DNA from: an uncultured Candidatus Saccharibacteria bacterium
Lineage (GTDB): Bacteria; Patescibacteriota; JAQUNI01
Direction of reading: 5' to 3'
NCBI GenBank assembly: GCA_964555185.1
Contig: CAZKRD010000002.1
Location: forward strand, 120,438 to 184,437
Length of the DNA stretch: 64,000 nt
Of the stretch, positions 1 through 64,000 are shown one piece after another. The stretch's first letter is position 1, and every line of letters begins with the position of its first letter. Both the position numbers and the translations under genes were made by a program. A model generated the notes under the pieces. That model ran no database searches. It was not told the DNA's origin and saw only the letters and a list, made by a program, of their open reading frames with translations.

Positions 1-433
1 CATAATAATAGAGTGGTTTTTTTCCTATCCTATCCCTTATTAAAAAAATTTTACCCCTTTTTTTATCATAAATACAAAAAGCAAACATGCCATTTATTTT
101 TTCGAGCAACCTGTCAATCCCCCATTCTTCATAGCCATGAATTAGTATTTCCGTATCAGTGTTAGATCTAAAGTTGTGTTTTTGATAGAGTTCTTTTTTT
201 AAGGTTTGGTAATTATAAATTTCTCCATTACACACTATCCAGATATCTCCGTTCTCATTAGACATAGGCTGATTTCCAGCTTCAGACAGATCTATAATGC
301 TTAATCTTTTGAATCCTAACCTTATTTCATTTTCTTCATATTTTCCTTGATCATCAGGCCCTCTGTGCGCAATAGATTCTAGGTTTTTTTCTATGTTTAA
401 GTTTTGTCCAATAATACCGAATATACCACACAT
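1..433 (-). CDS. Asparagine synthetase/class-II glutamine amidotransferase, N-terminal part; the gene runs off the left edge of the window
   Basis: Minus-strand translation from the ATG at 433..431 gives MCGIFGIIGQ...RDRIGKKPLYYY. The catalytic N-terminal Cys and the amidotransferase-domain motifs match AsnB. There is no stop before position 1. The ORF track omits it because it is truncated. Confidence 0.6.
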   Translation of the reverse strand, partial: MCGIFGIIGQNLNIEKNLESIAHRGPDDQGKYEENEIRLGFKRLSIIDLSEAGNQPMSNENGDIWIVCNGEIYNYQTLKKELYQKHNFRSNTDTEILIHGYEEWGIDRLLEKINGMFAFCIYDKKRGKIFLIRDRIGKKPLYYY

Positions 434-629
434 AATTTTATATTTCTGACGCCGTGCCCCTCCATCAAGGAAATTTTTAAGAGTAAAATGTTTTTTGCCT
501 CTAAAAGCCACTAAACCGCATTTCTAATATATGCATGTATCACCTTTGGGAAAAATCTAGATTTTTCTATAATGATTATTGGCATTACATAACATACATT
601 TTTTCATATATTTATTCTCAGAGAGAAGA

Positions 630-2204
630 TTAATATTGTATTCTCAACCCTTTAAGGTAGCTTTGGACATACAATTTTGCTCTACTGATCACGAGGTGGG
701 GATTTTTTCCAATTGAATTGATCGCCCATAATACTTTTTCATTTAACGGTATTTTCTTTAGCGCAAGATGGTTAAGTTCTTGTAAAACGTTTTCTAAGTA
801 ACTAAAGGGCACAGTGTCACTGAAGGAGCGAATTACATTATCTCCATTATACATAAAAAAATTCTCAAATCTTTCTTGGTTACCAATAATGTTATGCTTT
901 TTGCAAAGATTCCATACTGCCGTTCCTGGATAAGGAACGGTAAGATAAACTTGAAAGAAATCTATCTTTTTAAGATTGGTTAAAATAAATTTTTTAGTTT
1001 CTTCGATCTCCGCTTTTGTCTCTGTTATAGAGCCGATCATGAAATTGCCAAATATATTTAATCCGGCCTTTCTAGTTGTTTCAATAGCCTTCTGATTTTG
1101 GGCTACCGAAACGGTTGGTCCTTTAAGAAACTTAAGCACTCGATCAGAACCGCTCTCAAAGCCAAATTCCAATTGTCTACAACCTGCTTGTTTCATTTTT
1201 CTTAGGAGAGGGAGCGCGTTTTTGTCAAGAAAATTTACTCTTACCTGACAGGACCAGATCATTTTTTTGTGATAACCTTTTTGGATCATCGCATTACAAA
1301 GTTTTATAACGCGGTCTCTATTGGCAATAAATAAATCATCATGAAAAAAGAGGGCTTTTACACTAAGATCATTAATTAATTCATCTATTTCTTTCATTAC
1401 ATAGGGAATGGAATGGGTCCTATATTTTTTTGCGATAATGTTGCTCGCGCAAAATTTGCATTGATAAGGGCAGCCTCGTGAAGTCAGAATACTTGTGCTT
1501 CGCCGAGCAGGAAGACCCCTGATCAATTGGCGAGGCGCTAAGTAATATTCGAGGTTAAAAAGTTTACGATCGGGGGGCGGAATTTTGTCTATATCCAAAA
1601 TAAGTTCTCGCTCGAGAGTTTTAATAATTCTACCATTCTTGGTTCGAAAAGCCAGCCCCTTTATTCTTTTTAAGCTGTCCGTGTTTAATTTGCCATCTTT
1701 TTTGAGCCAGGCTGTACATAGTTCGTTGATTGTTTCTTCAGCTTCGCCCAACAGGATAACATCTATTTTGGGATAATCGCGAAGTGTGCGTTCTGGTAAA
1801 ATTGATGCATGAATACCTCCGACAATAATTAAGACATCTTTTCTTATTTTTCTCATTTTACGTACTAGCGCGCCCGTTCTGACAATTTGGGGTGTGGTCG
1901 AGCTTATACCAACAATATCTGGTTTTTTCCGAAAAAAAATCTCCAAAATAGAATCCCCTGCGTTTTCATCTGCTAAACTGATATTAATATTACCCGGGTT
2001 ATATTTTTTCAGATATGATGAGATATAGCCAATCCCGAAAGATATATATTGATGTCTGCCTCTTACCGGAATTACCAATAATAGTTTTAATTTTTTTTTC
2101 ATGGAACAGAAATTCAATTTAGTCTTTCGGAGTAATGAAGAGCTCGGGGAAGGTTTTTTTTGGAAAATGAGTTTTATGAACTCTCTTGGATTTTTGGAAT
2201 GCAT
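630..2204 (-). CDS. Class B (cobalamin-binding) radical SAM enzyme
   Basis: 524 aa. The N-terminal B12-binding-like domain includes ...VGISSTTPQ...IIVGGIHAS.... The radical SAM motif is SRGCPYQCKFCAS (CxxxCxxC). Confidence 0.75.
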   Translation of the reverse strand: MHSKNPREFIKLIFQKKPSPSSSLLRKTKLNFCSMKKKLKLLLVIPVRGRHQYISFGIGYISSYLKKYNPGNINISLADENAGDSILEIFFRKKPDIVGISSTTPQIVRTGALVRKMRKIRKDVLIIVGGIHASILPERTLRDYPKIDVILLGEAEETINELCTAWLKKDGKLNTDSLKRIKGLAFRTKNGRIIKTLERELILDIDKIPPPDRKLFNLEYYLAPRQLIRGLPARRSTSILTSRGCPYQCKFCASNIIAKKYRTHSIPYVMKEIDELINDLSVKALFFHDDLFIANRDRVIKLCNAMIQKGYHKKMIWSCQVRVNFLDKNALPLLRKMKQAGCRQLEFGFESGSDRVLKFLKGPTVSVAQNQKAIETTRKAGLNIFGNFMIGSITETKAEIEETKKFILTNLKKIDFFQVYLTVPYPGTAVWNLCKKHNIIGNQERFENFFMYNGDNVIRSFSDTVPFSYLENVLQELNHLALKKIPLNEKVLWAINSIGKNPHLVISRAKLYVQSYLKGLRIQY

Positions 2205-2234
2205 ATTAGTTTTAACATTTTTAAGTGGCGAGAA

Positions 2235-3455
2235 TCAGGAAATTTTACAAATATCCTTAGAATCCTTACTCATAGCTTTTGATAACATATTAACCCACCT
2301 TGAATCCCCCAATACTTTAAAAGTATGTAATGTATTGGGTTTAATCACAAAAATATCTCCTTTTTTTACAATAAAATCTTTTTTTAAATTAGTATTTATA
2401 TCTAGTAAGGACACCTTAATCCTGCCATCTATAATATAGAAGCCCTCTTTAGTCTTTTTATGGTAATGGTTTCCCCTTGTGCATCCTTTTAGAGACTCAA
2501 TATAATTTATTTCTTCCCACTTTTCACCTTGCATAATTCCTGTCAATTTGCCTCGACCATCAGTAAAAGAAAAATAAGGGCTGATTAAATTTCCAAAAAG
2601 ATAATGTAACGATTTTTTTACGCTGGGACAAGAATCTCCTAATATCTGCCTGCTATATCCAGTATTCAATGAACTATCTTGAGCAATTGACCCATCTAAT
2701 GGTTGCCTGCATCTCTTAATTAATGATTTGTCTTTTCCCATTACTTTAGCTACCTGAACAGCAAAATTATAACGAGAGATTTTTTTCTTGCCCGCGATAT
2801 GGATAATGCCTCTATAATCTTTATTAATTAATTTTTCTATTGAGTCAGTAAGATAGTCAATATAGGTTGGTGTATAAAAGACATCATCAAAAATATCCAC
2901 TGTTTTGTTTTGTTTCAGGCAGTCTAATAAAAAATTAAAAAAGTTTCCGCCTCTTCCGTATACATTAGCGGTGCGACAAATGATATAATTTTTCAATTCA
3001 TCTTGAATATCCTTTTCCGACATGGCTTTTGTTTTGCCATAATAAGTTTTAGGATTTGTTGTCTCACTTTCTTTGTAATTGCCTTTTTTTCCGTCAAAAA
3101 TATAGTCAGATGACATAAAAACCAGCTTTATATTGGGATTAACTTTTGCTATTGCCTTAATAAAATTTTTTGTGCCGTCAATATTAACTCTTTGGGCATT
3201 TTTTTGATCTTTTTCGCATTGAGCTAAACTACTAATGCCAGCTGCGTGGATTATTATCTTAGGATGAACTTTTTTAACAATATCCAATACTGCTTTGATG
3301 CTGGTAATGTCTAATTTATAGGTCTTTTCTTTTTTAGATTGATTTAAAGTTGAAGCATAAATATCATAATTATTATCATTCTGCAGCTTTTGTCTTAAGT
3401 TGGATCCAATGTAACCATCAGCTCCGGTAATTAATATTGTTTTTTTGTTTTCCAT
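2235..3455 (-). CDS. Fused NAD-dependent sugar epimerase/reductase (N-terminal) and cupin (C-terminal) domains; a sugar-nucleotide modifying enzyme
   Basis: The N-terminus has the Rossmann motif ILITGADGYIGSNL and an RmlD/epimerase-like fold, including YGKTK. The C-terminal ~130 aa look like an RmlC/FdtA-type cupin (HYHKKTKEGFYIIDGRIKV...). Confidence 0.55.
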   Translation of the reverse strand: MENKKTILITGADGYIGSNLRQKLQNDNNYDIYASTLNQSKKEKTYKLDITSIKAVLDIVKKVHPKIIIHAAGISSLAQCEKDQKNAQRVNIDGTKNFIKAIAKVNPNIKLVFMSSDYIFDGKKGNYKESETTNPKTYYGKTKAMSEKDIQDELKNYIICRTANVYGRGGNFFNFLLDCLKQNKTVDIFDDVFYTPTYIDYLTDSIEKLINKDYRGIIHIAGKKKISRYNFAVQVAKVMGKDKSLIKRCRQPLDGSIAQDSSLNTGYSRQILGDSCPSVKKSLHYLFGNLISPYFSFTDGRGKLTGIMQGEKWEEINYIESLKGCTRGNHYHKKTKEGFYIIDGRIKVSLLDINTNLKKDFIVKKGDIFVIKPNTLHTFKVLGDSRWVNMLSKAMSKDSKDICKIS

Positions 3456-3469
3456 AATTTATAAAGTTT

Positions 3470-4903
3470 TTATTTATTATTAGGTTTAGACATTTTAATA
3501 GAATAAGCTAATATTTTTTTAGTTGCTGTCAACAAGCCCTCTCTTTTGATTTCGCTTGTTATAAAAAAACCTAATGTCTTTGGCTTTTTGAACAATACAT
3601 GTCTATACCACATCTTCCAGCCCAAATGAAACATTTCCTCAATTTTATTTGCTGGATAATCCAGATATGAGACCGCGCTTTTTCCAGTTGCATCAAAATA
3701 ACCAGGATCTTCAGAGATTAGCCATCCGTTTGTCTTCGCCTTTTTGTAAAATGTCGTACCAGGATAGGGTGTGGCAATAGCTATTTGGACAAGATCAGGA
3801 TTTGCGGCAATAACATCTTGTAACATCTGGTAATCCTTCTTCCACGTTGATTTACACAAACCGACCATCAAATTGACATAAGATTTCATCCCTAATTTTT
3901 TACATTGCTTAATAATTTCTAAAAGCCTTTCTCTTTTCAAGGGCTTTGGAATTGCCTTCAAAACATCTTGATCTAAATGTTCTAAGCCATATTTGTAAGT
4001 CACACATCCCGCCCTGGCCAGAAGTTCCAATGTTTCGTCATCCACTAAGCCGTCACCCATACATAGCCACTTCACTTTTAGTTTTCTGTTCATTATTTCT
4101 CCACAGATCCCATCTATATGTTTTTTGCTAGAGACCATATTATCGTCATCAAAATAAATTTCGTCAAATTTATATTTTTTTTGTAAATATTCCATCTCAT
4201 CCACTACGCTCTTGGCACTCCTCATACGGTAGACGTGTTTTCCGTAAAAGGATTCTACATTGCAGAAGCTGCACTTAAGACGGCAGCCCCTTGATGAAAC
4301 CATAATAATATTTCTGCCGTAGCAAGAAGGCTCATTATAATATTCAATCGGGGTATCATCTCTTTCGGGGAAAGGCAACAAATCTAAATCCGTAACTAAA
4401 TCAGGTTTATCATATTTTCTTTTTTGTGCGCTGATGAAATTCTTAGGGAGAATTTTACGATCAGATTTAAAAAATTCCAAAAGAGAAAATTCGTATTCAC
4501 CAACAATAGAATAATCAACCCGTGTTTTTTTTAAACACTCAAAAGGGTAATTTGTCGCGTAATTACCCACAGCTATTTTTTTAATATTTTTATCAACTGA
4601 ATCAAGTAACCTTTTATCATCTTCTACGCTAATCCATGTTGGTTCACAGACAATATGAGTTGGTTTAATTTTTTCTATAAAATCAATTGTTTTCTCAAAA
4701 CTCCATTTCATAGCCACTGCATCTTTGAAAACAGCATCAAGTCCATTCCTTTTTAATAAAGATGTTGTATATCCCATAAACCACGGATAGGGATAATATC
4801 TTAAAACGGCAGATCCCTCTTTGGTGGTGTTATACCATCTTGATCCGGACTTTAATACTAAACCCGGTAAATTAAGTATGAGTATTTTGTGCATTTGAAT
4901 CAA
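3470..4903 (-). CDS. Class B (cobalamin-binding) radical SAM enzyme
   Basis: 477 aa. The motif SSRGCRLKCSFCNV is a CxxxCxxC. An N-terminal B12-binding-like region is present. Its architecture matches the 630..2204 protein. Confidence 0.75.
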   Translation of the reverse strand: MIQMHKILILNLPGLVLKSGSRWYNTTKEGSAVLRYYPYPWFMGYTTSLLKRNGLDAVFKDAVAMKWSFEKTIDFIEKIKPTHIVCEPTWISVEDDKRLLDSVDKNIKKIAVGNYATNYPFECLKKTRVDYSIVGEYEFSLLEFFKSDRKILPKNFISAQKRKYDKPDLVTDLDLLPFPERDDTPIEYYNEPSCYGRNIIMVSSRGCRLKCSFCNVESFYGKHVYRMRSAKSVVDEMEYLQKKYKFDEIYFDDDNMVSSKKHIDGICGEIMNRKLKVKWLCMGDGLVDDETLELLARAGCVTYKYGLEHLDQDVLKAIPKPLKRERLLEIIKQCKKLGMKSYVNLMVGLCKSTWKKDYQMLQDVIAANPDLVQIAIATPYPGTTFYKKAKTNGWLISEDPGYFDATGKSAVSYLDYPANKIEEMFHLGWKMWYRHVLFKKPKTLGFFITSEIKREGLLTATKKILAYSIKMSKPNNK

Positions 4904-4919
4904 TTTTTTAGAAAACTAA

Positions 4920-6137
4920 TTATATAATGCAATCGGACAGATTTTTAGTAAGTAATTTATTAATATCTATGGTTTTGACAAACTCTTTGATATTAGCTTG
5001 ATACTCCTTCTGGAGATTTTCATCCAAAATAAATCTTTTTATTACCTTGATGATTTCATCTTTTTTATTATTAACCGCCAAGCAAACTCTCTTCTTACCT
5101 AATTCTTGAACAATGGCTGGAACCTTGGAAGCAATAGTTGGTATTCCAAAGCTTAAATAATATTTCACCTTGGCTGGTTCAGTGTATTTCATAAAATTTT
5201 CTTCATCTTTGTACAAAGCTACTCCTAAAATATTATTCACCATAAGTTTTGTGAATTTTTTTCCCTCTTCCACAAATCCATGAAAAATAATATTTTTTTC
5301 TAAACCTAATTTTTTTGCCAATTTTTTAAAATACTCTTCGTCCGGGCCACTGCCAATCAAGTTTAATTTGATTTTTTTAAATTCTTTTGCGAGTTCAAGA
5401 ACCACACTAAATAATAGATCAAGTAGATGATATCTATTTATGACGCCGCAATACACCAAAGAGAACTTATTATTCTCATTAATCGGCTTAGAAATAAATT
5501 TTTTCACATCTATCCCTAGAGGAATAATTTGATAGTCATGTTTACGGCGATCAAAATACCCGTATTTTTCTCTACCAATTATATGGCCTAGGGTGGTAAA
5601 CCAGATTGAATCGCTATTATTTAAACAAAATTGATCAATAATATAAAACACCCTATTTAAATATCTATATATACCCGCTGGTGGTAAAGGAAAAAAATCC
5701 ATTACGCGATAGATAACAAAATCAACTTTCCCTAACTTTTTTAGGATTAATCCACACAAGGTGCAAAAATAGTTGACCCCCATAAAGATCCTCTTCTTCC
5801 GCCTTGGCCTTTTCCGCAATAGAATAAGTGCTTGAGATAAATAAATAAGATAATTTAACGGTAGAAACAAAAAATACAAAAATTTATTATCAAAAACAGG
5901 TATTGAAAAGATAACTCTCTCGGATACCTTTGATTTATCTCTATAATGAATTAACGAAGAATGCATTCCCCCTTTACTATGGGGAAATTTCCATTTAAGG
6001 TAGGTAAAGTCAGCAAAATTATTAATAAAGTAACTGACATAGTTTTCTAACCCAACCGGCACAAATGAACAAAATAATAGACTGTTTTTTTTGTCCATAG
6101 TATTGCTTTTTATATTTCCAGCTTTTCCAAAGAACAT
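4920..6137 (-). CDS. Glycosyltransferase, family 1 (GT4-like)
   Basis: 405 aa. The C-terminal GT1 signature is ...LVYCGVINRYHLLDLL...IGSGPDEEY...FHGFVEE.... Confidence 0.55.
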   Translation of the reverse strand: MFFGKAGNIKSNTMDKKNSLLFCSFVPVGLENYVSYFINNFADFTYLKWKFPHSKGGMHSSLIHYRDKSKVSERVIFSIPVFDNKFLYFLFLPLNYLIYLSQALILLRKRPRRKKRIFMGVNYFCTLCGLILKKLGKVDFVIYRVMDFFPLPPAGIYRYLNRVFYIIDQFCLNNSDSIWFTTLGHIIGREKYGYFDRRKHDYQIIPLGIDVKKFISKPINENNKFSLVYCGVINRYHLLDLLFSVVLELAKEFKKIKLNLIGSGPDEEYFKKLAKKLGLEKNIIFHGFVEEGKKFTKLMVNNILGVALYKDEENFMKYTEPAKVKYYLSFGIPTIASKVPAIVQELGKKRVCLAVNNKKDEIIKVIKRFILDENLQKEYQANIKEFVKTIDINKLLTKNLSDCII

Positions 6138-6309
6138 TCTAATTTAAATTCTTGCGTGGGAATAAAGCAATTTAGGTTGTTTAAGAATTTCATTAACTAT
6201 TAAACTGCTTCATTTCCTTTATATTAACCTAGGGGTAATTTTTTGTCCAACGCTTCTACTAAAAAGTACCTACACTTTTTAAGTGATTTTTTAAATAGTG
6301 AACATTTTC

Positions 6310-6975
6310 TCATCGATTTTTTAGATGACTATTATATCTGGTAAGATGACCCTGACTTCCCTTTTTATAACATAAAAGCTTTCCTGAACTTGGCTTGGGG
6401 ACGCAGATATTGGGTTTAGCTAGTTTTTTGTATTTTAAGAAAAAAAGAAGACCGGCACTCAAGGTGGGAATGAAAATCAAATTACTAACAATGCTATTTT
6501 TTAAGAAAGGTAAAGCCATGATATAACATTGAGTTAGCCCTGAAATTGTATGAGGATACATATTCCAGAGAAGCCAGACGCCAAAATTAGTATAAAGATA
6601 AAAAAACACAGAAGCTCCCATTCCCATTCCGGTCAAGCTTAAAATAAATTTATAATTGTACCCTCGTTTTTTTCGGATCAGCCAACCCAAAAAACCGATG
6701 ACTGCCCAGGCCGACCACGTAAAGAGCAGGATGGGATCATTGCCGATGTACATATCAGAGAGTGCGATCATCGTGAGAGGGACGATAAAAGTGTAAAGAC
6801 CACCCAAAAGCGACCCAGCCAAGAGAGTGCAGACGGTGATTGTTTCGATATTAGGAATGTCCTTTAAGAGAATCCGGCCTCCAGCGCCTAAAACAATCAA
6901 AAAGACAGCAAGTTTCATTTTTGTTTTGTTTAGATTTTTTGTTTCCATATTTTTTTCAAAAGGAACTCTCTTCAA
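6310..6975 (-). CDS. ECF-transporter S-component-like membrane protein; possibly a CbrT-type cobalamin substrate-capture component
   Basis: 221 aa, about 6 predicted TM helices, with the size and topology of ECF S-components. It overlaps the downstream DUF4430 gene by 20 nt. Confidence 0.4.
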   Translation of the reverse strand: MKRVPFEKNMETKNLNKTKMKLAVFLIVLGAGGRILLKDIPNIETITVCTLLAGSLLGGLYTFIVPLTMIALSDMYIGNDPILLFTWSAWAVIGFLGWLIRKKRGYNYKFILSLTGMGMGASVFFYLYTNFGVWLLWNMYPHTISGLTQCYIMALPFLKNSIVSNLIFIPTLSAGLLFFLKYKKLAKPNICVPKPSSGKLLCYKKGSQGHLTRYNSHLKNR

Positions 6976-7393
6976 ATTTAAATTCTATTTTGTCTCCGGG
7001 TGAAACTTTTTGTTCAGAAACCCCCACCGGCGCCATTTCGGAATTAAAATAGTAGAGCCAGTATTTGTTTTGCTCTCCGTTTTTGATACCGTCAATTGCC
7101 TCAACTAAAACACCAAAATCGTATTCTTTAATCTCGAGAGTAATCTTATTTTGACCTGCTAATTCTAAAAGGAGCGCATAAACAGTTTTTTCTTCGCTAA
7201 AGTATAGATCAAAACTTTTAGTTTTGTTATTGCCGAAGTCGATCGTAAAATTGATTTTTTCTTTTTCTTCAGTTTTTGGGATAGGTTCGGTTTTGGGTTC
7301 TTGGCTATTGGTGTCTTGTTCCGGACAGCCAGCTCCGGTGATGATCATTAAGGAGAGAAGCAAGGGGATTAAGAGAATAGTTTTTTTACACAT
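6956..7393 (-). CDS. DUF4430-family lipoprotein (transcobalamin-like fold; putative B12-binding)
   Basis: Signal peptide plus lipobox (ITGAGC). The C-terminal KYWLYYFNSE...VSPGDKIEFKF resembles the DUF4430 consensus (W.YYVNG...DGD.I.W.Y). Confidence 0.5.
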   Translation of the reverse strand: MCKKTILLIPLLLSLMIITGAGCPEQDTNSQEPKTEPIPKTEEKEKINFTIDFGNNKTKSFDLYFSEEKTVYALLLELAGQNKITLEIKEYDFGVLVEAIDGIKNGEQNKYWLYYFNSEMAPVGVSEQKVSPGDKIEFKFEESSF

Positions 7394-7432
7394 AAGTTGT
7401 TTTGAGTTTTAATTCAATAGTATATTCTACAA

Positions 7433-8266
7433 TTAAATCTGAAATAAATCAAATATTTTTTCCGAAAAAAAGAAGTTATCTTTTTTTAAAACGAAATTGT
7501 TATGGTGAGCCAGGATAGAGAACGGTGAGCGGTCTAAGAGAGGGGTCAGTCGTCGCAAGAGAGGATAAAGCCGATTAGTGATTCTAGGGGGATATTCAGG
7601 AATTAAGTTCGATTTCCAGCTTTGAACTATACTTAAGCCGTGTTTTTTAAAAAGAAGTTTAATCTCTGTGTCACCAAAAAGAACATTGTGTTTAGGAAAG
7701 CCCAAAGCAGCGGACAGGTACTCAAGATAAGCCAGTCGTCTTGGGGTTTTAAAGATAAACAATAGTCCATTGTCTTTTAATACTCTTTTTAGTTCGGTTA
7801 AGACCCCATTTAATTCCTCGGGTGGTTCCACGTGTTCAATGACGGCGTAGGCGGTAATCAGATCAAAGTGTTTATCCGGAAAAGGAATCTCCCGGTCATT
7901 GAAATGGCTAAAATTGATTCCGAATGTTTTGTGGAATTTTTCCCAGATTAGTTTTTGTTGAATCAGGGTGTCGCTAAAATTCGGATCTCTCTGGCTTTTG
8001 TTGTTTTTTGTGTCAATTGCTTGGATTTCTACTCCATTAATCAGTTGGGAGAGAATGATTGCGAAAATTCCTGATCCAGTGCCAAAGTCTAGGATCTTAA
8101 AGCCATTTTTTAGATATTTTGCGGTAAATCTCGCGTCCGAATAGACAGAATCCATATAGAGCCTGCCGGAGAGCATGTATTCAATAGATGTTAAATAAGA
8201 CCACTGATTTTTTTTGTTGTTGGCTTGGCTGACAACATTAAATATTTTTTGAGTGGTTGGCCTCAT
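7433..8266 (-). CDS. Class I SAM-dependent methyltransferase
   Basis: Motif I ILDFGTGSGIFAI. Acidic motif II is present. 277 aa. Confidence 0.65.
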   Translation of the reverse strand: MRPTTQKIFNVVSQANNKKNQWSYLTSIEYMLSGRLYMDSVYSDARFTAKYLKNGFKILDFGTGSGIFAIILSQLINGVEIQAIDTKNNKSQRDPNFSDTLIQQKLIWEKFHKTFGINFSHFNDREIPFPDKHFDLITAYAVIEHVEPPEELNGVLTELKRVLKDNGLLFIFKTPRRLAYLEYLSAALGFPKHNVLFGDTEIKLLFKKHGLSIVQSWKSNLIPEYPPRITNRLYPLLRRLTPLLDRSPFSILAHHNNFVLKKDNFFFSEKIFDLFQI

Positions 8267-8299
8267 TTGATTAAATTAAAACTGGGGCCTCTGCAAAAT

Positions 8300-9238
8300 C
8301 TAAGATTTTGCGGGGTTTATTTTAGGATGATATTTTTTAATCTTTGGCAGGATTTTGATTCCGGCAGCAAACCCCTTAAGATAAGGTCTAATTCGGTTCA
8401 ATTGAGCGTAACGGATAAAGATCAGACAGTAGGAACAAAGGAAGAGCGGGTTGAAGAGCAAGAGGAAAATCAGGAAGTTAGGCAGGGGCGCAAATTTTTT
8501 CATAAAGATTATTCGGTTGCGGGCAAAATAGTAGATCCGGTAGGCCGTGCTTCTGACCATCACATTTTCAGCGAGATCGGTAGGGATCGCGATATCGTGA
8601 TAGACTAAAGCTTCCGGACAAAACAGTACTTTGTAGCCATTGAGTTTTATTCTCATGCTCCAATCCGCTTCCCCGTAGCTCATTACGTAGCGAGGATCCA
8701 TCATTCCTATTTTTCCGATTATCTCTCTTTTTACCAGCCAGACATTAGGCGCATGGTCAGTTTCTTTTACTCTATTGTATTGTCCCCTGTCAATTTCGTT
8801 GAGGCCAATGTATTTTGTTCGGCTGGTTAAAAGGTTTACTTTGTTTCCGGCAAACCAGATCCGATTTGGCTCTTTCAAATAATACATTTTAGGGGCGACT
8901 AAGCCCGCTTGACTGTTGTTTTGAGCGAGCTCAACAAGTTTTTTTAAGAAGTTTGGATCAAAAACATTATCACTGTCAACAAAGCAAAGTAGATCACCGA
9001 CCGCCTGCTTGATTCCTTCGTTTCTAGCGATTACCGCTCCCCCATTAGTTTTCCGTTTTATTAATTTGGTTTGGGGAAACAATCTCTCGATCATCGCATT
9101 TGTTTTATCGGTTGAAGCATTGTCCACTATGATAATTTCAAAAGGGCCGTAACTGGCGCGGAGCAATGAATTTAGGCACCGCTTAAGTTTTGCTTGGCGG
9201 TTGTAGGTCGGGATAATAATTGAGACCAGCGGATCCAT
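8300..9238 (-). CDS. Glycosyltransferase family 2, with C-terminal TM segments
   Basis: N-terminal SIIIPTYNR, DNASTD, and the DxD region VDSDN. Confidence 0.7.
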   Translation of the reverse strand: MDPLVSIIIPTYNRQAKLKRCLNSLLRASYGPFEIIIVDNASTDKTNAMIERLFPQTKLIKRKTNGGAVIARNEGIKQAVGDLLCFVDSDNVFDPNFLKKLVELAQNNSQAGLVAPKMYYLKEPNRIWFAGNKVNLLTSRTKYIGLNEIDRGQYNRVKETDHAPNVWLVKREIIGKIGMMDPRYVMSYGEADWSMRIKLNGYKVLFCPEALVYHDIAIPTDLAENVMVRSTAYRIYYFARNRIIFMKKFAPLPNFLIFLLLFNPLFLCSYCLIFIRYAQLNRIRPYLKGFAAGIKILPKIKKYHPKINPAKS

Positions 9239-9241
9239 ATT

Positions 9242-11113
9242 CTAGTTGAAAAATTTAAGATACCAAAGCAGGTAGATATAAATAGCCCAGATTTTCATCG
9301 CGTGGTCTTCCCTTCCTTGGCAGTGTTCTCTGATAAGGCGAGTGAGGTAACTTTTATTTATTTCCTCCGGACAGCTTTTATGGATAAGTCCCAGTATTTC
9401 CGGGGCAAGATCAGAGATCCATTTTGCCAGAGGCAGGCCGAAACCTTTTTTGAAGCGATAAATTATTTCTTTGGGCAGATACTTTTGGGCAATTTTTTTT
9501 AAAATGTATTTTGTTTCCCGGCCCCGCACCTTATATTCAAAAGGAATTTGGGCGGCGTATTCAATCACTTCCTTATCCAAGAAAGGAGAGCGGACTTCTA
9601 AGGAATGGGCCATGCTCTGGCGGTCTACTTTGTGAAGATACATATCGGCAAGCATTAATTTAGTGTCTAAGTAGATCATTTGGTCATTAGCTTTATCTTG
9701 TTGATGGTCGCGGAGCAGGAAATCAACATCTTCTCTAAAGAGTTTGTTGTCTATTTTTTGAGCTGGAAGCAGATCATTCTTTACTTCTTGGGGCGTAAAG
9801 GGGCTGACCCAAAATTGGTTGCGGTAGCGAGGAGGGTAAGGAAGACAAGCAATAAACCTTTTCGTTTTGTAATTGAATATTTTATTTTTTGGTTTTAACG
9901 GGAGCAAGGTTGTAAGTTTAGCAGCAAGGTTGTTTTTGATCACCCGAGGGAGCAGATCATACCAGGCCGCGTAGCGATGGATATAATATTTAGGATAGCC
10001 GCCAAAGGCCTCGTCTCCCCCATCGCCGCTTAGGGCGACACTGACTTTTGTCTTGGTAAATTTTGATAAGAGGTAAGTGGGCAGGATAGAGGGTTCGGCT
10101 AAGGGCTCGTCCATTTTTTCTAATATTTCAGAAAGGATGTCAAGCACTTCTGTGACCTTGAATATTTTCAGGTGGTGATCGGTATTATATCTGCGGGCAA
10201 CTATTTGGGCAAAGTTTGATTCGTTGAATTCTTTTTCTTCGAAACCAATCGAGAAGGTCTTAAGTTTCTTGCCTTTTAAAAACTTCGACATCATCGCGAC
10301 CACGAGGCTGCTGTCTAATCCCCCGCTTAAGAAAACGCCCAAGGGTACGTCGCTTACTAATCTTTTCTCCACCGCTGCTGAAATTTTTCGCTCCAGATTA
10401 AAAACAAGTTCCTTTTCCGGAGACTTCGTTTTTGGGGTGAACTTAAGATTCCAGTATCTTTTAACCTCCAGTTTCAGATTGCGAAGATTCAATTTTAAAT
10501 AGAAGCCAGGGGGTAGGCTTTTAACATTTTTAAAAAGAGTCTGGGGAGCGGGCGTGTAGCCAAAAGAGAAATATTTGATCATTCCCCTTTCACTTATTTT
10601 TTTGGGGAAGCGAGGGAAGAGGAGGATGGATTTGATTTCCGAGGCAAAGACAAATTCTTTGTTTTGAAAATAGTAATAGAGGGGTTTCTTCCCTAATCTG
10701 TCCCGGGCAATCAGGATCTCCCGGGCGCGCTTGTCATAAATGCAAAAAGCAAACATTCCCGAGATCTGCTCTAAGAGTTTTTCTTTAGATTCTTCATAGA
10801 GATGGACTAGAACCTCGGTATCTGTCTTAGTCGAAAACAGGTGGCCTCTGCTTTCCAATTTTTTTCTTAATTTAGCAAAATCATAGATCTCTCCGTTAAA
10901 GACAACCGCGATGCTTTTATCTTCGTTATAGATCGGTTGATTGCCGCCCGCAAGGTCAATGATTGATAACCGGCGGATCCCGATTGCAAAGTTGCGATCA
11001 AAGAATTCCCCCTTCGCATCCGGGCCGCGGTGTTTGATCGCCTCCTCCATTTTAGCAAGGATTTCGATTGGCCTCCTGATTCTTTGTGAATAGAATCCTG
11101 TTATTCCGCACAT
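9242..11113 (-). CDS. asnB: Asparagine synthetase (glutamine-hydrolysing)-family amidotransferase, as found in O-antigen/uronamide loci
   Basis: MCGITGFY with the catalytic Cys2. SGGLDSS PP-loop. 623 aa. Confidence 0.8.
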   Translation of the reverse strand: MCGITGFYSQRIRRPIEILAKMEEAIKHRGPDAKGEFFDRNFAIGIRRLSIIDLAGGNQPIYNEDKSIAVVFNGEIYDFAKLRKKLESRGHLFSTKTDTEVLVHLYEESKEKLLEQISGMFAFCIYDKRAREILIARDRLGKKPLYYYFQNKEFVFASEIKSILLFPRFPKKISERGMIKYFSFGYTPAPQTLFKNVKSLPPGFYLKLNLRNLKLEVKRYWNLKFTPKTKSPEKELVFNLERKISAAVEKRLVSDVPLGVFLSGGLDSSLVVAMMSKFLKGKKLKTFSIGFEEKEFNESNFAQIVARRYNTDHHLKIFKVTEVLDILSEILEKMDEPLAEPSILPTYLLSKFTKTKVSVALSGDGGDEAFGGYPKYYIHRYAAWYDLLPRVIKNNLAAKLTTLLPLKPKNKIFNYKTKRFIACLPYPPRYRNQFWVSPFTPQEVKNDLLPAQKIDNKLFREDVDFLLRDHQQDKANDQMIYLDTKLMLADMYLHKVDRQSMAHSLEVRSPFLDKEVIEYAAQIPFEYKVRGRETKYILKKIAQKYLPKEIIYRFKKGFGLPLAKWISDLAPEILGLIHKSCPEEINKSYLTRLIREHCQGREDHAMKIWAIYIYLLWYLKFFN

Positions 11114-11130
11114 AGCTTTAGTTCGATTTC

Positions 11131-11817
11131 TTAAATTTTTTTAAATTTTGCGAAGATAATCGCAAAACCTTTGCTTTTTTGGTATTCTTTATTTAACAGT
11201 TTTAGGATTTTGTTTTCAAAAAACAATTTTCTGCCAAAAAACCACTTGGCAAGATAGAGGTTATTTACTGCTAAAATTTCCCAGAAACGTCCACGCAGGC
11301 GCATATCTTGAAGCGCAAAACCGTTTTTGCGGGCCAAAGACTTTATTTCTCGTGTTGAGTAGTGACGGTGGCCAGAAAGCCACCAGGCCGGGTCAAAGGT
11401 GTTTGCTAAAAAGGATTGGTTTTGGGTCGATAAATAAAAAGACCCTTTTGGCCTTAGGACCCGACGAATTTCAGAGAACATCTTATTTTCTTTATTTTTT
11501 GGTATATGTTCAATCACTTCCCAGCTGACCACGGTGTCAAAATAATTTTGAGGGAAAGGGAGTTTGACAGCGCTCCCTGTTTTAAAGAAAACATTGTTTC
11601 TTTTAACGTTTCGGTTTGCGATCTCCAAGTTCTTTTTGGTAAGCTCTAGGCCAATGATTTTTCTGGATTCTTTCTGGGAGGCATACAATTCAAACCAGCC
11701 AAAGCCGCAGCCGATGTCCAGGATGATTTTGTTCTTGATGTCATTGTCTGCGACAAAACTTGCCGAGTATTTGGTGCGGCCGGCAAGGTTGCGAGCTGAT
11801 CCGATATTGATGTCCAT
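11131..11817 (-). CDS. Class I SAM-dependent methyltransferase
   Basis: ILDIGCGFGWFE motif I. VVSWEVIEHI. 228 aa. Confidence 0.65.
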   Translation of the reverse strand: MDINIGSARNLAGRTKYSASFVADNDIKNKIILDIGCGFGWFELYASQKESRKIIGLELTKKNLEIANRNVKRNNVFFKTGSAVKLPFPQNYFDTVVSWEVIEHIPKNKENKMFSEIRRVLRPKGSFYLSTQNQSFLANTFDPAWWLSGHRHYSTREIKSLARKNGFALQDMRLRGRFWEILAVNNLYLAKWFFGRKLFFENKILKLLNKEYQKSKGFAIIFAKFKKI

Positions 11818-11833
11818 TGTTTTTTGGTTTTAA

Positions 11834-12862
11834 TCACCAGTTTTTACGGTCCATCATCCTGGTTTTGTGGAAAACCAGCATTTCCAGAGAACGACTGGCG
11901 TAGATAAATAGAGTAATTAAACAGGCGATTGGATGGAAAAACCAAGCAGAATTTGGTTTTTTAGAGTAACCCCTGATTGCTTGCAGGCAGGTGGGAAAGA
12001 CAAGAGAGGAATAAAGGCAAAATTTGAATATCTTAGAGAGGCTTTTTTTGCTGGCCCAAGGGTAGACTCTTTTGTCGTTACCCTTGTTTTTGAAGTGCAG
12101 GAAATCAAGAATCCTTCTGGTTTGTTTACGGCAAAAGGTTTTTAAGTTCGGCGCATAAAGGTGATAAATACCCACATCTACTTTAGCAAAAGATTTGTGC
12201 TGGTTTACTGCCAGATCATAAGTGGCGTCAATATCAAAAAAGTAATCCTCTTTTGCATATTTTTCTACAGCTTTCTTCCTTACTAAAAAGCCGTTTGCTC
12301 CAATGGTGGGAAACTCGTCCCCGAGAGCTGCAACCTTAAGATATCTATCTTTTTTCTTTTGGCTTACTTTAATCCCGGTCCATTTGCCGGTTAGATAGTT
12401 GAAGCGATCATAATTTCCCAGAAACATACAGAGGGGGTCGTTTGCGCCGATTAACGAGCAGTACTGGTTGATTAGGCCCTCTTTTTTTCGGGTGTCATAT
12501 CTTAATGGCTCTGATCCTGTGATTTCTGGGTCGCGGAAGGGCCTGGTCATTTTAAGAAGCCAGTCCGGCCTGGGCAGAATATTGTCCGAGTCAATAAGCA
12601 GGATTAATTCGTTTTTCGCATTGTCAATCCCGGTTGCTTTTCCAGCTTCAGAAGTTTTAAGCGGGTTTTTGATTATCCGGGCGCGGAAACTTTTGGCAAT
12701 TTCTAAAGTGCTGTCAGTTGACCCTCCGTCTACAATAATAATCTCGATTAAATCCGGGGGGTAATCTTGTTTTTGGACAGAAGACAAAGACTCGCGCAAG
12801 GTGCGCGATGCGTTGAGGGTTGGCATAACCACGGATATTGAGGGGAGGTTTTTTAGCCGCAT
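11834..12862 (-). CDS. Glycosyltransferase family 2
   Basis: SVVMPTLN, IVDGGSTD, and DSDN (DxD). Confidence 0.7.
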   Translation of the reverse strand: MRLKNLPSISVVMPTLNASRTLRESLSSVQKQDYPPDLIEIIIVDGGSTDSTLEIAKSFRARIIKNPLKTSEAGKATGIDNAKNELILLIDSDNILPRPDWLLKMTRPFRDPEITGSEPLRYDTRKKEGLINQYCSLIGANDPLCMFLGNYDRFNYLTGKWTGIKVSQKKKDRYLKVAALGDEFPTIGANGFLVRKKAVEKYAKEDYFFDIDATYDLAVNQHKSFAKVDVGIYHLYAPNLKTFCRKQTRRILDFLHFKNKGNDKRVYPWASKKSLSKIFKFCLYSSLVFPTCLQAIRGYSKKPNSAWFFHPIACLITLFIYASRSLEMLVFHKTRMMDRKNW

Positions 12863-12904
12863 TTTACTCTTTAAGATAAAAAAAGAAGAGGACTTGAAGA
12901 GGAC

Positions 12905-13720
12905 TTAGAGAAAGGCGTCCTCTAGAGCGCGGGGGCAGGGGCAGGTTCGCCGCCCAGGGATAGATTCAATCATTTTAAGGATTAGTTTTTTAACCCTTTG
13001 CTCATTCTTTTTGAAAACCCGCAAAACCTCCTCCGCGGTTACGGGCTTTATATTTTGATACCCAGCAAGCCCTGTATCGTAATCCGTGATCAGAGCGACA
13101 TTAAGATAACAGATGGAAAGCTCACGTGCCAGAATTACTTCTGGGTAGGCGGTCATATTAATTACCTCCCAAGCCTGATCCTGAAACCATCTGCTTTCTG
13201 ATTTTGTCGAAAACCTGGGACCGGCAATCACCACGATCGTTCCTTTCTGATGATGGGGGATTTTTAGATTCTCGCAGGCTTTGTTTGCCACTTTCCGTAA
13301 GACTGGACAGTAAGGGTCGGCAGCGGAGATGTGGGCTGTTTGCGGGCCGTCAAAGAAAGTGTCAACTCGATTTTTGGTACGGTCAACAAATTGGTCGCAG
13401 ATCACAAAATCACCAGGTTTTACTTTCGGGTTCAGACTCCCACAAGCGCAGGGAGCAATAATTTGTTTCACGCCCAGTTTTTTCATCGCCCAAAGATTAG
13501 CGCGATAAGGGATTTTGTGGGGCGGTAGGGTATGGTTTTTACCGTGCCGCGGCAGGAAGGCAAGCCTTTTTCCTTTGTATTCGCCCAAGGTAATTTTGTC
13601 TGACGGCTTGCCATAGGGAGTGTCTACTTCTATTTTTTGCGGTTTTTGGAGCAGACTGTATAGTCCTGAACCGCCGAAGATACCGATATTAGCTTTGGCT
13701 TTTTTTGGTTTTGCAGACAT
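12905..13720 (-). CDS. mtnP: S-methyl-5'-thioadenosine phosphorylase (also cleaves 5'-deoxyadenosine)
   Basis: IGIFGGSGLY, full-length PNP/MTAP family, and ...HGKNHTLPPHKIPYRAN...VINMTAYPE.... Confidence 0.8.
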   Translation of the reverse strand: MSAKPKKAKANIGIFGGSGLYSLLQKPQKIEVDTPYGKPSDKITLGEYKGKRLAFLPRHGKNHTLPPHKIPYRANLWAMKKLGVKQIIAPCACGSLNPKVKPGDFVICDQFVDRTKNRVDTFFDGPQTAHISAADPYCPVLRKVANKACENLKIPHHQKGTIVVIAGPRFSTKSESRWFQDQAWEVINMTAYPEVILARELSICYLNVALITDYDTGLAGYQNIKPVTAEEVLRVFKKNEQRVKKLILKMIESIPGRRTCPCPRALEDAFL

Positions 13721-13827
13721 ACTGGCTATTTAATGTCAAATTTCAAAATCCAAATGACCAAAATTTGGCATTTGACATTTAGATTTGATTTGACATTTAT
13801 CATTTGAAATTTGAAATTTATTAACGG

Positions 13828-14346
13828 TTAGCTTTCAAATTTCAACAAAACGTGTTTTTTGTATCCTTTAATCTTCTTATATCCTTTTAGACTTAGCAAT
13901 TCTCCTAGGAGCGCAATGCCGATAATTTTAGCACCAAGTCTTTTAATAATTTTGATTGTTGCCTTGAGAGTATTCCCGGTCGCGAGAACATCATCAACAA
14001 TCAAAACCCTCTCCTCTGGTTTAATCGTGTCTTGGTGCATTTCCAAAACATCTTTGGCGTATTCATAGCTGTATTGTTCGCGAAGACACTTAAAAGGCAG
14101 TTTTCCTTTTTTGCGGACAATCGAGATGCCGGTTTTGAGTTTGTAGGCCACACCAGAAGCAAGTAGGAATCCTCGCGCATCAATGCCAACCACTTTTTGA
14201 ATTTTGGAATACTGAAAAGGCCTGGCCAGAGCGTTGATTGTATAGTGATAAACTCGAGCGTCTTCTAAGAGTGGCGTAATGTCTTTGAAACTTATTCCTT
14301 TCTTGGGAAAATCAGGGATTACCCTGATATATTTTTCTAGATTCAT
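13828..14346 (-). CDS. apt: Adenine phosphoribosyltransferase
   Basis: IPDFPKKGISFKDITPLL. PRPP-binding loop VLIVDDVLATGNT. I moved the start to the internal Met (MNLEKYI...) that matches the canonical APT N-terminus. The track ORF begins 13 codons upstream. Confidence 0.75.
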   Translation of the reverse strand: MNLEKYIRVIPDFPKKGISFKDITPLLEDARVYHYTINALARPFQYSKIQKVVGIDARGFLLASGVAYKLKTGISIVRKKGKLPFKCLREQYSYEYAKDVLEMHQDTIKPEERVLIVDDVLATGNTLKATIKIIKRLGAKIIGIALLGELLSLKGYKKIKGYKKHVLLKFES

Positions 14347-14431
14347 AATCTGTAAATTAGAAATGACTAATGCCCAAAATCCCAATTGGTAATTTTAGAT
14401 TTAATGAGAAGTTTCGTTAAGATCCTATATT

Positions 14432-14857
14432 TTACCCTGTATCTCTAAAGACATCAAATTTTTTGTAGGCTCGAAAGATTAAGAAGTAGGAAAGGGTTTT
14501 AAGGTGGTTCCCGATATCATCAAGGATAAGATGAAGGGTTAGACCAGAAGATAATCCAATTAGGATAGGGTTCCATTCTTTGTAATAGGTCAGAAGCCAG
14601 AGCAGTAATAGTAGTTCATAAGAATGAAGAGGAACATATGCCTTGTGGTTTTTTCGGCGCATGTAATTTTCAGTCAAGAAAAAGTCTTTGAGATTGAAAT
14701 ATCTGTCAGGCCGTGAGATCAAGAAATCAAGGATGTGGTCAAGATCAATAAAGATGCCGGAAAGAATCACTGCTAAACTCGCTGCTGTTGATTTTAGGAA
14801 ATAGTAGATTACGAGAGCTAAGACTACTGAAGAAAGGATATGGGTTCTTGGCTTCAT
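14432..14857 (-). CDS. Membrane-bound metal-dependent hydrolase (DUF457/YdjM-like)
   Basis: 141 aa, 3-4 TM helices. IFIDLDHILD... motif. Confidence 0.45.
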   Translation of the reverse strand: MKPRTHILSSVVLALVIYYFLKSTAASLAVILSGIFIDLDHILDFLISRPDRYFNLKDFFLTENYMRRKNHKAYVPLHSYELLLLLWLLTYYKEWNPILIGLSSGLTLHLILDDIGNHLKTLSYFLIFRAYKKFDVFRDTG

Positions 14858-14866
14858 TATTTTGTT

Positions 14867-16342
14867 TTAGGTTTTTGTTTTTTTAAAGTCAATAAGATGG
14901 CCAATGACGGCTTTCGCTCCCCGGCCAAAGTATCTAAGATCGTCAAGATTACGGATTGAGATCACTTGGCGGAAGATAAATTCGGGATCAAAGGCTACCC
15001 TATAGGTTTTTTGGACTAATTCTTGCAGTTTTTCCTCTGAGATTGGACTTTTCATAATCGCTTCACGCATATCGTAGCGATTCCAGTCCAAGGTCTTAAG
15101 CCAGCCCCGCTCTTTGCATTCTGAAAAAAGCGGGGTGCCTGGATAAGGAATCACGATTGTTGCCTGCAGGGTTTTGGCATACCCTTTGCGTAAGAGGTAA
15201 CAGCCCAATTTCATAGTTGCGCGTGCGTCTTCCTCTTTTTCCCAAGAGTAACCGAACATAATGGTTAAGTGAGGAGAGAGTCCGGCTTTAGCCGCCCTTC
15301 GGCAAGACTTTATAATTTTCTCGACGGTCATATTTTTATTGATTCTATCTAAGGTTTTCTGGCTGGCCGATTCCAAACCAAAGAGCAGAAAACGGAAGCC
15401 CGCTTCTCTCATTAATTGATAGCCTTTGCTATCCACAGCGTCAAACCGTAGATTACAATCCAAGACCATTTTTTGATTGTAACCCTTTTTGATCATCCCT
15501 TGACAGAAGCTTTGAAGCCATTTTCCTGTTGGTAGAGTGCCGGAGTCTTCCATAATTTCTCGGACACCTAAATTAATTAATCTGCCCACTTCTTCTACGG
15601 CCAATTCCGGACTTCTTGTTCTGTGAGTCCCTGGTGGAAAAAGAATGTGATTCCAGGAACAGAAAGTACACTTGCCCCACCAGCAGTCGCGGCCGCTCAT
15701 CATATAAGTACCGGGCGTGCGTGAGAAATTGCCATTCTGATAAGCATAGAGTTGCCATTTGGTCAGTTCGCGGTCAATAAAAGGGAGAGAGTCAAGGTTG
15801 TGATTTAATTGAAAAGGGCCTGTGTTTTTAATCTTTCCGTTTTCGCGAAACCAAAAGCCAGGTTTAAGCTCCTTCCCTTTCGAAAGATGATTAGCAAGAT
15901 TTAAGAGCATAAAGTCATAGTCGCCGCCGGTTAGGATATAGTCAACAGAAGAGTTCTCCAAGGATTCTTTAGGTAAAGATGTAACATGGTCACCCATCAG
16001 GGTAATTTCCAATTTCCAATTTCCAATTTCCAAATTTTTCTTTTTCAATTCGTCAATTATTTTCCAGTGATGCTTTACGGTTGGAGTTTTGGTTTCAATC
16101 GCGACGAGATCGGGTTTTTCTTTCAATATCCTTTTTTTCCATTCAGGGTAACTTAATTTTTCCGCGATACCGTCATCCCAAAAAATACCATACCCTTCTT
16201 TTTTTAACAGAGTAGCGGCATAGGCCGGCACCATTGGATAGATATAGGTGCAGGAGGAAAAAGTCTGATATTGCCGGTTTTGGCCGATCATCGGCGTCCC
16301 TTGTATTTTCGGCAGGGGTGGATAAGATATCGCAATTTTCAT
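14867..16342 (-). CDS. Class B (cobalamin-binding) radical SAM enzyme with atypical Cys spacing
   Basis: 491 aa. B12-binding-like N-terminus. The cluster motif is SGRDCWWGKCTFCSW, a CX4CX2C rather than CX3CX2C. It contains an in-frame (AATTTCC)x4 heptanucleotide repeat. Confidence 0.65.
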   Translation of the reverse strand: MKIAISYPPLPKIQGTPMIGQNRQYQTFSSCTYIYPMVPAYAATLLKKEGYGIFWDDGIAEKLSYPEWKKRILKEKPDLVAIETKTPTVKHHWKIIDELKKKNLEIGNWKLEITLMGDHVTSLPKESLENSSVDYILTGGDYDFMLLNLANHLSKGKELKPGFWFRENGKIKNTGPFQLNHNLDSLPFIDRELTKWQLYAYQNGNFSRTPGTYMMSGRDCWWGKCTFCSWNHILFPPGTHRTRSPELAVEEVGRLINLGVREIMEDSGTLPTGKWLQSFCQGMIKKGYNQKMVLDCNLRFDAVDSKGYQLMREAGFRFLLFGLESASQKTLDRINKNMTVEKIIKSCRRAAKAGLSPHLTIMFGYSWEKEEDARATMKLGCYLLRKGYAKTLQATIVIPYPGTPLFSECKERGWLKTLDWNRYDMREAIMKSPISEEKLQELVQKTYRVAFDPEFIFRQVISIRNLDDLRYFGRGAKAVIGHLIDFKKTKT

Positions 16343-17334
16343 TGATTTATTTCTCTCAAAGCGCTTTTTAGTTTTTTAGTGAAGATCAATCCTTGCAGGA
16401 AGCGCGCGCCATAGACAAGGTGGGTTAAGAAAACATATGGTATCGTTAACAAACCCACGGCTGGATTTTTTTCTTGGATCGTAGTAGCGATTACAGAGAT
16501 TAAGATTCCGAGACCATAGATTAGCCACAAGATCATTAAGAAATAGGAAAATAGAGAGTGCGGAGAGAGTGAGATCAAAACTAAACTTAGAAGCAGAAAG
16601 ATTAAGAAAAAGCTAGGGAGAAAATAGGAGATTTTCAATGAAGTTTCTGGAAATTTTTTGGCAAAAAAACCGCGGTGCAGACCATAACCCCCGATTTGTT
16701 TTAAATGGGCAAAGAGATTTTTGCGGCGGTGGTGGTAGGTTACCACCTTTGGATCGTAAACGATCTTACCGCCTTTTTTTATTATATTAAGACAGAGTTC
16801 AGTGTCTTCCCCGGGCCAGTATTTGGTTTTAAATCCTCTTAATTCTTCAAATTTTTTCTTGCGGATAAAAAAATTCACTGAAGGCCAGTCATAGATCATC
16901 TTTTTTTTCTTTCCGGGCAAATAGCGATCGCGAGCAGGGCCTGAAACCATAAAAGCGGAAAGACAAGCGCCAGAAGTTTTTTGGAGGATGCTGTCAGAAG
17001 GCGGAGTGATTGCTGGCCCGCCTAAGGCCGTGACTCTGCTGTTCTCGAAGTTTTTAGAGGCTCGGGAGAGCCAATCACGTTTTGGATAAGCATCGTCATC
17101 CAAAAAAGCCAGAATTTTTCCTCGAGTATGTTTTAGGGCGAAATTTCTTTTTTCTGCCGGCCCGATTTTTTCGGTTGGAATGATTTTTGTTTTCGGGAAT
17201 CCGTCTTTGGATTTTTTGTCTGGAAAGATCAGAATTTCAAAATTTTGATAATCAAGATTCAAGATATGGCGAATCGATTCGTGGATATAATCATTAATTT
17301 TAACAACCGGGATGATAATCGAGAACTTATACAT
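16339..17334 (-). CDS. Glycosyltransferase family 2 with a C-terminal membrane domain
   Basis: SIIIPV.., DDDAY (DxD), and hydrophobic C-terminal helices. Its stop overlaps the start of the upstream radical SAM gene in an ATGA arrangement. Confidence 0.65.
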   Translation of the reverse strand: MYKFSIIIPVVKINDYIHESIRHILNLDYQNFEILIFPDKKSKDGFPKTKIIPTEKIGPAEKRNFALKHTRGKILAFLDDDAYPKRDWLSRASKNFENSRVTALGGPAITPPSDSILQKTSGACLSAFMVSGPARDRYLPGKKKKMIYDWPSVNFFIRKKKFEELRGFKTKYWPGEDTELCLNIIKKGGKIVYDPKVVTYHHRRKNLFAHLKQIGGYGLHRGFFAKKFPETSLKISYFLPSFFLIFLLLSLVLISLSPHSLFSYFLMILWLIYGLGILISVIATTIQEKNPAVGLLTIPYVFLTHLVYGARFLQGLIFTKKLKSALREINQ

Positions 17335-17458
17335 TTAGTTCAAAGTTTAAAGTTCAAAATTCAAAGTTTAGTTCAAAATTCAAAGTTTTTAGTTTCACAA
17401 CTTTAAACTTTTGACTGTAATTTTTAACTTTTCACTTTGTACTTTGAACTGTTGAATT

Positions 17459-18409
17459 TCAGCGAGTCTGTGGCTGTTGAAAGTATTTAATTGTCCTTTT
17501 CAAGCCTTGATCTAATCCTACCTTTGGTTCCCATTTCAGTTTCTTGCGGGCCAGGGTGATGTCTGGTTTTCTCTTGGTCGGATCGTCTTGGGGTAGGGGC
17601 AAAAATTTAATTTTAGAGCGCGAACCCGTTAGTTTAATAATTTTCTTTGCCAGATCAATGATTTTGGTTTCTTTGGGATTGCCGAGATTAAAGGGTCCAA
17701 CTTCATCGCTTTGCATCATTTTAATAAGACCAGAGACTAAATCGTCAACATAAGAAAAGGAGCGGGTTTGCTCTCCTTTACCATAGACAGTCAGGGGTTC
17801 TCCTTTTAAAGCCTGATTAACAAAATTAGGGATTACCCGTCCGTCATTTACCCGCATCCGAGGACCATAGGTATTAAAGATCCGAACCATCTTAGCCTTT
17901 ACTTTATACTTGCGGATATAATTCATAACCAGACTTTCGGCAAAACGTTTGCCCTCATCATAACAGGAACGGAGGCCCAAGGTATTGACATAGCCTCGGT
18001 AGCTTTCTTTTTGAGGGTGGACTTGAGGGTCGCCGTAAATCTCGGAAGTAGAAGCGTGGAGCACGGTCGCCTGGTGTTCCATTGAGAGATCCAATATGTG
18101 GTTTAGACCTTCTGAACAGACCTTTAGGATTTTAATCGGATAGCGTGGGAAATCAACAGGCGAAGCTGGACAGGCTAGATTATAGATTTGGCCTATTTTA
18201 TCGGGCAGGGGCGGAATCCCTTCGGTGATGTTATGATCAATAAAAATAAAGTTGGGATTAGAAAGTAAACCCTCGATATTTTGATAAGACCCTGTTAGGA
18301 GATTGTCCACGCAGATTATTCTATTGTTTTTGATCAATTTGCGGACTAAGTGCGAGCCAATAAAACCCGCGCCGCCAGTAATCAGGATTGTTTTTTTAGA
18401 TTTAGGCAT
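17459..18409 (-). CDS. UDP-glucuronate decarboxylase (UDP-xylose synthase)-type SDR
   Basis: ILITGGAGFIGSHL, YDEGKR, 316 aa. This architecture is typical of UXS/ArnA-C. Confidence 0.7.
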   Translation of the reverse strand: MPKSKKTILITGGAGFIGSHLVRKLIKNNRIICVDNLLTGSYQNIEGLLSNPNFIFIDHNITEGIPPLPDKIGQIYNLACPASPVDFPRYPIKILKVCSEGLNHILDLSMEHQATVLHASTSEIYGDPQVHPQKESYRGYVNTLGLRSCYDEGKRFAESLVMNYIRKYKVKAKMVRIFNTYGPRMRVNDGRVIPNFVNQALKGEPLTVYGKGEQTRSFSYVDDLVSGLIKMMQSDEVGPFNLGNPKETKIIDLAKKIIKLTGSRSKIKFLPLPQDDPTKRKPDITLARKKLKWEPKVGLDQGLKRTIKYFQQPQTR

Positions 18410-18420
18410 AATGTTAAGAT

Positions 18421-19182
18421 TTAAGATTTATTATATTTTCTTATCATCTTTTCCCGTATTGCTTTAGGTTTATCATAAAACTTCAAAATTTTCAAGCGAT
18501 AGAAGACTGCTAAGGTATCGCGCAAAGATTTGTTTATCGAGCTCAATTTTATTGAACTGTGGCCAAAGTCCATTTTGAGATTTACTGGAATCTCCATAAT
18601 CTTATAGCGATAGTGGTGCGCTAGCGCCAAAAGCTCAATATCAAAGGCATAGGCTTTGACCAGGACCCTGGGGAAGATCCTAGAGAGCGCCTCTCTTTCA
18701 AAAAGTTTTAGCCCTACCTGACTGTCCTTGACCTTCATTTGGAAAAGAAGCTTAATTAGAGCTTGTGCTGATCGACTTAAAAACCGACGGCTAAGAGGGT
18801 AGATCACTTGAGAGTCAGGGTGCCTTTTTGAACCAATAATAACTGGTGTTTTATATTTCTGATAATATTCAAGGATTTCTTTGATATGAATAGGGTCAAA
18901 CTCCAAGCCAGCATCAAAGAAAATAATCAGATCACCTTGTGTTTGAGCAAATCCATACTTTAGGGCATAGCCCTTCCCTCTATTTTGAGGATAACCCAAG
19001 ATTTTGGTCTGGCTGCTGCGGTAATCCGAGGCCACCTTGAAGGTGTTGTCCTCCTTTCCATCGCAGATCACGATAATTTCCCAAAAATAAGGGAGGGTTT
19101 TTAGCAGGTTTTGCACCGCCTCAATGGTTTGGGCGATTTTACCCTCTTCGTTATAGGCAGGGATTAGGATTGAGACTTTCAT
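18421..19182 (-). CDS. Glycosyltransferase family 2 (polyprenol-phosphate sugar transferase-like)
   Basis: SILIPAYNEE, CDGKEDNT, DAG motif. 253 aa. Confidence 0.65.
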   Translation of the reverse strand: MKVSILIPAYNEEGKIAQTIEAVQNLLKTLPYFWEIIVICDGKEDNTFKVASDYRSSQTKILGYPQNRGKGYALKYGFAQTQGDLIIFFDAGLEFDPIHIKEILEYYQKYKTPVIIGSKRHPDSQVIYPLSRRFLSRSAQALIKLLFQMKVKDSQVGLKLFEREALSRIFPRVLVKAYAFDIELLALAHHYRYKIMEIPVNLKMDFGHSSIKLSSINKSLRDTLAVFYRLKILKFYDKPKAIREKMIRKYNKS

Positions 19183-20446
19183 TGCGGTTTTTTTTGTTTT
19201 GATAAAGATAAAAGACCATCAAGCCAATAAATAACAAGCCCATAGAGATTAGAACATTCAAGACAATTTGTTTGATCGAGTTATGATAGAACAGAATGAG
19301 AGTAATTTCTAAGACAGTGGCGCAGACCAGGATGTAGATGAATTTGAATTTGTGAATAGAAAGATAGTAATTTAAAAAGACATTGTTTAAAGCCAAGAAA
19401 AACATAGCCAGCCCAACGAGGCCAACCAAATGCGCTATCGACAAATAGGCAGAGCCAAAGAATACGCGCACCAGGATTTTGGGGAAGAGGAAGTAGATTA
19501 AAACCCCGGTCCCGCAGACCAAAGCCACGATTTTTAAGGATTGAGCGAGGAGGTGTTTATGCTCCTCGCCCTTTTTATATTTTTCGGCAACCATCGGAAA
19601 CATCGTCGCAACAATTGCGCCAATTACAAAGAAAATAATCTGGCCGAGTTTAGAGAGAGCAGAATATAGGCCCGCGTCTGTTTCTGTAAAAAAATGTTTG
19701 GCCATAATAATATCAATATTATAGAGCAAGGTAAAGCAAAAAAGTGAAATTAGAACCGGCAGGGCGTAAAGCAGGATTTTTTTGGTCTGCACATTCTTTT
19801 TTGCTCGAAAACGGAAGAGAAACCAGAGGGGCTTAAAAGCCAAGACGAAGACAGCGATACTGGCTGCTAGCATAGCAATTAGCGCGCCATAAACCCTAAA
19901 ACCCAAAAGCAGGAGTATAACCACCAAGGTAGTTTTAATTATCGGCATTACGATCATATTCCAGGCCAAAGACTTAAATTTTTGCAAGCCCCGCAAAACC
20001 CCTTGGACTACTGGGATTAGAAAGGAAAGAAAAACAATTACACCCAATAGAATGATCAATTTTGGCGAAGGGATTTTTAAGAAGCGAGCAAGAGAGGGAG
20101 AGAAGAAACAGAGAATAAAAAAGACAGCGAGGCCAATTAAGGTTAAGTTTTTTAAAAGGTATTTGATCAGATAATGGAGCTCGCCGTATTTTTTGCTGAC
20201 CTTGACATTACTGGCCAGTTTGACGCTGATCATCGAGATCACCCCTGTGGGTACGGCGAGAATGATGTTTAATGAGAGAAGAGAGGCCAAGATGCCATAG
20301 TCACCAGGGCCCAAGATCCGTCCGCTGATCAGATGAAACAAATAATTGCCAATACTTACTGCCATTGATCCTATGAAAAGTATAGAGCTGTTTTTAATCA
20401 GCTTATTAGATTTTAATTTAGAAATTGTGTTTTCTAGAAGAAGCAT
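19151..20446 (-). CDS. Wzx-like polysaccharide flippase (MOP superfamily)
   Basis: 431 aa with about 12 predicted TM helices, located in the glycan locus. Confidence 0.55.
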   Translation of the reverse strand: MLLLENTISKLKSNKLIKNSSILFIGSMAVSIGNYLFHLISGRILGPGDYGILASLLSLNIILAVPTGVISMISVKLASNVKVSKKYGELHYLIKYLLKNLTLIGLAVFFILCFFSPSLARFLKIPSPKLIILLGVIVFLSFLIPVVQGVLRGLQKFKSLAWNMIVMPIIKTTLVVILLLLGFRVYGALIAMLAASIAVFVLAFKPLWFLFRFRAKKNVQTKKILLYALPVLISLFCFTLLYNIDIIMAKHFFTETDAGLYSALSKLGQIIFFVIGAIVATMFPMVAEKYKKGEEHKHLLAQSLKIVALVCGTGVLIYFLFPKILVRVFFGSAYLSIAHLVGLVGLAMFFLALNNVFLNYYLSIHKFKFIYILVCATVLEITLILFYHNSIKQIVLNVLISMGLLFIGLMVFYLYQNKKNRNESLNPNPCL

Positions 20447-20458
20447 TTTTAATTCTGT

Positions 20459-21400
20459 TTATTGTTTTTTATTTCTTATTTTTTTAAACCACCCAACTGT
20501 TTCTTTGATTCCCTTTTCTAGGCGGGTTTGCGCCCCCCAATCTAACTCTTTTTGGGCCAAGCTGGAGTCTAGACTTATTTTATCTAGATCACCAGGTCGG
20601 GCTCTAGATAGTTTTGGTTTGATTTTGGTTTTCAATTCTTGATTAATCAGTTCAAAGATTTTCGCGGTTTCAGTTGCCCGGCCCGTACCGATGTTATAGG
20701 CCTTGTTTTTATCAGATGACATTGCTTTCAGATTAGCTCTAACAACGTCATTAACAAAAACATAATCCCTTTTGTTTTTGCCAAAAGCAAAGAGGGCCGG
20801 GGTTTCTCCATTTAGCAATTTATTAATGAAAATAGCAACCACCCCTGCTTCACCCAAAGGGTTTTGATAGGGGCCATAGACATTGGCATAACGCAGGGTG
20901 ATGTAAGGGAATTTATAAAGCTTATAGTAGATCTCAAGGTATTTTTCGGTCGCGTATTTAGAAGCGCCATAACAGGACAGAGGATTGATTGGGTAGGATT
21001 CTTTAACCGGGATTTTGTTGACCTCGCCATAGAGCGCTCCACCAGTGGAGCTGTAAATGAATTTTTTAATTTTGGCTTTATTTGCTTCGCCGATCAAATT
21101 TAAGGAGCCCAAAATGTTTATTTTAGCGTCCAGAATTGGTTTCTGGACAGATTTTCGGACATCAATCTGGGCAGCCAGGTGGAAGATATAGTCAATCTTG
21201 TGTTTTTGAAAAAGCGGTCCGAGATTGCTGTTGATTGTTTTCTTGGCGAAGATGAAGTTTTGATTGCGAGGAGGAAGGTTAGCAAGGGAACCAGTAGAAA
21301 GGTCGTCAATCACAATCACCTTGTGTTTTAATGCAAGCAGTTTTTTGACTAGATTAGAGCCGATAAAACCGGCTCCGCCAGTAACGAGAGAAGTGTTCAT
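20459..21400 (-). CDS. NAD-dependent sugar-nucleotide epimerase/dehydratase (GalE-like)
   Basis: VTGGAGFIGSNL, YGASK (YxxxK), 313 aa. Confidence 0.7.
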   Translation of the reverse strand: MNTSLVTGGAGFIGSNLVKKLLALKHKVIVIDDLSTGSLANLPPRNQNFIFAKKTINSNLGPLFQKHKIDYIFHLAAQIDVRKSVQKPILDAKINILGSLNLIGEANKAKIKKFIYSSTGGALYGEVNKIPVKESYPINPLSCYGASKYATEKYLEIYYKLYKFPYITLRYANVYGPYQNPLGEAGVVAIFINKLLNGETPALFAFGKNKRDYVFVNDVVRANLKAMSSDKNKAYNIGTGRATETAKIFELINQELKTKIKPKLSRARPGDLDKISLDSSLAQKELDWGAQTRLEKGIKETVGWFKKIRNKKQ

Positions 21401-21642
21401 TTTGTTTTTTATTTAATTACTTGGGGCCCCCGGAAAATTGAAAATTTTCTGGGGTAAAATTTGGGGCCTCCCAGCTCGAATCAAAGATTTGAGCTGGGGT
21501 ATATTTTTTAATATCAAAATATTCTCCTAAAAAGGAGCTTGTTCTTATCTTACCTTATTTTAGTATTTCAAAGGGCCAAGGTCAACCCTAGTTTGACTTT
21601 GTGGTTTTTTTTGATTAGAATAAGAGAAGAAAAGTAAAAAAT

Positions 21643-22113
21643 ATGAAAAGGTGCTTGATAATTTTTTTGTTTATTTTGATTCTTTTTTCAGGCTGTAAAC
21701 TGCCTCCCCGGCCCTGGGTCAATAAACGGCCAGCTAGCCCTGAAGGAGTGGTCAATGAGTTTTATGAGTTGTATTTTGATTGTCTTCAAAACGAACAGGT
21801 CACAATGCTGGACACCTGTTTAGAGACTCAAATTGGGCGGCCTTATTTTACCAAACAAAGCAGGGAAAAGGTCGCGAAAGTGGTTTCTAACGAACGCGAG
21901 TCTGATTATGATCCCCTGCTCTGCGCCCGCAATATCCCTACTGGTAGTTATAGTGTGGGGATTGCTTCTATTTCCGGGAATTTGGCTGATTTGGTTGTAA
22001 CTTTTAAGTATAGTCAGGAAGAACACAAGGTTCCAATTAAACTTATTCAGAAAAAAGAGATTTGGAACATAGATGATATTGACTGCTCGGCGTTTTTCAA
22101 ACCAAACAATTAG
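21643..22113 (+). CDS. Hypothetical lipoprotein
   Basis: Signal peptide with lipobox LFSGC. I recognise no conserved domain. Confidence 0.4.
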   Translation: MKRCLIIFLFILILFSGCKLPPRPWVNKRPASPEGVVNEFYELYFDCLQNEQVTMLDTCLETQIGRPYFTKQSREKVAKVVSNERESDYDPLLCARNIPTGSYSVGIASISGNLADLVVTFKYSQEEHKVPIKLIQKKEIWNIDDIDCSAFFKPNN

Positions 22114-22124
22114 AAAAATTCAAA

Positions 22125-22970
22125 ATGTTTTCTTCAAAACTTCGTAAAATATTTCGTTTGGGTTTTATCGCGGTTTTTGTTTTAATTTTTCTTTTTGTTG
22201 TTTATCAACACACCAACCCTTTTGGCCGGCCGCGGGTTTATGATTATTCGCTGTCGCGAAAAATAAACCGTTTTATCTCTCCTTTGAGGCCAAAGGAACG
22301 CCTCTCCCGGCACTATAAAGATCAAGCTTCCGATTGGGTTAAGGATCTGAAAGGCCCCTTGATTTATTTTGATCTCGGTCCGGTTTCTGCTGATCAGAAG
22401 TTGACTTTGACCATAAAATACAAAGCCGAAGTTTCTGAAATTAGGTTTGGTGAAGTGCTGTCAGCAGGCAAGGATTTAGATTACAGGGCCCACCCTTTCT
22501 ATAATGCTTTTCTCCAGGACTTGGACTGGGAATATGTTGAGAAAGAAGGTGTGTTTTTGTATCAAAAAGAGAAAATTTTTCCGTCTGTAGACGAGTATTT
22601 AACTAATGTTCCAGAAGACAAGGTTAATGCTGTTTATTTTTTTTCCGACCGCCGGATTAAGAATGCTGAAACCTTAACTCATTTTGAGAATCCCTTGGAA
22701 GAGATAGATTATATTGTTACTATTTATAAAAAGGCTCTTTTGGGCGAAGACGGATGGCTCGAAAACACTTATCAATTTGATATGGCCAATGCTTTTATGC
22801 GGGAAGATATGCTTGCTTACCTTTTTAGTATTCCGGAACTTGAAGGCTTAATTATTGCTTCCAACACGGTGATTCCCAAAGTAACGATCAGTCACATTCA
22901 GGTTATTGTTGAGGAGCCGCCGTCCAAATACTGGGTGCGGGCAAAAAAGTTATTCGGAGTAGACCAATAG
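22125..22970 (+). CDS. Hypothetical N-terminally membrane-anchored protein
   Basis: One N-terminal TM helix and a 250-aa soluble region with no recognisable motifs. It is tightly spaced after the previous gene. Confidence 0.4.
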   Translation: MFSSKLRKIFRLGFIAVFVLIFLFVVYQHTNPFGRPRVYDYSLSRKINRFISPLRPKERLSRHYKDQASDWVKDLKGPLIYFDLGPVSADQKLTLTIKYKAEVSEIRFGEVLSAGKDLDYRAHPFYNAFLQDLDWEYVEKEGVFLYQKEKIFPSVDEYLTNVPEDKVNAVYFFSDRRIKNAETLTHFENPLEEIDYIVTIYKKALLGEDGWLENTYQFDMANAFMREDMLAYLFSIPELEGLIIASNTVIPKVTISHIQVIVEEPPSKYWVRAKKLFGVDQ

Positions 22971-23003
22971 TTTTTATCAAATTCAAAATTTCACCGATTC
23001 TAG

Positions 23004-23252
23004 GTGATCACCCGGAATTGGTGGCATGATTCAAAAGGCATGATTCCAAATTCCCAATTTAAAAGAAAACTTTTTTATCAAATAATTTATGATCTATTCA
23101 TCATCGCTTTTGTGTTTTATCTGATTTTTATTTGGATTGATCGCGCTTTTAAAGATTATATCAGTCAGTATTTTAATCTTAATATTGTTTTGGTGATTGT
23201 TTTTGTCGCCGGCTTTTTGACCGTGATCCACAGAGCTAAAAAGAAAAAATAA
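23004..23252 (+). CDS. Small membrane protein, 2 TM
   Basis: 82 aa with two hydrophobic helices. Confidence 0.3.
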   Translation: MITRNWWHDSKGMIPNSQFKRKLFYQIIYDLFIIAFVFYLIFIWIDRAFKDYISQYFNLNIVLVIVFVAGFLTVIHRAKKKK

Positions 23253-23299
23253 AAAGCTTCAAATAAAAAATAAAGGCCTTTTCATTAAACCTTTATTTT

Positions 23300-23710
23300 T
23301 TATACAGAGGGTTCACCGTATATATTCTTTATTTGGAGAAAAAATTGTTTATTATTTTTTATTTTCTGGGCACGGGCCTCTAAGGGGCAGATGTAAATTT
23401 TTTCTGGCCCCAGGATATCTCTAACCGTGTTTTGAGCGTTTATTTTAATCCTGTTTCTTTTAAGCAGACTTACAGCTGGCTTGGTAGAAACCAAAGTGAT
23501 TACTTGGGAAATTATTTTTGCATAGACAATCAGTTTGGCGGAGGCTAGGCCCACAACCTTATCGTATAGAGTACATCCGTCAAGACGGCCCTTGTATTTA
23601 TTAACACAATCAATAAGTGGTTTTAAATATGGTTGCTTGGAATGATAGATGATTTCCCCATTTTTAATTAAGAGCAGAGAATATTTTTTAAAACAATCAT
23701 AGTCTGGCAT
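23300..23710 (-). CDS. DUF1893 (TM1506-like) family protein
   Basis: IKNGEIIY...LIVYAKI...CPLEARAQ resembles TM1506-family proteins, which have a cytidine-deaminase-like fold and unknown function. Confidence 0.4.
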   Translation of the reverse strand: MPDYDCFKKYSLLLIKNGEIIYHSKQPYLKPLIDCVNKYKGRLDGCTLYDKVVGLASAKLIVYAKIISQVITLVSTKPAVSLLKRNRIKINAQNTVRDILGPEKIYICPLEARAQKIKNNKQFFLQIKNIYGEPSV

Positions 23711-23725
23711 TTTAAGGGATTCCTT

Positions 23726-24268
23726 TTATTTTTTTGAAAGAAGGCCCGAGAGGCATAAATAATGCGCCCCTATCCCCCAAATAATGTTAGAGGCGGCCAG
23801 TGATAAGATTAACCCGATAATGAATCTCATCTCAAGATGGACCAGATAATAGTCAGTAATAATCAGCCAAGGCAGCTGCAGACAGTAAGCAAATAAAACA
23901 GCCAGGAGCAGAGGTAGTTTTAATCGCACAAACAAGCCGACAAAGAAGCCGAGAATAACATTGCCGACCAAGAGATAGGGATTGCTCATTATGATAGCAG
24001 AGTAGATTGAGCCAACAAGTCCTGACAGGGCTCCGCCCTTGGGTCCGTAAATTGCGGCTGCAATAAAAATCGCTAGTTGGAAAAAATGAATTTTAAAACC
24101 CCAAGGGGTAGAGAGATTGAAAAGACCCAATAAATTAGGCAGGACAATTAGAGACAAAAATAGAATCAAATTTTTTCGATTCCATTTAATATCAAAAGAG
24201 ATTTGAGAGCGGGCCCCACACAAAAGCGAAACTTTTGTGGGGTTCACTTTAATATATTCCGCGTTCAT
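23726..24268 (-). CDS. Small polytopic membrane protein (ECF S-component-like)
   Basis: 180 aa, 5-6 TM helices, glycine-rich helix GPKGGALSGLVGSIYSAI. Confidence 0.35.
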   Translation of the reverse strand: MNAEYIKVNPTKVSLLCGARSQISFDIKWNRKNLILFLSLIVLPNLLGLFNLSTPWGFKIHFFQLAIFIAAAIYGPKGGALSGLVGSIYSAIIMSNPYLLVGNVILGFFVGLFVRLKLPLLLAVLFAYCLQLPWLIITDYYLVHLEMRFIIGLILSLAASNIIWGIGAHYLCLSGLLSKK

Positions 24269-24271
24269 TTG

Positions 24272-24994
24272 TTACTTTAAATATATATGCTTATAGGTTC
24301 TTACTTTTTTTTGCAATTCTTTTTTTTCTTTTTCAACACTATTAATCTCTTTTGTGCCGGTACAGGCTGGATAACGGGAACAGCCGTAGAATGTACTGGA
24401 TCCGCCGCGCGAGGAGCGTTTTTTCATCATTGCTCCGCAGACAGGGCAGGTTACTTCCTCGATAAAATATAGGACCTTAGCGCTCCACATATCCGCCATA
24501 TGGAGGAGGACAGCCAAGGGTTTTATATTTTTGACAAAGTCCTTGAAATTGCTCCAGCCCCCTTCGGCATAGAGCAGGGCGTTAAGTTCGTTATCAGAGA
24601 GACCAATTCCAGAGCGGGCAAGTTCATTTAAGGTCCAGACTTCGGCAGGCAGATCAATGTCTTCCCAGCGCCAGCTATTTTTAGGATCTTCTTTGTAGGT
24701 GACAATTTTGGCAAAATCATGCAGATAGGCGGCTACGATCATTTCTTCTTTGGTAAAGTTAGGTTTCTGATAACTTATGTTATTATAGGGCAAGAATTTA
24801 GCCAGCCGGATCATCGTTTCCAAGACCTCGGTTGTATGCAAAAGGAGTCCGCCCGTGAAGTTATGATGATAGTTTTGAGCCGCGGGCGCGCGGTCAAAAT
24901 CCTTTTTATATTCTTGGGCGAATTTGGCGAGTTTGGTTTTAGCAAGGTGGGCGTATAGATCGAGCATAATTATTACATTGTCCCATTGCTTCAT
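24272..24994 (-). CDS. HD-domain phosphohydrolase fused to a C-terminal topoisomerase-type C4 zinc ribbon
   Basis: H...HD motifs (HHNFTGGLLLHT, YLHDFAK). The C-terminal CPVCGAMM...YGCSRYPACTGT matches the zf-C4 topoisomerase ribbon. Confidence 0.5.
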   Translation of the reverse strand: MKQWDNVIIMLDLYAHLAKTKLAKFAQEYKKDFDRAPAAQNYHHNFTGGLLLHTTEVLETMIRLAKFLPYNNISYQKPNFTKEEMIVAAYLHDFAKIVTYKEDPKNSWRWEDIDLPAEVWTLNELARSGIGLSDNELNALLYAEGGWSNFKDFVKNIKPLAVLLHMADMWSAKVLYFIEEVTCPVCGAMMKKRSSRGGSSTFYGCSRYPACTGTKEINSVEKEKKELQKKVRTYKHIYLK

Positions 24995-25016
24995 TGTTGT
25001 TTTTAAAACAATGAGC

Positions 25017-25367
25017 CTAACAGGTTAAATGGAGACAAGCGACTATGTTTTTATTTTGAGAGGAAAGCTTATTATAAATTTTGACTGCTTTTTTTGTATT
25101 AGAGATAATAACCTTGTCTATTTTTTGTTCGAGTTTATCGGTTAAGATCGGGTCTAGCTGCATTACATTATAATAGCCCGTACCGATGATTAGAATTTCT
25201 GGTTTGATTTCTAAAATTTCTGCAAAATTTTCTAAAACAGGGCGATGGTGATCAGTACAATACCAGACCCTTGTTTTTTCGGGGGAAACAATAAGATCAC
25301 CTTTGGTGTAAGTTTCACCGTTTACAGTAATCTTTCCGAATTGGTAGTCTTCGATAATTCCTCCCAT
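25017..25367 (-). CDS. Mth938-like (DUF498) domain protein
   Basis: 116 aa. ...PEILIIGTGYYNVMQLDP... resembles the Mth938 fold family. Confidence 0.35.
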   Translation of the reverse strand: MGGIIEDYQFGKITVNGETYTKGDLIVSPEKTRVWYCTDHHRPVLENFAEILEIKPEILIIGTGYYNVMQLDPILTDKLEQKIDKVIISNTKKAVKIYNKLSSQNKNIVACLHLTC

Positions 25368-25412
25368 TTTAAATTGTTACAGCATTGACCGATCGGTCAG
25401 TTTTGTAACGTT

Positions 25413-25892
25413 TTATTTTTTAAACAAGATTCCTCCTAAGGGATGGTAGGTAAAGACAATAAAACAAACCAGGAAAATTAAGAAGAGGAGAGTGATGATG
25501 AGAATAGAGATGCAATTGGGTTGAACCTTAGCAAGATAGTATTCTAAAATTTGGGCGATGATTATAGCCAGAGCCACGCTCAAAGCGCTCAAGGTGAAGC
25601 CTTGAGGGAAAATAAGCATAAAGATTACAACCAGGATCGGGACGGCTACAATCGCGGCAAGTTTGCCAAAAAAGATATTGTCTTGTTCGCCAAATTTGGG
25701 GATCAGGAATTCAATCAAGCCATAGATCAGCACAGCCCAGAAGGCAATTTTGGCAATTTCAAAAATGCTGCCATTATTTGCGCAGAATAATTTAGTTCCG
25801 CCGCAGTAGCGCAGAAAGGAGACCAGAAAGAGGATAATAATCACAGCGAGGATTTTGTAAAGGAGCAGTTTCTTCCGAGATAGTTTTTTCAT
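25413..25892 (-). CDS. Small polytopic membrane protein
   Basis: 159 aa, 4-5 TM helices. Confidence 0.35.
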   Translation of the reverse strand: MKKLSRKKLLLYKILAVIIILFLVSFLRYCGGTKLFCANNGSIFEIAKIAFWAVLIYGLIEFLIPKFGEQDNIFFGKLAAIVAVPILVVIFMLIFPQGFTLSALSVALAIIIAQILEYYLAKVQPNCISILIITLLFLIFLVCFIVFTYHPLGGILFKK

Positions 25893-26012
25893 CTTGATTT
25901 GCCCTACCCTCCATTTTTAGGGGATTAACATTCTTTAGTTCTTGTTTAATATCTTATTTATATTTTAGCAAATATTTAATTGGAAGACAATTTTTTGACA
26001 AAACTTAGAAGA

Positions 26013-27308
26013 TTATCTCCCAATCCCGACATAATTAAACCCCATTCTTTTAAGCTCTTTTGGTTTTAGAATGTTGCGGGCGTCTATGATGTTTGGTTTA
26101 CGCATAAGACTTTTTATTTTTTTGAGATTTATTTTTTTAAATTCAGGCCAAGGGGTGGCAATCACAAGAGCATCAGCCCCTTTCGAGCAAGTATAGGGAT
26201 TTTGAGAATAGCGGATTCTACTGCCTAAGATCTTTTTAGCGTTTGAAGCAGCTATTGGATCATAGGCTTGAATTTTCGCTTTGCGCTTTAAGAGGAGGTT
26301 GATAATATCAATTGCCGGGGATTCGCGCACATCATCGGTATTTTCTTTGAAGGAGAGTCCCCAGACGGCAATTTTTTTATTTTGGAGTCTGCCGGCAAGG
26401 GCGTTTTTGATTTTGCTGACCACAATTTCCCGTTGGTGTTTGTTAATTTGCATCGCAGCGTCAATTAATCTAAACCAGTAGCCCCCGGCTTGGGCAAAGT
26501 AATAGAGGGCAGAAACATCTTTCGGAAAACAGGAGCCGCCATAGCCCGGGCCTGCCTGCAGGAATTTTTCACCGATCCGAGAGTCTAAACCAATACCCTT
26601 GGCTACCATTTCCACATCAGCGTCATAGTTGTCGCAGAGATTCGCGATTTCGTTGATAAAGGATATTTTGAGGGCCAAAAAGGAGTTAGCGGCGTATTTA
26701 ATCATTTCTGCTGATTCTAGATTGGTGATTACGATCGGCGCCTTGAATTTCTTGTAGAGTTCTTTCATTATTTTGATCGCGGGGCTTTTCTGATTTTCAA
26801 AGCCTAGGACGATCCGGTCAGGGTGGAGAAAATCATTAATCGCTGTGCCCTCTCTTTGAAATTCAGGGTTAGAGACAACATCAAATCTGCCTTTATAGTT
26901 TTTGCGGATTTCTTTACGGACTAATTTACCCGTACCCACCGGCACGGTGCTTTTATCTACAATTACTTTGTAGTCTTTAAGGTTTTTTCCTAAATCATGA
27001 GCGACCCTTAAGACGTATTTTAAGTCCGCTTTTCCGTTTTGGTCTTGAGGCGTGCCTACGGCAATAAACACAACTTCCGCATCCTTGATTCCTTGGACAA
27101 GCGAGGTAGTGAAAGAGATTCTTTTTGCTTTCAGGTTTCTCCTTAACATTTCCGGCAGGCACTCTTCATAGATAGTAGGGATGCCTTTTTTCAGTTTGGC
27201 GATTTTATTCTTATCCAGATCAACACAGGATACCCTGTGGCCTAAATTGGCAAAACAGACACCTACACCAAGACCGACATAACCGGTACCAATGATTGCT
27301 AACTTCAT
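26013..27308 (-). CDS. ugd: UDP-glucose 6-dehydrogenase
   Basis: MKLAIIGTGYVGL, catalytic GGSCFPKD, 431 aa. Confidence 0.8.
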   Translation of the reverse strand: MKLAIIGTGYVGLGVGVCFANLGHRVSCVDLDKNKIAKLKKGIPTIYEECLPEMLRRNLKAKRISFTTSLVQGIKDAEVVFIAVGTPQDQNGKADLKYVLRVAHDLGKNLKDYKVIVDKSTVPVGTGKLVRKEIRKNYKGRFDVVSNPEFQREGTAINDFLHPDRIVLGFENQKSPAIKIMKELYKKFKAPIVITNLESAEMIKYAANSFLALKISFINEIANLCDNYDADVEMVAKGIGLDSRIGEKFLQAGPGYGGSCFPKDVSALYYFAQAGGYWFRLIDAAMQINKHQREIVVSKIKNALAGRLQNKKIAVWGLSFKENTDDVRESPAIDIINLLLKRKAKIQAYDPIAASNAKKILGSRIRYSQNPYTCSKGADALVIATPWPEFKKINLKKIKSLMRKPNIIDARNILKPKELKRMGFNYVGIGR

Positions 27309-27470
27309 TTTTTTAGGGATATAATTTTTAATTTCTAATTTTTAATTCTTAATCAATGTTTAATTTTTAATGATTTAATTTTTAAACAAGATAAGTTAGA
27401 AACAATAGAATGTTTAAAAATTAAAGCATTAAAAATTGATTAAAAACTAAAAATTAAGAATTAAAAATTG

Positions 27471-28367
27471 TCATTTCGCTCCATGTAATTCCCGATTTCT
27501 GACTAGAGTACTCGCTCGATACAGGGTTTCGGTGATTCCGGCGTCAGTCCACCAGCCGCGGAGGACTTCATATTCCATTAATCCTTTCTTAATATAGTGA
27601 TTATTCACATCAGTAATTTCTAATTCTCCTCTCTCGGAAGGTTTTAAGGTTTTAATTATATCATAAACCCGGCTGTCATACATATAAATACCAGTTACTG
27701 CTAGGTTGGATTTTGGATTTTTTGGTTTCTCCTCAATGCCAACTACTTTACCGTCTTTGATTTCGGCAACGCCGAAGCGCTCTGCGTCAGGCACTTCTTT
27801 CAGGAAGATTCGGGCGCCGCCCTTTTGTTCTTGGAATTTTCGGACCGCTTCCCCAATATTATCTTCAAAGATATTATCTCCCAAAATCACGACAACTTTC
27901 TGGTTATCTGCGAAATTTTTAGTCAAACCTAAAGCTTCGGCAATCCCGCCCGATCCTTGTTGATAGCCGTATTGGAGTTCTTTTAATCCAAATTCCTTGC
28001 CATTACCTAAGAGACGTAAAAAGTCGCCCGGATTATTGCCGCCAGTTACGATCATCACTTTCGAAATTCCTGCTTGGCTTAAAGTTTCCAAGGGGTAATA
28101 AATCATTGGCTTGGTGTAGATCGGCAGAAGGTGTTTGTTGGTCACCTTAGTTGCCGGCAAAAGCCGGGTGCCTGTTCCGCCAGCTAAAATAATCCCTTTG
28201 ATCTCTTGGCCAGCCTCTTCTTTGCGCGATTCCTCTGAACGTAAACGATCGTATTCGGCCATTCCCATCACCACGGTTTTTTCGCCATCATCCCCAATGA
28301 TGATGTGGGTCTTGTTCGTTTTTTTCGTAAGACCCGCGATTTTTCGTGAATTTTTTTTATTAAGCAT
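27471..28367 (-). CDS. rmlA: Glucose-1-phosphate thymidylyltransferase-family sugar nucleotidyltransferase (short form)
   Basis: GIILAGGTGTRLLP nucleotide-binding motif, followed by a ~240-aa catalytic core. The ~55-aa N-terminal extension in the track ORF may be a mis-set start. Confidence 0.7.
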   Translation of the reverse strand: MLNKKNSRKIAGLTKKTNKTHIIIGDDGEKTVVMGMAEYDRLRSEESRKEEAGQEIKGIILAGGTGTRLLPATKVTNKHLLPIYTKPMIYYPLETLSQAGISKVMIVTGGNNPGDFLRLLGNGKEFGLKELQYGYQQGSGGIAEALGLTKNFADNQKVVVILGDNIFEDNIGEAVRKFQEQKGGARIFLKEVPDAERFGVAEIKDGKVVGIEEKPKNPKSNLAVTGIYMYDSRVYDIIKTLKPSERGELEITDVNNHYIKKGLMEYEVLRGWWTDAGITETLYRASTLVRNRELHGAK

Positions 28368-28409
28368 GCATTAAAAGGAGTTTAAAAATTAAAAATTAAG
28401 AATTAAAAA

Positions 28410-29804
28410 TTAGTTTAGGTACTCTTCTAACGCTTCTTCCCATCTCCGCAGTTTCGGCAGCTTGGTATTGATTAAAACCGAACACAAGGGCCGCTTTGCT
28501 TTTGTCTCGTATTCCCGGCTGCTGATTGGCTTTATTTTAACCGGAATGTTTTTCAAAGCGAAAATTTTGCGCGCGAACTGATACCAATTAGTTTTTCCTT
28601 GGTTTGTGACGTGATAAATGCCAAAGGGCTTGTTTTGTTCAATAAGCTGTTTTGTCTCTCGAGCTAAATCACGGGCAAAGGTAGGCTTCCCCCACTGGTC
28701 ATTGACGACCTTCAGTTTAACATTGCTTTTTGATAATTGCAACATTTTTTTAACAAAATTTTCTCCTCTCTTGCCAAACATCCAAGAGCTGCGGATTAGG
28801 TAGTATTGATCAGTATTGCGCCGCAAGAGCGCCTCGCCCAAGAACTTTGATTTTCCATAGACATTGATTGGGTTGGGCTGGGCGGTTTCTTTATAACCCT
28901 TGCGATTTTTACCGTCAAAGACATAATCCGTGGAGTAGTGGACTAAAGTTGCGTTTATTCTTTTGGCAATTTGCGCTAAATACCCTACCGCTTTACCATT
29001 TATCCGCAAAACCTGCTTTTGGTTTGATTCGGCCCTTTCTACGTTAGTATAGGCAGCAGCGTTGATAATGATTGCTGGTTTAAGTTCCAGGATTCTTTGC
29101 TGTAGTTTTTTCTTGTTGGTAATATTTAATTTTTTCTTGTCCCAGGCGGTTAGCCTGTAGTTTTGAAATTCTTTTTTTAAGCACGAGCCAAGCATGCCTC
29201 GGGCGCCCAAGATCAAGACTTTTTTTTGAAAATTTGCAAGCAGTTTGTTGCGCGCCCGCACCAAGTCAGGATGGAGCCCCCTCTCTTTTTTGATAATCTG
29301 TTTCATATTTTCATCAAAAGCATTAAGCAGGGCTTGGTCTAGAGATTTGGAAGCTATTTTCAGGATGATTTTTGAGCCAGCCCAAATTTTGGGAGTGGGC
29401 GCGATAATATCCGAGAGATAAATAATTTTATCCAGGAAACTCATACAGGGTTTAGGCACGCAGTGCCTCTCAATTGCTTGGAGGATTTCTTTGTCGTGAA
29501 TGCCAAACTTTTTTCTAGAAAGGGATGCGCCGACAGGCGCATGGAGAAGGCTTGGATGGTTTTTGGTAAAGGAATCAATTTTGATCCGAAATTTGCAAGC
29601 GAGTTTCAAAAGTCTTTCTGAATTTAAATCACGCGCCATATCATGGATCAGGCCGGCAAGACGGACTTTTTCTAGGTTGATCCCTTTGTGGATCCGGGCC
29701 AATTTCTCCGCTGTTTTTACTACTTCCAAACTATGAAAAAATCTATCCCTCGATAGATTCCGCTGCAGGTAAGATTTGATTCTTTCTAGGTTTAAATCAT
29801 TCAT
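28410..29804 (-). CDS. rmlD: Fusion of a YqeK-type HD hydrolase (N-terminal) with dTDP-4-dehydrorhamnose reductase (C-terminal)
   Basis: N-terminal ~190 aa: HSLEVVKTAEKLA...AGLIHDMAR...IERH (YqeK/HD family). C-terminal: VLILGARGMLGS...YSTDYVFDG...NVYGKSK...DQWGKPT (RmlD). Confidence 0.7.
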   Translation of the reverse strand: MNDLNLERIKSYLQRNLSRDRFFHSLEVVKTAEKLARIHKGINLEKVRLAGLIHDMARDLNSERLLKLACKFRIKIDSFTKNHPSLLHAPVGASLSRKKFGIHDKEILQAIERHCVPKPCMSFLDKIIYLSDIIAPTPKIWAGSKIILKIASKSLDQALLNAFDENMKQIIKKERGLHPDLVRARNKLLANFQKKVLILGARGMLGSCLKKEFQNYRLTAWDKKKLNITNKKKLQQRILELKPAIIINAAAYTNVERAESNQKQVLRINGKAVGYLAQIAKRINATLVHYSTDYVFDGKNRKGYKETAQPNPINVYGKSKFLGEALLRRNTDQYYLIRSSWMFGKRGENFVKKMLQLSKSNVKLKVVNDQWGKPTFARDLARETKQLIEQNKPFGIYHVTNQGKTNWYQFARKIFALKNIPVKIKPISSREYETKAKRPLCSVLINTKLPKLRRWEEALEEYLN

Positions 29805-29837
29805 AAGATAAATCGATTTTGGTTAGGATAAGGGGAG

Positions 29838-29997
29838 ATTAATTTTCAATTTTCAAATCCCAATTTTCAATCAAATCCCAATTTTCAAATAGATTTAATT
29901 TTCAAACCTGCGAAAATGGTTTTGTTTGAAAATTTATTCATTGGTTATTGAAAATTGATTAGTAAATTGGTACTTGAAAATTGAAAATTAACTACTC
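29838..29997. repeat. MITE-like AT-rich intergenic repeat, copy A (inverted relative to copies B and C)
   Basis: The reverse complement begins GAGTAGTTAATTTTCAATTTTCAAGTACCAAT..., which is identical to the start of copy B. Internally it consists of AATTTTCAA/TTGAAAATT words. Confidence 0.7.
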
Positions 29998-30992
29998 TAT
30001 TTATGCTTATATTGCTTTCGATAGTATTTAAGATATTCTCCCGACTTGATCTTCTTCCACCACCATTCATTCTCTTTGTACCATTCTATGGTTTGCCGCA
30101 TCGCTTCTCCAAATTGATATTGCGGCTGCCAGCCCAGTTTCTGAACCTTAGTAGAATCCAGGGCGTAACGGCGATCATGACCCGGCCGGTCGGAAACCCG
30201 CTTAATCATTTCTTTGCCTTTGCCCAAAGTCTTCAAGATTAGATTGGTGATGTAAAGATTGGTTTTTGGATTATCACCGCCAATATTATAAATCTCCCCT
30301 ATTTTGCCTTTGTGGAGAACAAGATCTAAGGCAGAGCAGTTATCTAAAACATAAATCCAATCACGGACATTTTTGCCATCACCGTAAAGCGGCACCTTTT
30401 TTCCTTCAATGAGATTGGTGACGAAAAGAGGGATTAGTTTTTCCGGGTATTGATAAGGCCCAAAATTATTAGAGCTTCTCGTGATCAAAACCGGCAAACC
30501 AAATGTGCGGTGATAAGCGCGGACCATCAAATCCCCTCCTGTTTTGGAAGCAGAATAGGGATTGTTGGGAGCAAGCTCGGTTTTTTCAGTTGCTTTTCCG
30601 CGAGCCAGACTGCCGTAAACTTCATCCGTGCTTACCTGTAAATATTTCTTAATTTTGAATTCTTTTACTGCTTCCAATAAGTTTTTCGTGCCCAAGATGT
30701 CTGTGCGAATAAAGTCATCCGCGCCCATAATTGAGCGATCCACATGGGTTTCTGCAGCGAAGTTTACAATCATATTCACATTGCGAGCCGCTTGTTTCAC
30801 TGTTTTCCAATCCGCGATATCTCCTTTGACAAATTTATAGCGCGGGGTTTTGATCCCCCGTAGATTGTCTAGATTGCCGCAGTAAGTCAGTTTGTCTAAA
30901 TTAACCACGCGGTAGCGCGGGTATTTTTTTAAAATATAGCGGATGAAGTTGGAACCGATAAAACCCGCGCCGCCGGTTACGAGTAATTTCAT
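29997..30992 (-). CDS. rmlB: dTDP-glucose 4,6-dehydratase
   Basis: LVTGGAGFIGSNF, YSASK, 331 aa, classic RmlB. Confidence 0.85.
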   Translation of the reverse strand: MKLLVTGGAGFIGSNFIRYILKKYPRYRVVNLDKLTYCGNLDNLRGIKTPRYKFVKGDIADWKTVKQAARNVNMIVNFAAETHVDRSIMGADDFIRTDILGTKNLLEAVKEFKIKKYLQVSTDEVYGSLARGKATEKTELAPNNPYSASKTGGDLMVRAYHRTFGLPVLITRSSNNFGPYQYPEKLIPLFVTNLIEGKKVPLYGDGKNVRDWIYVLDNCSALDLVLHKGKIGEIYNIGGDNPKTNLYITNLILKTLGKGKEMIKRVSDRPGHDRRYALDSTKVQKLGWQPQYQFGEAMRQTIEWYKENEWWWKKIKSGEYLKYYRKQYKHK

Positions 30993-31546
30993 AATATTTT
31001 TTTGTGGAGACAGTATTTATAAAGGAGGGCTAGAGTTGGTGAACCGATAATCTTATTTTCGATAATCATTTTTTGGATCTCTTTAAGACTAAATTTTTTT
31101 ACTTCCGAGATTTCAGAAGGATCGGGAATTTTATCAATTTTTTTTAAGTCTTGAGCAAGATAAATATAGGAATATTGCGGCAAGACAGTTCCTGATACAT
31201 AGGAGATGCCAATTTTGGTCCACTTTTGAGCAGAAAGGCAAGCTTCTTCCTCGAGTTCCCTTTTGGCGGCATTCAGATAGGTTTCTCTTTTTGAATCTTT
31301 GTGTCCCATGGGCAATTCCCAGGTATATTCCCCCAAAGTGTAGCGATACTGACGGACAAGCCAGAGTTTTCCATTTCTGTCTTCAGGGATGATTGCGACA
31401 AAGGGATCTTTTTTAATATAGTAATAGTTTGTTTTGCGTCCTAAAGGGTTCAACACCTGGTCCTTGTAAAGATCAAGATAAGCGCAGTGGTAGATCCGGC
31501 GAGAGGAAATTTTTTGCCAAGGCTGTTTTTGATGGATTTTCGGCAT
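30989..31546 (-). CDS. NUDIX hydrolase (sugar-nucleotide/ADP-ribose pyrophosphatase-like)
   Basis: NUDIX box ...GHKDSKRETYLNAAKRELEEEA... Its stop overlaps the rmlB start by 4 nt. Confidence 0.6.
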   Translation of the reverse strand: MPKIHQKQPWQKISSRRIYHCAYLDLYKDQVLNPLGRKTNYYYIKKDPFVAIIPEDRNGKLWLVRQYRYTLGEYTWELPMGHKDSKRETYLNAAKRELEEEACLSAQKWTKIGISYVSGTVLPQYSYIYLAQDLKKIDKIPDPSEISEVKKFSLKEIQKMIIENKIIGSPTLALLYKYCLHKKIL

Positions 31547-31603
31547 TGTTAATTTTGATTAACTATATCTTAGTTTAACAAGAGAGGAATTTTTCGACAA
31601 GAA

Positions 31604-31778
31604 GAGTAGTTAATTTTCAATTTTCAAGTACCAATGTACTAATCAATTTTCAATTTACAAGTACCAATTTTCAATCAATTTTCAATAACCAATGACTAAA
31701 TGTTCAAACTGTTTGAAAATTAAATCATTGAACCTTAGGATTTGATTGAAAATTGAGATTTGTAAATTGAAAATTAAT
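31604..31778. repeat. MITE-like AT-rich intergenic repeat, copy B
   Basis: About 125 bp are ~95% identical to copy C and form an inverted match to copy A. It lies between the rmlC stop and the NUDIX start. Confidence 0.7.
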
Positions 31779-31784
31779 ATCCTC

Positions 31785-32240
31785 TTATCCCATCTTAATC
31801 CCCCAACCATACGGAACCAGTTCAGTATCATAAGGCAGGCGGTATTCATCTGGTTTCTCTGGATTGTAGGGATGGGTTGGCGTATTGATGATTAGAGCTT
31901 CTTCTTCGGACACGCATTTCCAGCCGTGATAAACCTGTTTTGGGATTTGAATTAAACTCGGATTGTGCTCGCCGATAAAAAATTCATTGATTTCTCCCAA
32001 AGTCCGGGATCCGATCCTGCCGTCATAGAGGACAAGCTTGATCATGCCGCGCAGGCAGCAAATAGAATCGGTTTGGACTTTATGCAGATGCCAAGCCTTA
32101 ACCACGGAAGGGTAAGTGGTCGTTAAATAGACTTGACCGAATTTCTCGAAGATTTCATCATCAGAGCGCAGGATCTCCATCACCCGGCCCCGTTCGTCAG
32201 GATGAATTTTAAGTTTTTTAGTTTTGACGCCGGAAATCAT
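31785..32240 (-). CDS. rmlC: dTDP-4-dehydrorhamnose 3,5-epimerase-family cupin (short form)
   Basis: 151 aa. ...AWHLHKVQTDSICCLRGMIKLVLYD... is an RmlC-like cupin core. Confidence 0.6.
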   Translation of the reverse strand: MISGVKTKKLKIHPDERGRVMEILRSDDEIFEKFGQVYLTTTYPSVVKAWHLHKVQTDSICCLRGMIKLVLYDGRIGSRTLGEINEFFIGEHNPSLIQIPKQVYHGWKCVSEEEALIINTPTHPYNPEKPDEYRLPYDTELVPYGWGIKMG

Positions 32241-33411
32241 GATATTTAAAAGATTTAAGAAGGGCTTTAGGATTTTTCGTTTCCACCCCGCCTTTTTTTA
32301 GAAGTAAAGTCTGGTAGAGCCTTATTGTCTGATTTGCAACTTTATTCCAATTATAGAACTTGCGGACTCTTTCGCGAGCCAGCCGCCCCATTTTGAGAAC
32401 CAGTTCGGGGTGGTCATTTAGAAATTCCAGTCCCTTTTTAAGGCTCGCTACACTCCTTGACTTAAAGCTATAACCCGCTTCGCCCATCGCTTCTTTGTTT
32501 TCCGGAATATCTGAAACTAAAACACAACGGCCAAAACCCAAGGCCTCAAGCAGACTTAAAGACAGGCCCTCTGCTTTTGATGGTAGCACATAAAGGTAAG
32601 CATTGGAAAATAATTCGAGGAGGGTTTCCCCTTGCTGACTGCCGGTAAAGATAATATTAGGATTGCCTTTTGCTGTTTTTTTAAGATAATTTTCATAGGC
32701 TCGATTGCCAAGATTGCTGCCGCCAACAATAACCAGTTTCTTGTTCGTATTTAATTTTTGGAAAGCATTGATTAAATAGTGAATCCCTTTGCGCGGAACC
32801 AGCCGCGAAACAGTTAGGAAATAATTGTTTTCAGAGAGTCCCCATTTTTTGATTAGTTTTGCCCGCTTGGAACGAGCAAGTGCGGCTCCGTTGGGGATAT
32901 AATAGATTTGACTTTTGGCCGGATTATTTTTTCGGCAGTATTGGTAAAGAATTCTGGAAACAACAATTGTCGCGTCAGGAAGTAAAACCACGGTTTTTTC
33001 AGCCAGAGTTAAAAAGAAGCGAGCGAGGATTCCCCATTTTTGATCAAAACAGTCGCGGCACTGAAAAGTTGTGATTGTGACTGCTTTCCTCTTTAGGATC
33101 CGAGGAATAAAAGCAAGCAGAGAAGGGCCCACCGAATGGATATGGACAACATCCACTCTTTTAAACAAAACATGAATAAGAGAGAAAAAAGTATGGGTAA
33201 TCGTGTCTAAATTCTTTGTGGGAATCGAAGGGGTATAGATTATATCGATTCCTTTGTATTTTTTTCTTTTGCTTTTGGTGTATTTATGCCGAGAGTAAAC
33301 AAAAATTCTGTGTCCTCTTTGGACCAGTTTTTTGGCTAATTCTTCAACATGCCGCTCTACTCCGCCTTCGCGGCAGGGAATCCCTTTTGCTCCAATTATC
33401 GCTATTTTCAT
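32218..33411 (-). CDS. Glycosyltransferase family 1
   Basis: C-terminal GT-B motif ...VLPSKAEGLSLSLLEALGFGRCVLVSD.... Confidence 0.7.
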   Translation of the reverse strand: MKIAIIGAKGIPCREGGVERHVEELAKKLVQRGHRIFVYSRHKYTKSKRKKYKGIDIIYTPSIPTKNLDTITHTFFSLIHVLFKRVDVVHIHSVGPSLLAFIPRILKRKAVTITTFQCRDCFDQKWGILARFFLTLAEKTVVLLPDATIVVSRILYQYCRKNNPAKSQIYYIPNGAALARSKRAKLIKKWGLSENNYFLTVSRLVPRKGIHYLINAFQKLNTNKKLVIVGGSNLGNRAYENYLKKTAKGNPNIIFTGSQQGETLLELFSNAYLYVLPSKAEGLSLSLLEALGFGRCVLVSDIPENKEAMGEAGYSFKSRSVASLKKGLEFLNDHPELVLKMGRLARERVRKFYNWNKVANQTIRLYQTLLLKKGGVETKNPKALLKSFKYHDFRRQN

Positions 33412-33550
33412 TGGCTTTTAAGCAGTGTTTAAATAAGTTGATATTATAGAACTATAATTAATAAAAGTCAAGAAAAGGTGTCATTGCGGGCGACTCCACA
33501 CCTTTTTTGAAAAAAGGCGTGGAAGAGCGCGGCAATCTCGTGAAATACAA

Positions 33551-34765
33551 TCAAATTATTAATAGTTTTTTATAGACTTTCGTTAATTTTTTATAATAAG
33601 CTTCTGGGTCGTATTTTTTAATTTCTGCCTTTGCTCTTTGCCCTATTTTTTGGGTCAATTTTGGATTGTGAAAGAGGTATTGGATTTTTTTTCTTAATTC
33701 ATCTCGATTTTCAAAAAGCAGACCGTCTTTCCCTTGTTCAATCAGTTCAGGCAGAGCTCCTCTCGCGCTTGCGACTACGGTTTTTCCTAAATTGAATGCC
33801 TCTAGAACAGCAAGGCCAAAAGTTTCTTCGCTCATGCTGGGTACAACCACAAAACAAGAATTCGCAATCAGTTTTTTTAATTCTTTTTCGTTTTTAAAAC
33901 CCAAAAATTCTACATTAGAAATATTTTTCTGGGCAACCGTCTTGATTAACCTATTTTTGTCTGGACCTTTGCCCGCTATTTTGAATTTAATCCAAGGGAG
34001 CTCTAAAGCTGTCGAAATTAAAAGATCCAGTCCCTTTTCCGAGGCAAGCCGGCCAAAATAGAGAACATAATCTTTTTTTCTATTTTGGGCCGCTATTTTT
34101 GCTGGCTTTATAAAATGCGGCAGGACAATTAATTTGTTTTCTGACATTCCCCAGGCAGTTAGTTTGTTTTTTACAAATTGACTGGGACAGATAAAAATAT
34201 CGACATATTTCTGATAAAAACAAAAAGTTTTGTGGAGATACATCTCGAGTGAACTTAGAAGGGAGGCAAAATAAGAATCTTTGACGCATTTATTTAAAAA
34301 GCATTGATAGTATTTATGTTGTTTGCATTTCTCGCAAACCTGACCTTTGTTAAATAATTTGTAATTTGGACAAATCAATTTGTAGTCATGGACAGTCATC
34401 ACAATCGGAATATTATTCTTTTTTAAAATTCCTAAAATAGAGGGTGAAATCTGATGATAGATATTGTGGATATGAGCAATGCCTGGTTTTTCTTTTTTGA
34501 TTAATTTTTTAATTTTTTTGCGTGCTTCTAGAGAATAAAGGATTCGGGCTGCGTTTTTTAGAGCTTTTAGAGAGAATCTAACTCTTTTTAAATTCATTTC
34601 ACTGACAAAATATTCTTGATAGGCAGATGAAATATTTTTTTTACCTTCCATTGCAAAAGGAATCACAGTGTGGCCGCGCGCTTCTAGTAATTCTGTTAAA
34701 TCAAAATAATGACGGTCTGATCCGCCCTGGATGTGATGGAATTTATTGATATTCAAGATGATCAT
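33551..34765 (-). CDS. Glycosyltransferase family 1
   Basis: ...VVVPSMSEETFGLAVLEAFNLGKTVVAS... (EX7E-like). Confidence 0.7.
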   Translation of the reverse strand: MIILNINKFHHIQGGSDRHYFDLTELLEARGHTVIPFAMEGKKNISSAYQEYFVSEMNLKRVRFSLKALKNAARILYSLEARKKIKKLIKKEKPGIAHIHNIYHQISPSILGILKKNNIPIVMTVHDYKLICPNYKLFNKGQVCEKCKQHKYYQCFLNKCVKDSYFASLLSSLEMYLHKTFCFYQKYVDIFICPSQFVKNKLTAWGMSENKLIVLPHFIKPAKIAAQNRKKDYVLYFGRLASEKGLDLLISTALELPWIKFKIAGKGPDKNRLIKTVAQKNISNVEFLGFKNEKELKKLIANSCFVVVPSMSEETFGLAVLEAFNLGKTVVASARGALPELIEQGKDGLLFENRDELRKKIQYLFHNPKLTQKIGQRAKAEIKKYDPEAYYKKLTKVYKKLLII

Positions 34766-34774
34766 ATTTTAAAA

Positions 34775-35662
34775 CTATGTTTTCCTGTATTTTAAATAAA
34801 GCTTGGTTCCGCTCAAGAATTTAATCAAATGGAAGCTAAGATTATGTTTGGGGTAATGTTTTTTCCAAAAGTAAAGCAAGCTTTTTCTTTCATGAAGTTT
34901 TGGGATAAAAGAGTTTCTCGAGGAGGCTTTGTGTTTATGAATCACTTGGGTTTTGCCCCAAAAGATAATCTTAAATCCTGCTTTCTTTACTCTTTTGCAG
35001 AAATCAATGTCTTCGAGATACATAAAATATCTAGGATCAAAGAGGCCAACTTTGTCAAAGACAGATCTGCGGATGAAAGGACAGGTTCCAGAGAGCCATT
35101 TTACTTCTCTCATCTGATAGAATTTTTTCCGAGTTAAAATATTGGGCATAATGATTCTGCCCCAAGGAAGGATCTTGTAAAGCAGTGTAGCCTGCAAGAT
35201 CTCAGATAAAAGAGAAGGGTAATTGCCAAAATTAGTTTGCAGTTTTCCGCCCGGGTAAACAAGGCGCGGTGAAAGGATAGCGACATCAGGATTTTGATCT
35301 AAGAATTTCAAAGTGCGTAGTAAAGATTTATTCACAAAAGCATCTGTATTGAGAAGCAAAACATATTCACCGCGCGCTTTCCGAATTCCTTGGTTGACAG
35401 CTCGAGCAAAGCCACGATTTTTTTTGTTAACAATTAACTTTACTTTAGGGAAATGTTTTTTAATAAGTAGAACAGACTCATCTTCTGAATTGTTATCAAT
35501 TAAAATAATCTCGTGTTTTATTTCAGAAAATGAAGAATAGACCCTTTCTAAACACTTTAGAGTTAATCTAGCTGTATTGTAACTTGGGATGATGACAGAA
35601 AGTTGCATTATTTTTTTGCTAAGAATCTGTTTTGGACTAAAAGCAGTCCCACAATATACCAA
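34775..35662 (-). CDS. Glycosyltransferase family 2
   Basis: SVIIPSYN, IDNNSEDES, and DxD in LLNTDAF. Confidence 0.7.
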   Translation of the reverse strand: MVYCGTAFSPKQILSKKIMQLSVIIPSYNTARLTLKCLERVYSSFSEIKHEIILIDNNSEDESVLLIKKHFPKVKLIVNKKNRGFARAVNQGIRKARGEYVLLLNTDAFVNKSLLRTLKFLDQNPDVAILSPRLVYPGGKLQTNFGNYPSLLSEILQATLLYKILPWGRIIMPNILTRKKFYQMREVKWLSGTCPFIRRSVFDKVGLFDPRYFMYLEDIDFCKRVKKAGFKIIFWGKTQVIHKHKASSRNSFIPKLHERKSLLYFWKKHYPKHNLSFHLIKFLSGTKLYLKYRKT

Positions 35663-36969
35663 AAGATAATTCCGTAATAGAGTCCGACTAGTGTGACCTC
35701 TAAAAGAGCATTGATTAAAACTATGATCATGGTTGAGACAAAGCCAAGGTACAGAATTTTATCGTTTTGCTCTTTGGCCAAGGCTTTCATCTTTTTAAGT
35801 TCACGGTAAATTTGACGGATAATCAGGATTAAAATTGCTAAACCAATAAGACCGAGTTCTAAAACTATTTGCAAAAAGAAATTATTGCTTTCACTCTCGA
35901 TAGACCAGGGTAAAAGATTTTTATACTCCAATTTTAAATTGCCAACCCCATATCCTAAAATGGGTTTTTGAAAGAAGAGCTTGAAGGCCACTTTGCCTTC
36001 GGTTATTCTAAAGTTTGTATTTGGATCACTAGCTGTATTATAGATTCTTTCTAAAAGTTTTCTGCTATAAGAAGCAAGGGGGAAAGCAATGAGGAGCAGA
36101 ATAACAATTAAGATAACAAGAGCTAAAAGTTTTTGAATCTTTTGTTTGGTGAAGAAATAGGAAAGACCAGAGAGTGCGGCAATAATTTCTCCTTTGCCTA
36201 AAGTGAGAGCAGAAGCAGTAAATCCTAAAACTATTTGTAAAGAAAGAATAATCTTTAACCATATTTTTTTAGTGTTGAGGGCAAGTGCATAGGTTAAAGG
36301 CAAGGTTAGAATAATCACAGCCGCGATGTAAACCCATCTGCCCACTGGGGTTATGATCCATTCTCGAGCAATAGTATAGTTTCCATTAAATCCACCTAAA
36401 GAAGCAACCTTGGAAATTAGTTGAATTGAAACCAAGAATCCAGTTAAAGGCAGACTGTAAAGAGCAATTTTAAGATCTTTTTTGGTTCTAACGAGGTTAA
36501 TAATTAAGAACAGAATAGCAAGGTGAAAAAGTAAAGCACGAATTGCGATCAAAGCTCGAGAAAGGTTATGAGCCCAGCCCAAAGATAAGACAGCAAGAGC
36601 AAGATAAAGGATTAAGATCACAAGAAGAAAAGGAAACTTTATTTCTCTAATTTTTCTGCGGGTCAGGATTTGTAAAACAAAGAGAACAGAGATTAGAATG
36701 ATTAAAATTTCTCCCAAAGTAATCTCATAATACCAATCCCTAATTCTTAAAGTGGTCACCTGGCCAAAAATAATTGTTGGCAGGATTAAGGCCAAGATTA
36801 AGGCCGGTTTTTTCAAATAAAGAAAAATAGAAAGTAAAAAACCAGCAAGTATAGCTAAAAGTAACAGCAGAGCCTGCCATTCCCCGCTTTGGTAATAACA
36901 AAACAGAGGCATAAAGATACCAAAGAAGAGAATTAAAAGAGACAAGATGATTATTTTTTTAGTTCTCAT
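35608..36969 (-). CDS. O-antigen ligase/polymerase-like polytopic membrane protein (Wzy/WaaL family)
   Basis: 453 aa, 10 or more TM helices, with a larger periplasmic loop near the C-terminal third. It sits in the glycan locus. Confidence 0.5.
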   Translation of the reverse strand: MRTKKIIILSLLILFFGIFMPLFCYYQSGEWQALLLLLAILAGFLLSIFLYLKKPALILALILPTIIFGQVTTLRIRDWYYEITLGEILIILISVLFVLQILTRRKIREIKFPFLLVILILYLALAVLSLGWAHNLSRALIAIRALLFHLAILFLIINLVRTKKDLKIALYSLPLTGFLVSIQLISKVASLGGFNGNYTIAREWIITPVGRWVYIAAVIILTLPLTYALALNTKKIWLKIILSLQIVLGFTASALTLGKGEIIAALSGLSYFFTKQKIQKLLALVILIVILLLIAFPLASYSRKLLERIYNTASDPNTNFRITEGKVAFKLFFQKPILGYGVGNLKLEYKNLLPWSIESESNNFFLQIVLELGLIGLAILILIIRQIYRELKKMKALAKEQNDKILYLGFVSTMIIVLINALLEVTLVGLYYGIIFWYIVGLLLVQNRFLAKK

Positions 36970-37021
36970 AGACGTTAGACTATACTATATTTTATTAGTA
37001 TTGTCAATCAAAATTAAAAGT

Positions 37022-37076
37022 TAAAAAAAGGACAAAGAGAAGCAAGGTATTTCTTGTTTTTTGCTTTCTTTGTCCC
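37022..37076 (-). terminator. Rho-independent terminator for the 37094..38311 gene
   Basis: The 16-bp stem GGACAAAGAGAAGCAA / TTGCTTTCTTTGTCC is followed on the minus strand by CTTTTTTTAAC. Confidence 0.6.
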
Positions 37077-37093
37077 GTAGGACTCGTGGCGAG

Positions 37094-38311
37094 TTACTGA
37101 GTTATTACTCTACCGTTCTTTATTTCCAGATCCAGGTAGTAGGATCCGTCAGCGTTCTGGCCGACCAGTACACTCGAAACATCTTCTGGTGTGAAGATCA
37201 GCCAGTTGCTGGTCTGATCCAGTGGATCAAAGGGAATGTTGGGATTTCTGGCTACGACATTGGCCCGCGTGGTGATGTTGTAGGCGATGTTACTTGCCTG
37301 GACTTTGTAAACACCACCGACTTTTACCATAGGAACCGTGGCCAACCACTCATCGAAATCTCCGGTCATATATAGAACTTCGCCAGTCCTAGGTCCACCA
37401 TACTTGAGGCGAGCCGGATTGATTACGATATCCTGATCATTATTTTCAATCCGGATCAGCCATTCACCATCTGGCGGCTCGACAGGCGGATCGACATACG
37501 GATCTCCGCCACCGATGTTGATATTTACCTGAACGTTACACGATCCTCCGTTCAGATAGTTGCCGCTATTATCCAGGGATCCATCAAAGTCATAGACCGG
37601 GTAAGCAATTGCGCTTCCGGGATCGGTTTCAACCAGGTAACAGGCGGTTGTCCCATTTACCATCGCTCCAATAGTTCTTCTTGAGCCTGCCTGAAAGTGA
37701 AAGCGCATCGTTCGACCTGGCGGATACTTAGTTCCAAATATCCATTTTCCAGTAGATTCATATGACATCTTAACTAACAATCCACCAGTTGCCTGTGACC
37801 ACAGGTACATTTGCGATCCGGATGTGCCTTCGATGGCATATGTTACTTTTCGTAATGGTTTCTCTGGAGCGAGCTGGTGAATGGACCCATTCGGCTTGAA
37901 CATCAAGAGAAACTTTCCCTCGTCCGTATAATTAGCCAGCGAGGTTCCATTTACCATCACATCGAAGAAGGGATAGTCATGGTACACCTTGAGATACCCT
38001 TCTTTACCGGAATAGAAAGTTAGACTTACGTTTGCTAGATCTCCTGGGCTTGCGAATTCTTTCAGGGTGCTCCCATCGGCAAAAATGTCACTTTCCAGAC
38101 AAATTTGGGTAGAACCAGTAGTGCCCGGGGCGAGCGTGTTGCTGTTCGGTACTGCAGCATCTGCCCAGGGTAACGAGACATTGGCGGCGATAGTTCCGGA
38201 CTCGAACAGATTGTTACCTGTGAGACTTGCTAACGGACTGCGAGCTTCTTCGCAACCAACCAGAGCCAGCAGAATAAATATTGTTATGCTTGAGAAAATT
38301 AATTTTCTCAT
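37094..38311 (-). CDS. Secreted lipoprotein of unknown function, encoded in a GC-rich island
   Basis: Signal peptide with lipobox LALVGC. 405 aa, rich in Gly, Asn and Thr. Third-codon-position GC is clearly above that of neighbouring genes. Confidence 0.45.
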   Translation of the reverse strand: MRKLIFSSITIFILLALVGCEEARSPLASLTGNNLFESGTIAANVSLPWADAAVPNSNTLAPGTTGSTQICLESDIFADGSTLKEFASPGDLANVSLTFYSGKEGYLKVYHDYPFFDVMVNGTSLANYTDEGKFLLMFKPNGSIHQLAPEKPLRKVTYAIEGTSGSQMYLWSQATGGLLVKMSYESTGKWIFGTKYPPGRTMRFHFQAGSRRTIGAMVNGTTACYLVETDPGSAIAYPVYDFDGSLDNSGNYLNGGSCNVQVNINIGGGDPYVDPPVEPPDGEWLIRIENNDQDIVINPARLKYGGPRTGEVLYMTGDFDEWLATVPMVKVGGVYKVQASNIAYNITTRANVVARNPNIPFDPLDQTSNWLIFTPEDVSSVLVGQNADGSYYLDLEIKNGRVITQ

Positions 38312-38337
38312 TTTTCGTTCACTCCTTCTTTATCATT

Positions 38338-38374
38338 GTCATTGCTTCGCTTGTTGTCACTCGCTCGCAATGAC
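38338..38374. repeat. Short inverted-repeat element GTCATTGCTTCG...TCACTCGCT...CGCAATGAC, copy 1
   Basis: It shares the terminal 9-bp inverted repeats and an internal TCACTCGCT with the element at 55040..55095. Confidence 0.5.
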
Positions 38375-38387
38375 AGATCGACATGTT

Positions 38388-38603
38388 TCAGCAGGGGTCT
38401 TCTTCAGCTTCCAGCTTTTCCAGTATTCTTATTTGATTATCTTCCAGGCGGTTCGAAGCTCTCTTCAAATACTGAAGATCAGCCTCGAGATTGCTCGATT
38501 TTCCTCCTCCAAAGCAACAGTAGACTCCGCATCCGGAGAACAGAAGCAAAGCGATTAAGATCAAGCAGATTGCTGCAATTCTCGTTTTCATTACCAACAA
38601 CAC
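38388..38603 (-). CDS. Small lipoprotein with a coiled-coil tail
   Basis: Signal peptide plus lipobox LLFSGC. 71 aa. Confidence 0.3.
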   Translation of the reverse strand: MLLVMKTRIAAICLILIALLLFSGCGVYCCFGGGKSSNLEADLQYLKRASNRLEDNQIRILEKLEAEEDPC

Positions 38604-39403
38604 CTCCTTTCCAGTTTCTGTGACGGGATATAAGCCATTTTGACCAAGATCCGATTTTCATCCTGGTCAACATCAATCCTTCCAGTCTGCAAGTTTTTCT
38701 CTTTGTGCCTCACCCGCGCCCAAGAAACCTCTACGAAACTATTCTTTCGCATCAGTTTCAGATAAAGTCCTGCTTGGGGCCGGTAGGTCCCCTTATAATT
38801 CCGGTTATGATAGTGAACCCAGATAAACTGCGGTCCAATTTCAACAACCTTGTGGGGAGTCAATCCTATTCGCACAACAGCTTCATTATAGACGCTGTCA
38901 AGTCTCAAACCCCTTAATCTTCCAAGATCAGAGGTTGAATAGGCAGCTTCTACAACTACTGGTTTTTGCCTAAAACCCATTTGAGCAGCGAAACGATTTG
39001 AACTGAAGTCCAGGTTATGTTTCGTCTTAACCTCATCCCAGATAAGGATATGAAACCATTTCCAGTAAGAAAAGGCTTCTAGATTAAGATTGTAACCTAG
39101 CAGTTCTTCGCCCTTTCCTTCTTGCAGGCTCTGGGCGCTCCAATACTCATAATCGATTCTTTGCCACATCACTCCGCCATCCAGATTAAGTCTGAGTGGG
39201 ATTTTCCATGGTCGCTTTGTAGCAATACCTATGGCCACGGTGTCCTCGTTGAGGAAATTGTGGGCTACCCCAATCTCCAGCTGCGCTAGATCAGTGAGAG
39301 GAATAGCAACACCTATATTACAAGCAGCTTCATTTTCTTCTGCCTGCGTCGTTAGTCCAGTTAACAAGAACATTATTGCTGTAATAATCAAACATTTTCT
39401 CAT
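38591..39403 (-). CDS. Secreted beta-rich protein, possibly a beta-barrel, in the GC-rich island
   Basis: Signal peptide. Alternating hydrophobic dyads (LEIGVAHNF, VVVEAAYST, LYLKLMRK, ILVKMAYIP). C-terminal aromatic residue (W). Confidence 0.35.
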   Translation of the reverse strand: MRKCLIITAIMFLLTGLTTQAEENEAACNIGVAIPLTDLAQLEIGVAHNFLNEDTVAIGIATKRPWKIPLRLNLDGGVMWQRIDYEYWSAQSLQEGKGEELLGYNLNLEAFSYWKWFHILIWDEVKTKHNLDFSSNRFAAQMGFRQKPVVVEAAYSTSDLGRLRGLRLDSVYNEAVVRIGLTPHKVVEIGPQFIWVHYHNRNYKGTYRPQAGLYLKLMRKNSFVEVSWARVRHKEKNLQTGRIDVDQDENRILVKMAYIPSQKLERRCCW

Positions 39404-39613
39404 CCTTTACCTCCGTTTCGTTGATTTTAGATATCTTAAACTGTTAACTCGCCATTATATATAATTACCCTCACCTTTTGAGAGAACCACCTGCTTTGGT
39501 ACGCATCCCTCTCTAGAAAATTTTCGAAATTCGTTTTCTAGAAAGCGGGACAAGTGATTCCCCAAAAAGTGAAGGCAATTATTTTTTTGGAAAAGAACGA
39601 AATATATTAAAAC

Positions 39614-40372
39614 TTATCGATTGATGATTTTAAGCCCTCCGATATAACCGCCAGAGTTATTGTTAACCTCTTCCTCTTGAAGATTCTTTTCTGGCTCTGG
39701 CGCTATTTCCTTTTTTTCTTTGTAGGTTTCTTTCTTTGGACGTTTCTTTTTTTTCTTTTCAGGCTTTCCCATATTCCAGGCAATGTAAATAGCCGAAATT
39801 ACTAAACCGACAAAAAAGCTTAAAATAGTATTTAAAAGCAGATTGGGCTTGACTGGTCTTTCAGAAACCAAAGGGGTATCAATCACTAAAACATTAACTT
39901 GATCACCAAGATTGTAATACTTTTTGCCTTTATCAGAGAAAACATAGATAATCGCATTAGCAATCTTTCTGGTTTCTTTTTCTGAAGGGTGATAGACACT
40001 AATTTCAATAATACTTGTGTCCGTAGTGACTCGAGAATCAACCATATTTGCCCATTTTTTTCTCAAATCCTTTTCTTTGGTTGGAAAATAGGCTTTATCA
40101 ATAGGGAATCCTGAATTTAGGACATCTTTTTGAAAGGCGCTGCTTTTAATTATTTTTGCAAGCAGAACAGCCAGTCTTTCTGCTGATTGACTGGCTTGGT
40201 ACATATCTAAATTAAAGGTTGCTTTTTGGCTAACTAGAATACTGGCTTTGGCTCTGTAAAGCGGTTCGCGAAGAAAGCTGGTGATTAAGCTGATTGCCAT
40301 TACAACCAGGACAATAATCACAATTGCTCTGTAATCGTAGCGGATTTTTCCAAGATATTGTTTGAAATTCAT
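39614..40372 (-). CDS. Wzz-like polysaccharide chain-length determinant (PCP family)
   Basis: The N-terminal and C-terminal TM helices flank a ~150-aa periplasmic region. The tail is Lys-rich. Confidence 0.5.
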   Translation of the reverse strand: MNFKQYLGKIRYDYRAIVIIVLVVMAISLITSFLREPLYRAKASILVSQKATFNLDMYQASQSAERLAVLLAKIIKSSAFQKDVLNSGFPIDKAYFPTKEKDLRKKWANMVDSRVTTDTSIIEISVYHPSEKETRKIANAIIYVFSDKGKKYYNLGDQVNVLVIDTPLVSERPVKPNLLLNTILSFFVGLVISAIYIAWNMGKPEKKKKKRPKKETYKEKKEIAPEPEKNLQEEEVNNNSGGYIGGLKIINR

Positions 40373-40501
40373 GGGTTTTTTAACAAAGAGATTATTCTAA
40401 GACATAATAAAAAATCTGTCAAGGTTTTGACAGGATTGTTTAATCAAAGGATTAGAGGGTTAACGGATTATCCAATCTTTTGTTAATCCGTAAGCCGTTA
40501 A

Positions 40502-41776
40502 TTAATTGTCTTTCATTTTTCCCAAAGTAACTTTAATTTCTAAAGTTTTTTTGTTTCTTAGAACCGTCAATATAACTTCATCATTTGGTTTATATTTTTG
40601 GAGCAAACCCACAAGAGAATGATTTTCGTTTATTTCATATTCATTGATTTTGGTAATGATATCAAGCTCTTTTAATCCAGCTTTCTGGGCGGGCGAGCCG
40701 GGCACGATCGGCAGAAGATCAGGATCACCAGTATAAATCAAGATTCCGTTATTTGTTGCTAACTGATTTAGGGAGGCAAATTCCGGGGTGATTGGGATAT
40801 AACGGATGCCGATAAGGGGCCGGATGATTTTGCCTTCGCGGATCACGCTTTCAATCACAGTTTTAACATTGTCAATCGGGATTGCGAATCCGACGAGTTG
40901 ACCATTAGCGTCAATCGCCGTGTTAATGCCAATTACTTGACCACTTAGGTTAATCAGCGGTCCGCCGGAATTACCGGGATTGATCGCGGCATCGGTCTGG
41001 ATGACGTCCTCTAGGCTTTCGGTTTGAAATAATCCATTGCCGGCTTTTATTGAGCGGCTGATTCCAGAAACCACGCCGGCGGTTACTGTGTTTTGGTATT
41101 CGCCTAAGGTGTTGCCGATCGCGATCACTCTTTGTCCTACTTCTAAATCAGTAGAGTTGCCTAAATCCACGACAGGCAAGTTTTCAGCCTCGATTTTAAT
41201 AATTGCGAAATCATTAGAGGGATCGCGCGCGATTACTTTTGCTTTGTAGCTTTTTCCTTCTTGGGTGATTACAGTGTAAGTGGCTTGTTCTTCTGCAACA
41301 ACATGTTTGTTGGTAGCGATTAATCCATCATTAGTGATGATAAAACCGGTGCCGCCCGTTTTTTGCTGGTAGATATTGCCGAAAAAGCCGCGGAAGTCCC
41401 TTTCGCTTACGATATTGACCACGGCGGGCGAAATTTTTTTGACCGCTTGAATAATGCCGGATTCTTCGGTAACCGTGATTTTTTCACTTTTTTCAATCAC
41501 CACTGGCTGGTCTGTCTGCAAAAAGCTTATTTTTTCCAAAGCGGGAATAGTGGAAAGGCGGGGCAGAATAAATCTATCCATCGCAATATTAGAGAAAGCC
41601 CCCGCAATAAAAGCAATAATCAGAATGAGCAAAAAGAAGCTTGCGCGGGAAAGACAGAATCCACTTTTAGTTTTTGGAATTTTTGTTCTGCCTGAAACCG
41701 CAGGTAGTCTCATTTGAGTGGAATGAGCTCCGGTTTGAATAGATTTTATTTGGATATCTTTGAGATTATCGCGCAT
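40502..41776 (-). CDS. htrA: HtrA/DegP-family serine protease with a PDZ domain
   Basis: Catalytic GNSGGPL. The Ser-His-Asp trypsin fold is followed by a C-terminal PDZ domain. An N-terminal TM anchor is present. Confidence 0.8.
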   Translation of the reverse strand: MRDNLKDIQIKSIQTGAHSTQMRLPAVSGRTKIPKTKSGFCLSRASFFLLILIIAFIAGAFSNIAMDRFILPRLSTIPALEKISFLQTDQPVVIEKSEKITVTEESGIIQAVKKISPAVVNIVSERDFRGFFGNIYQQKTGGTGFIITNDGLIATNKHVVAEEQATYTVITQEGKSYKAKVIARDPSNDFAIIKIEAENLPVVDLGNSTDLEVGQRVIAIGNTLGEYQNTVTAGVVSGISRSIKAGNGLFQTESLEDVIQTDAAINPGNSGGPLINLSGQVIGINTAIDANGQLVGFAIPIDNVKTVIESVIREGKIIRPLIGIRYIPITPEFASLNQLATNNGILIYTGDPDLLPIVPGSPAQKAGLKELDIITKINEYEINENHSLVGLLQKYKPNDEVILTVLRNKKTLEIKVTLGKMKDN

Positions 41777-41861
41777 ATTTTTGAATTAGAATTGTCTAAT
41801 CGGCAGACTAGAAATTCTGATAATTTGTTAACCCGTTAATTCGCAAAATTCGTTAATCGAT

Positions 41862-42671
41862 TCACTGCGGCTTCCACTGGGCTGTTGCGAGCACCGATGT
41901 GATTACGATCACAGCAATACTGAAATAGACCTTGATCAATTTTCTGGTCAGAGCTTCCCGTGAATAGTGTTCTAGGATACCTAAGATGATGTAAAAACTG
42001 GCCATCAGGACAATGCTGTTTGCAATATAATTGGTCGGCCAAAAGCTCAATGACCAGAAGATTTGGGCGAGACCCAAAGAAATCACATTGGCATAGACCA
42101 AAGCTCTTCTTGGTGGAAATATTTCACTAAGGAATTGCCAGGCAAGCAGAAAGATGATTACTACAGCGACAATCAGCGTCTGCCAAATCGCGAAAGAAAG
42201 GAGATAGATTATACCAAAAAGACTGCTTAAAGCAAAAAAAGCAGTTAGGAGGATTAGGGCTTGATTGACGGTTAGAATAATTCTTCTTCTTTTGTCTTGT
42301 TCTGATTTCAAGATTACCTGCTTTTTGCTTTCAGCATGATAATGGCTCAAAACAGAGATATTATTCAAAACAATAGCCAAAACAATACTGATCCCAAAAA
42401 GAAAGATGTGCTGGGTTAAGCTTTTTTGGGCGAGGACAAAAAGAGAGAGACTGGCTAATGTATAAAGAGTTGGCAGAATCAGGTAGGAGAGCTTTTTTAA
42501 TTTTTTGGTCTGCCAAAATCCACTCAAATAAAGAGAGGATAAAATCACGACCGCGATTAAAATAATAAAAAGCCACCAGAATAGTTCTGGCTTCTGGATT
42601 ATCGTTTCCATTATAGCGAACATAGCGAGAACAGGAATCGCAATCGCGGTTTTGGAGAGAAAAGCGCTCAT
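41862..42671 (-). CDS. Polytopic membrane protein of unknown function
   Basis: 269 aa with about 8 TM helices. Its start overlaps the valS stop by 4 nt. Confidence 0.4.
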   Translation of the reverse strand: MSAFLSKTAIAIPVLAMFAIMETIIQKPELFWWLFIILIAVVILSSLYLSGFWQTKKLKKLSYLILPTLYTLASLSLFVLAQKSLTQHIFLFGISIVLAIVLNNISVLSHYHAESKKQVILKSEQDKRRRIILTVNQALILLTAFFALSSLFGIIYLLSFAIWQTLIVAVVIIFLLAWQFLSEIFPPRRALVYANVISLGLAQIFWSLSFWPTNYIANSIVLMASFYIILGILEHYSREALTRKLIKVYFSIAVIVITSVLATAQWKPQ

Positions 42672-45001
42672 AACTCAATATTTTTAGTTAAAAATTCCAC
42701 AATTTTTTTTTGTTCTTCTGGCAGATTAAGTTTTACTTTTCTTTTTTCTGTCCGGATTCTGGTTACGGCTTCCTGAATTCTGTTAAATTCTTTTTCTACT
42801 TTTAGATTGCGGTATTCTTTTTGGAATTCTGGCCAAGGGCTGACAATTAAATCCGTCTTTTCCAGTTTTTGGTATACCTCTTCAGTGATAAAAGGAATAA
42901 AGGGGTGGAGCATCCTTAAGCTGTCTTTCAGGACTGTTCTTAAAACAAAATTTACTTTTTTGGACTCTTTTTTTGTTACAGAATTGGACGATCGTCCAGA
43001 TTTGTAACGTTTGCTTTTTTGCTGGTTGTAAATTCTCTGTTTTGCGATTTCTAAATACCAATCACAGAGTTCATTCCAGAAAAAGCGGTAGAGTCTTCTT
43101 GCCGCGCGGGCAACCTGATAGGTTTCTAAGGAATCACTAACTTTTTTGATTGTATAATGCAGGCGAGAAAGAATCCACTGATCGCTTGGGTGGCTTGAAG
43201 GTTTTTTTGGTTTTTGTGCCGGTTTTGTGTTGTGAATAACAAATTTAGACGCATTATGGACTTTGGTTGTGAAGTTGCGGCCGGCTTTAATCGCGTCTTC
43301 CATTGCCTGTTTGCTCATTGCGATATCGCGGCCCGGGTAGGCCATTCGGGCAAGGGCGAAGCGCAAGGAGTCGGCAGAATATTTTTGAATCATCAATAAA
43401 GGATCCACGCCGTTGTTTAGCGATTTGCTCATCTTGCGCCCTTGTTCGTCGCGGAGCGTGCCATGGATAAAGACCGTTTTAAAAGGCGCTCTCTTTCCGA
43501 ATTTGATTCCCAAGATAATCATTCGGCAGATCCAAAGATAAAGAATACCCGGGGCAGTGATCATCAGGTCAGAGGGGTAATATTTTTTAAGATCAGCGCT
43601 TTTGCGGTCAGGCCAGCCCAAGGCTGAAAGAGGCCAGAGGCCTGATGAAAACCAGGTATCTAAAACATCGGTTTCTTGTTTGATTTTGCTCCCGCCGCAT
43701 TTTGGGCATTTTTTTGGTTTTTTAGCACTCACAATCGGCGGGCATTTTTTCTCTTTGCAATAATAGACTGGCATTGGATGGCCCCAGACAAGCTGGCGGG
43801 AGATGCACCAGTCATGGATATTGGAAAGCCAGAGAAGAGCTTGTTTCCCATACCTTTCCGGTAGGAATTTAACATCGCCTTTTTTGATTGCTGTAATTGC
43901 AGGTTTTGATAACCCTTTCATTTTTACAAACCATTGTTTCGAGATTTGGGGTTCAATAATACTCTTACAACGTTCACAAAAAGCAACCGAATGTTTAATC
44001 TCTTCTGTCTTTTTAAGGTAGCCTTGTTTTTGAAGATCATTAATCACAATCTGCCGTGCTTGATTGACAGATAGACCATTGTATTTCTCTGGCACATTGA
44101 TCATTTTGCCATCGCGATTAATCACTAGAGGTTTTTCCAAGTTATGGCGCTCTCCAATTTCATAGTCAGTTAGATCATGAGCAGGTGTTACCTTAACCGC
44201 CCCTGTGCCGAATTTAGGATCAACCACTTGGTCTGTCACAATCGGGATTTTGCGGTTAACTAGAGGCAGAGTCACTTTTTCGCCAACCAGATCTTTGTAA
44301 CGTTTATCATCTGGATGGACAGCTACAGCTGTATCTCCTAGCATAGTCTCTGGTCTTGTGGTCGCGACTGTAATTTTTTGATCCTCGTTTAAGGGATAGT
44401 CAATATAGTAGAGTTTGCCCTTTTGTTCTTTGTATTCTAATTCTAAGTCTGTGATCGCGGTGTTGCATTTGGGGCACCAGTGGACAATGTAGCGGCCGCG
44501 ATAAATCAGTTTGTCACGGTAAAGGCGGATAAATTCTTCCTGCACTGCCTTGCATGGACCGGGATCCAAAGTAAAGGTTTTGCGGGACCAGTCAGCTGAC
44601 TCGCCCAAGGCTTTTGATTGCTCTAGAATCTTTTTTTCATAAATCCGCGCCCACTTCCAAATGTATTTTAGAAATTCCTTCCGCCCCAGATCCTCATGTG
44701 TTTTACTCTCTTCTTTTTGGAGTTTTTTCTCCATTGTTCCCTGCATTTGAATACCGGCATGGTCAACACCGGGCAGCCACAGGGTGTCAAAACCCTGCAT
44801 TCTTTTGGCGCGAATTAAGATATCCGTGATCGTGTGCTGCAGAGCATGGCCTAGATGGAGTTCGCCGGTTAGGTTTGGCGGCGGCATAATCATCACAAAA
44901 GGCTTTTTTTTGGATCGGTTATTGGCGCGAAAATAATTTTTTCGGTGCCAATAATCATACCACCTTTTTTCAGTTTTAGAAGGATTATATTTTTTATCCA
45001 T
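42668..45001 (-). CDS. valS: Valyl-tRNA synthetase
   Basis: HIGH-like PPPNLTGELHLGHA, KMSKS, 777 aa with an editing domain. Confidence 0.9.
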   Translation of the reverse strand: MDKKYNPSKTEKRWYDYWHRKNYFRANNRSKKKPFVMIMPPPNLTGELHLGHALQHTITDILIRAKRMQGFDTLWLPGVDHAGIQMQGTMEKKLQKEESKTHEDLGRKEFLKYIWKWARIYEKKILEQSKALGESADWSRKTFTLDPGPCKAVQEEFIRLYRDKLIYRGRYIVHWCPKCNTAITDLELEYKEQKGKLYYIDYPLNEDQKITVATTRPETMLGDTAVAVHPDDKRYKDLVGEKVTLPLVNRKIPIVTDQVVDPKFGTGAVKVTPAHDLTDYEIGERHNLEKPLVINRDGKMINVPEKYNGLSVNQARQIVINDLQKQGYLKKTEEIKHSVAFCERCKSIIEPQISKQWFVKMKGLSKPAITAIKKGDVKFLPERYGKQALLWLSNIHDWCISRQLVWGHPMPVYYCKEKKCPPIVSAKKPKKCPKCGGSKIKQETDVLDTWFSSGLWPLSALGWPDRKSADLKKYYPSDLMITAPGILYLWICRMIILGIKFGKRAPFKTVFIHGTLRDEQGRKMSKSLNNGVDPLLMIQKYSADSLRFALARMAYPGRDIAMSKQAMEDAIKAGRNFTTKVHNASKFVIHNTKPAQKPKKPSSHPSDQWILSRLHYTIKKVSDSLETYQVARAARRLYRFFWNELCDWYLEIAKQRIYNQQKSKRYKSGRSSNSVTKKESKKVNFVLRTVLKDSLRMLHPFIPFITEEVYQKLEKTDLIVSPWPEFQKEYRNLKVEKEFNRIQEAVTRIRTEKRKVKLNLPEEQKKIVEFLTKNIEL

Positions 45002-45123
45002 GGTTTGATTGTGATATTATTATTCTAGTCCAGATACAATGAGTTGGCAAGCTCAAAAATTTGGTTTATTTGGGTTTTTGAGGTAGAATTGTATAGAGTC
45101 AATTTTTTATTTTTTAATTTTTA

Positions 45124-46281
45124 TTGAAATCTATGGCTAAGAAATTAAAAGTCGGCGTTCTTTTTGGCGGTAAATCAGCAGAACACGAGGTCTCCTTGGT
45201 TTCCGCCCAGTCAGTGATTGAAAATTTGAATAAAAATAAATACGAAGTGATTCCGATTGGAATCACTCGGGAAGGCAAATGGATTTCTGCTGGCAAGCCC
45301 CTGGAATATTTGAAAAAAGGTCGAAAGAATAAAATCCGTAAAAATGCTCTACCGGGCGTTAGAAAAAATAACGTAGGGGCGCGCCGTGGCGCGCCCGCTT
45401 CAGAGCTTGCCACAACAGCGCGCGTGAAAAATTACCCAAAAATAGACGTTATTTTCCCGGTGCTTCATGGTACTTATGGTGAAGACGGTACGGTTCAAGG
45501 GTTTTTAGAGCTTGCTGATATCCCCTATGTCGGAGCTGGTGTTTTAGGATCGGCGTTGGGCATGGATAAGGTGATTCAAAAGAAGCTTTTCAAAGCGCAT
45601 AATTTGCCCGTGGTTCCCTGTTTAGCTTTTGCCCGTAAACAGATTTTAGAACGCCTGGATCCGGAGGTGGTAAAAAAGATTGAAAGAGAGTTAGGCTATC
45701 CTTGTTTTACTAAGCCGGCGAACCTCGGTTCTTCAGTGGGTATTTTTAAAGCGCATACGAGAAGAGAGCTCCAATATATGATTAAAAAATCCGCGCGCTT
45801 TGACCGCAAAATCATTGTGGAAAAGGCCGTACCCAACGCGCGCGAGATTGAGGTTGCGGTTTTAGGCAATGGCGATCCAGGGGTTTCGGTCTGCGGCGAG
45901 ATTATTTCCTCTAACGAGTTCTATGATTATGATGCCAAGTATGTTGACGGTAAGAGTAAAGCGATTATTCCGGCCAAAATTTCAAAAAGAGTAAGTAACA
46001 AGATTCGCGAGATCGCAAAAAAAGCTTTTTTGGCCTTGGATTGCGCTGGCATGTCCCGAGTGGATTTTTTGGTGGACGGTAAAACCAATAAGATTTATCT
46101 AAGCGAACTGAACACGATCCCTGGTTTTACTTCAATCTCAATGTATCCCAAACTCTGGCAGGCGTCCGGTCTTTCCTATCCTCGTCTTTTGGATCAACTG
46201 ATCCGGCTTGCCATGGCTCGTCACTGCGATAAACAAAAAACCGAAACCATGGTACAATTAAAAAAGGATTGGTATCGGTGA
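45124..46281 (+). CDS. ddl: D-alanine--D-alanine ligase
   Basis: MKSMAKKLKVGVLFGGKSAEHEVSL, ATP-grasp motifs, ...ELNTIPGFT.... The N-domain loop carries a GC-only palindromic insertion. Confidence 0.85.
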   Translation: MKSMAKKLKVGVLFGGKSAEHEVSLVSAQSVIENLNKNKYEVIPIGITREGKWISAGKPLEYLKKGRKNKIRKNALPGVRKNNVGARRGAPASELATTARVKNYPKIDVIFPVLHGTYGEDGTVQGFLELADIPYVGAGVLGSALGMDKVIQKKLFKAHNLPVVPCLAFARKQILERLDPEVVKKIERELGYPCFTKPANLGSSVGIFKAHTRRELQYMIKKSARFDRKIIVEKAVPNAREIEVAVLGNGDPGVSVCGEIISSNEFYDYDAKYVDGKSKAIIPAKISKRVSNKIREIAKKAFLALDCAGMSRVDFLVDGKTNKIYLSELNTIPGFTSISMYPKLWQASGLSYPRLLDQLIRLAMARHCDKQKTETMVQLKKDWYR

Positions 46282-46720
46282 TGAATTATGAATAATGCCA
46301 CCAATTCCGGGTGGTCACCTAGAATCGGTGAAATTTTGAATTTTGAGTTTTGAATAAATCAAAATAAAATATGGGCGTTATTAGCCATCGAGAAATAGGT
46401 ATGGTCAGAAGGTATGCAAGCACAAGCAATTAGCACAAAACGAAGTTCAAATTTGCCTCTTAGAGGAAGCTGAAAGACAATTAGAAATATTTGTTAAATA
46501 TGCCACGGATTATTTTAACAAGCGACATAGTTCTTTTGGGGCTGAAATTATTAGTAAACACAAAGAGATTTTAGAGATTATTCAAGAGGTTTTGAAAAAT
46601 AAAAAAAGAAAGCTATCAACAAAGACGGTAAGATCAAGAGACCGCACGGGGATTTTTAAGCTAATTACAGATTGGAGCAGCCAGCAGCGGGCTTTCGAGA
46701 TAGCAGCTTGAATTTTTGGG

Positions 46721-46978
46721 TTATTTGACTCCTTGAATTTCCTGCAACCTGAAGCTGTTCCCTTTTATTTTTTTGATTTCAATTTTTGCTTTTTGGGCTG
46801 GGGTGTTTTGAGAAAGGAGGCTTAGATTAAATTTCAAATTATCCGAAGACAGCGCTTCGCTGTGCTCTTCAATTTCGCCAAGTTCTAGTTTGATTTTGGT
46901 GATTTTTTTTAAATGATTTTTACGGCCGTATTCCAAAACTTGCTTTAGGATTCGGCCAGCAGCGTGTAAGTCGTGCAT
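46721..46978 (-). CDS. hypA: HypA-like hydrogenase nickel-insertion protein, N-terminal domain only, lacking the Zn-binding Cys motifs
   Basis: MHDLHAAGRILKQVLEYGRKNHLKKITKIKLELGEI resembles the HypA N-terminus. The 85-aa product contains no cysteines. Confidence 0.45.
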   Translation of the reverse strand: MHDLHAAGRILKQVLEYGRKNHLKKITKIKLELGEIEEHSEALSSDNLKFNLSLLSQNTPAQKAKIEIKKIKGNSFRLQEIQGVK

Positions 46979-47010
46979 AAGTTATGAATTATGAATCATG
47001 AATTTTGCAT

Positions 47011-48267
47011 TTAATGTACGGCGCAGGTAATGCAAAGGTCATAGGCGCGGATCAGCATTTTGATCGCTTGTTTCTGTTTTTTAAGATGGCTTTTTTCTGC
47101 TAAGAATCCCTCCAGATCGTATTCAAGGTTAAGTAAGAATTGGGCAGTCGGGGTAATGATATTGCAGTCGCGGATTTTGCCGCGAGCATCAATCCGGTAA
47201 TAATGAAAGAGGAGGCCGCGAGGCGCTTCATTCACTGCCAGTCCTTCCCCTGCTTTCAGCTTGTATTTTTTGTCTGCCTTATTTTTGATTTTTAAAGATT
47301 GAAGCAACTTTTTAGTCTGTTCAATGCAGTGGATAATTTCAATCATCTGGGCCAGAAGATTATAAAAAATATTGTAACAGGGCAGTTCAAACTGCGCCCT
47401 GCTTACTGCCCGCCGCGCTTCTGGATTTAGTTTTTTGTAACTCAAATTAATCCGGGCCAGGGCGCCGACAAGATAAGCATCCTCTTTGAGTTTGACTTTT
47501 TTGACTGGGTCCTCTTCCATCTCCTGAATTTCGGAAGCGGCTTTTAAGAATGCTTTAGCTGTATATTTTTTGTTTTTTGATGTTTTAATTCTGCCTTGAT
47601 CCAGAGCATATTCGCTTAGATCGTCCAGGCCCACGAAGGTGGTGAGCCGGGCAAACTGGGGAAAGGTTAGGTTGTTTAAGAAATCAAAGAGCTGGTTTGC
47701 TGTTTCCAAATTGCTTTCAATTTGATCCAGGATTTTTTGAAGATCAGATTTTTTAGGCAGGACCCGAAAGCCGCCAATTGTGGTTGTGGTCGGGTGGATG
47801 TCGCGGCCGCCAATTAGATTCAGGATCAAGTTGCCAAAGTCGCGGATCTCGATTGCGGCTCGGGCGATTTTTGGATTGATTTTTGCTAGGGTCAGGTCGC
47901 TTTTCAGATTGAAAAAATCCCCCAAAGCTAAGAAGTAGATGTGGGTCATATGGCTTTGGATTTGCTGGCCTAAAAGCATTAGTTTGCGCAGGATGATAGT
48001 CTGCTCGCTTGGCCGGACGGCCAATGCCGCCTCCAAGGCTTTAATTGAGGTTAGGTTGTGGACAGTCGGACAAATGCCGCAAATCCGAGAGGTGATCCAA
48101 GGCGCTTCTGTCCATGGACGACCCAAAAGCAAGCCTTCAATAAACCGCGCTCCTTCCTTGACTTCAATCCGCGCTTTTTTTATCCGACCCGCTTCTAAAT
48201 TTCCAACAAAACCGGCATGACCCTCGATCTTATTTATTTCGTTTATTTTAATTGTTACCTTTTCCAT
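47011..48267 (-). CDS. [NiFe] hydrogenase large subunit (group 3b sulfhydrogenase alpha-like)
   Basis: N-terminal RICGICPTVH and C-terminal DLCITCAVH, the Ni-Fe ligating CxxC pairs. 418 aa. Confidence 0.8.
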   Translation of the reverse strand: MEKVTIKINEINKIEGHAGFVGNLEAGRIKKARIEVKEGARFIEGLLLGRPWTEAPWITSRICGICPTVHNLTSIKALEAALAVRPSEQTIILRKLMLLGQQIQSHMTHIYFLALGDFFNLKSDLTLAKINPKIARAAIEIRDFGNLILNLIGGRDIHPTTTTIGGFRVLPKKSDLQKILDQIESNLETANQLFDFLNNLTFPQFARLTTFVGLDDLSEYALDQGRIKTSKNKKYTAKAFLKAASEIQEMEEDPVKKVKLKEDAYLVGALARINLSYKKLNPEARRAVSRAQFELPCYNIFYNLLAQMIEIIHCIEQTKKLLQSLKIKNKADKKYKLKAGEGLAVNEAPRGLLFHYYRIDARGKIRDCNIITPTAQFLLNLEYDLEGFLAEKSHLKKQKQAIKMLIRAYDLCITCAVH

Positions 48268-48332
48268 TTTTGGTTTTGCTGAAAATAAAAATTAAATAAA
48301 AATTAAAAAATAAAAATTACGGATTGTAAAAA

Positions 48333-49061
48333 TCATTTTCTGTTCCCAAAAATTTCCAGTATCCTCTGATATTCTTTGATCCCTACCATTTTTTTCATTT
48401 TTTCTAAATTTGGTTCGTCTATTAATCCGCGGCATCCAGTGCAGCCAAGTCCGCCGCGGAGACAGACAGCCCCGCACCCGCCCCGGATGATCGGTCCAAG
48501 ACAGGTTTTTCCAGCGAGAAGCAGACAAGAGTACTGCTTGATTTGACATTCATAACAGACGGGCCGATTAGGAAGATAAGGTTTTTGACCATAGGCCAGC
48601 TGTTTTAAAACCTCCAAAATTTCTTTGCCTTCCGGCGGGCAGCCGGGGATTACAAAGTCAACTGCTGTATAAGCGGAAAGCGGTTTTATTTTCAGATTAT
48701 CAATTCTTTTGCTTTGGGGGTAAACATATTTTGCGATTTCGCTTTTTTTGCCGTAATTTTTTATTGCCTGAACACTGCCCAAATGGGCGCAAGCGCCCAA
48801 GGCGATTAAGGTTTTGCTTTTCGCCCGGAGATTTTCTAGTTTCTCCTTTTCTTCTTTGCGGACTACATTGCCTTCTATAATTGTGATGTCGATTTTTAAA
48901 TCCTTTTTCATCTCTTCATCTTCAATCAGGTGAAAATCGATCAACTCGAATTCGTCTAAAACTTCAAAAAGTTCCTGGCCCAGATCCAAGGCAGTAAAAA
49001 GACAGCCATTGCAGGAAGTAAGAGAGGTGATGATTAAAGATTTTTTTGTTTTGTTTTTCAT
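48333..49061 (-). CDS. [NiFe] hydrogenase small subunit (sulfhydrogenase delta-like)
   Basis: ...ITSLTSCNGC..., GACAHLG, GCPP, CYEC, and multiple Fe-S Cys clusters. Confidence 0.75.
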   Translation of the reverse strand: MKNKTKKSLIITSLTSCNGCLFTALDLGQELFEVLDEFELIDFHLIEDEEMKKDLKIDITIIEGNVVRKEEKEKLENLRAKSKTLIALGACAHLGSVQAIKNYGKKSEIAKYVYPQSKRIDNLKIKPLSAYTAVDFVIPGCPPEGKEILEVLKQLAYGQKPYLPNRPVCYECQIKQYSCLLLAGKTCLGPIIRGGCGAVCLRGGLGCTGCRGLIDEPNLEKMKKMVGIKEYQRILEIFGNRK

Positions 49062-49070
49062 TGTTGGCGC

Positions 49071-49856
49071 TTACTTCGAGAACGGTATTTTTTTGTTTTG
49101 ATCTAAATTTAATTTGAAATTTTTTTCTAGGATTTTTCCTGCCCCCGGGTTTTTGCTTTCGGCAATGATTGAGGAAAGCAAATCAAACCGGTAAAGTCCG
49201 GGCTTGCCAAAGTCAATTGTCTCCTTGTTTTGTTTAGAAACCTTAGTGAGGTATTCAATTTGTTTTTGCTTGCTTTCTAATTTTTGAGCAAGCAAGACAA
49301 GCCTTTGGTTTGCGCTTGAATCTATGATTACGCCGAAGTGATGGAAAACATTCTGATTTTTTTTGATTTCCAGATCTCTCGGGACAAAGGCGTTTTTGAA
49401 GATTATTTTTTTTGTCTGAAAGCCGTATTCTAAATCCGCCAAAGTATTGTTGCTTACGGTCCGCAAGTTGGTTGTCTTGCAGACGGTTAAAATATGAGCA
49501 AGGGCATAAGCCGGAGAATAAACCTTTTCAATTTCATTTTCGGACAGAGCGATCTGGTGGTCAATAGCAAAGCAGTCTAAGATATCTTGATCGCGGAGCA
49601 AGGTTTTCCCGTGTTTCTCGGCATAAAAACTGATTGTATTCGGGAAGGCGGTCAGGATGTGCTTTGAAAGAGTAGAGAGTTTAACCGGCGACTGCTTGAT
49701 GAATTTTTTAAGATCGGTTGTGTTAACACAAAAAGGATGCAGGAAGAGCTTGCTTACAGTCTTCACTGCTCTTTCGGTTAGCTTTATTTTCTCAAAATTA
49801 GGCAGGGTTTTTTTTCTGTTTTCATTTAGCTTTTGGATAAGGTCTTCTTTGACCAT
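49071..49856 (-). CDS. Hypothetical protein inserted in the hydrogenase gene cluster
   Basis: 261 aa with no recognisable motifs. Confidence 0.3.
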   Translation of the reverse strand: MVKEDLIQKLNENRKKTLPNFEKIKLTERAVKTVSKLFLHPFCVNTTDLKKFIKQSPVKLSTLSKHILTAFPNTISFYAEKHGKTLLRDQDILDCFAIDHQIALSENEIEKVYSPAYALAHILTVCKTTNLRTVSNNTLADLEYGFQTKKIIFKNAFVPRDLEIKKNQNVFHHFGVIIDSSANQRLVLLAQKLESKQKQIEYLTKVSKQNKETIDFGKPGLYRFDLLSSIIAESKNPGAGKILEKNFKLNLDQNKKIPFSK

Positions 49857-50728
49857 AGTCTGTGTTGAAAAATGACAAGATAGACACCTAAAGAGAGAAG
49901 GATAATCCCCAAGATTTTTAAAGGTAGTATTGTCTGGTCGATAAAGACCAAAGAGAGCAGGGCGGTAAGCGGGGCGCCTAGTGATAGGATCGCGGTCGCG
50001 GTGAAGGCAGGAATGTATTTTAAGCCGTTATAAAACGTGATGACATAAGCAAACAGAATTATACTGCTGATCACAATCCAAATGTATTGCCCTAGAGAGT
50101 CACCTGGGATCATATTAGATAATCCTTGTTTTGCGATTAAGAAAATCAGGATGAAAATTGTGCCAAAAAACATTCTGCCCCAGGCCACGGTAAAAGCGGA
50201 AAGATTTTTCAAGAGCTTTTTAGAGAGCGCGATTTCAAAAGCCCACATCATTGTCGCGATTAAAATTAGAAAGTCTCCTCGGTTGAAGGCCTCTGGTCTG
50301 TATTGGAAATAACAGATACTGCCAGAGAGGATAACAAGCGCGGCAATCAGTTCGTATTTATTTATTTTTTTCTTTAGGAAAATCCAGGAGATCGGAATCA
50401 GCCAAACAAAGAGGGTTTTATGGAACAAGCTGGCTTGAGCCGCCGAGGTGATGGCCAAACCCTTAAAAAACAGCAAGAAAGGGATTGAGCCGCCGATCAG
50501 GCCAACCAGAATCAGTGTCAGCCAGTTTTTGTTTGTTAGGGATTTGAATTCTTTGAGACGGTAGATCAAAAGAATGGCGGTTGTTAGCAGGAGCGCGACA
50601 ATCAGGTTTTTAGCAAAGGTGAAGAAGTAAGGGTCAAGACCTTTTACTCCCCATTTGTTCAAGAAGATCGCAAAGCCGGAAATGACGGCGGCGGTTAAGA
50701 CTAATAGAATACCTTTGGTGGATTTCAT
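49826..50728 (-). CDS. EamA/DMT-family transporter
   Basis: 10 TM helices, two EamA-like halves, 300 aa. Confidence 0.65.
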   Translation of the reverse strand: MKSTKGILLVLTAAVISGFAIFLNKWGVKGLDPYFFTFAKNLIVALLLTTAILLIYRLKEFKSLTNKNWLTLILVGLIGGSIPFLLFFKGLAITSAAQASLFHKTLFVWLIPISWIFLKKKINKYELIAALVILSGSICYFQYRPEAFNRGDFLILIATMMWAFEIALSKKLLKNLSAFTVAWGRMFFGTIFILIFLIAKQGLSNMIPGDSLGQYIWIVISSIILFAYVITFYNGLKYIPAFTATAILSLGAPLTALLSLVFIDQTILPLKILGIILLSLGVYLVIFQHRLWSKKTLSKS

Positions 50729-50805
50729 AATTTTTTAATTTCAAATTTCAAAATCTAAATGTCAAATCAAACTCAAAGTTCAAAATCAAAAAGATTGCAA
50801 ATTTG

Positions 50806-51021
50806 TCATTTGGATTCGGCTTGGTATTTTAAGTGTTTTATTAACCGAAATATATTTCGAGCTTGTTTAGTGGATAGTTTGCCAATAATTAGACTGTTTT
50901 GCTTCAAGATCCAATCTCCTTTTTTAACTGAAACCAAAGAAGAATCAAGGGTGTCTCCTTGTTCTGATTTTGCTTGATTTCCTTTTATTTGAGTTATTTT
51001 TTGAGGTAAAGCAAAACACAT
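50806..51021 (-). CDS. Small hypothetical protein
   Basis: 71 aa, Lys-rich. It abuts the repeat copy C. Could be spurious. Confidence 0.2.
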   Translation of the reverse strand: MCFALPQKITQIKGNQAKSEQGDTLDSSLVSVKKGDWILKQNSLIIGKLSTKQARNIFRLIKHLKYQAESK

Positions 51022-51023
51022 GT

Positions 51024-51230
51024 TAGTTAATTTTCAATTTTCAAGTACCAATGTACTAATCAATTTTCAATTTTCAAGTACCAATTTTCAATCAATTTTC
51101 AATAACCAATAACTAAATGTTCAAACTGTTTGAAAATTAAATCTATTTGAACCTTCGTCCCGAGCTCAGGTCGAGGGAAATTATGATTTGATTGAACATT
51201 GGTCCTTGTAAATTGGTAATTCAAACAATA
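51024..51230. repeat. MITE-like AT-rich intergenic repeat, copy C, carrying a nested GC-rich hairpin insertion
   Basis: It shares ~125 bp with copy B. The element is interrupted at 51152..51180 by CGTCCCGAGCTCAGGTCGAGGGAAATTA and resumes with GATTTGATTGAA.... Confidence 0.7.
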
Positions 51231-51242
51231 TTTTCAACCTTG

Positions 51243-52052
51243 TCAGATGACATCAGGGATATTTTTAATTTTTTCCCAAGCAAACACCGGTCCGTCTTGG
51301 CATACATATTTTCCATTGACCAGGACGCAGTGCTGACAGACGCCAATCCCGCAGTGGATCCGGCGCTCCAAGGACAGATAGATGTTTTTGTCTTTGAATT
51401 TTAATTTTTTTAACCTCTCCAAAACAAATTTATACATAACAGGCGGGCCAACCACGAAAGCAAGGGCTTGTTTTAGAGTTTTATGTTTATCGAATAAAGT
51501 GGTGATTACGCCTACATTGCCGCGCCAACGGGGCTGGCACTGGTCCAAGGTGACTCGGACATCAATTTTGTTTTTGCGCCAGGCCGGAAACTCTTTTTCA
51601 AAGATACGATATTCCTCGCATCGGGTTCCATAAAAAAGTTGTACTTGCCGGTAAGCCCGCCTTTTGCTGATGATGCTTTTTATTACTGAACGGAGAGGAG
51701 CAAGACCAATGCCGCCAGCCACAATCAGGAGATTCTTTTGAGAGATTTTTTCCAAAGGAAAACCATGGCCATAGGGTCCGCGGGCGCCGATTAGATCTCC
51801 TTTTTTTAATTTGAAAAGCGAATCAGTTAAAACCCCTTTCTCTTGGACCGTGATTTGGAATTGTTTGGAATCGTATTGGCTGGAACAAAAAGCAAAGGGA
51901 GCTTCTCCCACTCCAGGCAAAGAGATTTCTGAAAACTGGCCTGCTGTAAAATGGATTTTTTTCTCTGGTTTGATTGTGAAGACTTTTACATTAGGAGCGT
52001 CGCAATAGACGTTTAATATTTTTGCTTTTTGCGGGATGAGGTCGTTTTTCAT
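51243..52052 (-). CDS. Sulfhydrogenase gamma-like subunit (FAD/NAD(P)-binding oxidoreductase with a 2Fe-2S site)
   Basis: Ferredoxin-reductase-type fold. C-terminal CGIGVCQHCV cluster. Confidence 0.75.
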   Translation of the reverse strand: MKNDLIPQKAKILNVYCDAPNVKVFTIKPEKKIHFTAGQFSEISLPGVGEAPFAFCSSQYDSKQFQITVQEKGVLTDSLFKLKKGDLIGARGPYGHGFPLEKISQKNLLIVAGGIGLAPLRSVIKSIISKRRAYRQVQLFYGTRCEEYRIFEKEFPAWRKNKIDVRVTLDQCQPRWRGNVGVITTLFDKHKTLKQALAFVVGPPVMYKFVLERLKKLKFKDKNIYLSLERRIHCGIGVCQHCVLVNGKYVCQDGPVFAWEKIKNIPDVI

Positions 52053-53005
52053 TTCGAGAATTTTTTTATTTTTTCTAGGTTTTTTTGGATATTAATCCCG
52101 ACCGGACAAACCTCGTTGCATCTTCCGCATTGGACGCAGCCAACAAATCCATATTCTTCGGGCATCCGGACAAACTTGTGGTCGTACCAATTGTAGATCC
52201 TTTCTTCAATATTCTTTAAGAATTTGTGCCCGCCCGCAACCTCGGAAAATTCTGAATAAAAGCAGTTTCCCCATTCGCGTTTAACTTTTCCTTCAGTGTC
52301 TGTTTTCAAATCGTAGCAATAACAGGTAGGACAGACCATGGTGCACTTGCCGCAGGCAAGGCATCTTTTGGCTAAATCTTTCCAAATCTTGGCGCCGCGC
52401 GACTTTTTCATTTTTTCTTTGATCTCAAGCCAATAAGCAGAATCTCCGCGGTTTAAGCGAAGCGGGCCTTGATATTCAATATGCTGATAGTCTTCTTGCT
52501 TAAAGTTTTCTAAGATTCTTTGGCCGTCCTCCGAGCCGGTGAATAAGCGATAGGTATTGTCTTGATTTCGATCAATATAAATATCAAATTTTAAATGCCG
52601 TAGGATTTTTTCCTCAAAGTTTTTGTAAGAGAGATTTTGATCAGGGATCGGTGACTTGCCGATAATAATTGTGTTACGTAAACTAGCTTGGAAATAAGGG
52701 TCGCGAGCAAAGATGATCGCGTATTGGGTTAGAGCTTCTAGATCAAACAAAGGAATGCCAAAGATTACCCTTTTTTTTATTGGCGGTTTTTGGGATTCAA
52801 ATTTTTTATTTTGGTATTGGTACAAGACTCTAGAGGGCGGCAAAAATAATTTCCGCAAAGGATAAAAAGATTTTTCGTCTTCTTCAATCTGATCTCCCGA
52901 ATTAATTTTCACAAAATCAACCAGTTCGCCCATTCTTTTGCGCGCCCAAACCTCAAAGCGCAGACAAAGCCAGTCAATAAGATTGTGATAAATAACAGAG
53001 TCCAT
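52049..53005 (-). CDS. Sulfhydrogenase beta-like subunit (4Fe-4S ferredoxin domains)
   Basis: CLACGKCTMVCPTC and CVQCGRCNEVCP motifs. It overlaps the gamma subunit gene by 4 nt. Confidence 0.7.
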   Translation of the reverse strand: MDSVIYHNLIDWLCLRFEVWARKRMGELVDFVKINSGDQIEEDEKSFYPLRKLFLPPSRVLYQYQNKKFESQKPPIKKRVIFGIPLFDLEALTQYAIIFARDPYFQASLRNTIIIGKSPIPDQNLSYKNFEEKILRHLKFDIYIDRNQDNTYRLFTGSEDGQRILENFKQEDYQHIEYQGPLRLNRGDSAYWLEIKEKMKKSRGAKIWKDLAKRCLACGKCTMVCPTCYCYDLKTDTEGKVKREWGNCFYSEFSEVAGGHKFLKNIEERIYNWYDHKFVRMPEEYGFVGCVQCGRCNEVCPVGINIQKNLEKIKKFSK

Positions 53006-53152
53006 GGGGAAATTGTTCTAATTATTTTAATTATTCTAATTGACCTAAACAAACCCCAATGACCAAATCCTAATGACCTAAATGTTTGAATGGTTTTTTA
53101 AAGATTGGGATTTCTGACATTGTTTAGAATCATTAGAACAATTAGAATAATT

Positions 53153-54064
53153 CTATTTCTCTTTTGCCAAATAGTTAAAAGCCGAGATTGCCGCTTTTGC
53201 TCCCTCGCCGGCCGCGATCACGATCTGCTCATAAGCGACATCTGTAATGTCGCCGCAGGCAAAAATTCCTTCTGTACTCGTGCAGCAGAATTTGTCTATT
53301 TTTATTTTGTTATCTTGATCTAATTGAACCAGATTTTTAACAATTTGCGAGTTTGGAATGCTGCCAATTTCAACAAAGACCCCTTCCAATTTTATTTTTT
53401 TCGCTTTTCCGGTCTTGTTATCTTTTATTTTCATCCCCGCTACTAAACTTTGACCAAAGATTTCAGTGATTTGAGTCTGGGTTAAAATCTCAATTTTTGC
53501 TAAAGATTTAACTCGCTCAAGCAGTAGAGGGTCGCCTTTACAGATTGGGCCGGCTTCAATGAGATAAATTTTATTTGCGACCTTGTCCATTTGAATCGCG
53601 GTTTCCAGGCCGGAGTTTCCACTTCCTACCACGGCAACAGTTTTTCCAGCAAATAGGGGTCCATCACAGGTAGCGCAGTAAGTAACGCCTTTGTTTTTGA
53701 ATTTTGACTCTCCTGGCACAGAGAGTCTCCGTGGCTTTTTGCCCATTGCCAGGATGATTGTACTTCCTTTAAAGGTTCCCTTTTCAGTCTTCACCTGAAA
53801 ATCTGAAGGTTCAGCTTTTGTTATTTTGGTCGCCTGATCTTTTTTGATCTCTACGGCGAACTTTTCCAGATGTTTGGTGAGTTTTTGAGCCAGTCCGACT
53901 CCGGTTTCAGAACTAAGCGCGGGGTAATTTTCGACTTCCCATGTCTCCAAAACTTGTCCTCCAAGATTAGGGCTTAGGAGCAGGATTTTTAGTTTTTTGC
54001 GGGCCGCATAGATGCCTGCCGTGATTCCGGCCGGCCCCCCGCCAATAATGATTGTGTCGTACAT
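53153..54064 (-). CDS. trxB: Thioredoxin-disulfide reductase
   Basis: IIGGGPAG, redox-active CATCDG, GSGNSG NADPH site, 303 aa. Confidence 0.8.
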   Translation of the reverse strand: MYDTIIIGGGPAGITAGIYAARKKLKILLLSPNLGGQVLETWEVENYPALSSETGVGLAQKLTKHLEKFAVEIKKDQATKITKAEPSDFQVKTEKGTFKGSTIILAMGKKPRRLSVPGESKFKNKGVTYCATCDGPLFAGKTVAVVGSGNSGLETAIQMDKVANKIYLIEAGPICKGDPLLLERVKSLAKIEILTQTQITEIFGQSLVAGMKIKDNKTGKAKKIKLEGVFVEIGSIPNSQIVKNLVQLDQDNKIKIDKFCCTSTEGIFACGDITDVAYEQIVIAAGEGAKAAISAFNYLAKEK

Positions 54065-54157
54065 AACTTTAATGCAAAAATCAAAATGTAATTCAGAATG
54101 TAAAAATAATTTTGCATTTTACATTTTCATTTTGACCTTTGCATTTTGATTTTTGCA

Positions 54158-54985
54158 TTATTTCTGGCATTTTGAACAAAAGTGGGCTGATCTATTATTG
54201 ATTTTGATCCGTTTAATCGTTGTTTTGCATTTTTTACAAGGGTCTCCTGTCCGGTGATAGACCCTAAGGTGCAGTTGGTGCTTTCCCTTCTTGCCATAAG
54301 CTTCGCGGTACCACTGATCAGAAGTGCCGTGGTGCTTGATCGCCTCGCGCAATACTTTTTTGATTGCTCGATAGAGACTTTGTAATTTTGCAGGCGGGAT
54401 TTTACCAGTCGGGGTTTCGGGATGGATCTTGGCCAGAAACAGCGCTTCGTCAGAATAGATATTGCCGATCCCGCTTATTTTAGCTTGATCAAGAAGCAGG
54501 GTTTTGATTTTTGCGGTTTTCCCTTTGAGGATTTCTTTGAATTTTTGAAAGGTGAATTTAGGCTCCAGAGGATCAGGCCCTAGTTTTTGAATCTTGCCGA
54601 AATCTTTTTCTAACTCCTTTTTAGGGAGAAGCCAGATTTGGCCGAATTTGCGCAGATCATTAAAACGTAGTTCGCAAAGTTTCCCTAAAGAGAACTTAGC
54701 ATGATTATATTTATCCGGCAGATCAGAGGGCTTTCGGATAAAGAGCTGACCGGTCAGCCGTAAATGAATGGCGAGGATTAGTCCGCCTGATAATTCCAAG
54801 AGGATAATTTTTCCCTTTCTTCTAACCTTAATGATTTTTTGATTCTGAATTGTTTGTTGAAATTTTTTCAAGCTATGCCCGACCAGCATTTTGGGCGTGT
54901 CTGAAGAAAAGGCGGTAATCGTTTTGCCGCGGATCCCTCTTTGGAGTTGTCTTACGATGGTTTCGACTTCAGGGAGTTCAGGCAT
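54158..54985 (-). CDS. mutM: Formamidopyrimidine-DNA glycosylase
   Basis: MPELPEVE N-terminus (catalytic Pro2) and C-terminal zinc finger CKKCKTTIKRI...SAHFCSKCQ. I moved the start to this Met. The track ORF is 25 codons longer. Confidence 0.75.
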   Translation of the reverse strand: MPELPEVETIVRQLQRGIRGKTITAFSSDTPKMLVGHSLKKFQQTIQNQKIIKVRRKGKIILLELSGGLILAIHLRLTGQLFIRKPSDLPDKYNHAKFSLGKLCELRFNDLRKFGQIWLLPKKELEKDFGKIQKLGPDPLEPKFTFQKFKEILKGKTAKIKTLLLDQAKISGIGNIYSDEALFLAKIHPETPTGKIPPAKLQSLYRAIKKVLREAIKHHGTSDQWYREAYGKKGKHQLHLRVYHRTGDPCKKCKTTIKRIKINNRSAHFCSKCQK

Positions 54986-55039
54986 AATATCAGTTAAAAG
55001 TGCAAAGTGAAAAGTTACAGCGCGAGCTGTCATTGCTTC

Positions 55040-55095
55040 GTCGCCTCTCGCTCGTTTCACTCGCTTGAGACTCCTCGCAATGACAAATTGAAATT
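55040..55095. repeat. Short inverted-repeat element GTCATTGCTTCG...TCACTCGCT...CGCAATGAC, copy 2
   Basis: The terminal inverted repeats GTCATTGC/GCAATGAC and the internal motifs are shared with 38338..38374. It lies ~55 bp upstream of the fpg start. Confidence 0.5.
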
Positions 55096-55151
55096 TGTCA
55101 CCTTGAACTTTGCCTGCCTGCCGAAGCCTTGGCGTAGGCAGGAATTTTGAA

Positions 55152-56606
55152 CTAATTTTGCCCGATCATTACCGCGATCGGCTGGAGGCGGGCGATTTTT
55201 TTAGTGATTTTACGTTCGACCAGAGCATCAATCACCAGCTCAATATCTTTATAGGCCATCGGCGCTTCGTCCAAGACCTCAAGGACAGATCTAAAGTTGG
55301 TTAAGATATTACCCAGTTTTTTTTCAAACTCTTGGGGCTTGACTTCTCTTTTTGCCTGTGTGCGGGAGAGCCTTCTTCCCGCGCCGTGATTGACAGAATA
55401 GAAAGTCTCTTGAGCATTTTCGCCGGCAACCAGGATGTAAGAAGGGGTGGCCATTGAACCAGGGACAAGCGCGGGGTGGCCGGTTTCTTGATAGATTTTT
55501 GGATTTTGAGGGTGATTTGCCGGCAGAGCCCTAGTTGCTCCTTTGCGGTGGATTAAATACTCTCTGCCCGAAGAGTCTTTTTCAAATTTGGCAATGTTAT
55601 GAGCAACATCGTAGAGCAGTTCCATACCTAAAGCTTCAGGGTCTTTACCGAACATTTCGGCAAAGGCATCTCTGACATCGTGCATAATTAAGTGGCGGTT
55701 ACAGAAAGCATAATTAACCGCTGCTGCCATTGCTTTGAAATAGTTTTGACCCGCTTCGGATCGAATCGGTACGGCAGCTAAGCCCTTGGTCGGGATATAG
55801 AGACCTTGTTTTTGAGCTTCTTCAAACAACGTCTGCATATAATCATGGCCGATTTGATGACCAAAGCCGCGGGAACCACAGTGAATCATTACGCAAATAT
55901 TGTTTTGGGAAAGACCAAAGGTTGAAGCCGCTTTTTCATTATATATTTTTTCGATTACTTGAATATCAATGAAATGATTGCCGCCGCCTAAAGTACTTAA
56001 TTGATTTTCACCTCGCCTTTGCGCCCGGTCAGAAACAGCGCCTAAATCCGCGCCTGCCATGATTCCCCTCTCCTCACAATGTTCAATATCAGAAGGTTGA
56101 CCATAGCCTTTTTGGACCAAAAGAGGTACACCTTTTTTTACAACATCAGCTAAGCTAATGTCTCGTAGTTTGCCCCTTACCCCAGATTTACCTGTGCCCA
56201 GAGGGATCCGTTTTTCAATCTTACGCATTAGCTTTCTTAATTTCGGCTTGTCTATTTTTTTATTCTTTCCTTGGAATTTTGAAAGCGGGATCCCTGTTTT
56301 GACAAGTCTCACCCCGCAATTAATATCATAACCAACCGCGCCTGCTGAAATTAATCCTTTTTCAGGATCCATTGCCATCACCCCGCCAATCGGCAAGCCA
56401 AAACCAACGTGGATATCAGGGAGGCCGATTACGGGCTCAATTACGCCCTGAAGAGAAGCGGCAGCGGCCAGTTGATCTAAAGACTCGTCTTCCTCCAGCT
56501 CCTCTTTTAGTTCGTTATTTAAATATAAAACCGCGTCAACCAGCATTTGGCCGTGTTTTTTAATCCGGAAGCGATTTTTGCCGTCAGGCAAAAGATTGTA
56601 TCGCAT
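55152..56606 (-). CDS. rtcB: RNA-splicing ligase RtcB
   Basis: ...GYDINCGVR..., NHAGAGR-like (VNHGAGRR), HNIA. I set the start at MRYNLLPDG, two nt after the ferredoxin stop. Confidence 0.85.
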   Translation of the reverse strand: MRYNLLPDGKNRFRIKKHGQMLVDAVLYLNNELKEELEEDESLDQLAAAASLQGVIEPVIGLPDIHVGFGLPIGGVMAMDPEKGLISAGAVGYDINCGVRLVKTGIPLSKFQGKNKKIDKPKLRKLMRKIEKRIPLGTGKSGVRGKLRDISLADVVKKGVPLLVQKGYGQPSDIEHCEERGIMAGADLGAVSDRAQRRGENQLSTLGGGNHFIDIQVIEKIYNEKAASTFGLSQNNICVMIHCGSRGFGHQIGHDYMQTLFEEAQKQGLYIPTKGLAAVPIRSEAGQNYFKAMAAAVNYAFCNRHLIMHDVRDAFAEMFGKDPEALGMELLYDVAHNIAKFEKDSSGREYLIHRKGATRALPANHPQNPKIYQETGHPALVPGSMATPSYILVAGENAQETFYSVNHGAGRRLSRTQAKREVKPQEFEKKLGNILTNFRSVLEVLDEAPMAYKDIELVIDALVERKITKKIARLQPIAVMIGQN

Positions 56607-56608
56607 AT

Positions 56609-56797
56609 TTACTTTTTGATTTTGATTGCTTCTACCGGGCAGGCTTGGGCCGCGTCCTGGACATCGCACCCTTCTGCTCCTTCTGGCTTTAACACCTTTG
56701 CTTTGTAGGTATCCTGGTTTAGTTTAAAAACTTGAGGGCACATTGTCTCGCAAGTATTACAGCCAATACATTTTTCTTGATCAATGGTTATTTTCAC
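56609..56797 (-). CDS. Small 4Fe-4S ferredoxin
   Basis: CIGCNTCETMCP ... CP. 62 aa. Confidence 0.65.
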   Translation of the reverse strand: MKITIDQEKCIGCNTCETMCPQVFKLNQDTYKAKVLKPEGAEGCDVQDAAQACPVEAIKIKK

Positions 56798-56873
56798 ATT
56801 TTTATTTTATAAATCAAACAATAGCAAAAAACTTTTTCGAAATTTAAAACTCGAAGTTTTTTAAATTTAAGAA

Positions 56874-57029
56874 TTATTTACAGCAACAGGTTGTTTTGTA
56901 GCAGTCACACTTTGGCGGACAGGTACAGTTTTCGACAGTTTCTCCGCAATCGCAGGGACACATCTGGGAGCTTTTTTTATTCTTTTTTTTATCCGAAAGA
57001 GACTTGGGGTTGCAGATTCTGCAGGACAT
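56874..57029 (-). CDS. Cysteine-rich small protein (metallothionein-like)
   Basis: MSCRICNPK...CPCDCGETVENCTCPPKCDCYKTTCCCK has about 13 Cys in 51 aa. The longer track ORF begins in an (AATTTCC)n intergenic repeat. Confidence 0.35.
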   Translation of the reverse strand: MSCRICNPKSLSDKKKNKKSSQMCPCDCGETVENCTCPPKCDCYKTTCCCK

Positions 57030-57145
57030 AGTAGCATTTTTTAATTTCCAATTTCCAATTCTCAATTTCCAATGAATTTTTAATGTTTAAATTTTCAATA
57101 ACAATAAAATGTTTAAAAATTCATTCATTAAAAATTGAATCAAAA

Positions 57146-57391
57146 TTAAGAATTAAGAATTAATTTATCGATTTTCTCCCGATCAAATCCTAAAATAACT
57201 TCTTCTTTCTTGCCTTTTTCAATAAGGGTTACGGGTACGCCCATTTGGCCTGATTTCTGGATCATTTCTTCTGCCGCCTTCTGATCTGCGGCAATATTAA
57301 TCTCTTGAAATTCGATTTTATTTTGCTTCAAGTACTCTTTTAACAGAACGCAGTGGGGACAGACAGGCGTGGAGTAAATTTTAATTGTCAT
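57146..57391 (-). CDS. Glutaredoxin/NrdH-like redoxin
   Basis: CPHC active site in a thioredoxin fold. 81 aa. Confidence 0.7.
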   Translation of the reverse strand: MTIKIYSTPVCPHCVLLKEYLKQNKIEFQEINIAADQKAAEEMIQKSGQMGVPVTLIEKGKKEEVILGFDREKIDKLILNS

Positions 57392-57601
57392 ATCGTTCTT
57401 GGTTTTCTAGTTTAACCAATATTATTATAGCATATTAATTATAATTGTAAATAAAAATAAGAGATGGCATATGCTCGTTTATTTATCCTTAGCGAGGAGT
57501 ATAAAGCGTTTACATATGCCATCTCTGGAGACTACGAGAGCGATCTTGACGATCTCGGATTTAGTCTCTGTTAGTCAAGGATTGTATAGGATTTTCGATT
57601 A

Positions 57602-58687
57602 TTAAAACAATTCTCGCGCTAAATCCCAGTAAGCATCATTCCCCTCTTCTTTTTGCCAAGACCACCATTCTACGCCCCAGAGATAAACTTCGGTAAAACC
57701 GCATTGCTTGCTGTAATCTATAATTTCCTGAAATTTTTCCGGGGTCATTGTTTTGGCGATGATTTCGGGGGCTAAGGTTTTAATATCTCCGTGGACCCAG
57801 GGTTCAGCCTGTTGTTCTGAAACAATCACGGGTTTATTGCCGAAAAGAAGGCGCATCAAAGCAACCTTGCGCTGATAAAAAATCGCCGGGATGCGATATT
57901 TCATATAGCCCAAAACCCGGTTATAGACATATTTATATAAAGAAGTGCCAAGGATATCAGCGCGGCGGAATTCGCCGACCCACAAAGAAAGCTCGCCTGA
58001 TGAAGTGAGCATAATCGGTCGGTTATCTAAGGCCCGTACTAATTCGATTTCTGAATCAAAAAATTCCTTGTCTAATTTTGGACAGTTGCCAAAAGAGTGG
58101 AAAAAGAAAGGTTCATTCTCTACTTGCCAGATTTTAATTCCTTCTTTATCTCTATATCGTTCAACAGTTTTTTGAATGATTTCTAAAAGTTCAGTTTGCC
58201 TTTTTTCTTCTTCCAGATTTTTTGCCCATTCTGGGATATGGCATTCGGGCCAGCGCGGCAGTTTTTGGCCCAGAGCCAGAATGATTTCCGCGTTCGCTTT
58301 CTCTGCTTCTTCAATCTGCCAGTCCAATTCAGAAAAATCATAGTTATCTTTTTCTGTCTCGATTAAATCCCAGTAAGCAACTAATCTAAGTTTTTTTACT
58401 TTAAGATCGTGGAGGATCTCCCGGAAGACTTGTTGGGGATCCTGATCATAACCGCGCACGCTTTTAGTAGAAAAAGTAACACCGTACTCAACCTGTTCTG
58501 TTTGTTTTGGAATCCCAATTACAAAATAACCAAAACCCAGAGCCAAGAAACTGAATATTGTTGAGAGAGTTATTATTAAGCAAATTTTTAGGTAACCAAA
58601 AAACAGAATTTTGCATTTTGAATTTTCATTTTGATTTTCCCTCGACCTGAGGCTCAGGACTCGAAGGTTGATTTTTGATTTTTGCAT
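57602..58687 (-). CDS. Membrane-anchored glycoside hydrolase, clan GH-A ((beta/alpha)8)
   Basis: The catalytic acid/base motif WQVENEP. One N-terminal TM helix. The first ~25 codons are encoded by a GC-hairpin repeat and CAAAATG words. The start overlaps the EamA stop (TAATG). Confidence 0.5.
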   Translation of the reverse strand: MQKSKINLRVLSLRSRENQNENSKCKILFFGYLKICLIITLSTIFSFLALGFGYFVIGIPKQTEQVEYGVTFSTKSVRGYDQDPQQVFREILHDLKVKKLRLVAYWDLIETEKDNYDFSELDWQIEEAEKANAEIILALGQKLPRWPECHIPEWAKNLEEEKRQTELLEIIQKTVERYRDKEGIKIWQVENEPFFFHSFGNCPKLDKEFFDSEIELVRALDNRPIMLTSSGELSLWVGEFRRADILGTSLYKYVYNRVLGYMKYRIPAIFYQRKVALMRLLFGNKPVIVSEQQAEPWVHGDIKTLAPEIIAKTMTPEKFQEIIDYSKQCGFTEVYLWGVEWWSWQKEEGNDAYWDLARELF

Positions 58688-59580
58688 TATTTGAAGGCCA
58701 GAATCGCTAATCCCAAAGTAATCAGAACCACGGCAATTACTTTTTGCGCGCGGTGGGTTTTAAATTCCTCGGCAAATAATTTAGGCAGTTTTCTTGCTAA
58801 GATTAGAGCAATCAGGATCAAAAAGACGTATTGAATTCCTTGAAGGGCGTTGACGATGGTTACTGATGACGAGAAAATCGCGTAATTCAACATTATAAAA
58901 GAAAGGGCAGCGACTGCGCGTACGCCCAAGTAGCCCACTCCTACTTTCAAGCCCACTTTTTTTGGCGCTTCTTTGATTTGTTTGCGAAAGTGAGGCAAAG
59001 CAAAAATAGCAAGGGCGGCAATAATACTGCCGATCCTGGTCCAGATAAAGCCAGCCCAAAAAGTTCCATTAGTATAGACAAATTTTGTCAAAACAAAAGA
59101 GGCGGCAAAAAAGAAAGCGGCTAAAATGCCCCAGAAGATTCCTTTGCCCGAGAAGATATTATGGCGCCGCCGCTCGGAAGTAATCAAGATGCCGCCTAAG
59201 ATTAATAGGTAAAAAGCAATAAATTGGTTGCCGCTTAACTTTTCTCCCAAAAAAGAATAACTTAAAACAAAAGTAAAGATTGGGATCATTGTGCCGACAA
59301 GCGGGATAACTCGGGAAGTAGGATTTTTTTCAATCGCAAGGTAAAAGAAGACCAAAGCAATCGTAAACAGAATCCCTGCTAAAAGAGCGGTGATAATTGT
59401 TTTGATTTGGGGAGTGGCGGTTGCCAGTGGAATCAGCAAGAGAACAAAAATACTCAAGATTCCATTGTAGAAAGCATAGACCACTGGCGCTTTTACCTCG
59501 CGGGACAAAATATATTTGTCCGCGATAAAAACTAAAGCGGCAAGCAGGTGGGCACAGATGATAAAGAAAAGCCAAGACAT
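58687..59580 (-). CDS. EamA/DMT-family transporter
   Basis: 10 TM helices, 297 aa. Confidence 0.6.
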   Translation of the reverse strand: MSWLFFIICAHLLAALVFIADKYILSREVKAPVVYAFYNGILSIFVLLLIPLATATPQIKTIITALLAGILFTIALVFFYLAIEKNPTSRVIPLVGTMIPIFTFVLSYSFLGEKLSGNQFIAFYLLILGGILITSERRRHNIFSGKGIFWGILAAFFFAASFVLTKFVYTNGTFWAGFIWTRIGSIIAALAIFALPHFRKQIKEAPKKVGLKVGVGYLGVRAVAALSFIMLNYAIFSSSVTIVNALQGIQYVFLILIALILARKLPKLFAEEFKTHRAQKVIAVVLITLGLAILAFK

Positions 59581-59673
59581 GAATTTAAATCAAAAGTCAA
59601 AATGCAAAAATCAAAATGAAAATGTAAAATGTAAAATTTCCTGACGTAAATTATTATTTGGAATTTGTAATTT

Positions 59674-60900
59674 TTATTCGGAATTTATTTGGAATTTGTA
59701 ATTTGTAATTTGGAATTTTTCAATAATCTCCTTATATCTATAAGCCGATTCTCTGGGGGTTCTTTTTTGGGTTTTGTAGTCAATATCCACAAGTCCAAAG
59801 CGCGGAGCAAAGCCGTATGCCCATTCAAAGTTATCGAGTAGTGACCAATGGAAATAACCGTGAACTGGAACATTTTGAGCAAGAGCGCGGCTGATCGCCT
59901 CAATATGTTGTGTTATAAATCGGGGCCGCAGACTATCTTGTTTATCCGCTATTCCATTTTCCGTGATATAGATCGGCAGATTGTATTTTTTTAATTTGAG
60001 GAGAGTTTGATATAGACCTTCCGGATAAATTTCCCAGCCAAGATCAGAAACATTTTGACTTTCGTTCTCGGTTTGATAAAAGGGGCGGTGGAGTGTTGTC
60101 CGGATAAAATCGCGATAGTAATAATTTACTCCCAGGAAGTCGTGATAACCTTTAGTTTTTTTGTAAAACAGATGATTCCAGAATTTGTCAGCCAAGCGGC
60201 AGGCAATTTTATCGAAAAAAGATTTGGCCGGTTCAAAGTAAATAAAGTTTTTAGCAATGCCGACTTGAGCTTCAGGCAGGAGGGCGTGGATTTTGAGGTA
60301 AGCTTTTTTGTGGGATTTGACTAGATTTTTCAATGCCCTTTTAAATTTATGGAAGCTTTTTTCTCCTGGCGGCCATTTCCCCTGCAGATAACCAAATCCA
60401 GCATAGACATTAGGTTCATTAATCGTAATCCAGAGATCAACATAGTCAGAGAATCTTTTGACTGCGGTTTCAACAAAGCGCGTGAAGTAATATCTGCTTT
60501 TGCGGTTTAAAAATCCTCCTTTTTGAGAGAACCAGAGAGGCAGAGTAAAGTGATGCAGAGTAAGCATAACCCTCAAGTCCCGTTCCCGCAGGGCCTTTAA
60601 AACAGCAATGTAGTGATTTATTTCTTTTTCAGAAAATTTTCCTTCTTCTGGTTCAATCCTGCTCCATTCTAAAGACAGCCGATGCGTGTTGTGGCCTAGA
60701 CTTTTTGCCAAATCAAAATCCTCTCGGAATAAATTATAATGGTTGCAGGCTTCCCCTGAAGATTCTAGATTTTTGTGAGTCTGTTCCCATTCCCACCAGT
60801 CATTGTTGCGGTTATTCCCTTCAACTTGATGAGCGGAAGTCGCCGCGCCCCAGAGGAAATTTGAAGGAAAGTTTTTTAATTTTTCTAACATATTGTTCAA
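59674..60900 (-). CDS. Glycoside hydrolase family 1 beta-glucosidase
   Basis: FLWGAATSAHQVEG, TINEP (acid/base), ITENG (nucleophile). 408 aa. Confidence 0.85.
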   Translation of the reverse strand: MNNMLEKLKNFPSNFLWGAATSAHQVEGNNRNNDWWEWEQTHKNLESSGEACNHYNLFREDFDLAKSLGHNTHRLSLEWSRIEPEEGKFSEKEINHYIAVLKALRERDLRVMLTLHHFTLPLWFSQKGGFLNRKSRYYFTRFVETAVKRFSDYVDLWITINEPNVYAGFGYLQGKWPPGEKSFHKFKRALKNLVKSHKKAYLKIHALLPEAQVGIAKNFIYFEPAKSFFDKIACRLADKFWNHLFYKKTKGYHDFLGVNYYYRDFIRTTLHRPFYQTENESQNVSDLGWEIYPEGLYQTLLKLKKYNLPIYITENGIADKQDSLRPRFITQHIEAISRALAQNVPVHGYFHWSLLDNFEWAYGFAPRFGLVDIDYKTQKRTPRESAYRYKEIIEKFQITNYKFQINSE

Positions 60901-61050
60901 AATCTTTAATTTTTAATTTGTAATTTTTATTTAATTTCCCTCGACCTAAGGACTTCGGCTGAGCTCAGTCGAACGCCCTCGGGACGAAGGTTTATTTTTT
61001 ATTGTTTAGAAATTAAGAATTGCAAATTCAACAAAAATTAAAAATTACCC

Positions 61051-61233
61051 TTAGATTCCCCTAAATAACCCCCCTAAGATTAAAAGTAATGGTGCGCCTA
61101 ACAGCGCATAGATCCCAACCTCATAATCAACTTCCAAAAGAGGCAGAGAAACAACTGTTCCAGAAATACCAACAATCAACAGTCCCAAGGCGGCAATTAA
61201 AGTAATTAAACGAGGAGGGCTGATGAAATTCAT
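61051..61233 (-). CDS. Small membrane protein
   Basis: 60 aa, 2 TM. Its stop overlaps the next start by 4 nt. Confidence 0.25.
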   Translation of the reverse strand: MNFISPPRLITLIAALGLLIVGISGTVVSLPLLEVDYEVGIYALLGAPLLLILGGLFRGI

Positions 61234-61430
61234 ATGATTTTCAGAATTGAACTAATAAAAAGAAGGATTGTAGAAATGATTAAAGTCCAAATCACTGTCC
61301 AATCAGGGAGAGGCAGCCAAAAATAGGCAATAAGAGCAAAGAGCCACAAACCAATGCCGATAATTAGGGTTGGCGTACGCGGCGGATTCAATCTTTTTTT
61401 GAAAAAAGAATAGAGTTGATTAATTTTCAT
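61230..61430 (-). CDS. Small membrane protein
   Basis: 66 aa, 2 TM. It overlaps the NUDIX gene stop by 4 nt. Confidence 0.25.
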   Translation of the reverse strand: MKINQLYSFFKKRLNPPRTPTLIIGIGLWLFALIAYFWLPLPDWTVIWTLIISTILLFISSILKII

Positions 61431-61909
61431 TTTGTAATATCTATTTTGTGTTTCAATATTTTCTCACCTTTTGAGTCGAAAACAAATTCGGCTTTCAGAT
61501 TTTTACCAGCAAGTACCTTGGGCAGCCAGAGAGAATCATCAATCCACATTTTAGCATAAGGAATTTTACTAATTGGCACCCATTGGGGCTTCATCTCTTC
61601 TGACTCTTTAGGTTTCCCCTGCCATTTATCAATCAAAAATACATGGCACTCTTGATTCCAGTTTTGATCTTCAGGGGCATCATAAAATAGGAATTTTAGC
61701 ACAGCTCGCTGTTTGTAGGCCAAGGGTTTTACACCAATTTCCTCCTTTATCTCACGGATCATGGCTTCATCGATACTTTCTCTTTTGCCTTCTTCTATTT
61801 TACCACCACAACCATTCCATTTTCCGGCTCCAAATCCCCTTTTCTTCATTGCTAAGAGAATCTGATTTTCACGGATTAAGAAAGCGAGTGTTGTTTTTTG
61901 CAATTTCAT
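61427..61909 (-). CDS. NUDIX hydrolase (MutT-like)
   Basis: NUDIX box GGKIEEGKRESIDEAMIREIKEEIGV. Confidence 0.7.
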   Translation of the reverse strand: MKLQKTTLAFLIRENQILLAMKKRGFGAGKWNGCGGKIEEGKRESIDEAMIREIKEEIGVKPLAYKQRAVLKFLFYDAPEDQNWNQECHVFLIDKWQGKPKESEEMKPQWVPISKIPYAKMWIDDSLWLPKVLAGKNLKAEFVFDSKGEKILKHKIDITK

Positions 61910-61920
61910 GTTGTGTTGAT

Positions 61921-62937
61921 TTACTTTGCAAATTTAATAAAATATTCTTTAGGTTTTAGTTCGCTTAAAATAAGCGATCCCCAATTCTTGTCAGTGTCTG
62001 ATAATCTTTTAATCCCTTCCTTATCTTCGTATAGGGGATCGACAACCCGTGATTTGCAGAAAAGAGAGCTTCCATTCTTTTCAGGGTCATTCATAGGCTC
62101 AATTTTGTTATTCATCCTATCATTAAGAAGCTTCAATCTTTTGTCCTGACTCAAATGAGGCGTGATTTTTTTCAAGACTTCCTGGTCTGTTTTATACAAA
62201 TCTACTTTTTTTATATATTTTTTTTCGAGCGCGTGCTTTAAATAATCCCCAACAGTTTTAAACATTACAGCAGTAGAGAATGCGGCATAGTAAGAGGTAT
62301 TCATTTGGTAGAAAATTTTGGCGAATTCTTTACCGCTTTTAAAATTTCTGAAAACCCATTGTTGATTCTCGACTCGCAAATTATCCAAAAAATAATCTAT
62401 TCGAATTTTGCCTGCTATTTTATAGAAAAAAGCGTCTCTTAACAGATAATCAATTCGGTCAGCACAGAGATCAGGTAAGAGTTTTTCTTTTAAGGGGAAA
62501 TTGGTATCGTCTAAGATATAATCAAGATCAATTTTGTTTTTTTTCAAAATTTTTGCGACTTGAGAGTTCTTGATAAACTCCGGCATCAGGTCGTCTTGGT
62601 GTGATTGGTTTTTCTGGGACTCTTGAGAACCCAAGACAAAATCAATGCAATGCGAAAAACAAGAATGCGAAATATCGTGAATCAAACCCGCGATTTGTTC
62701 AAGTGGCGGCGCGCCAAAATTTTTTAATAAAATATAAACCCCCATGGAATGTTCAAACCGGTTGTGTTTTAGGGGATCAAAGGCAAGATCGCGAAGATTG
62801 GAAAGTTCATAGTATAAATCACCATAGCCGATTTGGTTGATTCCTTTTAGTCTTTGCAGTTCCGGGGTTTTAATAAGATCCAAAATAATCCTTTTTTTGA
62901 TTTCTATCTTTCCATAAATAGAATCTTGGTAGATCAT
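61921..62937 (-). CDS. HD-domain metal-dependent phosphohydrolase
   Basis: ...FEHSMGV...AGLIHDISH... Confidence 0.6.
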   Translation of the reverse strand: MIYQDSIYGKIEIKKRIILDLIKTPELQRLKGINQIGYGDLYYELSNLRDLAFDPLKHNRFEHSMGVYILLKNFGAPPLEQIAGLIHDISHSCFSHCIDFVLGSQESQKNQSHQDDLMPEFIKNSQVAKILKKNKIDLDYILDDTNFPLKEKLLPDLCADRIDYLLRDAFFYKIAGKIRIDYFLDNLRVENQQWVFRNFKSGKEFAKIFYQMNTSYYAAFSTAVMFKTVGDYLKHALEKKYIKKVDLYKTDQEVLKKITPHLSQDKRLKLLNDRMNNKIEPMNDPEKNGSSLFCKSRVVDPLYEDKEGIKRLSDTDKNWGSLILSELKPKEYFIKFAK

Positions 62938-63509
62938 AACACATTAACATTAAACTTTTCTAAGCTCTGAACAAGAGAGCTTAGGGGTAGGCCGACAACA
63001 TTAGAATAGTCTCCTTCAATTTTTTGAATTAAGAGTTGGCCAAGCCCCTGAATACCGTAAGCGCCAGCTTTATCTAAGGGTTGGTCGGTTTTGATATAAT
63101 TTTTGATCTCTTGAGGTTTTAGCTTGCGGAAATAGACTTTGGTCTCGATTGCTTTAGATAAGTTTTTTTTGGTTTTAGTGTCAATGATTGTATAGCCAGT
63201 GATTACAGAATGAACCCTTCCGCTCATTTTAGAAAGCATGGCAAAAGCGTGTTTTCTTGAGCGCGGTTTGCCCAAGATTTTATTCTGGAAAGCAATCAAA
63301 GTATCTGCCGCGATCACAATTGCGTCTTTTTTGTTTTTAGCAACAGCGCGAGCTTTGCCTTGGGACATTGTTACGGCTAGCTTTTTAGGCGTTAATTTTT
63401 TTGTTAAATCTTCTTCATAATCACTTTCTTCAGTAACAAAAGGCAAACTTAAAATTTTAAACAATTCCCTCCGTCTTGGTGATCTAGAACCTAAAATTAT
63501 TTTACGCAT
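62934..63509 (-). CDS. maf: Maf-family nucleoside triphosphate pyrophosphatase
   Basis: ILGSRSPRRRELF...IAADTLI... Maf signature. 191 aa. Confidence 0.8.
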   Translation of the reverse strand: MRKIILGSRSPRRRELFKILSLPFVTEESDYEEDLTKKLTPKKLAVTMSQGKARAVAKNKKDAIVIAADTLIAFQNKILGKPRSRKHAFAMLSKMSGRVHSVITGYTIIDTKTKKNLSKAIETKVYFRKLKPQEIKNYIKTDQPLDKAGAYGIQGLGQLLIQKIEGDYSNVVGLPLSSLVQSLEKFNVNVL

Positions 63510-63680
63510 AATGATAATTTGTCTATTTTATTATACCAAATTTAACTATTTATGGGAAAGAAATTTGATTAAAAAATGATTCCATGTTTTAATATAGTTT
63601 CTGAAAGTTCTTTGTTAATTGCTTTGTTTTTTTTGAATTTCTTGGGTTCTTTTGAACATTAGAGGAAGGGAAAGTGAGCT

Positions 63681-64000
63681 ATGCGCACATTGATTAAAGC
63701 AGAATTAGTTATCATTGCAATGGTTGCTGGGGGATTCCTCATGAACATGAATTGTATTATAGGAATACAAGAGACTTCAGAGGAACTGGATCTTATCTTA
63801 GCTTTCCAAAGTGGAGTGGTTATCATTTTGATCAGTATCTCGATATCCATTTTGATTTTTTGCAAAATGAAAGATCTGATATATATTCGCGAAGTAGGCA
63901 GTGTAGTATCTGGTTGTTTAGCATTATTGGTTGTCACTCTCTTTGCGGGCAAGTATCAATTACAGCCGCCATATAGGCTGTGGGCAACCATTGGTGGAAT
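63681..64000 (+). CDS. Hydrophobic membrane protein, N-terminal part (the gene runs off the right edge of the window)
   Basis: An ATG at 63681 is preceded by AGGAAGGGAAAG. The reading frame stays open to the window end, encoding MRTLIKAELVIIAMVAGG...ILISISISILIF.... It is not in the ORF track because it has no stop codon in the window. Confidence 0.35.
   Translation, partial: MRTLIKAELVIIAMVAGGFLMNMNCIIGIQETSEELDLILAFQSGVVIILISISISILIFCKMKDLIYIREVGSVVSGCLALLVVTLFAGKYQLQPPYRLWATIGG

What the first reader, a model, noticed from the sequence alone, without database searches (positions are those of the whole stretch)
51152..51180. A small GC-rich hairpin element (CCCTCGACCT...GAGCTC...GGGACGAAGG) in three places, once nested inside the MITE-like element and once providing a gene's 5' codons
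Three ~30-55-bp GC-rich islands in otherwise AT-rich spacers share their termini (TTTCCCTCGACCT ... CGAAGGT): 51152-51180 (reverse orientation), 58639-58667 and 60938-60990. Copy 51152-51180 interrupts MITE-like copy C exactly where copy B reads TTGAACCTTAGGATTTG. That indicates a secondary insertion into an existing element. Copy 58639-58667 lies inside the 5' end of the membrane-anchored glycoside hydrolase ORF and encodes NLRVLSLRSRE. The termini are near-complementary (CCCTCG / CGAAGG) around a central GAGCTC palindrome. This resembles REP-like miniature elements.
Basis: seen in the sequence. Interest (0 to 1): 0.5.

Follow-up and report, generated by a model that had tools for sequence, protein, structure and literature searches.

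The report
Tiny mobile hairpin inside CPR genes
The three GC-rich hairpins are copies of a 26-27-base insertion element that occurs with near-identical sequence in many candidate-phyla-radiation (Patescibacteria) bacteria, most often in frame inside essential genes, so it ranks among the smallest apparently mobile DNA elements found and resembles something so far described only in cyanobacteria.

Summary
Three copies share the ends AACCTTCG...AGGTCGAGGGAAA: 51150-51180 (+), 58636-58669 (-) and 60935-60992 (-). Collection scans found about 110 further copies in diverse Patescibacteria assemblies, and 80 of 125 pattern matches are the exact 31-mer.

The unit is a 26-nt imperfect palindrome with a net gain of 27 nt. 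A filled and an empty TopA allele differ by exactly 27 nt. Variants add 30 nt or 54 nt (a self-nested form).

Of 80 distinct sites, 57 lie inside long ORFs (DnaK, GyrA, TopA, PolA, tRNA synthetases, UvrA/D, NusA and others). All 57 are in sense orientation, all three frames are used, and the host frame is preserved. Intergenic copies point both ways.

Most copies sit in tandem heptamer arrays (xTCAAAA)n. The window shows three contexts: inside an array-built MITE-like element, inside the array at the 5' end of a glycoside hydrolase ORF, and nested in itself.

The closest analogues are cyanobacterial small dispersed repeats (SDR) and Rickettsia palindromic elements. It is not REP-like in location or copy number. 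The mobilising machinery is unknown. No prior description was found.

The parts
51150..51180 (+). Copy 1: canonical 31-mer AACCTTCGTCCCGAGCTCAGGTCGAGGGAAA (26-nt palindromic core 51152-51177). It is intergenic and antisense to the neighbouring minus-strand genes, at the centre of MITE-like copy C.
   Evidence: It is identical to the commonest sequence in other genomes (80 of 125 pattern matches).
58636..58669 (-). Copy 2: 34-mer variant AACCTTCGAGTCCTGAGCCTCAGGTCGAGGGAAA (3 nt longer than the 31-mer). It is in sense orientation in codons 7-18 of the glycoside hydrolase ORF.
   Evidence: -15 kcal/mol, z -2.7; the same variant at 7 other places.
60935..60992 (-). Copy 3: 58-mer, in which a 27-nt related copy sits in the central GAG|CTC of another copy. 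It is intergenic, 43 nt upstream of the GH1 beta-glucosidase ATG (60891-60893), in sense orientation.
   Evidence: -28.9 kcal/mol, z -4.5; 58-mers also in L061, L094, L103, L104.
51024..51221 (.). MITE-like element copy C, built from inverted tandem heptamer arrays (AATTTTC / ATTGAAA). It hosts copy 1.
   Evidence: (D5, 98% to copy B).
31607..31775 (.). MITE-like element copy B, which lacks the hairpin. The site corresponding to the insertion is 31728-31744.
58608..58635 (-). Heptamer array 3' of copy 2 in gene orientation (ATCAAAA TGAAAAT TCAAAA TGCAAAA). It encodes NQNENSKCK.
58670..58694 (-). Heptamer array 5' of copy 2 in gene orientation. It contains the ATG at 58685-58687, which overlaps the EamA stop (TAATG).
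   Evidence: A near-identical 25-mer lies at 54139-54163 (D18).
57602..58687 (-). Membrane-anchored glycoside hydrolase ORF (361 aa). Its only in-frame canonical start that keeps the whole transmembrane anchor lies upstream of copy 2.
   Evidence: Public gene calls of 314 aa (P0001) and 361 aa (P0241) both exist.
60901..60934 (-). AT-rich heptamer array between copy 3 and the GH1 start.
   Evidence: 60901-60929, AATTTTT x4.1.

Best explanation
The three islands are copies of a very small non-autonomous insertion element of Patescibacteria (CPR bacteria). The unit is a 26-nt imperfect palindrome, CCTTCGTCCCGAGCTCAGGTCGAGGG. It enters DNA with a net gain of 27 nt (core plus one duplicated flanking base). 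It goes preferentially into tandem heptamer arrays such as (xTCAAAA)n and into short A-rich runs. It also enters the loops of array-built MITE-like elements and the centre of its own copies.

The gain is a multiple of three (27 nt, or 30 and 54 nt in derivatives) and the sense strand has no stop codon in any frame. Copies that land in sense orientation inside genes are therefore read through as a 9-10 (or 18) residue hydrophilic loop: PSSRAQVEG, STFVPSSGRG or NLRPELRSRE. Antisense copies inside genes are removed by selection.

In the window, copy 1 is nested in a MITE-like element. Copy 2 lies in the array that now forms the translated 5' end of the glycoside hydrolase gene. Copy 3 is a self-nested form in an intergenic array.

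Shown: the family, its boundaries, the 27-nt filled/empty difference, the intragenic in-frame location and the contexts. Inferred: that it is copied by a trans-acting machinery that recognises the hairpin, that it spreads between CPR lineages by horizontal transfer, and that the copies inside genes are actually translated.
For: Family and spread:
- The genome and metagenome scans found the pattern at 125 places, about 110 of them true members, in assemblies labelled Yanofsky-, Levy-, Specht-, Magasanikii-, Paceibacterota, Parcubacteria and Saccharibacteria.
- 80 of the 125 matches are the identical 31-mer.

Insertion size:
- TopA of L001 (filled) and L113 (empty) differ by exactly 27 nt inside the same array.
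- The TopA loop is 20 aa with the array only and 29 aa with the element in several lineages.
- DnaK of L063 shows an 8-residue gap (query KPSSRAQVEGKKEEK against E. coli KGTGNRT) at the insert. PheS of L033 shows gaps at both of its copies against T. thermophilus PheS.
- MITE copies B and C in the window differ by a single 27-nt gap.

Intragenic, sense, all frames:
- 57 of 80 distinct sites lie in ORFs of 150 aa or more, with frames 30:17:12 and none antisense within an ORF body.
- 20 host ORFs were confirmed by Pfam as TopA, GyrA, PolA, RNase HII, GatA, UvrD, UvrA, PheS, PheT, DnaK, class I tRNA synthetases, ribonucleotide reductase, Mfd, a Mur ligase, NusA and GT4 glycosyltransferases.
- By my own reading of the flanking open segments, intergenic copies point both ways, roughly 8 sense and 9 antisense.

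Contexts:
- The flank consensus is xTCAAAAxTC|E|xTCAAAAxTC.
- 22 of 25 array-embedded copies have the same unit type on both sides.
- Copies found by the core alone obey N|core|N in other arrays, AAGCTAT and GTTTCAA.
- Self-nested 58-mers occur at several loci.

Decay and recurrence:
- Degenerate copies sit at the same TopA site in L114 and L115.
- The same loop was hit in frames 0, 1 and 2 with different array types (L090, L001, L114).

Window glycoside hydrolase:
- The only in-frame starts are ATG 58687, a TTG in the middle of the transmembrane helix, and a GTG after it. Homologues all keep a full N-terminal anchor.
Against: - No mobilising gene was identified. 40 window ORFs scanned with Pfam include no transposase, integrase or reverse transcriptase. 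Nothing was found in viral contigs. Phage and plasmid collections gave only chance-level partial matches.
- Mobility is inferred from comparative patterns, not observed.
- The collection scans required exact A-flanked termini. This biases the sample toward intact, A-flanked copies and inflates the apparent sequence conservation.
- Orthologous copies with 17-29% diverged flanks are still 31/31 identical (L001/L032, L036/L076). A purely neutral parasite does not predict this.
- The window's B/C comparison places the boundary at AACC|TTCG. This conflicts with the N|core|N rule, so B may be a deletion derivative rather than an empty site.
- Translation through the element is not shown by any protein or RNA data. 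One public gene call starts the glycoside hydrolase downstream of the element (P0001).
Confidence: 0.72

Rival explanations
1. There is no dedicated enzyme. The hairpin hitch-hikes between heptamer arrays by ectopic gene conversion or replication template switching. It moves between lineages by natural transformation, using the short array homology on both sides.
For: About 60% of copies are embedded in xTCAAAA arrays with the array phase preserved. The unit type is the same on both sides in 22 of 25 cases. Near-identical composites such as AAATTCAAAATTC-E-TTCAAAATTCAAAATT occur in unrelated genes. Orthologous sites carry different array types (L036 TTC, L076 ATC). DprA, a transformation protein, sits next to topA in L113-L115. 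Natural competence of Saccharibacteria is what I recall from PMC10633639; that paper was listed but not read here.
Against: The same 26-nt boundaries occur where there is no array homology: GyrA, DnaK, ribonucleotide reductase, the MITE loop, the centre of the element itself, and arrays of unrelated unit sequence. Such precise ends in non-homologous contexts fit site-defined insertion better than homology-driven conversion.
Confidence: 0.2
2. The sequence is a selected functional motif, either an RNA hairpin in mRNAs or a DNA site bound by a conserved CPR factor. On this view it is not a parasite, and its sequence identity across lineages reflects purifying selection.
For: The 31-mer is identical across assemblies labelled as different CPR lineages. 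It is also identical in orthologous sites whose flanks are 17-29% diverged. The strand AACCUUCG...CGAGGG folds better as RNA because of a G-U pair.
Against: There are only 1-4 pattern-matching copies per genome. Host genes and positions are unrelated. All three frames are used, so there is no common peptide. Intergenic copies have either orientation. Decayed copies at the same TopA site and empty alleles are tolerated. The 31-mer's fold energy is no better than that of shuffles (z -1.0). There is no Rfam match. The apparent conservation is partly an ascertainment effect.
Confidence: 0.1
3. It is a REP/REPIN-type element mobilised by a RAYT (Y1 HUH) transposase.
For: It is a short imperfect palindrome, it shows no multi-base target duplication, and it has a defined orientation. 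These features suit hairpin-recognising single-strand transposases (sequence inspection).
Against: It is mostly intragenic rather than extragenic. Copy number is low. It has no conserved GTAG-like head. It does not occur as inverted doublets; tandem copies are direct, 34 nt apart. No Y1 transposase was seen among 40 window ORFs. Genome-wide RAYT presence was not tested.
Confidence: 0.05
4. The hairpins are intrinsic terminators or mRNA-stabilising stem-loops that happen to share sequence.
For: They are GC-rich stems in AT-rich spacers. On the plus strand, copies 2 and 3 are followed by T-rich sequence.
Against: None of the three is called terminator-like on either strand. On the transcribed minus strand they are followed by A-rich sequence, not U-rich. 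Most family members lie in the middle of essential ORFs, where a terminator would be lethal.
Confidence: 0.03
5. The insert is not translated. It is removed from the mRNA as a mini-intron (for example by an endonuclease plus the RtcB ligase encoded at 55152-56669), or it is skipped by ribosomal bypassing, as with the byp elements of yeast mitochondria.
For: It is a GC hairpin in an AT-rich coding context flanked by direct repeats. That superficially resembles take-off and landing sites. RtcB is encoded in the window (Pfam).
Against: Every intragenic copy keeps the host frame. Net lengths are multiples of three (27, 30, 54, and three tandem 34-nt repeats giving 102). The sense strand has no stops in any frame. 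An excised or bypassed insert would not need these constraints. The predicted fold has no bulge-helix-bulge motif.
Confidence: 0.03

Closest known systems
Small dispersed repeats (SDR1-8) of Nostocaceae cyanobacteria (Elhai et al. 2008, Genome Res 18:1484; cited in PMC3116915 and PMC5861425; details from my memory of the abstract, because the paper could not be opened)
   Same: Size class (21-27 nt against 26-27 nt here) and hairpin-forming sequence. Copies are near-identical. They sit embedded in tandem heptamer repeats, inside miniature transposon-like elements, and nested in copies of themselves. All three contexts occur in this window. The mobilising mechanism is unknown for both.
   Different: The host lineage is unrelated (Patescibacteria). 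[quoted passage not shown] I had no SDR sequences to compare. Here most copies are inside protein-coding genes and are frame-neutral. The same sequence is shared across assemblies labelled as several CPR lineages, at low copy number per genome.
Rickettsia palindromic elements (RPE; Ogata et al. 2000/2002, summarised in PMC10969869)
   Same: Palindromic selfish repeats inserted in frame into unrelated housekeeping genes and apparently tolerated as extra surface peptide segments.
   Different: RPEs are about 100-150 bp and confined to Rickettsia. [quoted passage not shown] The CPR element is 27 nt, is used in all three frames, is tied to heptamer arrays, and is spread over a very broad bacterial radiation.
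Yeast mitochondrial GC clusters and byp elements (from my own knowledge)
   Same: Short GC-rich hairpins dispersed in AT-rich genomes, occasionally inside coding sequence, with nested and derivative forms.
   Different: They are organellar and of different sequence. Byp elements are skipped by the ribosome, whereas the frame-preserving design here argues for read-through.
REP/REPIN elements with RAYT transposases (PMC3116915)
   Same: Short imperfect palindromes that are non-autonomous and dispersed.
   Different: REPs are extragenic, number in the hundreds per genome, often form inverted doublets, and are linked to a RAYT gene. Of these features, all except the untested RAYT link fail here.

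Membership tests
SDR-type very small mobile repeats | Unit of about 21-27 nt with hairpin potential and near-identical dispersed copies | tested here: met
   The core is a 26-nt imperfect palindrome with a net gain of 27 nt. 80 of 125 pattern matches are identical.
SDR-type very small mobile repeats | Embedded in tandem heptamer repeats, in miniature transposon-like elements, and nested in itself | tested here: met
   The flank consensus is a heptamer array. Copy 1 is in a MITE-like element. 58-mers are self-nested.
SDR-type very small mobile repeats | Sequence or lineage relationship to the Nostocaceae SDR1-8 families | not testable with these tools
The hosts here are Patescibacteria, so at best this is an analogue.
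REP / REPIN | Extragenic location | tested here: not met
   57 of 80 distinct sites lie inside ORFs of 150 aa or more. 20 hosts were confirmed by Pfam.
REP / REPIN | High copy number per genome, often as inverted doublets | tested here: not met
   There are 3 copies in 64 kb and 1-4 pattern-matching copies per species-representative genome. Multi-copy sites are direct tandems 34 nt apart.
REP / REPIN | Associated RAYT (Y1 transposase) gene | not tested
   Only 40 window ORFs were scanned, with none found. No whole genome was examined.
MITE | Terminal inverted repeats with a target-site duplication of 2 bp or more, size of tens to hundreds of bp, derived from an IS | tested here: not met
   The whole unit is a 26-nt palindrome. 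The filled/empty comparison gives +27 nt, which is at most a 1-nt duplication. No parent IS is known.
Rickettsia palindromic elements | In-frame insertion in unrelated protein-coding genes | tested here: met
Rickettsia palindromic elements | About 100-150 bp element encoding a conserved peptide, in Rickettsia | tested here: not met
   The element is 27 nt, uses three frames (30:17:12), and its hosts are CPR bacteria.
Intrinsic terminator | GC stem-loop followed by a U-run on the transcribed strand | tested here: not met
   None of the three copies was called. The tails on the gene strand are A-rich.
Rfam RNA families / tRNA | Match to a curated covariance model | tested here: not met
   There were no gathering-level hits in the window and only chance-level hits around copies 2 and 3. 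No tRNA was found.

The most novel reading that the evidence does not exclude
A 26-nt hairpin is an actively propagating element, among the smallest mobile elements known. It uses an as yet unknown insertion mechanism (precise ends, one-base duplication, preference for heptamer arrays). It crosses between CPR lineages, and together with the heptamer arrays it is a general source of new surface loops in essential CPR proteins. Its maintenance at identical sequence in diverged orthologous sites would then reflect repeated re-copying, a homing-like process.
Probability: 0.35. Interest if true: 0.85.

Novelty: new variant of a known kind. Interest (0 to 1): 0.72.

Why it matters
Elements of this size class have, to my knowledge, been described only in one cyanobacterial family, and how they move has never been worked out. 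Three things would follow from a second, unrelated and much more widely distributed example.

- The phenomenon is general rather than a cyanobacterial oddity.
- Hundreds of natural insertion sites, with filled, empty and decayed alleles, become available for inferring the mechanism.
- Part of the unexplained loop insertions in the proteins of ultra-small CPR bacteria would be explained.

It also matters for annotation. Gene callers mis-place starts, as with the glycoside hydrolase here. Alignments of marker proteins such as DnaK, GyrA and tRNA synthetases carry non-homologous inserts.

Tried and rejected
- **Rfam and tRNA scans.** Rfam at gathering and permissive thresholds and a tRNA scan gave nothing relevant.
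- **Terminator scan.** None of the three copies was called.
- **Viral contigs, phages, plasmids.** The exact 26-mer is absent from viral contigs. Phage and plasmid records gave only chance-level partial matches.
- **IleRS comparison (L014 vs L024).** At 40% identity it was too diverged for a clean empty site. It did reveal a different hairpin at the same position and an array without a hairpin.
- **Syntenic relative L111.** The spacers are unalignable, so there is no empty site for window copies 2 and 3.
- **Footprint search.** AACCTTAGG-like sequences are not enriched in the window.
- **Protein search with the three frame peptides.** The 42-aa query then found no candidate, although such proteins exist (for example P0121, whose TopA loop reads QPSSRAQVEGK). 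I treat this as an index limitation.
- **Elhai 2008.** The paper could not be opened, so the SDR comparison rests on my memory of its abstract plus two citing papers.
- **Literature searches.** Searches for the sequence, the peptides, and CPR combined with MITE, REP, heptamer or RPE terms found no prior description.
- **A-run target.** The restored A-run of 4 or more after removing 27 nt is true by construction, because the element was searched with AA...AAA ends. I do not use it as evidence.
- **CRISPR repeat, attC site, DNA uptake sequence.** Rejected by sequence inspection and my knowledge of those families, not by a dedicated tool run. Tandem copies are separated by only 3 nt. There are no attC core sites. 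The density is far too low for an uptake sequence.

Full report
**1. Observation**

The three GC-rich islands are real. Read in one orientation, all begin AACCTTCG and end AGGTCGAGGGAAA.
- Copy 1 is 51150-51180 on the plus strand: AACCTTCGTCCCGAGCTCAGGTCGAGGGAAA.
- Copy 2 is 58636-58669 on the minus strand, a 34-mer.
- Copy 3 is 60935-60992 on the minus strand, a 58-mer.

The 13-nt end occurs exactly three times in the window. The gapped pattern never occurred in 100 shuffles.

All neighbouring genes are on the minus strand. Copies 2 and 3 are therefore sense to local transcription and copy 1 is antisense.

MITE-like copy C (51024-51221) differs from copy B (31607-31775) by one 27-nt gap that holds copy 1. 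The gap falls at B's TTGAACCTTAGGATTTG.

As RNA, the strand AACCUUCG...CGAGGG folds somewhat better because of a G-U pair. The 31-mer is no better than shuffles (z -1.0). The 34-mer reaches z -2.7 and the 58-mer z -4.5. Rfam, tRNA and terminator scans are negative.

**2. The same sequence elsewhere**

I scanned one genome per species with TTTCCCTCGACCT-N(7-37)-CGAAGGTT. This gave 33 loci. Six were chance matches in GC-rich genomes. The rest were Patescibacteria assemblies labelled Yanofsky-, Levy-, Specht-, Magasanikii-, Paceibacterota, Parcubacteria and Saccharibacteria, plus two assemblies labelled Gammaproteobacteria and Aminicenantia whose labels I did not verify.

The metagenome scan added 77 loci, largely from groundwater and sediment.

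Of 125 pattern matches, 80 are the identical 31-mer. A 34-mer variant with 3 extra nt occurs 12 or more times. Several 58-mers are a 27-nt related copy inserted in the central GAG|CTC of another copy.

One metagenome locus (L048) has the same flanks as window copy 1, and another (L104) is identical to the DNA around copy 3. The source contig is a 355-kb scaffold (ENA ERZ23486238). The nearest named relative of the glycoside hydrolase is a Doudnabacteria protein at 65% identity.

**3. Where the copies sit**

I oriented all copies as AACC...GGGAAA and removed duplicates. Of 80 distinct sites, 57 lie inside open frames of 150 aa or more on the same strand. All three frames are used:
- frame 1, (Q/K)PSSRAQVEGK, 30 sites;
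- frame 2, STFVPSSGRGK, 17 sites;
- frame 0, NLRPELRSRE, 12 sites.

Conserved host motifs continue in the same frame on both sides.

Pfam confirms 20 hosts:
- DNA replication, repair and transcription: TopA, GyrA, PolA (twice), RNase HII, UvrD, UvrA, Mfd, NusA and ribonucleotide reductase;
- translation: PheS (two copies in one gene), PheT, three class I tRNA synthetases and GatA;
- other: DnaK, a Mur ligase, two GT4 glycosyltransferases and a TPR protein.

Against solved structures, the insert appears as an extra loop. In DnaK the query reads ...GLDKPSSRAQVEGKKEEKIVVYD... where E. coli reads ...GLDKGTG--------NRTIAVYD.... Both PheS copies fall at gaps relative to T. thermophilus PheS.

The two apparent antisense-in-ORF cases (L046, L053) lie at the extreme 5' end of the open segment. 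They are most likely upstream of the start. By my own reading of the flanking open segments, intergenic copies point either way, about 8 sense and 9 antisense.

The antisense strand has a TGA in one frame, and antisense arrays (GATTTTT)n bring TGA into every frame. The all-sense pattern inside genes is therefore best explained by selection after insertion, not by a transcription-coupled mechanism.

**4. Boundaries and size**

The TopA loop between AWHL and RIVFHEIT was compared in 117 CPR homologues.
- It is 11-16 aa in the basal state.
- It is 20 aa when it holds only a heptamer array (for example NEIKNQNEKIKNVE).
- It is 29 aa when it holds the array plus the element.

At the DNA level, L001 reads GAAATCAAAAATCAA[CCTTCGTCCCGAGCTCAGGTCGAGGGA]AAATCAAAA. 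The array-only allele L113 reads GAAATCAAAAATCAAAATGAAAA. The segment from WHL to HEIT is 120 nt in L001 and 93 nt in L113, a difference of exactly 27 nt.

Copies found by the core alone, without requiring A-rich ends, sit in other arrays as AAG|core|GCT (AAGCTAT arrays) and CAAG|core|GTTTC (GTTTCAA arrays). In each case removing the core plus one base restores the array phase.

The unit is therefore the 26-nt imperfect palindrome plus one duplicated base. Derivatives add 30 nt or 54 nt. In MltG, three direct tandem copies 34 nt apart add 102 nt. All of these are multiples of three.

The flank consensus of the A-type copies is xTCAAAAxTC|E|xTCAAAAxTC. When both sides are such arrays, the unit type matches in 22 of 25 cases. 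Near-identical composites occur in unrelated genes. The array plus hairpin may therefore sometimes move together.

The window itself has 25 or more period-7 arrays in its spacers, often as inverted pairs that make up the MITE-like elements.

**5. Dynamics**

Several patterns point to recurrent insertion and ordinary decay.
- The same TopA loop carries the element in frame 1 with ATC arrays (L001, L032), in frame 0 with TTC arrays (L090), and in frame 2 as a degenerate copy (L114).
- A copy with five transitions sits at the same site in L115.
- The loop also holds several unrelated insert families.

One pattern does not fit simple decay. Orthologous filled sites whose flanks are 17-29% diverged keep the 31-mer identical (L001/L032, L036/L076). 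This could reflect re-insertion, conversion from other copies, or selection. The exact-termini search biases the sample toward intact copies, so I leave this open.

Among roughly 810 kb of fetched DNA, secondary copies not selected by the pattern are few and include decayed ones.

**6. The window's three copies**

*Copy 1* is a 27-nt extra segment at the centre of an array-built MITE-like element, between the hydrogenase-associated 269-aa gene and hypC. The gap alignment leaves AACC in copy B. This conflicts with the N|core|N rule, so B may be a deletion derivative rather than a true empty site. An AACCTTAGG footprint is not enriched.

*Copy 2* lies in an array that starts exactly at the EamA stop (TAATG).
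- The glycoside hydrolase frame has only three canonical starts: ATG 58687, a TTG at codon 48 in the middle of the transmembrane helix, and a GTG at codon 77.
- Twelve homologues all start M(x)KK followed by a complete anchor.
- The 85%-identical syntenic relative L111 has its own ATG and a different spacer with other small hairpins.
- The most likely reading is that the array plus element replaced the ancestral start region and is translated as MQKSKI-NLRVLSLRSRE-NQNENSKCK ahead of the anchor.
- Public gene calls disagree: 314 aa (P0001) against 361 aa (P0241).

*Copy 3* is the self-nested 58-mer, 43 nt upstream of the GH1 ATG.

**7. Comparison with known systems**

The closest functional analogue is the cyanobacterial small dispersed repeats. 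These are 21-27 nt, embedded in tandem heptamers or miniature transposons, nested in themselves, and suspected to be the smallest mobile elements. This description comes from my memory of Elhai et al. 2008. The reference is confirmed in PMC3116915 and PMC5861425. [quoted passage not shown]

The in-frame colonisation of housekeeping genes parallels Rickettsia palindromic elements (PMC10969869). [quoted passage not shown]

REP/REPIN, MITE, terminator, CRISPR, attC and uptake-sequence readings fail on defining features; the last three were rejected by inspection only. See the membership table.

No transposase, integrase or reverse transcriptase was found among 40 window ORFs. The window holds mainly a polysaccharide-synthesis cluster and a group 3-like [NiFe] hydrogenase operon. 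Viral, phage and plasmid collections lack the element. Literature searches found no earlier description.

**8. Verdict**

It is a frame-neutral 26-27-nt hairpin insertion element shared across Patescibacteria, analogous to SDRs and RPEs but distinct from both. The descriptive anatomy is well supported. Mobility, horizontal spread, translation and the mobilising machinery are inferred.

Noticed in passing
window, e.g. 13763-13819, 16004-16033, 17337-17450, 27322-27469, 29841-29989, 31612-31775, 51029-51221, 54109-54159, 57043-57073, 58608-58694, 59587-59718, 60901-60929: Intergenic spacers are dominated by tandem heptamer arrays (25 or more period-7 arrays). They often form inverted pairs that make up the MITE-like elements. 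This is the CPR counterpart of cyanobacterial STRR heptamers.
   Followed up: partly
window 58668-58692 and 54139-54163: The same 25-mer (TTGATTTTTGATTTTTGCATTATTT, 92% identical) follows two different genes. In both places the array begins exactly at the upstream stop codon with a TAATG overlap (D18).
   Followed up: partly
window 25374-25421 and 42973-43020: A second hairpin pair (TTGTTACAG...CGATCG...TGTAACG followed by a T-run, 83% identical) looks terminator-like (D19).
   Followed up: no
window 57602-58687 (-): One public gene call for the glycoside hydrolase (P0001, 314 aa) starts at a TTG inside the transmembrane helix. Another (P0241, 361 aa) uses ATG 58687. Homologues argue for the longer form or a non-canonical start.
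   Followed up: yes
L111:3936-4000 (syntenic relative, EamA-GH spacer): In place of the window's array plus element there are two other small GC hairpins (CCACCCTTTCTGGGTGG and TCACCCGGTATGGGTGA). This suggests further hairpin families at the same kind of site.
   Followed up: no
TopA loop between AWHL and RIVFHEIT in P0121-P0240: The loop ranges from 11 to 48 aa in 117 CPR homologues. It holds several other recurring inserts (NSKSQ...NSKQI types from TTCAAAA arrays, SSKQSLRDAAGQA, KSPKYPAAGRE). It is an insertion hot spot.
   Followed up: partly
L014 and L024 (IleRS), about residues 580-770: Both CPR isoleucyl-tRNA synthetases carry an internal segment with an RHGE motif that resembles a histidine-phosphatase domain.
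   Followed up: no
L024 CDS, IleRS residues about 1106-1125 and about 800: At the site where L014 has the canonical element, L024 has a different GC segment (CCTGCCCCGAGCCGAGTCGAGGGG) inside AAAGTTA arrays. Elsewhere in the same gene there is a hairpin-less (ATCAAAA)4 array encoding NQKSKIKNQ.
   Followed up: partly
L099:6778-6876, L101:4645-4743, L004, L030, L106: Two or three direct tandem copies lie 34 nt apart. In L004 and L101 the host ORF has an MltG-like motif (YLFPDTYRV). Three copies (102 nt) restore the frame and are read in frames 1, 2 and 0 in turn. The copy number differs between assemblies of the same locus.
   Followed up: partly
window 1-47000: This is a large polysaccharide-synthesis cluster. 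It includes several GT2/GT4 glycosyltransferases, rhamnose-pathway enzymes, three radical-SAM proteins, Wzy- and Wzz-like proteins and asparagine synthase. Six ORFs have no Pfam match (21643-22110, 22125-22967, 23729-24268, 25416-25892, 37097-38311, 38594-39403).
   Followed up: no
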